This document shows positions 1 through 43,811 of a stretch of 43,811 nucleotides of DNA, piece after piece. This DNA comes from a virus (lineage: Duplodnaviria; Caudoviricetes): positions 1-43,811 of the IMG/VR virus record IMGVR_UViG_3300032270_000312; one strand, written 5' to 3'. Position numbers and translations under genes: made by a program. A model generated the notes under the pieces. That model was not told where the DNA came from, did not search any database, and saw nothing but the letters and a program-made list of their open reading frames with translations. Numbering within the stretch: the stretch's first letter is position 1; every line of letters begins with the position of its first letter.

Positions 1-123
1 TACCCCGCCGCCCTGGAGGTGACCCCATGAGCACGCTATCTACAACCAACCTCAAGAACCCCAGCGCCAGCGGCAACAACATCGTCCTTGCATCAGACGG
101 TAGCGCCACGATTGCCACGCTCA
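1..123. repeat. Terminal overlap, identical to 43689-43811 (circular contig overlap)
   Basis: Bases 1-123 match 43689-43811 exactly; the junction falls inside coding sequence. Confidence 0.95.
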
Positions 124-644
124 GCAGCACCACGATCACCGGCACCACAATTCAAGGCACGATTAAGTCGGGCACATCCGCTGCTTCGACTAGTGGCACG
201 TCGATTGATTTCACCAGCATCCCGAGTTGGGTCAAGCGGGTGACGGTGATGTTTGATGGCGTTAGTACAAACGGCACAAGTGCCCCCCAGATTCAAATAG
301 GTGACTCAGGAGGCATAGAAACTACGGGATACATTTGCTCTAATTCTGTTATCGTCGCAAGTGTTGGAACAGCTAACTTTACGACCGGATTTGGCATAGG
401 TGTCAGTACGGGACAATGGGGTGCTACTCGTGTTTTTGGCGGATCAATTACACTTACGCTTTTAAATTTAGCAACTAATACCTGGTCGGCTTCTGGCTCA
501 GTCGGATCATCTGATATAGCAGCAATGTATGTGACCGCTGGCGCTAAATCTTTGTCAGCCACCCTAGATCGCGTCCGTATCACCACCGTCAACGGCACCG
601 ACACCTTTGACGCCGGGTCGATCAACATCCTTTACGAGGGCTAA
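27..644 (+). CDS. Short tail-fibre tip / receptor-binding-like virion protein
   Basis: Thr/Ser/Gly-rich, beta-strand-like (SIDFTSIPSWVKRVTV...FDAGSINILYE). Continues the fibre-accessory array across the circular junction; its ATG (43715 in the end copy) overlaps the stop of 43392-43718. Confidence 0.6.
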   Translation: MSTLSTTNLKNPSASGNNIVLASDGSATIATLSSTTITGTTIQGTIKSGTSAASTSGTSIDFTSIPSWVKRVTVMFDGVSTNGTSAPQIQIGDSGGIETTGYICSNSVIVASVGTANFTTGFGIGVSTGQWGATRVFGGSITLTLLNLATNTWSASGSVGSSDIAAMYVTAGAKSLSATLDRVRITTVNGTDTFDAGSINILYEG

Positions 645-647
645 ACC

Positions 648-833
648 ATGCATCGCATCGTTGTTGACGTACAAACCGGCAAGCAGGAAATCGTCGAACT
701 GACCGCCGAAGAAATCGCGGAGATCGAATCTCGCCCCGAGCCCGAGCCTGCACCCGAGCTGACACCTGCTGAAAAGCTGGCCGCTAGTGGGCTGACGGTG
801 GACGAACTAAAAACACTTTTAGGCATTGCCTAA
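648..833 (+). CDS. Small acidic protein, probable fibre assembly partner
   Basis: ELTAEEIAE...EKLAASGLTVDELKTLLG resembles small proteins that follow phage fibre genes; directly coupled to 27-644. Confidence 0.5.
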   Translation: MHRIVVDVQTGKQEIVELTAEEIAEIESRPEPEPAPELTPAEKLAASGLTVDELKTLLGIA

Positions 834-851
834 TCTATCCACATAAGTATC

Positions 852-1049
852 ATGCTTACCATTCTTGGCCTTAAAGTCTCCTACGAGACCCTGCTTTTCC
901 TTGGCCTGTTCGTTGCCTCCGAAGTAATTGGCAACAGCAAACTGAAATCGAATAGCGTTGTCCAAATCATTCTTGCTGGTATCAACGCCCTGAAGCCTCT
1001 GCGTAAAGAGGACGACAAACTCCAACAACTTAAGGATACCTTCAAATGA
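852..1049 (+). CDS. Small membrane protein, holin candidate
   Basis: Hydrophobic N-terminal segment, charged C-terminus, overlaps the endolysin start (ATGA). Confidence 0.5.
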   Translation: MLTILGLKVSYETLLFLGLFVASEVIGNSKLKSNSVVQIILAGINALKPLRKEDDKLQQLKDTFK

Positions 1050-1612
1050 GTATCCGGCTGACTGACGTAGCCAAGTACTACAAAGGTCTGCCCAATCAAA
1101 TCAAAGCCCTCCAAGCCCTTGAGAAACTCTTGGGTAAGGAGGGTCTCTCTGATTCTCAGGAGTGGGTTCAACTGTGGAGACTTCCTCCCGCTGAACCTCC
1201 CAAGCAGCAGTTTAGTAATACATGGGATGGCATCGAAGCTGCTGCTGCTGCAGCTGGTGCCAAGTTTCCTGAAGTTGTGGCAGCCCAATGGGCACTTGAG
1301 TCTGCGTATGGCACCGCCCTGAGCGGTAAGAACAACTTCTTTGGTATCAAAGGTCCAGGCACGGTTAAGACCACCTGGGAAGACTACGGCAACGGTCCAG
1401 TGACAATAAAGGCTGCGTTTATGGACTTTGCAACTCCATTTGACTGCGTAAATCATCTGGTTACCCAGTGGTACAAAGATTACAAAGGCTACAAAGGAGT
1501 GAATCGTGCAACCAGTCGTGAAGACTGTGCGTATCTACTGAAGCGTGAAGGATACGCCACCGATCCTGTTTATCCTCAAAAGCTTATTCGTTTGATGGAG
1601 CAGAATGATTGA
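1046..1612 (+). CDS. Endolysin, glucosaminidase (GH73/FlgJ-like)
   Basis: AQWALES, NNFFGIKG and GYATDPVY motifs typical of GH73. Confidence 0.85.
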   Translation: MSIRLTDVAKYYKGLPNQIKALQALEKLLGKEGLSDSQEWVQLWRLPPAEPPKQQFSNTWDGIEAAAAAAGAKFPEVVAAQWALESAYGTALSGKNNFFGIKGPGTVKTTWEDYGNGPVTIKAAFMDFATPFDCVNHLVTQWYKDYKGYKGVNRATSREDCAYLLKREGYATDPVYPQKLIRLMEQND

Positions 1613-1850
1613 AGCAATCATTACAGGAGTTTTCTCTCTCATTATTGGCGTTGGAGGAGGAGTTGCTGCTCTCAATAGCAAATCCTCTTCCCGTATGGAT
1701 TTGATTGACAAACGCATTGATGGCCTGGAACTTCGTATTGCTGAGAAGTACGTCCCTCGCCATGAACTGACTCATGCTCTTCAAAAGATGGAAGACCACA
1801 TGATCAGGATTGAAAACAAACTAGATCAAATTGCACTGCGTCATGGCTAA
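1605..1850 (+). CDS. Membrane-anchored coiled-coil protein, possibly lysis-related
   Basis: N-terminal transmembrane helix followed by a heptad-rich region; directly after the endolysin. Confidence 0.5.
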   Translation: MIEAIITGVFSLIIGVGGGVAALNSKSSSRMDLIDKRIDGLELRIAEKYVPRHELTHALQKMEDHMIRIENKLDQIALRHG

Positions 1851-2097
1851 TAAAAAGAAAGCCACGGAGGACATGTTTAACGAGCTTCATAACCTCGTAA
1901 CAACTGAGTTTCTCCAACGCATTAAATCGGGTGAAGCCAGCACACAAGACCTTAAGGCTGCGTGTGACTGGCTTGCCAAGAATGACATTAGTGGGGTTGC
2001 TTATGACGGTAACCCCTTGGATAAGTTGGCGTCTGTGATGCCCAAAGTAGACCCCGAAATGGTTCAACGGAGGCTGTATGGCTCAAAGCACGTCTGA
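1843..2097 (+). CDS. Terminase small subunit (T7 gp18-like)
   Basis: FNELH...RIKSGEA...DLKAACDWL.KNDI pattern of gp18-like proteins; ATG at 1843 overlaps the upstream gene end. Confidence 0.8.
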   Translation: MANKKKATEDMFNELHNLVTTEFLQRIKSGEASTQDLKAACDWLAKNDISGVAYDGNPLDKLASVMPKVDPEMVQRRLYGSKHV

Positions 2098-2332
2098 GTA
2101 CTACAAAAAGAATCCTGAGGCACGTAAACGCCGACAAAAGCAGCAATCCAAATACAACAAAACCAACAACGGTCTAAAGATCCGTACAAATGCCAACAAG
2201 CTGAACCGACAGCTTGGCACCTACGGGAACGGTGACGGAAAGGATGCCTCCCATACAGGTCCAGCAAAGGGAAAGCTTGAAAACCCCTCAGCTAACCGTC
2301 GCAGACCTCGTACTGGCCAGAAGTACGCATGA
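2078..2332 (+). CDS. Basic hypothetical protein with degenerate HNH-like tail
   Basis: K/R-rich; GDGKDASH...NPSANRRR C-terminus. Confidence 0.55.
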   Translation: MAQSTSEYYKKNPEARKRRQKQQSKYNKTNNGLKIRTNANKLNRQLGTYGNGDGKDASHTGPAKGKLENPSANRRRPRTGQKYA

Positions 2333-2658
2333 CCCCGTTACTACCTACGCCTGATCACTACCTCCAAAACCTAATAACGATGACAAGTCCAGAAGCAAAA
2401 AGGCTCTGGAGAAGAGCCATTAAGGAACACTTCAACTGTCAATGCGTTTATTGCGGAGAAACTTATGAATTACATGAACTTACACTTGACCACGTACGTC
2501 CTCGTTGTCTTGGCGGGGAAGATCTTACATCAAATCTTGTACCCAGCTGCTGGCAGTGTAATCAGGCAAAAGGTAGTAACAATTGGCTCCAATGGATGAG
2601 GAGCACATTTGGCATTAATCCATCCCGGGAAGGGATGATTCTTTCTCACATTAACTAA
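2329..2658 (+). CDS. HNH endonuclease
   Basis: CVYCG...TLDHVRP...GG...NLVPSCWQCNQAKG. Confidence 0.9.
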   Translation: MTPLLPTPDHYLQNLITMTSPEAKRLWRRAIKEHFNCQCVYCGETYELHELTLDHVRPRCLGGEDLTSNLVPSCWQCNQAKGSNNWLQWMRSTFGINPSREGMILSHIN

Positions 2659-2660
2659 TA

Positions 2661-3986
2661 ATGGCACTTAAAAATAAAGCCAAGCAAAAGCCTGGCAGTA
2701 TGCGGTCTCGTCAGCAGGCAAAACTTAATAGCCAACGCACACAAAAGTCTCCAATTGAACCCGCACCTCGCACGGGTCCCCGGCGGCAGCTTCCGCAAAG
2801 CAGCCAAGGACAAAACCGTGTGGGTAACTCCAGTCAGCCGTGGGGTGAACGGCAAGGATCTGGACAACGTGTTGAACCCGTACGTGTTCGTGAAGTAGGT
2901 CGTCCTCAGCTTCCCGCTGGTCAAACTGTTCCTGAAAACCGGCGCCTGCCGGGGATGCAAGGCCCTCAGCCTGCGGCACGTCCTCAACGGCCTGGGACAA
3001 GCCGCCCTGCAACGGCAAGTCGCATGGAAGCCGCCCAAGCAAAAGCTGAGAGGGCTGCTCAAGGTACAAAGTCATCGTCTGTTCGCACTGGCAGGCCTGC
3101 AAAGCCGTCTCGATTTGGCGGAGCATTTGGCAAAGGTAATGCTGCTGCAATTGCACTTGGCATTATTAATGCTGCTGATGACTCTCGGTTGACGGATGCA
3201 CAACGCCGGAGGAAATACGAGGTTGTCAACCCTGAGCGTGGCAATGACCTGCTAACCAAACTGCAAGAAGGGCGTCTTGGCACTTCAAACAGTTCAGCTA
3301 AACCCAAGCCCTCTAAGCCTGGTTCTGACGGTCGCTACGTTCCTGGCAAAGAGAAGTCGAAGTTCACTGATTCCGAAGCCGCAAAGCCTGCAGAGAAGCA
3401 ACCTGCACGTCCTGTTCGTAGTGCTAGCCAGCAGCCCACTACGGCTGTCCGCAACCCCTCTCCCAAGGCCAAAGCCAGCACTCCCTCCAAGCCTGCACCC
3501 AAAGCAAGCGAGACCTACCGCGATGGCGGTAAGGGCTTGTACCAAGGCTCTAAGGAGTACCGAGACAAGGTTGGTGGCTCTGGTAACCCCCTGCTGAACC
3601 GTTTCCGCAAGGAAATGGGTCTTGATCAGGCCACGGGCCAACGGGCTGATGCTCCAACGGTTGCCAAAGAAGCACCCAAGCAAGAACCAAAGGCTGCTTC
3701 CAAGTCTGGTGGTGAAGGCGTCAAGGACAGCCTGAAGATCGATCAAGCCGCATCAAAAGCTGACGCTGGCCGTTACTTCAAAGACAAGCCGATGAGTCCG
3801 TCCAAAGGACAAACCGCCAACGGCACACGGCTTGCTCAGATGACACCTGATGACCGTCAACAACTGCGGGACTATGCCGACACCCTCAAAAAGCAAGGTG
3901 GTCCGGCGGCTCAACGTGAACTTGATCGCCTTAACAAGCAGTACTCCAAGTACGGCATGTCGTTTGGAAAGCTGAAAAGCGCGTAA
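2661..3986 (+). CDS. Long low-complexity basic protein of unknown function
   Basis: 441-aa ORF rich in R/K/P/Q/A/S/G filling the gap between HNH and terL. Confidence 0.65.
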   Translation: MALKNKAKQKPGSMRSRQQAKLNSQRTQKSPIEPAPRTGPRRQLPQSSQGQNRVGNSSQPWGERQGSGQRVEPVRVREVGRPQLPAGQTVPENRRLPGMQGPQPAARPQRPGTSRPATASRMEAAQAKAERAAQGTKSSSVRTGRPAKPSRFGGAFGKGNAAAIALGIINAADDSRLTDAQRRRKYEVVNPERGNDLLTKLQEGRLGTSNSSAKPKPSKPGSDGRYVPGKEKSKFTDSEAAKPAEKQPARPVRSASQQPTTAVRNPSPKAKASTPSKPAPKASETYRDGGKGLYQGSKEYRDKVGGSGNPLLNRFRKEMGLDQATGQRADAPTVAKEAPKQEPKAASKSGGEGVKDSLKIDQAASKADAGRYFKDKPMSPSKGQTANGTRLAQMTPDDRQQLRDYADTLKKQGGPAAQRELDRLNKQYSKYGMSFGKLKSA

Positions 3987-4077
3987 GCAAACTATCCACT
4001 TGGCTATACATCACGCCTAAGGCCCCTAGGAGCCCCTGGAAGGTCGTTATTTATCCACTCAGGTACATTCTATCATA

Positions 4078-5841
4078 ATGCCTATAAAACGCCGTACAGA
4101 GGCTCCTAGGGGGGTCTCCGTGATTGAGTCCCTACAGCAAGATTTCAAGCTCTTTCTACAGGCTCTCTGGGGGCAGTTAGATCTGCCCTCTCCAACCCGC
4201 GCTCAATACGCCATTGCAGATTACCTGCAGCACGGACCAAAGCGACTACAGATCCAAGCGTTCCGGGGTGTTGGTAAGTCCTGGATCACGGGAGCCTTTG
4301 TGTTGTGGACCCTGTTCAACAACCCAGAAAAGAAGATCATGATTATCTCCGCTTCCAAAGAGCGGGCAGATAACATGTCTATCTTTCTCCAGAAGCTAAT
4401 CATCGAGACCCCGTGGCTGGTGCACCTGCGTCCTAAAAGCGACGATGCCCGGTGGTCTCGGATTTCTTTTGATGTGAACTGTTCTCCGTCCCAGGCACCG
4501 TCCGTCAAATCAGTCGGCATTACGGGTCAGCTCACGGGTTCTCGTGCTGACCTGATGATTCTTGATGACGTGGAGGTGCCTGGTAACTCCATGACGGAGA
4601 TGATGCGAGAAAAGCTTCTTCAACTGTGTACAGAGGCCGAGTCGATCCTGACCCCAAAGGAAGACTCCCGCATCATGTACCTTGGTACACCCCAGACCAC
4701 CTTTACCATTTACCGCAAGCTGGCTGAACGGAACTACCGTCCGTTTGTGTGGCCTGCTCGATACCCACGCAAGCTGTCCCAATACGAAGGACTGATCGCC
4801 CCTCAACTTCAAGAGGACATCGATTCCGGTGCTGAAGCGTGGGGTATTACGGATCCAGACCGCTTCAGCCATGAAGACCTGCTGGAACGGGAAGCCGCTA
4901 TGGGTCGGAGCAACTTCATGCTCCAGTTCATGCTTGATACGAGTCTTAGTGATGCAGAAAAGTTCCCACTTAAGTTCCAAGACCTCATCGTTACCGCTGT
5001 TAACCCAACTCAAGCGCCGGATTCTGTTGTGTGGTGCAGTGATCCTCGTAATGTGCTCAAGGATCTGCCTACGGTTGGCTTACCGGGTGATTATTTCTAC
5101 TCCCCGATGCAGCTTCAGGGAGAGTGGAGTGCGTACGATGAAACGATATGCAGCGTTGACCCGTCAGGTCGAGGCACAGACGAAACAGCTGCCACCTACA
5201 TAAGCCAAAAGAACGGCTTCCTGTACGTCCACGAGATCCGTGCTTACAGAGACGGTTACTCCGACACCACCCTTCTTGACATCCTTAGAGGCTGCAAGAA
5301 GTACAACGTCACCAAGCTTGTCATCGAGACCAACTTTGGTGATGGCATCGTTGCAGAACTATTCAAGAAACACCTTCAACAAACCAAACAAAACATCGGT
5401 GTTGAAGAAGTCCGGGCTACCGTCCGTAAAGAAGAGCGCATCATCGATGCCCTAGAACCCATCATGAACCAACACCGCCTCATCGTTGATCGTGGTGTCG
5501 TGGAGTGGGATTACGCCTCTAATAAAGACGAAGCTCCAGAGAAACGACTCCTGTACATGCTGTTCTATCAGATGAGTCGGATGTGCCGGGAGAAATACGC
5601 CATCAAACACGACGACCGCCTGGACTCCCTTGCACAAGGCGTCAAGTACTTCACTGACGCCATGGGCATCTCAGCCATGGAGGTCGTCAAACAACGGAAG
5701 ATGGAGGAGTGGAGCGACATGCTGCAAGGGTTCATCGACGACCCCCAATGCGAGACCAACCACATCGTCCTTGGGATGTCTCTAGACCAAAAAAGACAAG
5801 CCAGAGGTAATTCCAAAAGTTCAGTCCCCACCTGGGTTTAA
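4078..5841 (+). CDS. terL: Terminase large subunit (T7 gp19-like)
   Basis: AFRGVGKS Walker A, TGSRADLMILDDVE Walker B, VDPSGRGTDE nuclease motif, HDDRLD. Alternative GTG start at 4120. Confidence 0.97.
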   Translation: MPIKRRTEAPRGVSVIESLQQDFKLFLQALWGQLDLPSPTRAQYAIADYLQHGPKRLQIQAFRGVGKSWITGAFVLWTLFNNPEKKIMIISASKERADNMSIFLQKLIIETPWLVHLRPKSDDARWSRISFDVNCSPSQAPSVKSVGITGQLTGSRADLMILDDVEVPGNSMTEMMREKLLQLCTEAESILTPKEDSRIMYLGTPQTTFTIYRKLAERNYRPFVWPARYPRKLSQYEGLIAPQLQEDIDSGAEAWGITDPDRFSHEDLLEREAAMGRSNFMLQFMLDTSLSDAEKFPLKFQDLIVTAVNPTQAPDSVVWCSDPRNVLKDLPTVGLPGDYFYSPMQLQGEWSAYDETICSVDPSGRGTDETAATYISQKNGFLYVHEIRAYRDGYSDTTLLDILRGCKKYNVTKLVIETNFGDGIVAELFKKHLQQTKQNIGVEEVRATVRKEERIIDALEPIMNQHRLIVDRGVVEWDYASNKDEAPEKRLLYMLFYQMSRMCREKYAIKHDDRLDSLAQGVKYFTDAMGISAMEVVKQRKMEEWSDMLQGFIDDPQCETNHIVLGMSLDQKRQARGNSKSSVPTWV

Positions 5842-5844
5842 GAC

Positions 5845-5864
5845 CGATCAGGGGTGTATACAGG
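5845..5864 (+). promoter_or_regulatory. Candidate phage RNAP promoter, copy 2 (CGATCAGGGGTGTATACAGG)
   Basis: Exact 20-bp match to 12408-12427; ends in TATAC plus a purine run like T7-type promoters. Confidence 0.65.
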
Positions 5865-5897
5865 AGGGATGGAAGGGTGGACCGGAACTCCTGTACG

Positions 5898-5935
5898 GGG
5901 GAAGACAAGTCAAACAAAGACAATCTTCCCCTTTT
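5898..5935 (+). terminator. Putative intrinsic terminator after terL
   Basis: GGGGAAGA/TCTTCCCC 8-bp stem with an 18-nt loop followed by TTTT. Confidence 0.5.
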
Positions 5936-6057
5936 ACTATGTCCCTGGGAATGGACATCTAAAAAGTACCACCTTTAACTCACTCCCTTCAAGAACTTAA
6001 TTCCGGATATACCGGATGTCCTGGAAGGGACATCACTTATATCACTAATTAGACAGT

Positions 6058-6708
6058 ATGTCTGCTAACCACCAAGCAACACTGATTCACATTACCCCTG
6101 ATGCAGAAGAACTTATTGCCTATATGGCAAGAGTATCTAATCCATCTAATCAAACCAACACTAAGACAAGTGCTAGGTTAATTAGATACCTTATTGAACA
6201 CAAACACTGGTCTCCCTTTGAGATGGTGAACATGTGTGTTCAAATAGAAACTACTCGGTCTATAGCAGCACAAATCCTTCGGCATCGGAGCTTTTCCTTT
6301 CAAGAGTTCTCCCAACGGTACGCACGAGTAGAAGAGATTCCCCGTAGTCCTTCCCTTCGGCGTCAAGATCAAAAGAACCGACAGAACAGTATTGACGATC
6401 TAGATGAAGTAATTAAGACTAACCTTGATTACGAGATCACTAAACACTTTGCAGCCGGTGTCCGTCTGTATCAACAGATGTTGGACTATGGAGTAGCCAA
6501 GGAGTGTGCAAGAGACGTGCTTCCCTTGGCAGCTCCAACCAAGCTGTACATGAATGGAACGATTCGGTCTTGGTTGCATTACTGCGACCTAAGGACTGCC
6601 CATGGGACACAGAGAGAACACGGACAGATAGCTGGTCAAGTACAAGACCTGCTGTATCAACACCTTCCTAATGTTTGTGAGGCAATGTGGGAAAAGAACT
6701 TAAGTTGA
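6058..6708 (+). CDS. thyX: Flavin-dependent thymidylate synthase
   Basis: RHRSFSFQEFSQR signature, HWSPFE, KECARDVLP, TQREH. Confidence 0.95.
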   Translation: MSANHQATLIHITPDAEELIAYMARVSNPSNQTNTKTSARLIRYLIEHKHWSPFEMVNMCVQIETTRSIAAQILRHRSFSFQEFSQRYARVEEIPRSPSLRRQDQKNRQNSIDDLDEVIKTNLDYEITKHFAAGVRLYQQMLDYGVAKECARDVLPLAAPTKLYMNGTIRSWLHYCDLRTAHGTQREHGQIAGQVQDLLYQHLPNVCEAMWEKNLS

Positions 6709-6974
6709 ATGAGTTCCACACAATGTATGTGACGTGGAAACAAGGCGTCCCTTGGTTTGATCACCTGCTGCTTGGTCTGCTGGTCTGGATTGAACGGTGG
6801 GTGATTGATCAGAGGGTAGACACAGAGCTTGATACTGCTATTGAGCAGTTTCATGCTGAAGCTAAAAAGGTGGAACCTGATTATGTGACTCCTGTATATA
6901 CAGAAACGCTCTCAGAGGGCTCTACAAGCCTCCCTGAGATGCGTTTAGCTGCTCCTTGGTACACTGACTCCTAA
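6687..6974 (+). CDS. Hypothetical protein
   Basis: ORF overlapping the thyX end; short hydrophobic stretch, acidic tail. Confidence 0.55.
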   Translation: MGKELKLNEFHTMYVTWKQGVPWFDHLLLGLLVWIERWVIDQRVDTELDTAIEQFHAEAKKVEPDYVTPVYTETLSEGSTSLPEMRLAAPWYTDS

Positions 6975-7001
6975 ATGTAATTTAAGGGGCCTTCCTGAGG
7001 C

Positions 7002-7184
7002 TTATAAATGGGTCTCAAGAATGAACGCCATCAGGTTGCTAATGCTTCGTCCTTCTTCGGTGCTTTTACTGACAAGTTGTTGGTAGGTTGACCACGACAA
7101 AGTGGCGGTGACACGGACTGGTTTGCGTGTCGCAATTGTTGAAAGAGCTTGCAGGTTGGCCTGGGCTCGTAAGACTTGGGTCAT
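7002..7184 (-). CDS. Ribbon-helix-helix (CopG/Arc-like) DNA-binding protein
   Basis: KPVRVTATLSWSTYQQLVSKSTEEGRSISNLMAFILE fits the beta-alpha-alpha RHH pattern with the GRS turn; start uncertain (ATG 7184 chosen). Confidence 0.75.
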   Translation of the reverse strand: MTQVLRAQANLQALSTIATRKPVRVTATLSWSTYQQLVSKSTEEGRSISNLMAFILETHL

Positions 7185-7711
7185 CAGCTCAATTACGGTT
7201 GAGTTGGTCACGGGGTCGGTGTTGCAAGCACGCGGCCCCACCTCAATAAGGTATCACAGTGATGTGAGTTGGTCTCAGAGTGCAGCAGATCTAGCTCACT
7301 TTCCGACAAAAATTTCTGAAGGCATATAAGCGGTGTAACAGGGCCGCAATCCCCCGTGCCGGGGGTGCTGAACGTGCTACTAGATCAATAATCTAGTCAC
7401 CAGAAGGCCCTGAAACACCAGATGTAGCGTGATTTTGGGGCTAATGACGCTAGATCTACCACGGAAACCGTAGGCCAGCACTGGACTAGTACAAAATTAT
7501 TAGGCTCGATCTGTAGCGCCTCCCTGTCGTGTGACAGTGCAGCAAGTTGCACAGTATCCGCTGCAGACTGCATCCACTTGTGGGCACAATTGCTGCAGAT
7601 CACATCAGTGGTCAGCACATCGACAGCAGAATAGGGGCACGCAGCCAGTCTCCGATGGGGCGAGACTGAGGCCATACAGCAGCCTGGCCAGCTGCAGCTG
7701 AGCCCACACCC

Positions 7712-7740
7712 TTTACCCATTGCATCCACTGTGCTACGCT
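7712..7740 (+). promoter_or_regulatory. Candidate host sigma70-type early promoter
   Basis: TTTACC-17 bp-TACGCT with extended -10 TG, upstream of the first early ORF and its AAGGAGG RBS. Confidence 0.55.
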
Positions 7741-7773
7741 ATCCACAACAACACCACCAAAGGAGGCGCATCC

Positions 7774-7896
7774 ATGCAAACCGACTCTGTACTCTTTAGC
7801 GACTCATTCGATCGTTACATTGAATGGGTCGAAGAAAAACAACTTGAAGAGATCGAAGCTGAGGCTAACGATCCAAACAACTACGAATTTGTTTAG
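7774..7896 (+). CDS. Small acidic early protein (40 aa)
   Basis: MQTDSVLFSDSFDRYIEWVEEKQLEEIEAEANDPNNYEFV; strong AAGGAGG RBS; below the ORF-track cutoff. Confidence 0.65.
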   Translation: MQTDSVLFSDSFDRYIEWVEEKQLEEIEAEANDPNNYEFV

Positions 7897-7921
7897 TTTT
7901 CACAATCACACAAATCCCAAA

Positions 7922-8131
7922 ATGTTTACATCCAATCGAATCCCACACGATTCCGGTATGTATCACGAACACATCTTCCACAACAATCAAGTTGTGGCCC
8001 AGGTCCTCAGCGATGGAGACAGTACCTACTGGTACGTGTTATCTGACAATCAGGCAATCTCTAGGGGTTACAAAACCGTGGCCGACGCCAAGGACATGTT
8101 ATTCCGTGTCCTAGAACATCGCTACGCTTAA
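7922..8131 (+). CDS. Early hypothetical protein
   Basis: ATG 7922 within the listed 7820-8131 frame. Confidence 0.6.
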   Translation: MFTSNRIPHDSGMYHEHIFHNNQVVAQVLSDGDSTYWYVLSDNQAISRGYKTVADAKDMLFRVLEHRYA

Positions 8132-8168
8132 TCCATCCACTCCGCTATCTAATCCACAAGGAGGCACC

Positions 8169-8510
8169 ATGCGTAAGATCGAACGGCTCATGAATGAAGC
8201 CATCACTGAGGGTCTCAACTGGTCGTTAGACAACACCCGAGTCGAGACAGACGGTGACAACATCTCCACCGTGTACCTTTACGGGAACAAGATTGCCCGC
8301 ATTGGCAACAACTTTGTGCAGCTTTTTGATGGCAAACATCAAACAGCAACCACCAAGTCGCGCCTCAATGCTATTTGTTGGGCGCATTGTGTGGACGGTG
8401 AGGGAGTATTTCAGAAGCGTGGTCAATGGTTTATTCGTGTTTGGAATAAAAGCACCAAACAGTTTGACACTGAAGATTTCTTCAGTGGCTACATGTTGGC
8501 TGACGCTTAG
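8169..8510 (+). CDS. Early hypothetical protein (cyanophage-type MRKIE... family)
   Basis: AAGGAGG RBS; VYLYGNKIA...TTKSRLNAI pattern. Confidence 0.75.
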   Translation: MRKIERLMNEAITEGLNWSLDNTRVETDGDNISTVYLYGNKIARIGNNFVQLFDGKHQTATTKSRLNAICWAHCVDGEGVFQKRGQWFIRVWNKSTKQFDTEDFFSGYMLADA

Positions 8511-8548
8511 TCAATCCATCCACTAACCTACGCAATCCATTCTCTGTC

Positions 8549-8695
8549 ATGTACTACGCAATTGTTAAATGGTCCCTGGAAGGTAACGAAATTCTCGACG
8601 GCTACGATAACTACGAAGATGCGGAAAGTGTGCTCGACGGATACTGTGACCGATACCCTAAAGGTTATATCGACATAGTGCCAATTGACACCTAA
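8549..8695 (+). CDS. Small acidic early protein (48 aa)
   Basis: MYYAIVKWSLEGNEILDGYDNYEDAESVLDGYCDRYPKGYIDIVPIDT. Confidence 0.6.
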   Translation: MYYAIVKWSLEGNEILDGYDNYEDAESVLDGYCDRYPKGYIDIVPIDT

Positions 8696-8706
8696 CGCTA
8701 ACAACT

Positions 8707-8733
8707 AACTCCGGCCACAAACCGGAGTTTTTT
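8707..8733 (+). terminator. Early-region intrinsic terminator
   Basis: AACTCCGG/CCGGAGTT stem followed by a T run. Confidence 0.7.
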
Positions 8734-8775
8734 AGTGCCCAAACCTTTCACAATCATCACAAGGACGCACGCCAT

Positions 8776-8946
8776 TTGTTGTATCAAATCAGCTTCGGCC
8801 TAAATCCATACAGTTATACAACTGCTATGGAGTACATCAACGCGCCTACATACAAGGACGCATGGTGTATTGCTGACGGAATGTGCCATCCCAATGAGAT
8901 GGTGCAAGATGTCATTCCTGTTACCAACCTGGACCAGTACGAATGA
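8776..8946 (+). CDS. Small hypothetical protein
   Basis: TTG start after AAGGA; stop overlaps the next ATG. Confidence 0.45.
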   Translation: MLYQISFGLNPYSYTTAMEYINAPTYKDAWCIADGMCHPNEMVQDVIPVTNLDQYE

Positions 8947-9074
8947 GGTTTAACCACCAGCAACTCAAGGACTTAGAGGATCAATTCCTCAAGGACTTCC
9001 ACCGTGGCCTTCTCACAAGGACACAACTGCTCAACATCATCCACCGTCTTGATCGTATTTCTCACCACCTATGA
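8943..9074 (+). CDS. Small hypothetical protein (43 aa)
   Basis: ATGA overlaps at both ends. Confidence 0.5.
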   Translation: MRFNHQQLKDLEDQFLKDFHRGLLTRTQLLNIIHRLDRISHHL

Positions 9075-9298
9075 CCGAACAAAAAAGCGAGCGTTGGCTT
9101 CTTCTCAACGCGATTGAATGTTGGTTGTATTACTTTCCCCAACATCAATGGGCGGCGCAGTACAAAGAACTCAGGGATGTGCTGCAGCAAGCAGTCACAA
9201 ACGAAACAGAGACTAAGGAAGAAGAACCGATAAAGGAAGAAATCCAGAAGCCTCAAGGCCGCAGGACTGCTGCCAAGGCTACAAATAAAAACACATGA
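9071..9298 (+). CDS. Hypothetical protein
   Basis: ATGA-coupled ORF. Confidence 0.6.
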   Translation: MTEQKSERWLLLNAIECWLYYFPQHQWAAQYKELRDVLQQAVTNETETKEEEPIKEEIQKPQGRRTAAKATNKNT

Positions 9299-9471
9299 AA
9301 GGTAATTGTATGACTTTTGCTGTTGTGCCAAAAGTGTATGAAATTACCTTGCGTTCTGGTACTAGATACATCCTAGCGCCCAGCTCAGAAGATGCAGCGT
9401 GGTCTGCTCTTGAGCTGTCCCAAGAACACAACGACCAGCTCATAAATGTGAAGCTTAGAGATGAATGGTAA
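9295..9471 (+). CDS. Small hypothetical protein
   Basis: YILAPSSEDAAWSALELS; ATGA-coupled; alternative ATG at 9310. Confidence 0.6.
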   Translation: MKGNCMTFAVVPKVYEITLRSGTRYILAPSSEDAAWSALELSQEHNDQLINVKLRDEW

Positions 9472-9769
9472 GCGGTACTATCCCAACAATTGGGACTCAT
9501 ACTACGAAGCACCTGACGACATGTTTGAGTCTCACACGTTTGAAGAGTTAATGACATGGAAGGTAGCCAATTGGGAGCTACCGTCTAGTGTCTGCTGCAT
9601 CATTCGTGTGAGCGATTGTAAGACTGGAGCAGTTAAAGAACACGTTTATCAGCGTCATTCAGCGGCTGAAAACAAAGTCGCACAGTTAATGAAAACGCCT
9701 GGTATTGAGTTCACTGTATGTGACCACGAAAGCATCCACCACCTCACCATGAAACCCACCAATGAGTGA
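9461..9769 (+). CDS. Cyanopodovirus-type early hypothetical protein
   Basis: YYPNNW...WKVANWELPSSVCCIIR. Confidence 0.7.
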   Translation: MNGKRYYPNNWDSYYEAPDDMFESHTFEELMTWKVANWELPSSVCCIIRVSDCKTGAVKEHVYQRHSAAENKVAQLMKTPGIEFTVCDHESIHHLTMKPTNE

Positions 9770-9902
9770 AACCACCTTTGAACGCCGGTTGCAGCAACTG
9801 ATCACGGACGTTATGCAACATCCGAATAGTGAAGAAATTCTAAGGCTAACCCAAGAGCAACTTCAGGATGATACGTTTATACTTGAAGATTCAGATACAT
9901 GA
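9762..9902 (+). CDS. Small hypothetical protein (46 aa)
   Basis: MSETTFERRLQQLITDVMQHPNSEEILRL...; overlaps neighbours. Confidence 0.6.
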   Translation: MSETTFERRLQQLITDVMQHPNSEEILRLTQEQLQDDTFILEDSDT

Positions 9903-10114
9903 CTCTTGTGTGTTTAGGCCCCTTGTACGTGGGCATTGATCAGGACTCCTTTTGGGATGTGTGGAAAGATTCCGCCGCACACCTTGTCCACTTGGGTAGG
10001 CTGCGACTAGAATGGGACTGTCGTCATCGATACGATGGATCCACTCAGAAGACAACTCACCAATCCGCAGATCGAACGACTGCTCAAGGTCATCGAAGCC
10101 ATTCGTGTCCTTGA
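9899..10114 (+). CDS. Hypothetical protein
   Basis: ATGA-coupled; overlaps the MarR-like gene by 80 nt. Confidence 0.4.
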   Translation: MTLVCLGPLYVGIDQDSFWDVWKDSAAHLVHLGRLRLEWDCRHRYDGSTQKTTHQSADRTTAQGHRSHSCP

Positions 10115-10397
10115 TCGAGAGATGCCAGCTCAAGTGGTGGCCACTTTCTTATACGTGGCTTCCCACAATGAGTGTCACAAGGTCGCCTTGGAGGAGGACT
10201 TAAACTTCCCAACCTCCAGCGGCAGCCGCAACACCGACTGGCTCTCTCGTTTTCACAGGCTTCGCAAGCCTGGCTTGAACCTGATTAGCAAGGAGGTAGA
10301 CCCACTCGATCGCCGCCGAACGATTCTCAAACTGACCCCAAAAGGGGAGCAGCTTGTTCACCACATCACCCAATTGCTGTATGGCGACAAGACTTGA
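10035..10397 (+). CDS. MarR-like winged-helix regulator
   Basis: SSGSRNTDWL recognition helix, LISKEVDPLDRRRTILKLTPKGEQ wing typical of MarR. Confidence 0.85.
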   Translation: MDPLRRQLTNPQIERLLKVIEAIRVLDREMPAQVVATFLYVASHNECHKVALEEDLNFPTSSGSRNTDWLSRFHRLRKPGLNLISKEVDPLDRRRTILKLTPKGEQLVHHITQLLYGDKT

Positions 10398-11322
10398 GAA
10401 ATTAATGGAGCGCAAGCCTGAAAAGTCCACCATCAAGACCTTTCAGCACGCGTTTCAATTTGCTCTTTCAACCCATGACAAGTGGTCTCTCAATCGAGAG
10501 AAGAACAGTCAAGGGCACAACGCAAGACGCTTCATGCAACAGCTGGAGAAGTTTTGTGAGAGCGACGCGATTCCGATTGCGTACATTGCTGACGACTTCA
10601 ACGTCAAGCAAATCATCAACGAGATGCAGGACCATTACAACTGGAGTGATTCCAGCTGCAACAAGTTCTGTTCATTCTTGAGCACCACCTTTAAGGAGTG
10701 CTTGGATCACGACATGCTTGCCAAGATGCCACGCATCCCACGCAAGGCAGAAACAATGGGCCGTACCGAATGGTACACCAAAGAGCATGTCGAGCAGTTG
10801 TGTGGGTACGCCAAGGAGACCGAGCGTCACAAGTTGGCGGATTTGATGTTGTTTGCGGCCTACACAGGGCTGCGTCAACAAGAACTTCGCAAGCTAAAGC
10901 GCCGGGACTTTGACTACAAACTCAACGTACCTTTGATCCACGTTGGTGGTACGAAGGACTCCATCACCAAGACGGGCAACTACCGAACCGTTCAATTGCC
11001 AGAGCGGATTCATGAACTTGCCGAGCGTTTGTGCTTCCACAAGGACGCAAACGATTTGATCTTTGGAGAGGATTGGATCAACAGACAACAGATCAACCGG
11101 GCATTTAATCCGGTGAAGTCTGTGGTCAAGACCCGTGTGGATGGCATCACCGATGCCCATGTGTTCCACACATTCCGCCACACCTACGGCACCTGGCGCA
11201 TCGCGGCAGGCTCTCCGATCATGGATGTTAAGTTCGCCATGGGTCACTCCACAGTGGCCATGACCGAGCGGTACGTCCATAACACAGGTGGGGTCAGCAC
11301 GCAAGGCGACGTGCGTATCTAG
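10381..11322 (+). CDS. int: Tyrosine recombinase / phage integrase
   Basis: Catalytic set present: YTGLRQQE (R), TKTG (K), HTFRH, MGHS, TERY (Y); start uncertain. Confidence 0.93.
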   Translation: MATRLEKLMERKPEKSTIKTFQHAFQFALSTHDKWSLNREKNSQGHNARRFMQQLEKFCESDAIPIAYIADDFNVKQIINEMQDHYNWSDSSCNKFCSFLSTTFKECLDHDMLAKMPRIPRKAETMGRTEWYTKEHVEQLCGYAKETERHKLADLMLFAAYTGLRQQELRKLKRRDFDYKLNVPLIHVGGTKDSITKTGNYRTVQLPERIHELAERLCFHKDANDLIFGEDWINRQQINRAFNPVKSVVKTRVDGITDAHVFHTFRHTYGTWRIAAGSPIMDVKFAMGHSTVAMTERYVHNTGGVSTQGDVRI

Positions 11323-11350
11323 GTCCGTCTAAAGCAGTGGAGATTTCGGC

Positions 11351-11359
11351 TGCTATCAT
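11351..11359 (+). promoter_or_regulatory. Candidate extended -10 promoter upstream of attP
   Basis: TGcTATCAT about 45 bp before the tRNA-like core. Confidence 0.45.
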
Positions 11360-11404
11360 GTAATTCCCAAGCGGTCTCAACGTTGAGAATCGCTGGAATC
11401 CCTT

Positions 11405-11445
11405 GGGAGCGTGCCGGAATTGGTAGACGGACTCGACTCAAAATC
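11405..11445 (+). other. attP core: 5' half of tRNA-Leu(CAA)
   Basis: GGGAGCGTGCCGGAATTGGTAGACGGACTCGACTCAAAATC gives acceptor 5' strand, D-arm (GGAATTGGTAGAC) and anticodon loop CT-CAA-AA; tRNA structure is lost right after; lies directly downstream of int. Confidence 0.85.
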
Positions 11446-11487
11446 ACAGTTCGTTAAGCATCCACCTCAGCATTAGACAGGCACTTT

Positions 11488-11510
11488 CGGGAGGGAAACC
11501 TCCCGTTTTT
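11488..11510 (+). terminator. Intrinsic terminator between attP and RNAP
   Basis: CGGGAGG-GAAA-CCTCCCG followed by TTTTT. Confidence 0.85.
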
Positions 11511-11595
11511 ATTAGGGTTTTCAATCTCTCCACTTGGGCACAAATTAGGCGCCCAGTCGAGTCCAATTCTTACACAATTCTTCACACTCACGCCT

Positions 11596-13935
11596 ATGCC
11601 CACACCGGCTCAGATCGATGAGCAGATCCGATTGGAACGCGATCAGATCCGACAAGGCCTCAAGCAGCTACGGGACAACACGCAACGATTGGAAGAAAAG
11701 GAGTACGCAAGTGCGTCGGTTTACGGCGTAGCGTCTATCCAGACTTTGATTCCGTTGGTGGTCAAACGGATCGAAGGAACCAACAACCGCATCCACGAAG
11801 GCAAGATTGGGGTTGCCTTTGCGGAGATCAAGCAGTACCTCACGGATGTGGAAGCGGAGGTGGCCGCTGCCATTGCTTGCAAGGTGACCTTCGACAAGGT
11901 GTTTGGAGTCAAGCCCGCCAGCTCCCAAATCCAGAACGTGACCGATGCCATCGGGGCGGCCTTGGAAGCGGAGTGCATGATGCGGCACTACGAGCGGGAG
12001 GTGCCGGGGTTGCTGCAGATCCTGCAAGACAACTACTGGCACCGTTCCATTGGAACTCACCAAAAGGTGAAGGTGATCAGCACCTTGATGAACCGCTACG
12101 ACGTGCCCCACTGGCAAGCCTGGGGCCGCGCCAACCGCATCAAGCTTGGGGGCTGGTTGCTGGATTGCGTCTGCAAGGCGACCAATTGGTTCATGACTGA
12201 CATGCGCCAAGAGGGACGCAAACGTCAAAACTACGTGGCTCCAACCCCTGAATTTCTAGAGATCAAGGATCAGGTAGTCGGGCAAGCCGAGCTGTTCAGC
12301 CCGTTGGCTTGGCCCATGCTGATCGAGCCGAACGATTGGAGCAGAGACCACTGTGGGGGCTACCTGCTAAATGAAGTCATGCGGGGCCACGACATGGTTC
12401 GCCGGGGCGATCAGGGGTGTATACAGGGAGAAACACCTATCGCCTTTCTGAACAAGATTCAGAAGGTGGCCTACCGCCTTAACCCGTTTATCGTTGGGGT
12501 GGCTGAGACGCTTCTGGAGAAGCAGATCTCAGTTGGCAAGTTTGTCCCTATTGTCGAATTACCTCTACCTCCCAAACCCGTAGACATTGCTGAGAATTAC
12601 GACTCTCGCAAGGACTACAGGCGAAGGGCAGCGGAGGTGAGAAACATCAACGCCCAAGCGTTTGACCGATCCGTGAGAACACGGATGACAATGAACGCTG
12701 TTCAGATCTTCAAGGAGCGGGAGAAGTTCTTTATTCCTTGGTCGTTTGACTATCGTGGAAGAGCTTTTCCAATTCCTGCATTTCTAACACCGCAGGATAC
12801 GGACTTCGGAAAGTCATTGCTTCGGTTTTACGAAGAGTCGTTCATCACTCCCGAAGCCGAAGAATGGTTAGCTTTTCAAGTGGCCACAACCTACGGTTTG
12901 GACAAGGCCCCCATGCAGGAACGGCAGGCATGGGTGGCTGAGAACAAGGAGTTGATCAAACGGGTAGCCAAAGATCCCATTGACAACTTGAGTGAATGGG
13001 AAGCAGCGGAAGAGCCTTGGCAATTCCTGGCTGCCTGTGAGGAGTATTACCACTGCATCCTTGAATGTGATCGTCAGCACACGGGGCTGATGGTCGCCAC
13101 AGATGCAACCTGCAGCGGTCTACAGATCCTCGCTGGATTGGCCCGAGATGCCTCTACAGCACGTCTTGTGAATGTCTTGCCTAGCGAGCGACCACAAGAT
13201 GCTTACAAGGTGATTGCAGAGGCTGCTAGGCCCCATGTACCTGCTTCTGTGCAGCCATACATGGACCGCAAAGTGACCAAACGAACGGTCATGACCATCC
13301 CCTACAACGCGAAGCCATACTCCAACCGTGGGTACATTCGTGAAGCGTTGGAGGAGAAGGGTGTTGAGGTTAAAAAGGACGATTTAACCGCGACCGTAAA
13401 GGCTGTACGAGACGCCATGAACAAGGTAGTCCCTGGGCCTATGGCTGTAATGAAATGGATCGAAGCCGAAGTGGCAGAAGCCATAAAGGCAGGAGCAAAG
13501 GTGCTGACGTGGAGGACGCCCTCTGGGTTTGTCGTCACACAAAAGCTAATGAAAAAAGATGTAGTTCGTATTCAGCTACAACTTCTTGGATCGTGTGAAA
13601 TCCATGCCGCTGTCGGGGATACCGACGAGGTGGACTTATCACACCATAAAAACGCAACAGCTCCCAACCTGATCCATTCTTTGGATGCGTCACTGCTTCA
13701 CCTGTCAACCCTTAGGTTCAATGCACCCATTGCATTGATCCACGACTCAGTGCTGTGCAGGGCTACTGACATGGGGATCCTGTCCACTTTGGTACGAGAG
13801 ACCTACATGCACCTGTTTGCAGAGCACGACTACTTGACTGATTGGGGAAACCAAATCGGTGCCCAATCAGACCCCCCGATCATCGGCGGCCTTGAGGCCG
13901 AATCCGTGATTGAATCCACCTACTTTTTCTGTTAA
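11596..13935 (+). CDS. T7-like single-subunit RNA polymerase
   Basis: DYRGR, DATCSGLQ (motif A), RKVTKRTVMTIPY (motif B), PNLIHSLDAS, IHDS (motif C), YFFC end. Confidence 0.98.
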   Translation: MPTPAQIDEQIRLERDQIRQGLKQLRDNTQRLEEKEYASASVYGVASIQTLIPLVVKRIEGTNNRIHEGKIGVAFAEIKQYLTDVEAEVAAAIACKVTFDKVFGVKPASSQIQNVTDAIGAALEAECMMRHYEREVPGLLQILQDNYWHRSIGTHQKVKVISTLMNRYDVPHWQAWGRANRIKLGGWLLDCVCKATNWFMTDMRQEGRKRQNYVAPTPEFLEIKDQVVGQAELFSPLAWPMLIEPNDWSRDHCGGYLLNEVMRGHDMVRRGDQGCIQGETPIAFLNKIQKVAYRLNPFIVGVAETLLEKQISVGKFVPIVELPLPPKPVDIAENYDSRKDYRRRAAEVRNINAQAFDRSVRTRMTMNAVQIFKEREKFFIPWSFDYRGRAFPIPAFLTPQDTDFGKSLLRFYEESFITPEAEEWLAFQVATTYGLDKAPMQERQAWVAENKELIKRVAKDPIDNLSEWEAAEEPWQFLAACEEYYHCILECDRQHTGLMVATDATCSGLQILAGLARDASTARLVNVLPSERPQDAYKVIAEAARPHVPASVQPYMDRKVTKRTVMTIPYNAKPYSNRGYIREALEEKGVEVKKDDLTATVKAVRDAMNKVVPGPMAVMKWIEAEVAEAIKAGAKVLTWRTPSGFVVTQKLMKKDVVRIQLQLLGSCEIHAAVGDTDEVDLSHHKNATAPNLIHSLDASLLHLSTLRFNAPIALIHDSVLCRATDMGILSTLVRETYMHLFAEHDYLTDWGNQIGAQSDPPIIGGLEAESVIESTYFFC
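12408..12427 (+). promoter_or_regulatory. Candidate phage RNAP promoter, copy 1, inside the RNAP gene
   Basis: Exact 20-bp match to 5845-5864; continues ...TATACAGGGAGA. Confidence 0.65.
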
Positions 13936-14504
13936 TGGCACAAACTGTTCACGTCACCAAAGATCCTGTTGTCCTTGAGGGCTATCAGGCAGTCATGAAA
14001 CCCTCCAAGTTTGGTTACTCGCTTGGAGCCCTGGTTGACGACCATCTGATCGAACTGCTGGAAGCGGATCGAACTGAAACCCTGAAATGGGCTGAATCGA
14101 AACTGAAGAACCCCAAGCGCAGCGTGCTCAAGCCTGAACCTTGGGAAGAAGTGAGCGAAGGCAAATACAAAGTCAAGTTCAACTGGAACGACGAAACTCG
14201 TCCCCCTGTGGTCGATTCGGAGGGCACGCCCATCACCGATGAAAGCACTCCCCTGTACAGCGGCTCCAAGGTAAAGCTGGCCTTTCGTCAGAAACCCTAT
14301 GTGCTCAAAGATGGTGTCACCTACGGCACCAGTCTGAAGCTGGTGGGCATCCAAGTGATTGCCCTGAACAGCGGTGCTGCTGTCGATACGGGTGACCTTG
14401 GTGAAACCGAAGTGGCTGCTCTGTTTGGGCAGACCAAGGGGTACAAAACCAATGACCCGAACGTGACTCCTGTGGTCACGGAGGACACGGACGACGACTT
14501 CTGA
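13935..14504 (+). CDS. Single-stranded DNA-binding protein (gp2.5-like)
   Basis: Position after RNAP, YSGSKVKL, acidic tail ending in Phe (EDTDDDF). Confidence 0.9.
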   Translation: MAQTVHVTKDPVVLEGYQAVMKPSKFGYSLGALVDDHLIELLEADRTETLKWAESKLKNPKRSVLKPEPWEEVSEGKYKVKFNWNDETRPPVVDSEGTPITDESTPLYSGSKVKLAFRQKPYVLKDGVTYGTSLKLVGIQVIALNSGAAVDTGDLGETEVAALFGQTKGYKTNDPNVTPVVTEDTDDDF

Positions 14505-14854
14505 TGTTTCGATCAGGCTTGGAGCAGCAGGTCGCTGATCTGCTCTCCAGCTTGAAGGTCAAATACGAATACGAGTCAACGAAAGTTCCCTATATTCTCC
14601 AGTGCAATTACACCCCTGACTTCCTGCTACCCAATGGCATTTATTTGGAAGTCAAGGGAAGGCTAACGGTAGAAGATCGAAGGAAGATGCTCGCTGTGAA
14701 GAAGAGCAATCCTGAACTAGATATTCGCTTTGTCTTTCAAGCCCCATACAACAAGATCAACAAAGGATCAAAGACCACCTACGCCAAATGGGCCGAGAAA
14801 TACGGGTTCCTTTGGTGTTCTTATTCCACCATTCCACTCACATGGCTCACCTGA
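14504..14854 (+). CDS. Endonuclease I (gp3-like Holliday junction resolvase)
   Basis: FRSGLE...YTPDFLLPNGIYLEVKG...LDIRFVF...TTYAKWAEK. Confidence 0.95.
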   Translation: MFRSGLEQQVADLLSSLKVKYEYESTKVPYILQCNYTPDFLLPNGIYLEVKGRLTVEDRRKMLAVKKSNPELDIRFVFQAPYNKINKGSKTTYAKWAEKYGFLWCSYSTIPLTWLT

Positions 14855-15051
14855 CCTACGGAACTCCTGAGTTTTACGAAGAACAATTCAGCGATCTACT
14901 CGCAGACGTAGAAGCAGGCAATCCTGAAATTGCTGACAACATTGTCAAAGGGTTTTTCTTGGCCCTTGACTCCTGGTTCAACTACCATCAAGAACAAGCA
15001 AATGCTTACGACCAACTCCGAAAGCGAGTTCGTGAGGCACTTGCCGTGTGA
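14842..15051 (+). CDS. Hypothetical acidic protein
   Basis: ATG 14842 in the listed frame; overlaps both neighbours. Confidence 0.6.
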   Translation: MAHLTYGTPEFYEEQFSDLLADVEAGNPEIADNIVKGFFLALDSWFNYHQEQANAYDQLRKRVREALAV

Positions 15052-16591
15052 ACACTGTGGGTCATCAGATGCAAATTCTTTGTACTCTGATGGCCACACT
15101 TTTTGTTTCTCTTGTCACACATACGGACACAGCGACGACGATGTTCACAATCACCAACCCATGTCACGAGCAAGCTCAATCAGAGGATCAGCCGAGCGGC
15201 TGCAGAAACGAAACATCTCTGAGAAAGTCTGCGAAAAGTACAAAATCTACAAAGACGGAGACGTTCTACGGTTCCATTATTTCGACGATGCTGGCATCCT
15301 TAAAGGCTGCAAAGTAAAAACCAAAAGCAAGGTCTTTAGCTATGAAGGCGAATCCTCAGGATGTCTCTTTGGACAACATTTGTTTCCCTCCACTGGAAAA
15401 CGAGTCGTTATCACTGAAGGAGAAATCGATGCGGCTTCGTGTTTTGAAGCTATGCCGGGGTGGCCGATGGTCTCTCTTCCTAGCGGTGCCGCAGCGGCAA
15501 AGAAAGCGATTCAACGGGCTCTCCCCTGGCTCCAGGGTTATGAGGAGATTGTCCTGTTCTTCGACAATGACGAGGCAGGCCGTAAGGCAACGGAGGAAGC
15601 AGCAAGCGTATTGCCACCTGGCAAATGCAAGATTGCATCGCTCCAGGGTGATTACAAAGATGCGTCAGACGCCCTCTCTACCAATGACTCTGAAGCGGTT
15701 CGTCGCGCTATTTGGAACGCGAAACCTTACCGTCCAGATGGGATCGTTGATGGCAAAAACCTTCTAGAGCTAGTCACTACACCCTCTCCTCCATCAGACC
15801 ATGACTACCCTTTCGCCGGATTACAAAATAAACTTCACGGGATCCGATACGGCGAGCTTGTTACAATTACTGCAGGATCTGGCATTGGTAAATCCAGCTT
15901 CTGTAGAGAGTTGGCAACTCACCTTCTTAGTTCCGGTGAACGAGTTGGATACCTGGCTCTCGAAGAGTCAAATCGCAGGACAGCTCTCGGACTGATGTCC
16001 GCAGCAGTTGGAAAAAACCTACACCTAGGAACGCATGAACGATCTACTCTCACCGACGCTTATCAAAAGACTCTTGCTGACTGGAATCTCTTTCTTTTCG
16101 ACGGCTTTGGTTCTTTTGATCCTGATCTCATCTACAACCGAGTTGAGTACCTGGCAGCGGGTCTTGATGCACGGGTCATCTTTCTAGATCACCTGTCAAT
16201 CCTTCTCAGTGGCTTGGATGGTGATGAACGTCGAATGATCGACACCACCATGACCAAGCTTCGTTCGTTGGTTGAACGGACTGGTGTGGCGATGTTCCTT
16301 GTCTCACATCTACGCCGCACATCCAATGACAAAAATCACGAGGAGGGCGCTCGCGTCACTCTGGGGCAGCTCAGGGGAAGCGCAGCAATTGCTCAACTCT
16401 CTGATGGAGTTATCGCACTTGAGCGAGACCAACAGGCCGCATCTGGAGGAAGTAATACGACAGTGCGAGTCCTTAAAAATCGCTATTCGGGCGAAGTTGG
16501 CGTCGCGTGCAACTTGAGCTACGACCTAGATACTTGTAAGTTCCATGAAACTGAAGCAACAGAAGACTTCAACGCAACAACAGATTTCTGA
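15002..16591 (+). CDS. Primase-helicase (gp4-like)
   Basis: CEHC..SDA..CFSC zinc finger, TEGEIDA and FDND TOPRIM, AGSGIGKS, DHL, LRGS, KNR. Confidence 0.97.
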   Translation: MLTTNSESEFVRHLPCEHCGSSDANSLYSDGHTFCFSCHTYGHSDDDVHNHQPMSRASSIRGSAERLQKRNISEKVCEKYKIYKDGDVLRFHYFDDAGILKGCKVKTKSKVFSYEGESSGCLFGQHLFPSTGKRVVITEGEIDAASCFEAMPGWPMVSLPSGAAAAKKAIQRALPWLQGYEEIVLFFDNDEAGRKATEEAASVLPPGKCKIASLQGDYKDASDALSTNDSEAVRRAIWNAKPYRPDGIVDGKNLLELVTTPSPPSDHDYPFAGLQNKLHGIRYGELVTITAGSGIGKSSFCRELATHLLSSGERVGYLALEESNRRTALGLMSAAVGKNLHLGTHERSTLTDAYQKTLADWNLFLFDGFGSFDPDLIYNRVEYLAAGLDARVIFLDHLSILLSGLDGDERRMIDTTMTKLRSLVERTGVAMFLVSHLRRTSNDKNHEEGARVTLGQLRGSAAIAQLSDGVIALERDQQAASGGSNTTVRVLKNRYSGEVGVACNLSYDLDTCKFHETEATEDFNATTDF

Positions 16592-16691
16592 GTTAACCCG
16601 ACCAATTCCACCCAAACCTGAAGATGTCACTAGAGCCCAGTTCGTTGACAAAACCTATCGGGGATGGGCCGACACTCGTCTTCGATCTTGA
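16545..16691 (+). CDS. Small hypothetical protein bridging helicase and polymerase
   Basis: 48-aa ORF (RPIPPKPEDVTRAQFVDKTY) overlapping both neighbours. Confidence 0.4.
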   Translation: MKLKQQKTSTQQQISELTRPIPPKPEDVTRAQFVDKTYRGWADTRLRS

Positions 16692-17187
16692 GACAGACGG
16701 TTTTCTAAATGATGTTACCCGTGTCCACTGTCTGGCTATCTACGATGTCCAGGCGAACCAAATATTGGTTTACAACGACGAAGGGACTGAAGAACCAATT
16801 ATTTGTGGCATTGAACGTCTTGAAGACGCATCGTGCATTATTGGTCACAATATTATTGGTTACGACTGCCCTGTTATTCGTAAACTCTTTCCTTGGTTTT
16901 ATCCTAATGGTTTGGTTGTTGACACTTTAGTGTTGTCCAGGCTGTACCACACAGACATTTTGAAGATTGATACCAACAGGTCATGGAAGCATATGCCTGC
17001 TCAACTGTATGGTCGTCATTCTCTAGAAGCCTACGGATACCGGCTGGGTGAATACAAGGGAAACTTTTCCAAGACAGCTGACTGGAAAGAGTGGTCACAA
17101 GAGATGCAGGATTACTGCGTCCAAGACGTTGTTGTAACACACAAACTATGCAAACACTTCCACCCCTACCTGAGTGGGTTGCGCTAG
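16624..17187 (+). CDS. DNA polymerase 3'-5' exonuclease domain (separate ORF)
   Basis: FDLET (ExoI), HNIIGYD (ExoII), YCVQDV (ExoIII). Confidence 0.92.
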   Translation: MSLEPSSLTKPIGDGPTLVFDLETDGFLNDVTRVHCLAIYDVQANQILVYNDEGTEEPIICGIERLEDASCIIGHNIIGYDCPVIRKLFPWFYPNGLVVDTLVLSRLYHTDILKIDTNRSWKHMPAQLYGRHSLEAYGYRLGEYKGNFSKTADWKEWSQEMQDYCVQDVVVTHKLCKHFHPYLSGLR

Positions 17188-18416
17188 AGCACAGAGTTGC
17201 TCAGATTCTTACTGATCAAGAGATACATGGATGGTACTTTGATGAGCCTGCTGCATGGAAACTTGAATCGACTCTCAGACAAGAACTTGAAGGTCTTACT
17301 GAGTTACTACGAAACAGGCACCCTCTCGTTAAAGGATCAGAGTTCACTCCTAAACGAGCTAACAAAACCAGTGGCTATGTCGAAGGAGCTACTTTCTCTC
17401 GACTAAAGGAGTTCAATCCTACATCCAGAGATCACATTGCCTGGGTAATGGAGACCCACTACAAGTGGAAGCCAACCCAGTTCACTGATAAGGGTAAAGC
17501 CACAATTGATGAGGTAGTCCTAAAAGACATTGGTACGCCGATTGCTCTTCAGTTCTTCCGTTGTCTGGAGCTAACGAAACAGCTTGGCATGTTGTCGGAA
17601 GGCATCAATGCCTGGCTGAAGTTAGTAAGAGACAGCAGGATTCATCACCACTGCTCAGTGGCTACAAACACCCATCGGTGTGCACATAGGAAACCAAACC
17701 TTGCACAGGTGCCGAGTGACGCTGATTTTAGAAAGCTATTCCGCGCTAGCCCTGACATGTGCATGGTTGGTGCTGACCTCGCAGGGATTGAACTGCGACT
17801 GCTTGCCCATTATCTGGCTCGATACGATGGAGGCCGTTACGCAGATGTTCTTCTCAACGGTGACATTCACCAGGAGAACGCTGACAAGATAGGCATTAGT
17901 CGTCGTCTCGTTAAAACAGTTACTTACGCTTTTCTATACGGTGCTGGAGATCAAAAGATTGGGTTATCCTACGACCAAAGCCTTTCCCAGAACGAGGCGC
18001 GAAAGAAAGGCAAGGAAATCCGGCAAGCCTACATGGATGCTATTCCTGGTCTTGAGAAACTTGTTAATGCAACTAAGAAAGCTGCAGAGCGAGGTTATGT
18101 ACGCAGCATCGACGACAGGCGTATCAGCGTTGACTCGGGGCATAAGGCACTGAACTACCTGCTTCAGTCAGGAGCAGGTGTAGTAGCGAAGCGATGGATG
18201 GTACTGACGCATGAATCCATTATTCGCGCCGATATAAAAGCGAATCAACTGGCGTTCATTCACGACGAACTTCAGTTTGAAACGCAAGAACAATATGTAA
18301 ATGATCTCAAGTTCAGCTTACTCTGGGCAGCTCAGTCTGCTGGAGAGTATTACAACCTCAGGATCCCTATCGCAGCAGAAGCAAAGTCAGGATCCAACTG
18401 GTCAGAAGTGCACTAG
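17148..18416 (+). CDS. Family A DNA polymerase, polymerase domain (gp5-like)
   Basis: DLAGIELR (A), KTVTYAFLYG (B, Tyr at the T7 Y526-equivalent site), IHDE (C); start at ATG 17148 or reached by frameshift. Confidence 0.95.
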   Translation: MQTLPPLPEWVALEHRVAQILTDQEIHGWYFDEPAAWKLESTLRQELEGLTELLRNRHPLVKGSEFTPKRANKTSGYVEGATFSRLKEFNPTSRDHIAWVMETHYKWKPTQFTDKGKATIDEVVLKDIGTPIALQFFRCLELTKQLGMLSEGINAWLKLVRDSRIHHHCSVATNTHRCAHRKPNLAQVPSDADFRKLFRASPDMCMVGADLAGIELRLLAHYLARYDGGRYADVLLNGDIHQENADKIGISRRLVKTVTYAFLYGAGDQKIGLSYDQSLSQNEARKKGKEIRQAYMDAIPGLEKLVNATKKAAERGYVRSIDDRRISVDSGHKALNYLLQSGAGVVAKRWMVLTHESIIRADIKANQLAFIHDELQFETQEQYVNDLKFSLLWAAQSAGEYYNLRIPIAAEAKSGSNWSEVH

Positions 18417-18777
18417 TTATTGCTTTAGCTGTAAGACACATTTACCTTGTAATCACTTTAGTAAAAACAGATCCAGGCAGGATGGTCTTGCAAGACAATG
18501 CAAGAGCTGCTTAGCAAAGTACTACGCTATGCGAAAACTGCATAAGCTGCCTCACGGTCAACTGTGCCAAAGCTGTGGTGAAGAACCAGCAAAAGTTTGG
18601 GACCACGACCACAAGACCATGGAGCACCGTGGCTGGCTATGCAACAGATGCAACCTGGCACTAGGCCACGCAAAGGAAAGTATTGAACGTCTGGGCAATC
18701 TTATAAGATACCTATCCACTCACGTAGATGCCACCCAAAACCAAATCGAAGACTCAGTTAGCAAAGAAGCAGTTTGA
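18301..18777 (+). CDS. Endonuclease VII-type (His-Me) free-standing endonuclease
   Basis: CFSC...CKSC then CQSC...WDHDHKT..HRGWLCNRCNLALG; start uncertain. Confidence 0.8.
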   Translation: MISSSAYSGQLSLLESITTSGSLSQQKQSQDPTGQKCTSYCFSCKTHLPCNHFSKNRSRQDGLARQCKSCLAKYYAMRKLHKLPHGQLCQSCGEEPAKVWDHDHKTMEHRGWLCNRCNLALGHAKESIERLGNLIRYLSTHVDATQNQIEDSVSKEAV

Positions 18778-18871
18778 GTCAAGATCAAAATTCAAGCACA
18801 CCAAACAAGGCAACGGAACTCGATCCCTTCCAAAAGGAACCAAAAAGCTACGTCGGGGGCAAGGCAAATGA
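18728..18871 (+). CDS. Small basic protein (47 aa)
   Basis: MPPKTKSK...KHTKQGNG...RRGQGK; ATGA-coupled to the exonuclease. Confidence 0.65.
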   Translation: MPPKTKSKTQLAKKQFESRSKFKHTKQGNGTRSLPKGTKKLRRGQGK

Positions 18872-19635
18872 GCCTGTTGATCGATGCTGACTTTATTGTC
18901 TATAAGTGCTGTGCAGCTAACGAATCAGAAATCGACTGGGGTGATGATGTCATCACTGTCACAAGTCGATTCAGCGAAGCCTACAACATGGTCCAGCGGG
19001 AGCTTCTCTCCATCGCCTCAGACCTTGGATGTTTTGATGATTCTATTCTGTTCTTTTCTGATTCTGTCAACTTCCGTAAATCTATTGATCCAACGTATAA
19101 AGGACATAGAAACAGAAAGAAGCCGTGCGGTTATCGCAGGGTCATCAATAAACTCAAAGAAGATTACCAAGTAATTGTCATGCCGCAACTGGAGGCTGAC
19201 GATGCCATTGGCATCTATGCCACCAAAGAACAAGGCCACATTATCTGCTCACCTGATAAGGACATGAGGCAGATCCCTGGTGACCTGTACGACCTTTCTG
19301 ATGGAGTAGTAACTATTACAAAAGAAGATGGAGAACGCTGGCATTACATACAGACAATGGCGGGCGATCAAACCGATGGATACTCCGGCGTACCTGGTCT
19401 TGGTATCAAGAAAGCAGCTGCTTTACTTGATGAACATGGAGCAACGTGGGAGACCGTCGTTGAGGCATTTGCTGAAAAAGATCTTTCGGAAGATGTCGCG
19501 CTCATTAACGCAAGACTCGCAAAGATCCTTCAAGCAAATGACTACGATTTCACCAATCAACAACCCATCCTTTGGACCGCCGCCTCCAGTGGTCAAGCTG
19601 ACAATGGAGCAAGAGTTCAAGATGCGGCAGATTGA
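18868..19635 (+). CDS. 5'-3' exonuclease (gp6-like)
   Basis: LLIDAD, YKGHR, LEADD, SPDKD, GDQTDGYSGVPGLG. Confidence 0.95.
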   Translation: MSLLIDADFIVYKCCAANESEIDWGDDVITVTSRFSEAYNMVQRELLSIASDLGCFDDSILFFSDSVNFRKSIDPTYKGHRNRKKPCGYRRVINKLKEDYQVIVMPQLEADDAIGIYATKEQGHIICSPDKDMRQIPGDLYDLSDGVVTITKEDGERWHYIQTMAGDQTDGYSGVPGLGIKKAAALLDEHGATWETVVEAFAEKDLSEDVALINARLAKILQANDYDFTNQQPILWTAASSGQADNGARVQDAAD

Positions 19636-19831
19636 AGATGCCCTTCAAGATCCATCCGCTCGCAAGGAAGACATCATCACCATCTTCCTTGCGTTGCAAC
19701 GTCAATGTTTTGTCCTTGGCAACAACGTTTCTAACCTGATTAAAAAATGGCCCCTACTAACACCACAGGCCCAAGCTACTACCGACGAGGATCCATACAA
19801 GTCTGGGACTTTATTCGGGACCAAGGACTGA
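19538..19831 (+). CDS. nblA: NblA-like phycobilisome degradation adaptor
   Basis: LTMEQEFKMRQI...LALQRQ...LIKKW resembles the NblA L(S/T)LEQxF helix-loop-helix; overlaps the exonuclease 3' end; start uncertain. Confidence 0.7.
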   Translation: MTTISPINNPSFGPPPPVVKLTMEQEFKMRQIEDALQDPSARKEDIITIFLALQRQCFVLGNNVSNLIKKWPLLTPQAQATTDEDPYKSGTLFGTKD

Positions 19832-20046
19832 ACTTCCACCTTGGCAACGCCATCAAATATATCACTAGAGCGGGGTACAAAGAGTCCCGCATAGAAGATC
19901 TAAGCAAAGCAATCCACTACCTACAAAATGAGCTTGAAAACGAAATCCTTTATCAGCGAACAAGCGAAGGAGTTCCGGAAAAGTTTCCAGGTCAAAGACA
20001 GTACGAATCCAGCTTCACGGACTGGGCAGAAGACTTTGATCGTTGA
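19747..20046 (+). CDS. DUF3310 / gp1.7-like nucleotide kinase family protein
   Basis: PSYY...FHLGNAIKYITRAGYK...EDLSKAIHYL. Confidence 0.8.
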   Translation: MAPTNTTGPSYYRRGSIQVWDFIRDQGLNFHLGNAIKYITRAGYKESRIEDLSKAIHYLQNELENEILYQRTSEGVPEKFPGQRQYESSFTDWAEDFDR

Positions 20047-20317
20047 GGAGTTCAAAGAATTTCTGGAAGCTGAGCAACAGCTAATCATCGATTTCAAGCG
20101 TAACTCTGAAGAGTGCCTCAAAGAACTGGCAGACCTTGTGTACGTCTGCTACCAATACGCTGAGAATCTTGGTTGGGATCTTGATGAAGCTCTCAACCGA
20201 GTACATTTCAGCAACATGACCAAACTCGGTGAGGATGGTCAACCTATCCGCCGTGAAGACGGCAAGGTCTTGAAAGGACCTAACTACCAACCACCTGTAC
20301 TTACTGATCTCGTTTAA
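19928..20317 (+). CDS. MazG-like nucleotide pyrophosphohydrolase
   Basis: EEFKE...KELADLVYV...VHFSNMTK...REDGKVLKGPNY. Confidence 0.85.
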   Translation: MSLKTKSFISEQAKEFRKSFQVKDSTNPASRTGQKTLIVEEFKEFLEAEQQLIIDFKRNSEECLKELADLVYVCYQYAENLGWDLDEALNRVHFSNMTKLGEDGQPIRREDGKVLKGPNYQPPVLTDLV

Positions 20318-20319
20318 TA

Positions 20320-21723
20320 ATGTCTGCCGCTACCAAAGAACTTATCGCCCGTACTGGGCGAGTGCAGTCTTGGATTGACGACCCCACCAGCCGCCTACCT
20401 GTCTCCTGCACTGTCTTTGTGGTGGAAGACACTATGGAAGGTAAAAATGGAATCGAAGCATCCTGGCGTTTTGTTTCCCACGCTCTCCGCTACGGAGCTG
20501 GCGTGGCTGTCCATCTATCCAAGCTCCGACCGAAAGGTGATGAAAATGGCAAAGGCCTTGTGGCTTCAGGCCCTGTCTCCTTTGCCAAAATCTACTCCAC
20601 ACTGAATGAAATCCTGCGACGTGGTGGTGTTTATAAGAACGGTGCTGTGGTGTGTCACCTGGATCTTAATCATCCTGACATCCTGGATTTTGTTACCGCT
20701 AGTCGCTCTGAGCTTCCTTGGGTTAAGCGTTGCGTCAACATTAATCCACACTGGTGGAATGTGGCGACATCGGAAGTTAAGGAGGCTGTCCTTCAAGGAA
20801 TCCGCCAAGGCGACATCTGGCTGAACAAAACAAAGGTTGATCGAAATGGAAATCGAATCCGGGGAAACGTTTGCTTGGAGGTGTACCTGCCCTCACGGGG
20901 AACCTGTCTACTGCAACATGTCAACCTTGGCCAGTGCGAACTCAATGACATTCAAAGTGCATTTGTCACTGGAATGTCCCAGCTGTGCTCCCTTCACGGA
21001 CAAACAGGCGTTGGATCTAGCGGAGAGTACCTCCCTCCGGAGACGGATCGCCAGGTCGGTCTGGGAGTGCTCGGACTGGCTAACCTGCTCCGTCGCTCCG
21101 GTGTGACGTACAAGGAGTTTGGGGAAGCCCTGGCAGCAATCAACACCAAGCAAGCACACCCTCAAACCCCAGCATCAATCCTTGCTCACGAGCTGCACGC
21201 TGGTATCCAAGCTGCTGCTCAAGTGGCCAAGGTGAACAACATGGAGCGAGCCTTTGCTATTGCTCCTACAGCGTCCTGTAGCTACCGCTATACGGACCTC
21301 GATGGGTACACCACTTGCCCTGAAATCGCTCCTCCTATTGCCCGCCATGTGGACCGTGACAGCGGTACGTTTGGTGTCCAGAGCTTTGACTACGGTCCTG
21401 TTGAGATCGCGTCTGAAGTTGGCTGGGAGGCTTACAAGAAAGTCGCTGATGGCATCATGAGGATGCTTGAGGCTACGGGACTTCTTCACGGTTACAGCTT
21501 CAATAGTTGGTCTGATGTGATCACCTATGACGAAGCGTTTATTGAAGAGTGGCTGCAATCTCCGCAGACCTCCCTTTACTACTCGCTTCAGGTTATGGGT
21601 GACACCCAAGACAAGACCAGTGCCTACGCCGCACTGGAGGAGTCGGAAGTGGATTCCTACCTGGAGTCGATTCTCTATGACAGAGATGATGATCCTGCTC
21701 CTGATTGTAATTGCGGCGAATGA
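20320..21723 (+). CDS. nrdA: Ribonucleotide reductase catalytic (alpha) subunit, compact cyanopodovirus type
   Basis: VSC, NVCLE active site, AIAPTAS, TSLYY, C-terminal CNC. Confidence 0.85.
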   Translation: MSAATKELIARTGRVQSWIDDPTSRLPVSCTVFVVEDTMEGKNGIEASWRFVSHALRYGAGVAVHLSKLRPKGDENGKGLVASGPVSFAKIYSTLNEILRRGGVYKNGAVVCHLDLNHPDILDFVTASRSELPWVKRCVNINPHWWNVATSEVKEAVLQGIRQGDIWLNKTKVDRNGNRIRGNVCLEVYLPSRGTCLLQHVNLGQCELNDIQSAFVTGMSQLCSLHGQTGVGSSGEYLPPETDRQVGLGVLGLANLLRRSGVTYKEFGEALAAINTKQAHPQTPASILAHELHAGIQAAAQVAKVNNMERAFAIAPTASCSYRYTDLDGYTTCPEIAPPIARHVDRDSGTFGVQSFDYGPVEIASEVGWEAYKKVADGIMRMLEATGLLHGYSFNSWSDVITYDEAFIEEWLQSPQTSLYYSLQVMGDTQDKTSAYAALEESEVDSYLESILYDRDDDPAPDCNCGE

Positions 21724-22436
21724 ACCCCTATCAAAAACTACTCAACCGTAAAAGAACTTGGACCCCTGTCCAAACAACTGCAGGCAAGCTCGTAGAGGGT
21801 GCTGAAGAAACCATCTACCGTGCATTGGCGATCCGTCATATGGAGCTGCCTGTGGGTGACTTTATTGATGAAGCACTAAAAAATGAAGTACCTGCAGCGT
21901 CAGTGGACCTCCTACGATCCAACATCAAAGACGAGGAGAAACACGACCTTGCGCTCGGTTACATCGCCAACGCTTTGGGCGTGGATGAGAAGGCTGAATC
22001 CGAAGCCATCCGACTTCGGCAAGCATGGATTGAACATCCAGATCACACGGTCCTCAAGGCAATGGTTGCCGAACGTGCAATTTTCTTCGTCCTACTTCCC
22101 TTTTTCCGTTTCAACGGTGACGCTGGACTGAGGACTGTAAGCGCAGATATTAGTCGTGATGAACAAGTACACGTGGCTACAAATAGTCTTGTGTGTAGGG
22201 AGCTCAATCTTGATTGGAGTCCTTCTCTTGACAAGCTCCGTAAAGCAACTATCAATTGGGTGATGCAACCCCTTTCTGGGGTGGAGTCAAACAAATATCT
22301 GAATAAAAAATTTTGGCTGGATGCCAGTGATCGCCTGATGTACGAGGGCAAAGCTCCTGAGCTTTCCGAGACCAAGCGAGCACGGATGCCAGCGTTCTTT
22401 GAACATGCAAATCCAAACCTCCCGCAGTACGCTTAA
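21720..22436 (+). CDS. nrdB: Ribonucleotide reductase small (beta) subunit, ferritin-like
   Basis: Two ExxH motifs (DEEKH, DEQVH), ERAIFF, C-terminal FFE...Y; coupled to alpha. Confidence 0.75.
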   Translation: MNPYQKLLNRKRTWTPVQTTAGKLVEGAEETIYRALAIRHMELPVGDFIDEALKNEVPAASVDLLRSNIKDEEKHDLALGYIANALGVDEKAESEAIRLRQAWIEHPDHTVLKAMVAERAIFFVLLPFFRFNGDAGLRTVSADISRDEQVHVATNSLVCRELNLDWSPSLDKLRKATINWVMQPLSGVESNKYLNKKFWLDASDRLMYEGKAPELSETKRARMPAFFEHANPNLPQYA

Positions 22437-22593
22437 CCTTGGGCTTACTGTAGAGAAACTTCTAGAAGAACTAGAAGATCAATTTCCACCTTTTAACCCA
22501 CAACCTGACCTACCGCTGAACCAGATCATGTATCGAGCTGGTCAGCGCAGTGTGGTTGAACTCATTAAATCTCGTATTACCGAAGAGGAGTAA
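22399..22593 (+). CDS. Conserved Autographiviridae small protein
   Basis: LEDQFP...IMYRAGQRSVVE. Confidence 0.7.
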   Translation: MNMQIQTSRSTLNLGLTVEKLLEELEDQFPPFNPQPDLPLNQIMYRAGQRSVVELIKSRITEEE

Positions 22594-22597
22594 GAAC

Positions 22598-22906
22598 ATG
22601 TGTGGTGGTAACAACGCTCATCACGCTCAAGAAGAAGCAAAGCGAGCTGCAGCACGCCAAGCTGCTGCCTACGAAGAAGCCCTTCGTTCAGCCGAGCAGC
22701 GTAATGCTGCAACGCTGGAGGCCATGAAGCCTAAGTACACCCCGCCTCCGGTGGACACTGGTGCCATGATGGCTGACAACCAAGGTGTGCAGCGTAAGAA
22801 GTCACGTAAATCGTCCACTATTGATGCAAGCAGGGGTGTGTCCTCTCTTCGTATCCCCCTGAATACGGGAGCAAGTGGTGGCGGATCTGGTCCCAATATG
22901 GGTTGA
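22598..22906 (+). CDS. Small virion protein preceding portal
   Basis: MCGG start, GVSSLRIPL near C-terminus, position before gp8. Confidence 0.65.
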   Translation: MCGGNNAHHAQEEAKRAAARQAAAYEEALRSAEQRNAATLEAMKPKYTPPPVDTGAMMADNQGVQRKKSRKSSTIDASRGVSSLRIPLNTGASGGGSGPNMG

Positions 22907-22910
22907 ATAA

Positions 22911-24515
22911 ATGCACGCACGTAGTCGGTACGATCAACTCTCTACCTACCGTTCTCAGTTTCTTGAAACTGCAGTGCGTTGTTCGGAACTAACGCTTCCG
23001 TATCTCATCCAACGTGACGAGACACGGATCACCCATCAAATCCTTAAGCAACCTTGGCAAAGCGTAGGTGCAAAGGCGGTAGTCACATTGGCAGCCAAAC
23101 TCATGCTGTCTCTCCTGCCACCTCAAACTACGTTCTTCAAGCTTCAAGTTCGTGATGACAAACTGGGCACTGACCTGCCTGCACAAGTGCGATCTGAACT
23201 TGATCTGAGCTTTGCCAAAATGGAACGCATGGTGATGGATTCGATTGCTGCATCCAGTGATCGAGTTACTGTTCACCAAGCCCTCAAGCACCTTGTTGTA
23301 GGGGGGAACGCTCTTGTCTTTATGGGTAAGGATGGGTTGAAGCATTACCCGCTCAACCGCTATGTCGTTGAAAGAGATGGCAACGGTAACATCATTGAGA
23401 TCGTTACCAAAGAACTGATCAACAAAAAGCTGCTACCCAAGGAAATGGTTGAGGCTGTGGGCCGTCAACCAAATACTGGTATTGATAGCGGTGGCTCATA
23501 TAACGGAGATGACGCTGAGGTCTACACCCACGTTCGTCTCGACAACAACCGTTGGATCTGGCATCAGGAAGTCTTTGACAAGAAGGTTCCTGGGTCTGAA
23601 TCCAAAGCACCAAAGGAAGCAAGCCCGTGGCTGGTCCTTCGCTTCAACTCTGTCGATGGTGAGAACTACGGCAGGGGACGGGTAGAAGAGTTCCTTGGTG
23701 ATCTACGGTCCCTTGATGCACTCGCTCAGGCCCTCACAGAAGGCTCTGCAGCAGCCGCCAAGGTCGTCTTCGTGGTATCACCTTCAAGCACGACCAAAGC
23801 CCAGACGCTGGCCCAGGCAGGCAACGGTGCGATCATTCAAGGACGTCCCGAAGATATTGGTGTTGTACAGGTTGGCAAGACGGCTGACTTCAGTACAGCT
23901 GCCAACATGATGGCAACGTTGGAACGACGGATCTCCGAAGCGTTTCTTGTCCTTACTGTTCGCCAGTCGGAGCGGACTACTGCTGAAGAAGTTCGCCTTA
24001 CTCAACTTGAACTTGAGCAACAGCTTGGTGGCTTGTTCTCCTTGCTGACTGTTGAGTTCCTGATTCCTTATCTGAATCGTAAGCTCCTTGTCCTGCAACG
24101 CTCTGGTGAGCTGCCCAGGATTCCTAAGGAGATCGTCAGGCCAACCATTGTGGCTGGTATCAACGCTCTTGGTCGTGGTCAAGATCGTGAATCTCTCACG
24201 ACCTTTATCAGCACCATTGCCCAGACCCTTGGACCTGACAACCTGATGCGCTACCTCAACCCTGAGGAAGCTATCAAACGTCTTGCTGCATCTCAAGGTA
24301 TTGATGTACTCAACCTTGTGAAGACCATGGAGCAACAACAGCAGGAGCAAGCAACTGCAATGCAACAACAATCCCAGATGATGCTGACGAAGCAAGCTGG
24401 GCAGATGCTGCAGGCTCCCATTGCTGACCCATCGAAGAACCCCAACGCTGAGGAAATGCTTGGCAACGTTGTTGGTGGTCTGACTGGCATGGGTGCAGCA
24501 CAACCCACTCAATAA
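22911..24515 (+). CDS. Portal / head-tail connector (gp8-like)
   Basis: WQSVGA, GENYGRG, ERTTAEEVR, ALGRGQD. Confidence 0.96.
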   Translation: MHARSRYDQLSTYRSQFLETAVRCSELTLPYLIQRDETRITHQILKQPWQSVGAKAVVTLAAKLMLSLLPPQTTFFKLQVRDDKLGTDLPAQVRSELDLSFAKMERMVMDSIAASSDRVTVHQALKHLVVGGNALVFMGKDGLKHYPLNRYVVERDGNGNIIEIVTKELINKKLLPKEMVEAVGRQPNTGIDSGGSYNGDDAEVYTHVRLDNNRWIWHQEVFDKKVPGSESKAPKEASPWLVLRFNSVDGENYGRGRVEEFLGDLRSLDALAQALTEGSAAAAKVVFVVSPSSTTKAQTLAQAGNGAIIQGRPEDIGVVQVGKTADFSTAANMMATLERRISEAFLVLTVRQSERTTAEEVRLTQLELEQQLGGLFSLLTVEFLIPYLNRKLLVLQRSGELPRIPKEIVRPTIVAGINALGRGQDRESLTTFISTIAQTLGPDNLMRYLNPEEAIKRLAASQGIDVLNLVKTMEQQQQEQATAMQQQSQMMLTKQAGQMLQAPIADPSKNPNAEEMLGNVVGGLTGMGAAQPTQ

Positions 24516-24521
24516 CCTTTT

Positions 24522-25319
24522 ATGGCTGAAACACTAACCTTTGATCCAACTCCACCGGCTGAGGTGATGTCAAGCATCGATGCCGATCAAGCGGAATCTC
24601 TTGCCATTGGTGAGGCAATGATGGCTGAGCAGGAAGGTCTGCTCGCTGGTAAATATAAAGACGCTGCTGCTCTTGAGCAAGCCTACCTTGAACTTCAAAA
24701 GAAGCTTGGTCAAGGCGACAACGAAGAAGAGGGTGAAGCAGAAGAAGGGGAACAGGAAGAGTACGAAGAAACAGATGAAGAGTCTGAGGACTATGTGATT
24801 GACTTCCTTGCAGAGGTTGATCAAGAGTTCTCAAGCAACGGACAACTCAGTGAGGAAACTCTTGAGAAGTTCTCTCAGATGTCTTCGCGTGAACTTGTTG
24901 ATGCCTACTTCCGCTACCAAGAACAAAACGGTGGTCCTCAGCAGCAACAGTCTGTTGAGCTGTCTACCGCTGACATCAACCAGATCAAAAACTCTGTAGG
25001 CGGTGAAGGTGCTTATCAACAGCTCACTAGCTGGGCTGCAGAAAACTTCTTGCCTGAGGAAGTAGAAGCCTTTGACTCTGTTGTGGAGTCAGGCAACATG
25101 GCTGCTATTAACTTGGCACTTCAAGCACTTTACTATCGGTACACTGACGCTGTGGGCTTTGAAGGTGAAACTCTGCAAGGCAAACCTGCTCGGTCTATGG
25201 ATGTGTTCCGCAGTCAAGCAGAAGTTGTGCGAGCAATGAGTGATCCCCGGTACGAACGGGATCCGGCTTACCGCCAAGACATCATCGATAAACTCTCACG
25301 ATCTGACGTTGACTTCTGA
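24522..25319 (+). CDS. Capsid scaffolding protein (gp9-like)
   Basis: LAGKY...LEQAYLELQKK, acidic middle, AMSDPRY..DPAYR. Confidence 0.92.
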   Translation: MAETLTFDPTPPAEVMSSIDADQAESLAIGEAMMAEQEGLLAGKYKDAAALEQAYLELQKKLGQGDNEEEGEAEEGEQEEYEETDEESEDYVIDFLAEVDQEFSSNGQLSEETLEKFSQMSSRELVDAYFRYQEQNGGPQQQQSVELSTADINQIKNSVGGEGAYQQLTSWAAENFLPEEVEAFDSVVESGNMAAINLALQALYYRYTDAVGFEGETLQGKPARSMDVFRSQAEVVRAMSDPRYERDPAYRQDIIDKLSRSDVDF

Positions 25320-25482
25320 AAACTTTTGGGCCAAAGAGCCACCCATATATATGGATCCTAACTATCTTCAATCTCACAATGAACGGGCCGAACTTATTAA
25401 TGGCCGCTTGGCTATGCTTGGCTTCGTGACTGCTGTGGGTGCTTACGCACTGACTGGTCAAATCATTCCTGGAATTTGGTAA
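25309..25482 (+). CDS. hli: High-light-inducible protein
   Basis: AELINGRLAMLGF...TGQIIPGIW; start TTG 25309 or ATG 25351. Confidence 0.93.
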   Translation: MTSENFWAKEPPIYMDPNYLQSHNERAELINGRLAMLGFVTAVGAYALTGQIIPGIW

Positions 25483-25595
25483 TGCCTAAAGTAGGATCTA
25501 AAAATTACTCTTACACCGCTGCTGGCATGGCTGCTGCCAAAAAGGAAGCTGCCAAAACTGGCAAGAAACTTGAAAACAAGAAACCAAAGAAATGA
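25482..25595 (+). CDS. Small basic protein (37 aa)
   Basis: MPKVGSKNYSYTAAGMAAAKK...; TAATG coupling. Confidence 0.65.
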   Translation: MPKVGSKNYSYTAAGMAAAKKEAAKTGKKLENKKPKK

Positions 25596-25744
25596 TGGCT
25601 AAGCCTGGTCTCTACGCAAACATCCACGCCAAGCGGAAACGTATTGAAGAAGGCAGTGGAGAAAAGATGAGGAAGCCTGGTACTGCTGGTGCACCCACTG
25701 CTAAACAATTTAAGCAAGCAGCTAAAACTGCTAAGAAAAAGTAG
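25595..25744 (+). CDS. Small basic protein (49 aa)
   Basis: MAKPGLYANIHAKRKRI...GEKMRKPG..GAPTAKQF. Confidence 0.7.
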   Translation: MAKPGLYANIHAKRKRIEEGSGEKMRKPGTAGAPTAKQFKQAAKTAKKK

Positions 25745-25825
25745 TATTGGTAGTTCTGTCAATACTGCGCGTGTATTGGCGGAATTGTAGGCGTAAGCAA
25801 TATAAAAGTTCTTTGCTTTTTAATT

Positions 25826-26122
25826 ATGCTTCCTATTCTAACTACTCTGTCGGTGATCACCAGTTGGTACGGTCCTGGCTTCCACGGAAACCTCACCGCC
25901 AATGGTGAGCGATACAATCAAAACGGCCTTACTGCAGCGCACAAGACACTCCCTTTTGGAACTAAACTTAAAGTTTGTTTCAAACGGTGTGCCGTTGTTC
26001 GGGTCAATGATCGTGGTCCCTATCATGGTAATAGGGCAATCGATCTCAGTAAAGGTGCGGCTGATCGAATCGGTCTCACTAACTCTGGAGTTGGAAGGGT
26101 TCAAGTAACTCGTCTTAACTAA
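25826..26122 (+). CDS. rlpA: RlpA-like (double-psi beta-barrel) lytic transglycosylase
   Basis: SWYG..FHG..TANGE...[11 protein letters not shown]...VRVNDRGPY...IDLSKGAA. Confidence 0.9.
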
Positions 26123-26130
26123 CTTCAACT

Positions 26131-27210
26131 ATGACTGCTATTCTTGCAGCTCCTCGGTCTCAGTCTAACTGGGACCGTTTTTGTGGCTGGGTAACCAGCA
26201 CTAACAACCGTCTTTATGTTGGGTGGTTCGGAGTCCTCATGATTCCGTGTCTGCTTGCAGCAACCACCTGTTTTATTCTTGCATTTATTGCGGCTCCTCC
26301 TGTCGATATTGATGGCATCCGTGAGCCCGTATCCGGGAGTCTTCTTTATGGAAACAACATCATATCGGGAGCCGTCATTCCGAGCAGCAACGCCATCGGA
26401 CTACACTTCTACCCAATTTGGGAAGCTAATTCACTTGATGAATGGCTCTACAACGGGGGTCCATTTCAGCTCACAGTCTTCCACTTCCTCATTGGCATCT
26501 ATGCTTACATGGGACGAGAGTGGGAACTTAGCTATCGACTAGGGATGCGTCCCTGGATTTTTGTCGCGTATTCTGCTCCTGTCGCCGCCGCTTCCGCAGT
26601 ATTTTTGGTCTATCCGTTTGGTCAAGGTTCGTTCTCCGATGCTATGCCTTTGGGCATTTCGGGAACCTTTAACTACATGCTGGTGTTCCAAGCCGAACAT
26701 AACATTCTCATGCACCCCTTCCATATGTTGGGTGTTGCTGGTGTGTTTGGTGGATCGCTATTCAGTGCAATGCATGGTTCGCTTGTTACATCCTCGCTTG
26801 TGCGTGAAACTACTGAAACGGAAAGCCAGAACTATGGGTACAAGTTTGGACAAGAAGAAGAAACTTATAACATTGTCGCTGCTCACGGCTACTTTGGTAG
26901 GCTTATCTTCCAGTACGCTTCCTTTAATAACAGCCGTAGCCTTCACTTCTTCCTCGCTGCTTGGCCTGTGGTTGGCATTTGGTTTGCTGCACTTGGAGTA
27001 AGTACTATGGCGTTTAACCTGAATGGTTTTAACTTTAACCAATCACTCCTTGATAACCAAGGCAACGTCATCAACACCTGGGCAGACATCCTCAACCGAG
27101 CTGGTCTTGGCTTTGAGGTAATGCACGAACGAAATGCACACAACTTCCCGCTTGATCTTGCTGCAGCTGAGACCACTCCGGTGGCTTTGACTGCACCGAT
27201 CATCGGTTAA
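26131..27210 (+). CDS. psbA: Photosystem II D1 protein
   Basis: Full-length D1: [43 protein letters not shown]. Confidence 0.99.
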
Positions 27211-27374
27211 TTTAATAAGGTTGGGGACACCTCAAAGTCGGATCCCCTTCCTATTGGCGTTGGCCCTTACGAGGACACCCTTCGCCGTCTAGACGGTGGG
27301 ATAGACCACAATAAAAACTAAATAACTCTGAACGTTCAGAGAGTCGATTAAACATTAACTCTCTTAAAAAAACA

Positions 27375-28499
27375 ATGGCTCATCAATCTAGTGTTGACCC
27401 GGCGCTGCTTACGCGCCCTGGTCAATCTAATGGTGCGGGCGATGCCCGTGCTCTTTACCTGAAACTGTTTTCGGGTGAAATGTTCAAAGGCTTCCAGCGC
27501 GAGTCGATTGCTCGTGATCTGGTGATGAAGCGCACCCTCAAGGGTGGCAAGAGCCTGCAGTTCATCTATACCGGTCGTACCACGGCTGAGTATCACACCC
27601 CCGGCAATAGCATCCTTGGTAACACCGATGGTGCACCTCCGGTGGCTGAGAAGACCATCACCTGTGATGACCTTCTAATTAGTTCGGCTTTCGTGTACGA
27701 ACTGGATGAGGTGCTTTCGCACTACGACCTGCGTAGCGAAATCAGCCGCAAGATTGGTTATGCTCTCGCTGAGAAGTATGACCGTTATATCTTCCGTGCT
27801 ATCGCTCGTGGTGCTCGTTCTGCTAGCCCCATCACCAAGGCCAGCTTCGTTGAGCCTGGTGGTACCCAGATTCGTGTTGGTACTTCTGCCAACGATTCTG
27901 ACGCTTTTGATTCCGCTGCTCTGGTGGCTGCGTTCTATGACGCTGCTGCTGCTATGGATGAGAAAGGTGTAACCTCTGATGGTCGTGTGGGTGTTCTGAA
28001 CCCCCGCCAGTACTACGCTCTGATCCAAGCTATCGGTTCCAACGGTCTGGTGAACCGCGATTCTCAAGGTGATAGCCTGCAGAACGGTAACGGCATCATC
28101 GAGATCGCCGGTATCAAGATCTACAAGTCCATGAACATTCCGTTCCTGGGTAACTACGGTGCTGCTTACGGCGGTACCACCGGCGAAACTGCTCCTGGCA
28201 ACCTGGGTAGCTTCGTGAACCCTGCTCTGGATAACGCTAGCCCCGCTACCACCGGTATCCAGAATGACTACGGTACTGCTGCTGAAGTTGGCAGCAAGTC
28301 CTGCGGTCTGATCTTCCAGCGTGAAGCTGCTGGTGTGGTTGAGGCCATTGGTCCTCAAGTGCAAGTGACCAGCGGCGACGTGTCGGTGATCTATCAGGGC
28401 GACGTGATCCTTGGCCGTCTGGCCATGGGCGCCGACTACCTGAACCCCGCCTGCGCTGTTGAGCTGTATGTGGGTGCTACCGCTCCTTCTGCTTTCTGA
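27375..28499 (+). CDS. Major capsid protein (gp10-like)
   Basis: ALYLKLFSGE, GKSLQF, DDLL, YDLRSE. Confidence 0.96.
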   Translation: MAHQSSVDPALLTRPGQSNGAGDARALYLKLFSGEMFKGFQRESIARDLVMKRTLKGGKSLQFIYTGRTTAEYHTPGNSILGNTDGAPPVAEKTITCDDLLISSAFVYELDEVLSHYDLRSEISRKIGYALAEKYDRYIFRAIARGARSASPITKASFVEPGGTQIRVGTSANDSDAFDSAALVAAFYDAAAAMDEKGVTSDGRVGVLNPRQYYALIQAIGSNGLVNRDSQGDSLQNGNGIIEIAGIKIYKSMNIPFLGNYGAAYGGTTGETAPGNLGSFVNPALDNASPATTGIQNDYGTAAEVGSKSCGLIFQREAAGVVEAIGPQVQVTSGDVSVIYQGDVILGRLAMGADYLNPACAVELYVGATAPSAF

Positions 28500-28538
28500 T
28501 TCTTTGTGATCAAGAGTTGGCTCGCTAACTCGCCTACG

Positions 28539-28564
28539 GGGACTCTTCGGAGTCCCTTTTTTTT
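28539..28564 (+). terminator. Post-capsid terminator (T7 Tphi position)
   Basis: GGGACTC-TTCG-GAGTCCC followed by T8; a second small hairpin lies at 28514-28531. Confidence 0.9.
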
Positions 28565-28582
28565 ATTATCTAACTGATAGAG

Positions 28583-29197
28583 ATGCCTGCTACTTATGCT
28601 GCGTCCACCGAACTGGATGCTGTCAATCAAATACTTAGCTCAGTAGGACAGGCTCCTGTCACTACGCTAGATCTGCAAAACCCTGAAGTATCTATTGTCC
28701 TAAGCACCTTGAGGGAAGTGAACCGCCAGGTTCAGTCCGAGGGATGGCTGTTTAATACCGAACGTGGTTACGAGTTTACTCCTGATGCCGTAACTGGTTT
28801 CATTGAGTATCCAACCAACGTAATTGCTCTAGATACTACTGTAGACGATCACGGTAGTACTTACGATCCGGTCCGTAGGGACGGAAAGATGTATGACCGT
28901 CTTGAACACACCTTTGTGTGGACTGATCCAATCAAGTGCGATGTCACTTGGTTCTTTGCATACGAAGACGTTCCCCCTCCTATTCAGGTCTACATCACTG
29001 CGCGTGCTGCAAAGCTTGTGGCTGTGAAGCTGGTTGGGGATAAAGAGATTTATTCACTGCTGCAAGAGCAGGAGCTGTACACCCGAGCAGCTGCTCTTGA
29101 ATATGATTGCAACCAAGGGGATTACTCGATCTTTGGTTGGCGAGATGGACAAGGAACTTACACCAGTTATCAACCATACCACGCTCTTACTAGATGA
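28583..29197 (+). CDS. Tail tubular protein A (gp11-like)
   Basis: TELDAVNQIL..VGQAPV, VQSEGWLFN, YITARAA. Confidence 0.93.
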   Translation: MPATYAASTELDAVNQILSSVGQAPVTTLDLQNPEVSIVLSTLREVNRQVQSEGWLFNTERGYEFTPDAVTGFIEYPTNVIALDTTVDDHGSTYDPVRRDGKMYDRLEHTFVWTDPIKCDVTWFFAYEDVPPPIQVYITARAAKLVAVKLVGDKEIYSLLQEQELYTRAAALEYDCNQGDYSIFGWRDGQGTYTSYQPYHALTR

Positions 29198-32127
29198 GTA
29201 CGATAACCCAACGGATTCCCAACTTCTTAGGCGGGATCTCTCAGCAACCTGACTACCTTAAATATCCTGGTCAGTTAGTCGATAGCATCAACACATACCC
29301 TGACTATGCACTTGGTCTTTTGAAGAGACCTGGTGGTAGCTTTGTTGCTGAGCTGTACGGTGCTAACACCTCAGGCCGTTGGTTCTCAATTCTGAGAGAT
29401 AACGAAGAAAAATACGTCGCTCAATATAGTGACAACAAATTTCGCGTCTGGAGCCTTCTAGATGGCTCTGTAAGAGCTGTTGACATGCACACCAATACCG
29501 GAGTACCGGGAACGTGCAACCTGGCCACGCTGAAGACGAGAGTGACCGATTACAACACGGCTGTAGCTCTCCGCAAAACAAGACTTGAAGAGCTGAACGC
29601 AGCTCAAGCAACCTATGCAGAAAGGCTTGCTGGTCAAAACACAACGCAGCAAATTTTATTTGATGTCAACACAACATACGCTAATGACTATGTGCAAAGC
29701 GTATATTCGGGCATCATTAGAAACACGGTAACTAATCAGTACTACATCAAGTCTTCTGGCACCATTCTTGGTAGTGGCAGCGGGACAATTACGTATCCTG
29801 CTGGATACAGTCAAGGCACTGAGCGAACAGGAGAGTACCCTTGGTTAGCACAGCAAAGCTACAGGGTCTATGAGTTGGTTCAAACGGTAGCCGCTGCGTT
29901 TACAGCCGGTCAGTTGGCCACTGCTCTGACAGCAATGAATACGGCTCAGACAAACTACAACAACGCCGTATCTGATGAGGCAACGAAGAAAGGCCTGTAT
30001 GACACAGCTGTCAGCAACTGCAATATCACCACAGTTCCAAGCAATGCGTATCTAAAGGATGCCACTCCTGATGACATTGAACTGCTGACCCTTAACGACT
30101 ACACCTTTGTACTGAATAAGGCACGAGTGCCTGCTATGAAGGCAACAACTACAGCTGCCCTTCCAAAGCAAGCATTTGTGGTAATTAGCATTGTGGCCTA
30201 CAACGCTAACTACACGATCACTCTTAACGGTACGAACTACACAACCACCACCCCTCAGGACGTAACTGGTGGTGTTACCGATGCTGGAACCATCGCAACT
30301 GCATTGGCTACGGCAATCAACGGTGCAGGTGGCTTCACAGCCGTGTCTGTTGGACCTGGTATCTACATCAGCCATGCAAGCGCCTTCACGGTTACCACAA
30401 AGGGTTCTGCTGCTGAGGAGGGCTTGTATGTCTTCCAGGATCAGATCGGATCAATCGGCAAGCTCCCGATCCAATGCAAAGACGGATACAAGGTAAAGGT
30501 CGTCAACACTACTGACATTGAAGTGGATGACATGTGGGTTGAGTTCAACACGACCAACAGTCAGACATACGGCCCTGGTGTATGGGAAGAGACGAACGCT
30601 CCCGGTATCACGTACGAACTAGATGAGCTGACAATGCCTCATCAGTTGGTCCGTCAGTCTGATGGATCATTCAAGTTTGAACCAGTTTCGTGGGAAGACC
30701 GAGTGGTGGGTGATCTCACTACCAACCCTGACCCAAGCTTTATCGGTTCTACAATTCGGAATATCTTCTTCTACAGAAACCGCCTTGGCTTCTTGTCAGA
30801 GGAATCGGTGGTACTGAGCAAAGCTGGTGATTACTTCAACTTCTTTGCTACGACTGCACAGGTGGTAACGGATGATGATCCGATTGACATTACTGCAACC
30901 TCCACCAAACCTGTCACACTCAACTATGTTCAGAACTCCAACACAGGCCTTGTCCTGTTTGGACAGAATGAACAGTTCCTGTTGAGCACTGAAGCAACTG
31001 ACATTCTAAGCCCAAAGACTGCCAACCTAAACTCTTTGTCTAAGTACGAAGCAGATTCAGAGGTTGAGTCGGTAAACCTTGGTACATCTCTTGCTTTCCT
31101 GTCAAAGACCAACCTGTACACCCGTGTGTTCCAACTGGGTCGTATTAGGTCTGATATGCCGCCAGTACAGGCAGCAGTAACCACAACGGTATCTGAGCTG
31201 ATCCCGTCAAGCGTTGATTCGATGATTGCAAGCCCTGCATTGTCGATGATCTCGATTGGGGAACAAGGAACAAACACGCTGTACCAGTACAAGTTCTACG
31301 ACTCTGAAGAAGAGCGTGTACAAAGCACTTGGTACAAGTGGGAGATGACAGGCAATCTGCTGGATCAGTTCTTTGACATCAGCACGTTCTACGCTGTGGT
31401 CTCTAACGGAACAAAAGTACTGGTATCGTCCTTTGACCTGACACAGGCAAGTGAGCAAGGGTATCTGACGCTTCCTACTGGAGAGCGTACCGATGTGTGT
31501 CTTGACTTCTTCAACATCAACCCGTATCGGACTTACAACTCAAGTACTGATCAGACAACTGTTTACTTGCCGTTTAACCACGTCACTGGCAAGACCCTTT
31601 CCGTAATTGCTCTTGGTGGGTACATAGGAGCCTCTCCAACGGTCTCCAGTCAGACGGTAGGGGCAATCCTTTATCCAACCGTACAAGTCACCTCAGGGGC
31701 TTACTACGTGGTCCTAGAGGGCGACTACAGAGGCCGAGATTTGATTCTTGGCTACTTGTACGACATGACCGTGGAGATTCCCAAGATCTATCCAGGGTCG
31801 TCCGATGGCAGGCAGTGGAAGGCGGATACGACTTCTAGCTGCATTGTGCATCGACTGAAGATTGAGACGGGCTTAAGCGGTCCAATCACGTACAAAGTCA
31901 ACATTACGGGCTTGGATGAGTGGGACAACGTAATCAACGTAACGTTACCTGCTCAATACGCTTTGAACAATGTGAACCTATCGGCATCAGCCACTCACGT
32001 TGTACCTATTCATCAGCGAAACAAAAACCTTCGTATCCGCATTATTGGTGATACTCCTTTCCCCGTAACTCTCAGCAGTATGCAATGGGAAGGCAAGTAC
32101 AACACGAACTTCTACACCCGAAGATAG
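29194..32127 (+). CDS. Tail tubular protein B / nozzle (gp12-like)
   Basis: GGISQQPD, GLLKRPG, FYRNRLGFLS, DDDPID. Confidence 0.93.
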   Translation: MSTITQRIPNFLGGISQQPDYLKYPGQLVDSINTYPDYALGLLKRPGGSFVAELYGANTSGRWFSILRDNEEKYVAQYSDNKFRVWSLLDGSVRAVDMHTNTGVPGTCNLATLKTRVTDYNTAVALRKTRLEELNAAQATYAERLAGQNTTQQILFDVNTTYANDYVQSVYSGIIRNTVTNQYYIKSSGTILGSGSGTITYPAGYSQGTERTGEYPWLAQQSYRVYELVQTVAAAFTAGQLATALTAMNTAQTNYNNAVSDEATKKGLYDTAVSNCNITTVPSNAYLKDATPDDIELLTLNDYTFVLNKARVPAMKATTTAALPKQAFVVISIVAYNANYTITLNGTNYTTTTPQDVTGGVTDAGTIATALATAINGAGGFTAVSVGPGIYISHASAFTVTTKGSAAEEGLYVFQDQIGSIGKLPIQCKDGYKVKVVNTTDIEVDDMWVEFNTTNSQTYGPGVWEETNAPGITYELDELTMPHQLVRQSDGSFKFEPVSWEDRVVGDLTTNPDPSFIGSTIRNIFFYRNRLGFLSEESVVLSKAGDYFNFFATTAQVVTDDDPIDITATSTKPVTLNYVQNSNTGLVLFGQNEQFLLSTEATDILSPKTANLNSLSKYEADSEVESVNLGTSLAFLSKTNLYTRVFQLGRIRSDMPPVQAAVTTTVSELIPSSVDSMIASPALSMISIGEQGTNTLYQYKFYDSEEERVQSTWYKWEMTGNLLDQFFDISTFYAVVSNGTKVLVSSFDLTQASEQGYLTLPTGERTDVCLDFFNINPYRTYNSSTDQTTVYLPFNHVTGKTLSVIALGGYIGASPTVSSQTVGAILYPTVQVTSGAYYVVLEGDYRGRDLILGYLYDMTVEIPKIYPGSSDGRQWKADTTSSCIVHRLKIETGLSGPITYKVNITGLDEWDNVINVTLPAQYALNNVNLSASATHVVPIHQRNKNLRIRIIGDTPFPVTLSSMQWEGKYNTNFYTRR

Positions 32128-32128
32128 T

Positions 32129-32584
32129 ATGTCTAAAGAGTCCCGATCCGGCTGTGTGATCAGGAAAGCAACAATTGAAGATGTTGTTGCAGTAGCGAAC
32201 AATCTGATTGAACCAGCAGTCCACGAGATGCAACGAGCAGAAATAAATCCTGCGCTTCAGTTGTTTCGTGATTTCAAAACCTATACCACCTATGTGGCAT
32301 TGGCACCTGATGACAAGCCAATGGGACTCTTTGGCGTGAACAAGGAGGGTAATGCGTGGATGCAGAAAACCAACAAGATCTACGAGTATCCACGCTACTT
32401 TGTCCAAGCTTTTAAGACGTGGCTTAAAAGCCAGCCACATCCACTTCTATATAACTACGTTGACATTCAACACACAAAGGAACTGACCCTTTTGAAGAAG
32501 CTTGGGTTCAAGTTCCTAAGGGTTATTCCAATGACTAAAAACAACAACTATTACGTGGAGTTTGTACGCTTATGGATCCAATAA
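32129..32584 (+). CDS. gp13-like protein (acetyltransferase-like fold)
   Basis: Position after gp12; LYNYVD...LLKKLGFKF. Confidence 0.7.
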   Translation: MSKESRSGCVIRKATIEDVVAVANNLIEPAVHEMQRAEINPALQLFRDFKTYTTYVALAPDDKPMGLFGVNKEGNAWMQKTNKIYEYPRYFVQAFKTWLKSQPHPLLYNYVDIQHTKELTLLKKLGFKFLRVIPMTKNNNYYVEFVRLWIQ

Positions 32585-33231
32585 GTGCATTTAGCATAGG
32601 GATGGGTCTGTTCCAGGGCGGCATGTCAATGTTTGGCCCTAAGGACTACTCAGCCCAAGCTTCTGCTGCCTACCAAAACGAGCTGGGGATACGTCAGGCG
32701 GACATTATGAACCGCCAGAAAGAACGAGCTTCTGGACGGGCCAAGGTAGCTACTGAGGAGCAGATTTTTGAGAACAGAGATGCTGCTAGTCGTGCAATGG
32801 CTAGGGAGCAAGCCCGTATGAACGAACAGCTTCTTGGGTTCTCACTTGGTCGTCAAAGCCTTATTCGTGAACGAATCCTCGCTCAGGGTCAAGGCAACGC
32901 TGTTGAACGATACGGTCGTAGTGCCCGGCGAATCCGAGACATCGACATCGTTGGGGAATATGGCAGACAGAACGCACTGTTCAGTGAAAACGTAGCCAGT
33001 GCTGGTCGTCAGTTCGGTCGCAACATGACTGACTTGGCACGTCAGCGGTACGACGCTGATCGACAAGCTGTTGGAAGTCTGCAGGCACAGCTTGACGGGT
33101 TTATGCCTGTAATGGCTCAAACCACTTACAACCCACCAACCAATAACAATGCTGCACTAGGAATTGGTCAAGGTCTTATGACTGGCCTACAAACTGGATT
33201 CAGCATGGATAGCATGTTGAGGAAGAAATGA
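32572..33231 (+). CDS. Internal virion protein (gp14-like)
   Basis: Gly-rich hydrophobic termini, helical middle, synteny. Confidence 0.7.
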   Translation: MDPISAFSIGMGLFQGGMSMFGPKDYSAQASAAYQNELGIRQADIMNRQKERASGRAKVATEEQIFENRDAASRAMAREQARMNEQLLGFSLGRQSLIRERILAQGQGNAVERYGRSARRIRDIDIVGEYGRQNALFSENVASAGRQFGRNMTDLARQRYDADRQAVGSLQAQLDGFMPVMAQTTYNPPTNNNAALGIGQGLMTGLQTGFSMDSMLRKK

Positions 33232-36017
33232 GTCCTATTAAACCATTTGGTGGTCAAGTTGAATTTCAAGGTTCAGCAAAAGGTGGTGCCTTTGATCCGT
33301 ATAACGTAGCTGATCCTAATGCTGGGTTGTCTGGAAAGCTTTCCTCAATCAACGAAAGCTTTAAGTTGATGGAACGAGGCCAGACTGCCAACTACGAGCA
33401 GCAAGGCCGAAACATCCGTCAACTAGCTGACTTCTCAGAGACCCTGAGCAGCTTCGTCAATGAGGGCGCTAAGTACTACAGCCAGTTTGAAGAAGAACAA
33501 GCAGCTCTGTTGTTTGCACAAGATCAAACTGCTCAAGCTGCAGCGATCCAAGAGATCGAACCACAAGAAGAAGCACTACAGCAAGTCAACTACGTTCACA
33601 ACGAACAGGCTGCTCAGGCAATTAAAGAAGGTGCTCCTATTGAGGTGGTCGAACGGCTGAAGTCCCTTGGGGGTCTTCGTGGTTACTACTACAAGCGGAA
33701 CGCTGCCAAACACTTTGGTTCTACGTTTAAGGAGTGGGCTAGCTCACAATTCCTTAGCAACACTGATGCCGTTGAAGTTGATGGCGTAAAAAAAGCTGTA
33801 AACGACCCAACCTGGGAACCGCAGCACAAAGCAGCAATTATGCAGCGGCTGCTGGGAAAGTACATGACCGAGAACGGTCTTACCCAAATCAGCCAGGGCC
33901 TGCTTGCTAAATACGCTCTTCCCGAGATCAACAAAGCTCAGTCTGAATTGATGTCGGTGTTCAGGAAGGAGCACGGCATTGCTCAATCCGCCATGAAGCG
34001 AGATGAGCTGATGGCCAACTTTGTGACGGATAAGAGATTTGGCGATCTTCTGCTTGGTCTTTCTGTCACCTACGACGAACGAGGTAATGCGCTTGGCTTC
34101 CCTGGTGCCTGGAAAACGGGCATGGCCTACATCAAAGATATGTTTGATGCAGGGATGATCAATGAAGATAATCTGGTTGCTATTGAGCAACAAGTGGATC
34201 CACAGACAGGTAAGACTTTTAAAGAGCGGTGGCCTGTCAAGTTTCAACTCCTTCGTGAAGAACTAGCTGCTGCTAACAGACAGAACTCAGCAGATGAAGA
34301 GGCTGAGATTGCCATGAAGGCAAAGGATGCTGAAAGGGAGTTGATGGATTTCTTTAATCAGAATCCGGATCAAGCCACTGAGATCAATATCAAAAAAGCA
34401 CAGCAGGACTTCTTCCAGAAATTTACACGGAAGAGTGACGCACTTAGCACTCTTGAATCGACCTACTCTGTAGATGCTCTTGGTTCTCAACGGCTGAACG
34501 ATCAGTTCAAGAACCTTGCAGAGCAGAACATGCTGACACCGGAAAGCGTTGCCAAAGCGCCGTGGGAAGTACAGCAAAAGTGGATGTCTGTGGCTACGAA
34601 GCAAGAGGAAGCAAGATCCTCGCAAGGTGGGTTCAAAGATAAACTCAAGGCTATCGAGAACACTGTTAAAAGTGATCCTCGTGTAAAGGTGTCCCCCGAT
34701 GGGTCAACCAGTGGTATGGCCACGCTGGTTATTGGTGAACTGCAAGCTAAGTTCAACAGAAAAGTTGCTGAATATATTGGGATTGGCATAGCACCAAAGG
34801 ATGCTGCAAATACAGCTGTAACAGAAGTAATGGCTGAATTTTCAAATCCAAATGGAGCTTATGCCATTAACAAGTATGGTGAGTTTTCAAACTTCAAACT
34901 TAGCAATGCAAAAACAACCAAGGCGTACAATCTGAAACTAAACAAGATTAGAACCGCAATCATAAACGGTGGCAAAGGGTCACTGGATAAAATGCCAGGA
35001 CTGCTTTTTGACTCAGGGGAGCTAAAAGCTATTGAAGAGAAGTACGGAAGCCCTGGCTTTACCGTTCCAGCTGAAGCTCAGTACTGGGGCTCCAAACTTG
35101 GCATTACCCCACTTGAAGTGATCAACCGTCAACGTCGTGCAGCGGGGATGCCTGAACTGGCTACACCTCAATCAATAGAGCGGATTCAAGGCACCATCTC
35201 TCCTCAACTGCAAGGAATCCTTAATCGTTATCAGTCGTATAACCGCTCTGTAAGGGCCTTGAGCAGCATGGGACGCTTTGAACCTGCTGCTGTACCCAAA
35301 GGCTTTGGAGGCACCATACAGACGGCTGCAAAGGCCAATGGCATTGACCCTGCAATCCTTGCTGGTTTGCTTGAAGTAGAATCCCGTTGGCGTGATGATG
35401 TTATCTACGGCAAAACAAGATCCAAAAAAGGCGCCAGAGGTATCGCTCAAATCATGCCTGAGTATCATCCTGGCGTAAATTATGACGATCCCATTGCCAG
35501 TATTAACTACGCTGCGAAATACCTATCTAGCCTGCAGCGTCAATTTGGCGGTGACATGCGTCTTGCATTAATTGCATACAACGCTGGGCCTGGGAACGTA
35601 GAGAAGTACCGTGGTCCTATCCCCGGTGATGCTGAAAGCTCTAGCTATTACAGCAATGTAATTAAATCTGCTGCTAAGTACGGCTACGGTCGTGCTTGGC
35701 AAGATCCCGCAACAATGCGTGGAAAGTTTCGTACGATTGAATATTTGAGTGGTGATCCCGCCCACAAGTCTTCCTACAGGGCAGACCACGGCGGTGACAA
35801 CTACCACGATCACATTGCTTTTGCTACGCGCAAGGAACGTGATGCTGCAATCAAAAAGCTAACTGCTGCTGGCATCCAAGTCGGCTCGGTCGATAGACCG
35901 GGAGATCCGGGTAATCACGGCAAAGGATTAGCTATTGATATTCCAGGTTCACAAGTTCCAGTTGGCAAAGAAAAAGAACTCTCCAGGCGGGTACGCTCGA
36001 TTCTGGGTATTAGTTAA
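33228..36017 (+). CDS. Internal virion protein (gp15-like) with C-terminal lytic transglycosylase and peptidase-like domains
   Basis: Synteny; SLT motifs EVES, GARGIAQIMP, AYNAGPGNV. Confidence 0.85.
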   Translation: MSPIKPFGGQVEFQGSAKGGAFDPYNVADPNAGLSGKLSSINESFKLMERGQTANYEQQGRNIRQLADFSETLSSFVNEGAKYYSQFEEEQAALLFAQDQTAQAAAIQEIEPQEEALQQVNYVHNEQAAQAIKEGAPIEVVERLKSLGGLRGYYYKRNAAKHFGSTFKEWASSQFLSNTDAVEVDGVKKAVNDPTWEPQHKAAIMQRLLGKYMTENGLTQISQGLLAKYALPEINKAQSELMSVFRKEHGIAQSAMKRDELMANFVTDKRFGDLLLGLSVTYDERGNALGFPGAWKTGMAYIKDMFDAGMINEDNLVAIEQQVDPQTGKTFKERWPVKFQLLREELAAANRQNSADEEAEIAMKAKDAERELMDFFNQNPDQATEINIKKAQQDFFQKFTRKSDALSTLESTYSVDALGSQRLNDQFKNLAEQNMLTPESVAKAPWEVQQKWMSVATKQEEARSSQGGFKDKLKAIENTVKSDPRVKVSPDGSTSGMATLVIGELQAKFNRKVAEYIGIGIAPKDAANTAVTEVMAEFSNPNGAYAINKYGEFSNFKLSNAKTTKAYNLKLNKIRTAIINGGKGSLDKMPGLLFDSGELKAIEEKYGSPGFTVPAEAQYWGSKLGITPLEVINRQRRAAGMPELATPQSIERIQGTISPQLQGILNRYQSYNRSVRALSSMGRFEPAAVPKGFGGTIQTAAKANGIDPAILAGLLEVESRWRDDVIYGKTRSKKGARGIAQIMPEYHPGVNYDDPIASINYAAKYLSSLQRQFGGDMRLALIAYNAGPGNVEKYRGPIPGDAESSSYYSNVIKSAAKYGYGRAWQDPATMRGKFRTIEYLSGDPAHKSSYRADHGGDNYHDHIAFATRKERDAAIKKLTAAGIQVGSVDRPGDPGNHGKGLAIDIPGSQVPVGKEKELSRRVRSILGIS

Positions 36018-36024
36018 ATGAGAA

Positions 36025-39000
36025 ATGTACAATCCTTACGAGGAGTTTGAACGTAACGAGAAGCCTTTAAGCGACAAGATTCGCAACCAACTGCTTCAGG
36101 AAAAGGCTCAATCTGAACGGACGATCATTGATGTGCAAGCAGCCGAGCAACAGGCTGCTGCACCGGCAGCTGGAAAGCCTGGTACGCCAGGCCAACAGCA
36201 ACCATCACAATCAACAAACAAGAAACCCAATCCGGAGGATGAACCAAAGGATGCTGGTGACTACGCACGAGACGTAGCCGAAGGCGTCCTGGCTGTACCT
36301 ACTGGTACGGTTGACTGGGCGGTAGACCTGTACAACGTTCTTCCGTCTCCTGATCTGCCGAAGATCCCTAAGTTCAAAGGGGAACTTCAACAGGCTGCTC
36401 GGGAGATCTCATCTTTTATTGTCCCTACAATCCTTCTGACCAGAGGTCTTGGTGCAGCTGGTAAAGCTGCTCAAGCCAAGGTGGCATGGGAAGCTGGAAG
36501 GCAATCACTCGTGAAATTTATGGGTGAGGCTGGCATTGCAGCAGGGGCTGGTGCCTTTGTTGATGCCACAAACAAACTCAACGAATCAGACGACAACCTG
36601 CAGGGAAGTCTGAAGAAGATGTTCCCTAAAACCTTTAGCTGGATCTCAGATGACTGGGCAACTCTTGACACTGATGCGCCGGACGTAAAGCGTGCAAAGA
36701 ACATCAATGAAGGTGTTGGTCTTGGTATCTTCACTGACTTGTTGGTTGGTGCTGGGAAGCTGCTGCGTGCTGTAAAAGGTACAAAAGACGCTACACGTTG
36801 GATCCCTGAAAACGAACAAGCTGCCAAGGCTTTTGAAAAGATCAAGAACGGCACTACCACCGTAGAAGAAGAGGTGCTCACTGCTGCAGCCATGCGAGAG
36901 ACGGCTGTGGATGAGTTGGGTGAGTACAGGATCGGTAAGAATCCAGATCTAAATGAACCCCTCTTTGGCATCCACGATGTCTTTGATGTAGAAGAGTCTG
37001 GCATCCGTTCTGTCGATGACATGGGCGTGATTGGAGCCAGTGTTGACCAAGCTCGTATTGCCAACAACCTTGGAACTCAATACGGACGTCTTGGAAGCAT
37101 CATCACTGAAGCTGCACTGAAAAAAGGTCTAGGTGCAGAAAGCCTGACCCGAAGGGAAATCATCAAAGGAGTCGTTGATCAGATCAAGTCTTCTGGCAAA
37201 TACAGCTATCTTCTGGATAACAAGAACAAGATCACGTTTGAACAGATCGATAAAGCTGGAACTGATCTTGCCCAATACCTGCTGGATCCTCGTATGGATG
37301 CAGGGATGCTGAAGGGCACTCTGGACAACTTCATGAACGAAGTTGACGGAATGAAGAACCTGACTGATACCGGCTACAACGCTGCCATGAAGGCAATCAA
37401 GGGGTACATGGATGAGTACATCAACATGGATACCCTAAAGGCTCAAGCTTACCTGACAACCTCTCTTGCTGGTCAGGTGTCTGACATTGCAGAGGGTGCA
37501 CGATACATGGACGGTACTGCAGCGATTGAACGTGCTCAAGAACAGATCCTTGATCGTGTTGAGTACTTGATGGTGGAGAAGGGTATTGCCTCTTACATCC
37601 GTGGTGCTGGCCTGAACAACATCAAAGTCTGGCAGCGGATGCGCTATGCAGGGGATGCAAACAAGATGAAGGAAGTGGCCGAGAACGCTCGTGCCCAAAC
37701 GGATGATGCACTTGCACAGATCATTCCTCGTGCCAAGAACACTGCTGAGACTCTTCGCACAATCTCCAAGGAACGTCCTGAGTACCTAGTGCCGTTGCAG
37801 ATGGCATGGGAGTTCACGGATGGGAGTATTGACACTGTTTCCAAGCTGAACAAGTTTGTCGAAAATAGTCTTGCTGACATAGTTAAGGGTGTTGTTGACG
37901 GTAACCCAGAAATCCCTAACGTCCTTGTTCAAGGGATGTGGTCAAACATTTACAACTCAGTCCTTACTTCAATCTCTACACCGTTGAAGGCTGGGTTTGC
38001 AAACACTGCTTTGCTTATGGAAAAGCCCATCACTGTGCTGGGTGGGGCAATGCTTGGTGGGGACCTCAAGACGCTAAAGCGTGGCTGGTATCAATACTCA
38101 GCTTTTATCGACACCATGAACAAAGGTCTGCGTCACATGAGTGATGTGTACCGCAAAGCTGCATCTGATCCGACTTCTGTTGGATACATCATGCGTGATG
38201 ACATTGTTCAAAAGAACGAAGGGACAATGGATGTTCTTCATTCGTTTGCCCGAGCTTCTGAGCAACGTGGGGAGATGGGTCCGCTGGCTCTGTACTACAA
38301 AGCAGAGGCTCTGAACGATCTGGCAAACAATCCGTGGCTGCGCTTTGGTGCTAACGCCATGACTGCTCTGGATGGCTTTGCCAGAGCTGTGATTGCTAAT
38401 GCAGAGGTACGTGGTCGGATCTACGACAAGTTCATTGATGGTGGTCGGAAGCTGGACGGTGACGGAATCCGTAAAGCACTGGATGAGCAATACAGCGAGA
38501 TGTTTGACTCAACTGGAATGATCACGGATAAAGCTGTTGATTATTCAAGCCGTGAGATTGCTATGAACCTTGATGGACCTGCAGTCACTGCACTGTCTAG
38601 CTTCATCACTAGGTTCCCTGCCATCAAGCCGTTCCTGATGTTCCCCAGGACATCAGCAAACATCATCGCTATGGCAAACAAGCACAGCCCTATCTCTATC
38701 TTTGCCAACGACTACAACAAGCTGGCAATGCCTGGCAAGAACTTTACTGTTGATGAAGTTGTGGAGATCTTGACAAGCAAGGGTCTGCCAATTGACGAGA
38801 ACATTGAACAAACCTTCAACACATTGCGTGCTGAAATCCGTGGTCGTAAAGCCGTAGGCACTATCACCATGATGGCTGCTACTGGGATGTTCCTTAACGG
38901 AAATCTGCGTGGCAATGGTCACCACGACAAGGAACGCCAAAAGGTAAGACAGGAACTTGGCTGGAAGCCCCGTACCTACAAAGGCTGGGACGGCAAGTGG

Positions 39001-39885
39001 TACAGCTACGAAGCAATGGGTCCGATTGCAGACTTCCTTGCTCTGACGGCTGACGTGATGGATAACTTCGATACCGTCACTGAAGATGATCTGGCTACAA
39101 CAATCAACAAGCTTGGATTCCTGCTGAGTGCAAACCTTACCAACAAGTCCATGCTTGCAGGTATTGAGCCGATGAACGATGTGTTGTCGGGCAACCCTGC
39201 AGCTATCAACCGTTGGACTGCTTCCTTTGCTAGCTCCCTTGCTCCGTTGTCGGGTGCACGTAACGAGCTTGGCCGACTGCTGGCTCCTCAGCTGCGTGAA
39301 GTGGACATGGAGTTTACTCAGCTCCTGCGTAACCGAAATAAATTCACTGATGTCATTGATCCCAACTCGGCTCTTCCTGATGCCCACGACTGGATTGATG
39401 GCAAGAAGATTGGCTACCCCGAGAACTTCTTTGTTCGTGCGTTTAACGCCGTAAGCCCAATGAAGGTGTCTGACGACCTCTCCCCTGAGCGTCAGTTCCT
39501 GGTGGACATCGAGTACGACTCGCGTCCAAGCTTCATGAAAAACCAAAAGGGTATCCGCTACACCCCTCAAGAACGGTCTGAGCTTTACAGCTTGATCGGC
39601 GAGCAAGGGTACTTCAAGAAAGAACTGCAACGCATCATGCAAGGTACTGATGCCAAGGCTTGGAAAGACTCCCTTCAAACTGCTCGGGGCAACGGTTCCC
39701 AAACCGATCCTGCTCTGTGGCAGAACCTGTACAAACAAATCAACGTTGCATTGGATCGCTCAAAGCGTCTTGCTGAGGTTCAACTGAGTAATAAAAACGA
39801 TGTGGAACGTCGTCAATACCAACAGCTGTACAGCGCAGAGATGCAAAAGCGTGGCGTTGCTCTTCCGATTCTTGAAAACAAATAA
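36025..39885 (+). CDS. Internal virion protein (gp16-like)
   Basis: 1286-aa helical protein preceding the tail fibre; PFLMFPRT. Confidence 0.8.
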   Translation: MYNPYEEFERNEKPLSDKIRNQLLQEKAQSERTIIDVQAAEQQAAAPAAGKPGTPGQQQPSQSTNKKPNPEDEPKDAGDYARDVAEGVLAVPTGTVDWAVDLYNVLPSPDLPKIPKFKGELQQAAREISSFIVPTILLTRGLGAAGKAAQAKVAWEAGRQSLVKFMGEAGIAAGAGAFVDATNKLNESDDNLQGSLKKMFPKTFSWISDDWATLDTDAPDVKRAKNINEGVGLGIFTDLLVGAGKLLRAVKGTKDATRWIPENEQAAKAFEKIKNGTTTVEEEVLTAAAMRETAVDELGEYRIGKNPDLNEPLFGIHDVFDVEESGIRSVDDMGVIGASVDQARIANNLGTQYGRLGSIITEAALKKGLGAESLTRREIIKGVVDQIKSSGKYSYLLDNKNKITFEQIDKAGTDLAQYLLDPRMDAGMLKGTLDNFMNEVDGMKNLTDTGYNAAMKAIKGYMDEYINMDTLKAQAYLTTSLAGQVSDIAEGARYMDGTAAIERAQEQILDRVEYLMVEKGIASYIRGAGLNNIKVWQRMRYAGDANKMKEVAENARAQTDDALAQIIPRAKNTAETLRTISKERPEYLVPLQMAWEFTDGSIDTVSKLNKFVENSLADIVKGVVDGNPEIPNVLVQGMWSNIYNSVLTSISTPLKAGFANTALLMEKPITVLGGAMLGGDLKTLKRGWYQYSAFIDTMNKGLRHMSDVYRKAASDPTSVGYIMRDDIVQKNEGTMDVLHSFARASEQRGEMGPLALYYKAEALNDLANNPWLRFGANAMTALDGFARAVIANAEVRGRIYDKFIDGGRKLDGDGIRKALDEQYSEMFDSTGMITDKAVDYSSREIAMNLDGPAVTALSSFITRFPAIKPFLMFPRTSANIIAMANKHSPISIFANDYNKLAMPGKNFTVDEVVEILTSKGLPIDENIEQTFNTLRAEIRGRKAVGTITMMAATGMFLNGNLRGNGHHDKERQKVRQELGWKPRTYKGWDGKWYSYEAMGPIADFLALTADVMDNFDTVTEDDLATTINKLGFLLSANLTNKSMLAGIEPMNDVLSGNPAAINRWTASFASSLAPLSGARNELGRLLAPQLREVDMEFTQLLRNRNKFTDVIDPNSALPDAHDWIDGKKIGYPENFFVRAFNAVSPMKVSDDLSPERQFLVDIEYDSRPSFMKNQKGIRYTPQERSELYSLIGEQGYFKKELQRIMQGTDAKAWKDSLQTARGNGSQTDPALWQNLYKQINVALDRSKRLAEVQLSNKNDVERRQYQQLYSAEMQKRGVALPILENK

Positions 39886-39914
39886 TCCACCCATTCCCAT
39901 TGCACCTAGCGTAA

Positions 39915-41951
39915 ATGGCTACTACTGAAAATACCTATACGGGGAATGGCTCAACCACCAACTATTCCTTTTCTTTTCCATATCTTGATGAAGACGACAT
40001 CAAAGTATCTTTGAATGGCGTCGCTACAACTGCATATACTCTTGCCAACGCTACAACTGTTTCCTTCAATGCCGCTCCTGCCAATGGGGCGGCTATCCGC
40101 ATTTACAGGGAAACAAACGACACTGACCTGTATTCAACCTTTTATCCTGGATCTGCAGTAAGGGCACAGGATCTAAACAATAACTTCCTGCAAGCTCTGT
40201 ATGTAGGACAAGAGTCAACCAATGAGTCGAACTCTGCAACAGTTGATGCGACTCTTGCTCTCAGTACTGCAAACACTGCTCTTAGCAACTCTACCGCTGC
40301 AGTCTCTACGGCCAACACAGCGTCAACCAACGCTTCTGCCGCTGTAAGCACCGCGAACACTGCATCAACTAACGCATCGGCTGCTGTGAGCACCGCTAAT
40401 ACGGCTAGCTCTAATGCAAGTGCAGCTGTATCCACAGCCAACACCGCAAGCACCAATGCGTCTACGGCACTCTCTACCGCTAACACCGCTCTTAGCACTG
40501 CCAACACTGCAGCTACCAACGCCAGTGCTGCTGTCACTACTGCCAACACAGCATCGACCAACGCAAGCAACGCTGTAAGCACTGCCAACACGGCTTCGAC
40601 CAATGCCAGCAGTGCAGTCTCTACGGCTAACACTGCCTCCACCAATGCCAGCAACGCTGTCACTACAGCAAATTCTGCTGACACTAAGGCCAACCAAGCT
40701 ATTGCAGCTGTTGCTAACGCCATCCTTTACACGGTGGTCGCTAACGTCGCAGCTATTCCTGGATCTCCGTCTAATAACACGGCTATTGAAGTCACGGATT
40801 CCACGGGAATCCAAAGCTTCACTCCGTTGGCTGGTAAGCCTGCTGGCTTTACTGGTAGCTCTGGTCTTTCAGTTCGTATTGTTTACACCACAACTGGTAG
40901 TACTTGGAACTGGATCCAGTACTTTCCCAATGATCCAGAGACTCGTTACCTCAAGCTGAGTGGTGGCACCCTTACTGGTGCTCTCACCTTGTCGGGTGCT
41001 CCGTCTTCCAACCTTCATGCGGCTACCAAGGCGTATGTCGATAGTGCTGATGCAACCCTGACCTCCGCTGCAGCTGCTGCACAAAGCACTGCTAATGCTG
41101 CCCTTCCTAAGTCTGGTGGCACGATGACAGGGGCGATCACGCTGGCAGCAGACCCAACGGCCAACCTAGAGGCTGCTACCAAGCAATACGTTGACTCTGG
41201 TCTTTCCAACAAGAACTCGATTGGACAAGGTAACTCTTCCGTTACCGTTACTGATACAGGTACTGGCAACGTTAACATTTCTGTTGATGGTGGAACGATT
41301 GGCTCGTTCTCAGCTGGTGGAATCAATTTCTACCAAGGACTTTTTCAGCAAGCTGGCCTTAACCTAACCAACCAAAACCAACTCAATTTCTGGGAAGCAA
41401 CCGCTAACGGTCTCAACAGCGTTGGCTTTAAAGGCCCTGCAAACATCGCTTCTGATGTGACCTGGACTTTGCCCGCTGCTGACGGTACTAACGGTCAAGC
41501 CCTTACTACCAATGGTTCTGGCACCCTTAGCTGGTCTGCACCGGTAGATGCTACGAAGCTTCCCCTTTCTGGTGGCACCCTCACCGGCAACGTCACTCTG
41601 GATAACCAGTCTGACCTGCGCTTTGGTGAAGCCACGGGTCATGGCGGTAATTGGGTCGCCTTCCAGGCTCCAACCACCATCGCTTCCAACGTCACCTGGA
41701 CGCTTCCTAGTACTGATGCAACCGTTGCTGGCCATGCTCTTAAGAGTAATGCGGCTGGTGAACTGAGCTGGGGTACTGCAGGTGGTGCGTCTGGTGCTGG
41801 CGGTGACGATGTGTTCTATGAAAATGGTCAAACAGTCACCACGTCTTATACCCTGACCGCTGGTAAAAATGCCATGAGTGCTGGTCCTATCACTATTAAT
41901 AGTGGTGTCACTGTCACTGTGGGTTCTGGTCAATCTTGGAGTATTGTTTAA
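39915..41951 (+). CDS. Tail fibre (gp17-like)
   Basis: T7 gp17 N-terminal adaptor (YTGNGSTTNYSFSFPYL...IRIYRET...AQDLNNN), coiled-coil repeats, GGT(L/M)TG fibre motifs. Confidence 0.92.
   Translation: MATTENTYTGNGSTTNYSFSFPYLDEDDIKVSLNGVATTAYTLANATTVSFNAAPANGAAIRIYRETNDTDLYSTFYPGSAVRAQDLNNNFLQALYVGQESTNESNSATVDATLALSTANTALSNSTAAVSTANTASTNASAAVSTANTASTNASAAVSTANTASSNASAAVSTANTASTNASTALSTANTALSTANTAATNASAAVTTANTASTNASNAVSTANTASTNASSAVSTANTASTNASNAVTTANSADTKANQAIAAVANAILYTVVANVAAIPGSPSNNTAIEVTDSTGIQSFTPLAGKPAGFTGSSGLSVRIVYTTTGSTWNWIQYFPNDPETRYLKLSGGTLTGALTLSGAPSSNLHAATKAYVDSADATLTSAAAAAQSTANAALPKSGGTMTGAITLAADPTANLEAATKQYVDSGLSNKNSIGQGNSSVTVTDTGTGNVNISVDGGTIGSFSAGGINFYQGLFQQAGLNLTNQNQLNFWEATANGLNSVGFKGPANIASDVTWTLPAADGTNGQALTTNGSGTLSWSAPVDATKLPLSGGTLTGNVTLDNQSDLRFGEATGHGGNWVAFQAPTTIASNVTWTLPSTDATVAGHALKSNAAGELSWGTAGGASGAGGDDVFYENGQTVTTSYTLTAGKNAMSAGPITINSGVTVTVGSGQSWSIV
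40266..40706 (+). repeat. Tandem 14-aa (42-nt) repeat TANTASTNASAAVS, about 10.5 copies
   Basis: Directly visible in protein; codons synonymously diverged. Confidence 0.9.
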
Positions 41952-41953
41952 TT

Positions 41954-42379
41954 ATGCCTATTACTATTAACGGATCCGGAACCGTAACCGGAATTACAGC
42001 AGGCGGCCTGCCCGATGGCGTGATCACCACGGATGACATTGCTGCCAACGCCGTCACCTACGCCAAAATCGGCACCACTGAGCAAGGGCAACTGTGCAAA
42101 GCGTGGGTTAACTTCAACGGCACCTCAACGGTGGCGATCCGCGCCAGCTACAACGTGAGCAGCATTACGGATAATGGGACGGGGGACTATACGGTGAACT
42201 TCACGACAGTTATGGCAGACGCAAATTTTTCTGCTGCCTATATTAACGGATCCTACAGTGGTGGAAATGTTATGTCTATAGAGGCTTACACAACTGGTTC
42301 GGTTAGGATATTCAGTTATACATACGCTGGTGGATCAGCTGTAGATAAAACATTTAACAACGTCGCCATCTTCCGCTAA
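41954..42379 (+). CDS. Short fibre tip-like protein
   Basis: KAWVNFNG...SYNVSSITDNGTGDYTVNF motif of fibre C-terminal domains. Confidence 0.7.
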   Translation: MPITINGSGTVTGITAGGLPDGVITTDDIAANAVTYAKIGTTEQGQLCKAWVNFNGTSTVAIRASYNVSSITDNGTGDYTVNFTTVMADANFSAAYINGSYSGGNVMSIEAYTTGSVRIFSYTYAGGSAVDKTFNNVAIFR

Positions 42380-42385
42380 CGCACC

Positions 42386-42799
42386 ATGAAACGAATCATC
42401 TACCAAAACGAGACCGGCGGAGTCTCCATCATCATCCCAACCGAGTCCGTCGAACTGGCTCTCAAGGATGTACCCGAAGGCGTGCCCTACGAGATCGTGG
42501 ACGAAGCCGACATCCCCAGCGACCGCACCTTCCGCAATGCCTGGGTCATGGGCGACTGCTGCGTGGAGCACGACCTTGATAAGTGCAAAGAGATCGGCCA
42601 CGACCATCGCCGCCAGCAACGCGCTGAGGAGTTCGCCCCCTACGACGAGGTGATCGCCAAGCAGATTCCTGGTGTTGACGCTGCTGAAGCTGAAGCTAAG
42701 CGGCAAGAGATCCGCGATAAGTACGCCTTGATCCAAGACGTGATTGAAGGCGCGTCTACCCCTGACGAAATCAAGACCGCCTTGGAGGCAAACCAATGA
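42386..42799 (+). CDS. Probable fibre assembly partner
   Basis: KDVP.G.PY.IV..DIP.DR.FRNAW plus RQQRAEEFAPYD...RQEIRD. Confidence 0.6.
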   Translation: MKRIIYQNETGGVSIIIPTESVELALKDVPEGVPYEIVDEADIPSDRTFRNAWVMGDCCVEHDLDKCKEIGHDHRRQQRAEEFAPYDEVIAKQIPGVDAAEAEAKRQEIRDKYALIQDVIEGASTPDEIKTALEANQ

Positions 42800-43395
42800 C
42801 GCTTAGGCTCGCAGGCTCGACATCTGGCTACACAGAAATTGACTGCCCCTCTGTGGGCGGGAACAACACACTGGTGCTTCCGACTGGTAATGGGTCCAGT
42901 GGGCAGTTCCTGCAAACCAACGGTAGCGGCACGCTGAGCTGGGCAGGTGGCGGGAAGATTCTGCAGGTGGTGCAGACGACAAAAACATCGGCCACGGCGT
43001 TTGCAAGCACGTCAACTTATCAGGATGTCTCTGGAATGTCGGTGACCATCACCCCCACCAGTTCCAGCAACAGGGTTTTAGTCACCTTTCAATGGAGTTC
43101 GCAGATGAACTCTTGGTACGGTGGCTATGGTGAGTTCAGGATTTTGCGTGGATCAACTGCTATAGGAGCTGAACCCTTTGCTGTTCAATACGCATTCAAC
43201 GCTGGATCGGGAGATAACTATGCCGACTTTGACACCTTCTCGATAACATTTTTAGATTCCCCGTCTACAACATCTGCAACAACTTACAAATTGCAAGCCA
43301 AAAACAGCAGCAGCCGGACCATTTGGTTCAACTCAGGCTACGACAGCGTTACACGAAATTGTTCTACCGTAACCGCAATGGAGGTGGCACAATGA
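42796..43395 (+). CDS. Short fibre tip-like protein
   Basis: GQFLQTNGSGTLSW linker, GKILQVVQ, ITPTSSSNRVLV, DSPSTTSATTYK, MEV. Confidence 0.7.
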   Translation: MTLRLAGSTSGYTEIDCPSVGGNNTLVLPTGNGSSGQFLQTNGSGTLSWAGGGKILQVVQTTKTSATAFASTSTYQDVSGMSVTITPTSSSNRVLVTFQWSSQMNSWYGGYGEFRILRGSTAIGAEPFAVQYAFNAGSGDNYADFDTFSITFLDSPSTTSATTYKLQAKNSSSRTIWFNSGYDSVTRNCSTVTAMEVAQ

Positions 43396-43718
43396 TCAGC
43401 ATTGCTGTTGCTCTTTGTGAGTTGGCGCCAGGCGCTAGTTGGTCCGTTGATGATGAGGACTATGCGACTTTAGTTTGGTGGTCCCCGGAGATTCCAAAGC
43501 CATCTTACGAAGCCGTTCAGGCAAAACTTGCCGAATTTGAGGCAGCGCAACCTCTCAAAGCAGCTCAAGCAGCCCGCGCCGCCGCTTACACCACCGAAGC
43601 CGACCCCTTGTTCTTCAAGGCGCAGCGCGGTGAAGCCACCATCGAGGAGTGGCAGGCCAAGGTTGCTGAGATCCGCAGCCGCTACCCGTACCCCGCCGCC
43701 CTGGAGGTGACCCCATGA
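43392..43718 (+). CDS. Probable fibre assembly partner
   Basis: LAPGASW...KPS...RAAAYTTEADPLFF...WQAKVAEIRSRYPYP. Confidence 0.6.
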   Translation: MISIAVALCELAPGASWSVDDEDYATLVWWSPEIPKPSYEAVQAKLAEFEAAQPLKAAQAARAAAYTTEADPLFFKAQRGEATIEEWQAKVAEIRSRYPYPAALEVTP

Positions 43719-43811
43719 GCACGCTATCTACAACCAACCTCAAGAACCCCAGCGCCAGCGGCAACAACATCGTCCTTGCATCAGACGGTAGCGCCACGAT
43801 TGCCACGCTCA
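43689..43811. repeat. Terminal overlap, identical to 1-123
   Basis: Exact match. Confidence 0.95.

Follow-up and report, generated by a model that had tools for sequence, protein, structure and literature searches.

Why should a virus carry, within the coding sequence of its own RNA polymerase (RNAP), a 20-nt sequence that recurs exactly once more, just past the gene for the large terminase subunit? We addressed this question in a stretch of 43,811 nt (hereafter the window) that, judged by its sequence, is a T7-like cyanopodovirus. The best GenBank matches of its RNAP all come from cyanopodoviruses (36-75%), with 38% identity to the enzyme of Syn5 and 75% to that of S-SBP1; the RNAP stop overlaps the start of the SSB gene, and a tRNA scan found none. 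The initial annotation had proposed that the repeat is the promoter of the phage RNAP. Based on the data below, we conclude that the two 20-mers are very probably the only two promoters of the phage's own RNAP, each running from -15 to +5 with the A of ACAGG as +1. The features involved are as follows.

4078..5841, + strand: terminase large subunit gene (terL; PHROG 38), directly upstream of the post-terL copy
5845..5864, + strand: predicted phage promoter after terL, with -15 to -1 at 5845-5859 and predicted +1 at 5860
5860..5894, + strand: hairpin 1, from folding, with its 5' arm starting at the predicted +1
5873-5881, + strand: conserved loop motif of hairpin 1, AAGGGTGGA
5897..5935, + strand: hairpin 2, from folding, terminator-like with a short U tail
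6058..6708, + strand: thyX thymidylate synthase gene (PHROG 85), the first gene past the post-terL copy
11596..13935, + strand: T7-like single-subunit RNAP, 779 aa (PHROG 414, E 1.9e-219; aligns to T7 RNAP chains)
12127..12240, + strand: RNAP residue 178 together with residues 201-215, which align to T7 229-243, the intercalating hairpin region
12408..12427, + strand: predicted phage promoter inside the RNAP gene, with -15 to -1 at 12408-12422 and predicted +1 at 12423
13558..13605, + strand: RNAP specificity loop, residues 655-670, co-varying with promoter positions -11 to -8

A search of the window confirmed the exact repeat, CGATCAGGGGTGTATACAGG, at 5845-5864 and 12408-12427 on the same (+) strand, and the flanks quoted for it (AGGAGGG and AGGGAGA) are correct. 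Because terL ends at 5841, the first copy starts 3 nt 3' of its stop; the second covers the last base of RNAP codon 271 through the first base of codon 278 and encodes G-DQGCIQ-G. At up to 3 mismatches the 20-mer has two matches in the window and none in 100 shuffles, and the proposed search for degenerate copies yielded no third copy anywhere in the window at up to 5 mismatches. Relaxing the search to a 13-nt core with at most 3 mismatches adds 7 weak matches, 6 of them on the - strand. Excluding the 123-nt end overlap, no exact repeat in the window is longer than the 20-mer (the runner-up is 16 nt); in order-4 Markov simulations (n = 40) the longest repeat was 14-19 nt and reached at least 20 nt in 0/40. 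The mismatch search, shuffles and simulations together reject a chance origin. The exact 20-mer was found in 10 IMG/VR stretches, twice in each of two contigs. A sigma-70 scan found no site near either copy and fewer matches overall than in shuffles.

The cyanophage Syn5 provides a precedent. Its RNAP promoter is published as ATTGGGCACCCGTAA (Zhu et al., PMC3950665), and we find this sequence in Syn5 at position 4929, in RNAP codons aligned with GDQGCIQG, and at position 44797, 5 nt past the terL stop. Extended by GCAAG, the Syn5 promoter becomes a 20-nt exact repeat that lines up end to end with that of the window. The statement in the initial annotation that Syn5 has only two promoters is supported, and its presentation of the layout as new does not hold, since the two proven promoters of Syn5 occupy the same two places. 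In sequence, the window promoter has little in common with that of Syn5 beyond GTA at -4 to -2 and the bases at +2 to +5; close relatives of the window such as L016 have ACCCGTA in common with Syn5.

The pair extends well beyond these two phages. All 24 GenBank cyanopodovirus genomes examined contain it, with 0-5 mismatches between copies and a sequence that differs by phage; the copies differ at 4-5 of 20 positions in four genomes (7B11-B, S-B28, DSL-LC07 and NATL1A-7). Among 50 distinct sites, a genome's own pair has 1.66 mismatches compared with 8.24 for foreign combinations (permutation p ~1e-5), which is the paired co-variation in relatives that had been suggested as a check. From 33% to 100% RNAP identity the pair is retained even though its sequence changes, and in a contig ~94% identical to the window both copies and the coupled RNAP residues described below have switched. 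The position anchor used in 68 contigs failed in 11 and was wrong in 2. Searched again without the anchor, these 13 deep-branching contigs gave pairs with at most 2 mismatches in 9 and with 3 and 4 mismatches in two; the other two had no convincing pair (L188, 5 mismatches; L190, 6 mismatches and off position). No such pair occurs in any of four non-cyanophage Autographiviridae outgroups (HTVC200P, CRP-361, S45-C18 and Percy), whose best values of 4-6 mismatches equal the reversed-sequence null and which, as four genomes, form a small boundary test. The terL end was present in 1 of 25 IMG/VR fragments searched.

Promoter sequence and RNAP sequence change together, with the variable promoter bases tracking particular RNAP residues nearly one for one. 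In 72 RNAPs, 9,765 residue-base pairs were compared, of which five stand out as the most strongly coupled: 668/-8, 210/-5, 660/-10, 205/-5 and 178/-4. The coupled residues match the T7 specificity loop (739-770) and the intercalating hairpin at -5: residues 658, 660, 666, 668 and 670 of the window RNAP align to T7 746, 748, 754, 756 and 758, the bases around -11 to -7 co-vary with the loop residues equivalent to T7 748, 756 and 758, and residue 178 and the hairpin region 201-215 co-vary with -4 and -5. For instance, in 61 RNAPs, R or K at residue 210 accompanies T (30/30) and T or S accompanies C (31/31); R at 178 always goes with G (47/47) and other residues never do (14/14). At residue 668, E/D pairs with G (9/9), K/V with A (19/20), Q/N with T (16/16) and R/H with C (14/16). 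Independent-pair tests, for which the residue classes were picked after the table had been seen, gave 8-11 pairs in the same direction and approximately none in the opposite one (median p 0.001-0.008). A rule reported for T7-like recognition, 748D with -11C and 748K with -11G (PMC11880802), is followed in the predicted register by 9/9 D/C and 6/9 K/G cases.

These couplings do not depend on the encoded amino acids. The Ile codon in the motif is ATA in 60/61 RNAPs (background, 305/1,645), the synonymous Pro codons are CCC with R666 (31/31) and CCG with other residues (4/4), and the coupling rules also hold on the non-coding, post-terL copy in 39 genomes. The Ile and Pro codon choice and the non-coding copy indicate that the constraint acts on DNA, and the same synonymous-site and non-coding-copy tests reject the idea that the couplings stem from coevolution within the protein. 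The earlier proposal that specificity co-evolves with the polymerase's coding sequence needs the correction that the residues concerned lie mainly in the specificity loop and intercalating hairpin; the RNAP codons overlapped by the promoter seem to encode a variable loop, tolerant of change, which follows the promoter.

The post-terL copy is associated with predicted RNA structure. The loop motif of hairpin 1 is present in 47/48 distinct relatives, and its cognate arms differ from swapped arms (p ~5e-5), with compensatory pairs present. With the RNAP-internal copy as control, the contrast is weak (7.1 vs 6.4 pairs of 8 with G-U allowed), and the case for hairpin 1 rests on the swapped-arm test and the pair tables. 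A hairpin like hairpin 2, with a U run, appears in most relatives' predicted folds; hairpin 2 itself is absent from the terminator scan output. Elsewhere, a terminator-like hairpin lies at 28538-28557, 3' of the capsid gene. Rfam 15 gave 0 matches in the window at the gathering threshold, and near the hairpins (5800-6100) only two matches with E>1, both outside them. In the window thyX begins 198 nt past the predicted post-terL +1; a thyX-like ORF comes first after the copy in 11 of the 24 GenBank genomes and other ORFs do elsewhere (assessed by eye).

Both the Syn5 positions and the covariation with RNAP residues support the reading of the repeat as a phage RNAP promoter. It could instead be a gene-conversion relic or the site of another phage protein, with the couplings reflecting intra-protein contacts; the motif encodes variable residues 272-275, so that protein-internal coevolution is formally possible. 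We consider this highly improbable, however, because the couplings persist at synonymous positions and on the non-coding copy, the coupled residues are known promoter-contact elements, the orthologous Syn5 sites are proven promoters, and the pair is kept over the whole range of RNAP identity despite sequence turnover. For a promoter, the start site needs separate consideration. The initial annotation placed it after TATAC; we predict it approximately 2 nt upstream, at GTAT/ACAGG (5860 and 12423; the slash precedes +1), and this position could be off by one because residue 668 couples to -8 and not to -9 or -10. Initiation 1-2 nt further downstream, at TATA/CAGG or TATAC/AGG, would suit this coupling to -8 instead of -9, as well as the several non-coding copies that read GTATAGGGG or GTATAAGGG, like T7's TATA/GGG. 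We nevertheless regard a downstream start as unlikely: the codon register is gap-free with Syn5, for which a +1 is published; the base at +1 is shared by both copies of every distinct pair (agreement 1.0, falling to 0.7 at +2/+3); residue 660 couples to -10/-11 following the published residue-base rule; and the pairing of hairpin 1 begins at the predicted +1. In three metatranscriptome runs, 6-10% of the words were present, in low-depth contigs that are unable to show a start site.

What the second copy does is a further point on which explanations compete. A candidate and simple job is transcription of thyX, besides replication or packaging. The thyX gene of S-SBP1 and the talC gene of P-SSP7, which share this locus, are reported as middle-class genes despite their right-end position (PMC7885011), and a post-terL transcript running into thyX would explain its expression with the middle genes. 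The copy may on the other hand act mainly at the DNA level, as a right-end promoter for replication priming or transcription-coupled packaging, like that of T7 after gene 19, with hairpin 1 and its loop as the signal and thyX secondary; we give this slightly less than an even chance. It would fit the retention of the copy and hairpin 1 whichever gene follows (24 GenBank genomes), the near-universal loop motif, and the terminator-like hairpin between +1 and thyX. The middle timing of thyX and talC suits a plain expression role, however, Syn5 RNAP passed a T7 stem-loop terminator, and a literature search for the link to packaging in T7 found no paper on it. The two roles are not mutually exclusive.

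With the repeats as promoters, we propose the following transcription programme. Host RNAP would transcribe the early region, from which the phage RNAP would be made. The phage RNAP would then bind the copy in its own gene, with residues 660, 666, 668 and 670 reading -11 to -8 and residues 178, 205 and 210 reading -4 and -5. From this internal promoter, transcription would extend over 37 kb, through the genes for replication, structure and packaging (37,125 nt from the internal to the post-terL +1), and the post-terL promoter would yield a transcript with a 5' hairpin that continues into thyX and the right genome end, where a role in replication or packaging is possible. A single promoter alone leaves unexplained the separate middle and late classes reported for cyanopodoviruses (PMC7885011), which counts against this explanation, as does the terminator-like hairpin 3' of the capsid gene. 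The further claim that such an arrangement avoids positive feedback is not established, because the post-terL copy, on a circular or concatemeric genome, points towards the RNAP gene lying 5.7 kb downstream, and read-through of a T7 stem-loop terminator in vitro has been described for Syn5 RNAP.

Specificity may change rapidly in this group. The 61 RNAPs have 45 different -12 to -4 cores, as many as 8 of these 9 bases can differ between RNAPs of 91-95% identity, and window codons 201-216 are 40% identical to those of L016 and 83% to those of the more distant L020. Since the promoter sits between the hairpin and loop codons and just one other copy has to follow it, new specificities could arise by short patches. 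We tentatively suggest, with more doubt than assurance, that T7-like cyanophages have a specificity cassette that is self-contained and switches quickly, with new specificities spreading through recombination of short patches; that the group forms a natural orthogonal RNAP-promoter library with an undescribed, conserved hairpin signal in the post-terL transcript; and, as part of the same reading, that selection favours insulation from co-infecting or integrated relatives. If true, dozens of mutually orthogonal RNAP-promoter pairs would be readable from sequence. By the positional rule, each T7-like cyanophage examined, including P-SSP7, S-TIP37 and S-SBP1, has a candidate promoter and start site. 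Published promoter predictions for P-SSP7, S-CBP1, S-B28 and S-CBP42 are sequences other than the paired sites; in the Syn5-like set of PMC11880802, given as 18 sites in 9 records, the P-SSP7, S-CBP1 and S-B28 sites differ from ours. A screen with such predictions reported no activity for any of the 16 enzymes of low similarity to the T7 DNA-binding domain, and saw the limiting step in promoter prediction (PMC11475235); P-SSP7 and S-CBP42 were probably among the 16. For an abundant phage group, the programme of transcription thereby becomes directly testable, the residue-base table offers a ready hypothesis for designing orthogonal relatives of Syn5 RNAP, and the predicted post-terL promoter could account for thyX and talC being expressed out of order, with the middle genes. 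No paper on a clade-wide pair or recognition code was found in the literature searched; the JBC 2013 Syn5 paper may mention relatives. The basic layout is known from Syn5.

Among the closest known systems is Syn5, for which initiation by the RNAP (38% identical) is proven; the window promoters are predicted from sequence. Both phages have only two copies, identical over exactly 20 nt (-15 to +5), one within the RNAP gene at aligned codons and the other after terL and before thyX; in both, approximately 37-40 kb lie downstream of the internal copy ("over 37 kb" is published for Syn5) and the second copy has a hairpin beginning at +1. They differ in the promoter itself (CGATCAGGGGTGTAT/ACAGG in the window), in the predicted +1 (A compared with G in Syn5), in the residues equivalent to T7 746/748/756/758 (R/Q/E/H compared with E/K/R/K) and in the hairpin loop, which is AGTGGTGC in Syn5. 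As in the code reported for T7-like enzymes (PMC11880802), positions 748, 756 and 758 carry most of the coupling; in contrast to that code, the window group shows extra couplings at 754 (-9), in the intercalating hairpin (-5) and at residue 178 (-4), and position 756 couples to -8 instead of the reported -9/-10. T7-like phages have many promoters (18 copies are quoted for T7) and need none within gene 1, and the T7 consensus, TAATA...CACTATA-like and in many copies, is absent from the window, which has two copies of an unrelated consensus. The T7 right-end promoter, phi-OR, follows gene 19 and faces the right end. The post-terL copy resembles it in being a predicted phage promoter that lies immediately 3' of the gene for the large terminase subunit and is directed towards the right end, but it precedes thyX or another gene and begins with a conserved hairpin.

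The window represents a T7-like cyanopodovirus in circularly permuted form. It encodes RNAP, SSB, a primase/helicase and a DNA polymerase, along with psbA, capsid and tail genes, terL, thyX, an integrase and a MarR-like regulator. RNAP identity is 68-75% with S-SBP1, S-RIP2, S-CBP1 and S-CBP4, 60% with P-SSP7 and 38% with Syn5. The initial annotation had singled out an exact 20-bp repeat as a candidate promoter of this RNAP, and both copies of CGATCAGGGGTGTATACAGG are indeed present on the + strand, at 5845-5864 and 12408-12427. Apart from the 123-nt end overlap, this is the longest exact repeat in the window, and 0/40 Markov simulations produced a repeat of 20 nt. The scan for degenerate copies that the annotation had called for found no third copy in the window at ≤5 mismatches. 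Based on sequence comparisons, we consider it very probable that the repeat is the cognate RNAP promoter of this phage, with predicted start sites separated by 37,125 nt on the + strand (internal to post-terL):

12423, + strand: predicted +1 of the internal copy (A of ACAGG, in register with Syn5)
5860, + strand: predicted +1 of the post-terL copy (A of ACAGG, in register with Syn5)

We find the promoter pair in all 24 genomes of a GenBank sample (23 isolates and one fosmid, taken from cyanophage matches to the window RNAP and leaving out several near-duplicates and a few others), with 0, 1, 2, 3, 4 and 5 mismatches in 7, 8, 3, 2, 2 and 2 genomes, respectively; the post-terL copy lies ≤15 nt from the terL stop in 18 of the 24. 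An IMG/VR sample comprised 155 loci. Both regions were available in 68 genomes or contigs and anchoring worked for 57, of which 55 have a pair at ≤5 mismatches and the remaining two were wrongly anchored. When the 13 failed or mis-anchored contigs were searched again without an anchor, nine gave pairs at ≤2 mismatches and two at 3 and 4, while no convincing pair was found in the other two. The test that the annotation had set, paired identity at the two loci in relatives, came out in its favor: across 50 distinct sites (counting the two that were mis-anchored), mean mismatches are 1.66 to the genome's own post-terL region versus 8.24 to foreign regions (permutation p ~1e-5), and the own region is best or tied in 44/50 and sole best in 39/50. 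No pair was found in the four non-cyanophage Autographiviridae genomes examined.

Aligned to T7, window RNAP residues 658, 660, 666, 668 and 670 correspond to 746, 748, 754, 756 and 758, and 201-215 to approximately 229-243. In T7, loop residues R746, N748, R756 and Q758 read the promoter (PMC11880802) and the 232-242 hairpin stacks at -5 (PMC11617373). For covariation, 173 anchored loci were reduced to 118 with a site, 107 reaching the loop and 72 at <95% identity, and 9,765 residue-base pairs were scored with the promoter's own codons excluded. The top five corrected couplings in these 72 RNAPs are 668/-8, 210/-5, 660/-10, 205/-5 and 178/-4. Among the 61 RNAPs >45% identical to the window's, the residue-base tables are nearly one-to-one:

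Residue 178, position -4: R with G 47/47; G never with other residues
Residue 210, position -5: R/K with T 30/30; T/S with C 31/31
Residue 660, position -11: D/E with C 40/41
Residue 666, position -9: R with C 49/50
Residue 668, position -8: E/D with G 9/9; K/V with A 19/20; Q/N with T 16/16; R/H with C 14/16

On a FastTree tree made without the coupled regions, and with residue classes picked post hoc, approximately 8-11 independent pairs go the same way and approximately 0 the opposite way (median p 0.001-0.008; among the tests listed, five of six). The pairing of 748D with -11C and of 748K with -11G, known for T7-like enzymes (PMC11880802), holds in this register in 9/9 and 6/9 cases, respectively. 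Residue 668 couples to a base one off the T7-like result, so the predicted +1 may be off by one base.

The rules can also be read on the non-coding copy, where among 39 genomes those for 210, 178 and 666 each hold in 39/39, that for 668 in 36 of the 38 to which a rule applies, and 660 D/E with -11C in 21/24. In the internal copy, ATA is used for the Ile at -2..+1 in 60/61 genes versus 305/1,645 elsewhere, and the Pro codons at -11..-9 are CCC with R666 (31/31) and CCG with other residues (4/4). RNAP residues 272-274 rank 44, 52 and 10 of 676 in variability. Constraint at the internal copy is thus on the DNA and not on the encoded peptide; the promoter appears to lie in a loop that tolerates variation and to drive its own codons.

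The promoter sequence can differ between close relatives. For instance, contig L016 shares ~87-94% identity with the window along most of the contig (terL 99%, RNAP 93%), and both its copies read CGATCCCACCCGTAT, changed at 6/15 positions. The two RNAPs differ at 56 amino acids, of which 12 fall in 201-215, 8 in 655-670 and 3 under the promoter. A short recombination patch is suggested by codons 201-216, where the window shares 40% identity with L016 and 83% with L020, a more distant relative. We interpret the promoter change as a recent switch. Overall, the 61 RNAPs have 45 different -12..-4 cores, and RNAP pairs at 91-95% identity differ at 0-8 of these nine bases. We infer that selection for insulation may underlie such switching.

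Two predicted RNA hairpins follow the post-terL copy:

5860-5894, + strand: hairpin 1, paired from the predicted +1 (fold)
5897-5935, + strand: hairpin 2, terminator-like (fold), with thyX next

Taken alone, the window gives a modest fold z-score (-1.8 to -2.0), and Rfam gave zero matches for these hairpins. The hairpin-1 loop motif AAGGGTGGA or AGTGGTGC (or close variants) occurs in 47/48 distinct relatives, and cognate arms form 6.4 of 8 Watson-Crick pairs versus 5.3 when swapped (p ~5e-5). In nine equal-length hairpins picked from the 48, 72/72 cells are paired, with both-side changes at 6/8 positions; a single compensated pair distinguishes the window from L016. The T7 right-end promoter has a role in replication or packaging, and by analogy the post-terL copy may have one too. 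We propose that a second phage promoter after terL would yield a transcript with a 5' hairpin leading into thyX. Middle-class expression at the right end would follow from such a promoter, and this is the class of thyX in S-SBP1 RNA-seq and, as reported, of talC at the same locus in P-SSP7 (PMC7885011).

The initial annotation further held that the internal promoter avoids positive feedback. Without the first 275 RNAP codons, the internal transcript cannot encode full RNAP; this part stands. However, on circular or concatemeric DNA the post-terL promoter faces the RNAP gene, which lies 5.7 kb further downstream. Terminator-like hairpins lie between them at 8707-8729 and 11488-11505, but Syn5 RNAP shows no obvious stop at a T7 stem-loop terminator; the absence of feedback is thus not established. 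Likewise, one promoter for all replication and structural genes leaves separate middle and late classes unexplained (PMC7885011).

Other features accompany this arrangement. Between integrase and RNAP, 11410-11446 resembles a 5' fragment of a tRNA-Leu gene and probably represents the attP core; no complete tRNA is found there by ARAGORN, and the strong terminator-like hairpin at 11488-11505 lies downstream. TCCACT-containing repeats at 7573, 7725, 8136, 8519, 9987, 10040 and 11529 occupy the early region, near the MarR-like gene and directly before RNAP, and the hairpin-1 loop GGGTGGAC appears similar to their motif. The DNA polymerase appears as two overlapping ORFs, with the exonuclease part at 16624-17187 and the polymerase part at 17091-18416. 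An endonuclease VII-like ORF (18301-18777) comes next; 18215-18708 is missing or replaced in the related loci L013, L015 and L016. A terminator-like hairpin (28538-28557) and its long U run lie 3' of the major capsid gene, at the position of T7's T-phi; the hairpin sequence is nearly identical to that of hairpin 2 downstream of terL in S-SBP1 and S-RIP2. The exact 123-nt end overlap (1-123 = 43689-43811), within a tail-region gene, most likely arose in the assembly of a circularly permuted genome, as an overlap, and the physical ends are probably near 7000-7800. Related tail-fibre-like ORFs at 27-644 and 42796-43395 each match small PHROG families; contigs from RNA runs join 642 to 26 and skip 274-558 and 3763-4021, which suggests variable or tandem forms in the population. 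In S-CBP42 (L139), the terL match is broken by one TGA and resumes in a second piece. Ten loci with deep-branching RNAPs (L157, L165, L166, L168, L169, L182, L183, L187, L194 and L196; ~38% identical to the window, ~50% to Syn5, and lacking the QG motif) keep the promoter pair, and most have a AGTGGTGC-like hairpin.

The Syn5-like set of PMC11880802 comprises 18 promoters from 9 records, true Syn5 sites among them; its sites for S-CBP1, S-B28 and P-SSP7 differ from our pairs, and its unclassified repeats may include some of our sites. In PMC11475235, P-SSP7 and S-CBP42 RNAPs were assayed with other predicted sequences, 8/26 enzymes were active, and 16/16 with low T7 similarity were inactive. 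We found no group-wide pair rule in a search of mostly open-access literature, and PMC6834552, PMC10134795, PMC9692554, PMC13029058 and 10.1101/410191 added nothing on one. Within that literature, the pairing across the group, the code linking residues to bases, the recent switch and the hairpin appear to be undescribed, and all are directly testable.

The closest known system is Syn5, whose two promoter copies, mentioned in the initial annotation, occupy the same two places, one in the RNAP gene and the other after terL. The published Syn5 15-mer at 4929 lies in codons GPLGTRKQG, aligned to GDQGC-IQG in the window, and the second, at 44797, is 5 nt past the terL stop and upstream of thyX. GCAAG follows both, which extends the exact Syn5 repeat to 20 nt as well; it aligns end to end with the window's, placing -15..-1 on CGATCAGGGGTGTAT in both copies and +1 on the A of ACAGG. 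The 20-mer pair very probably adds a new sequence variant to the Syn5-type two-promoter system, the layout of which is known already.
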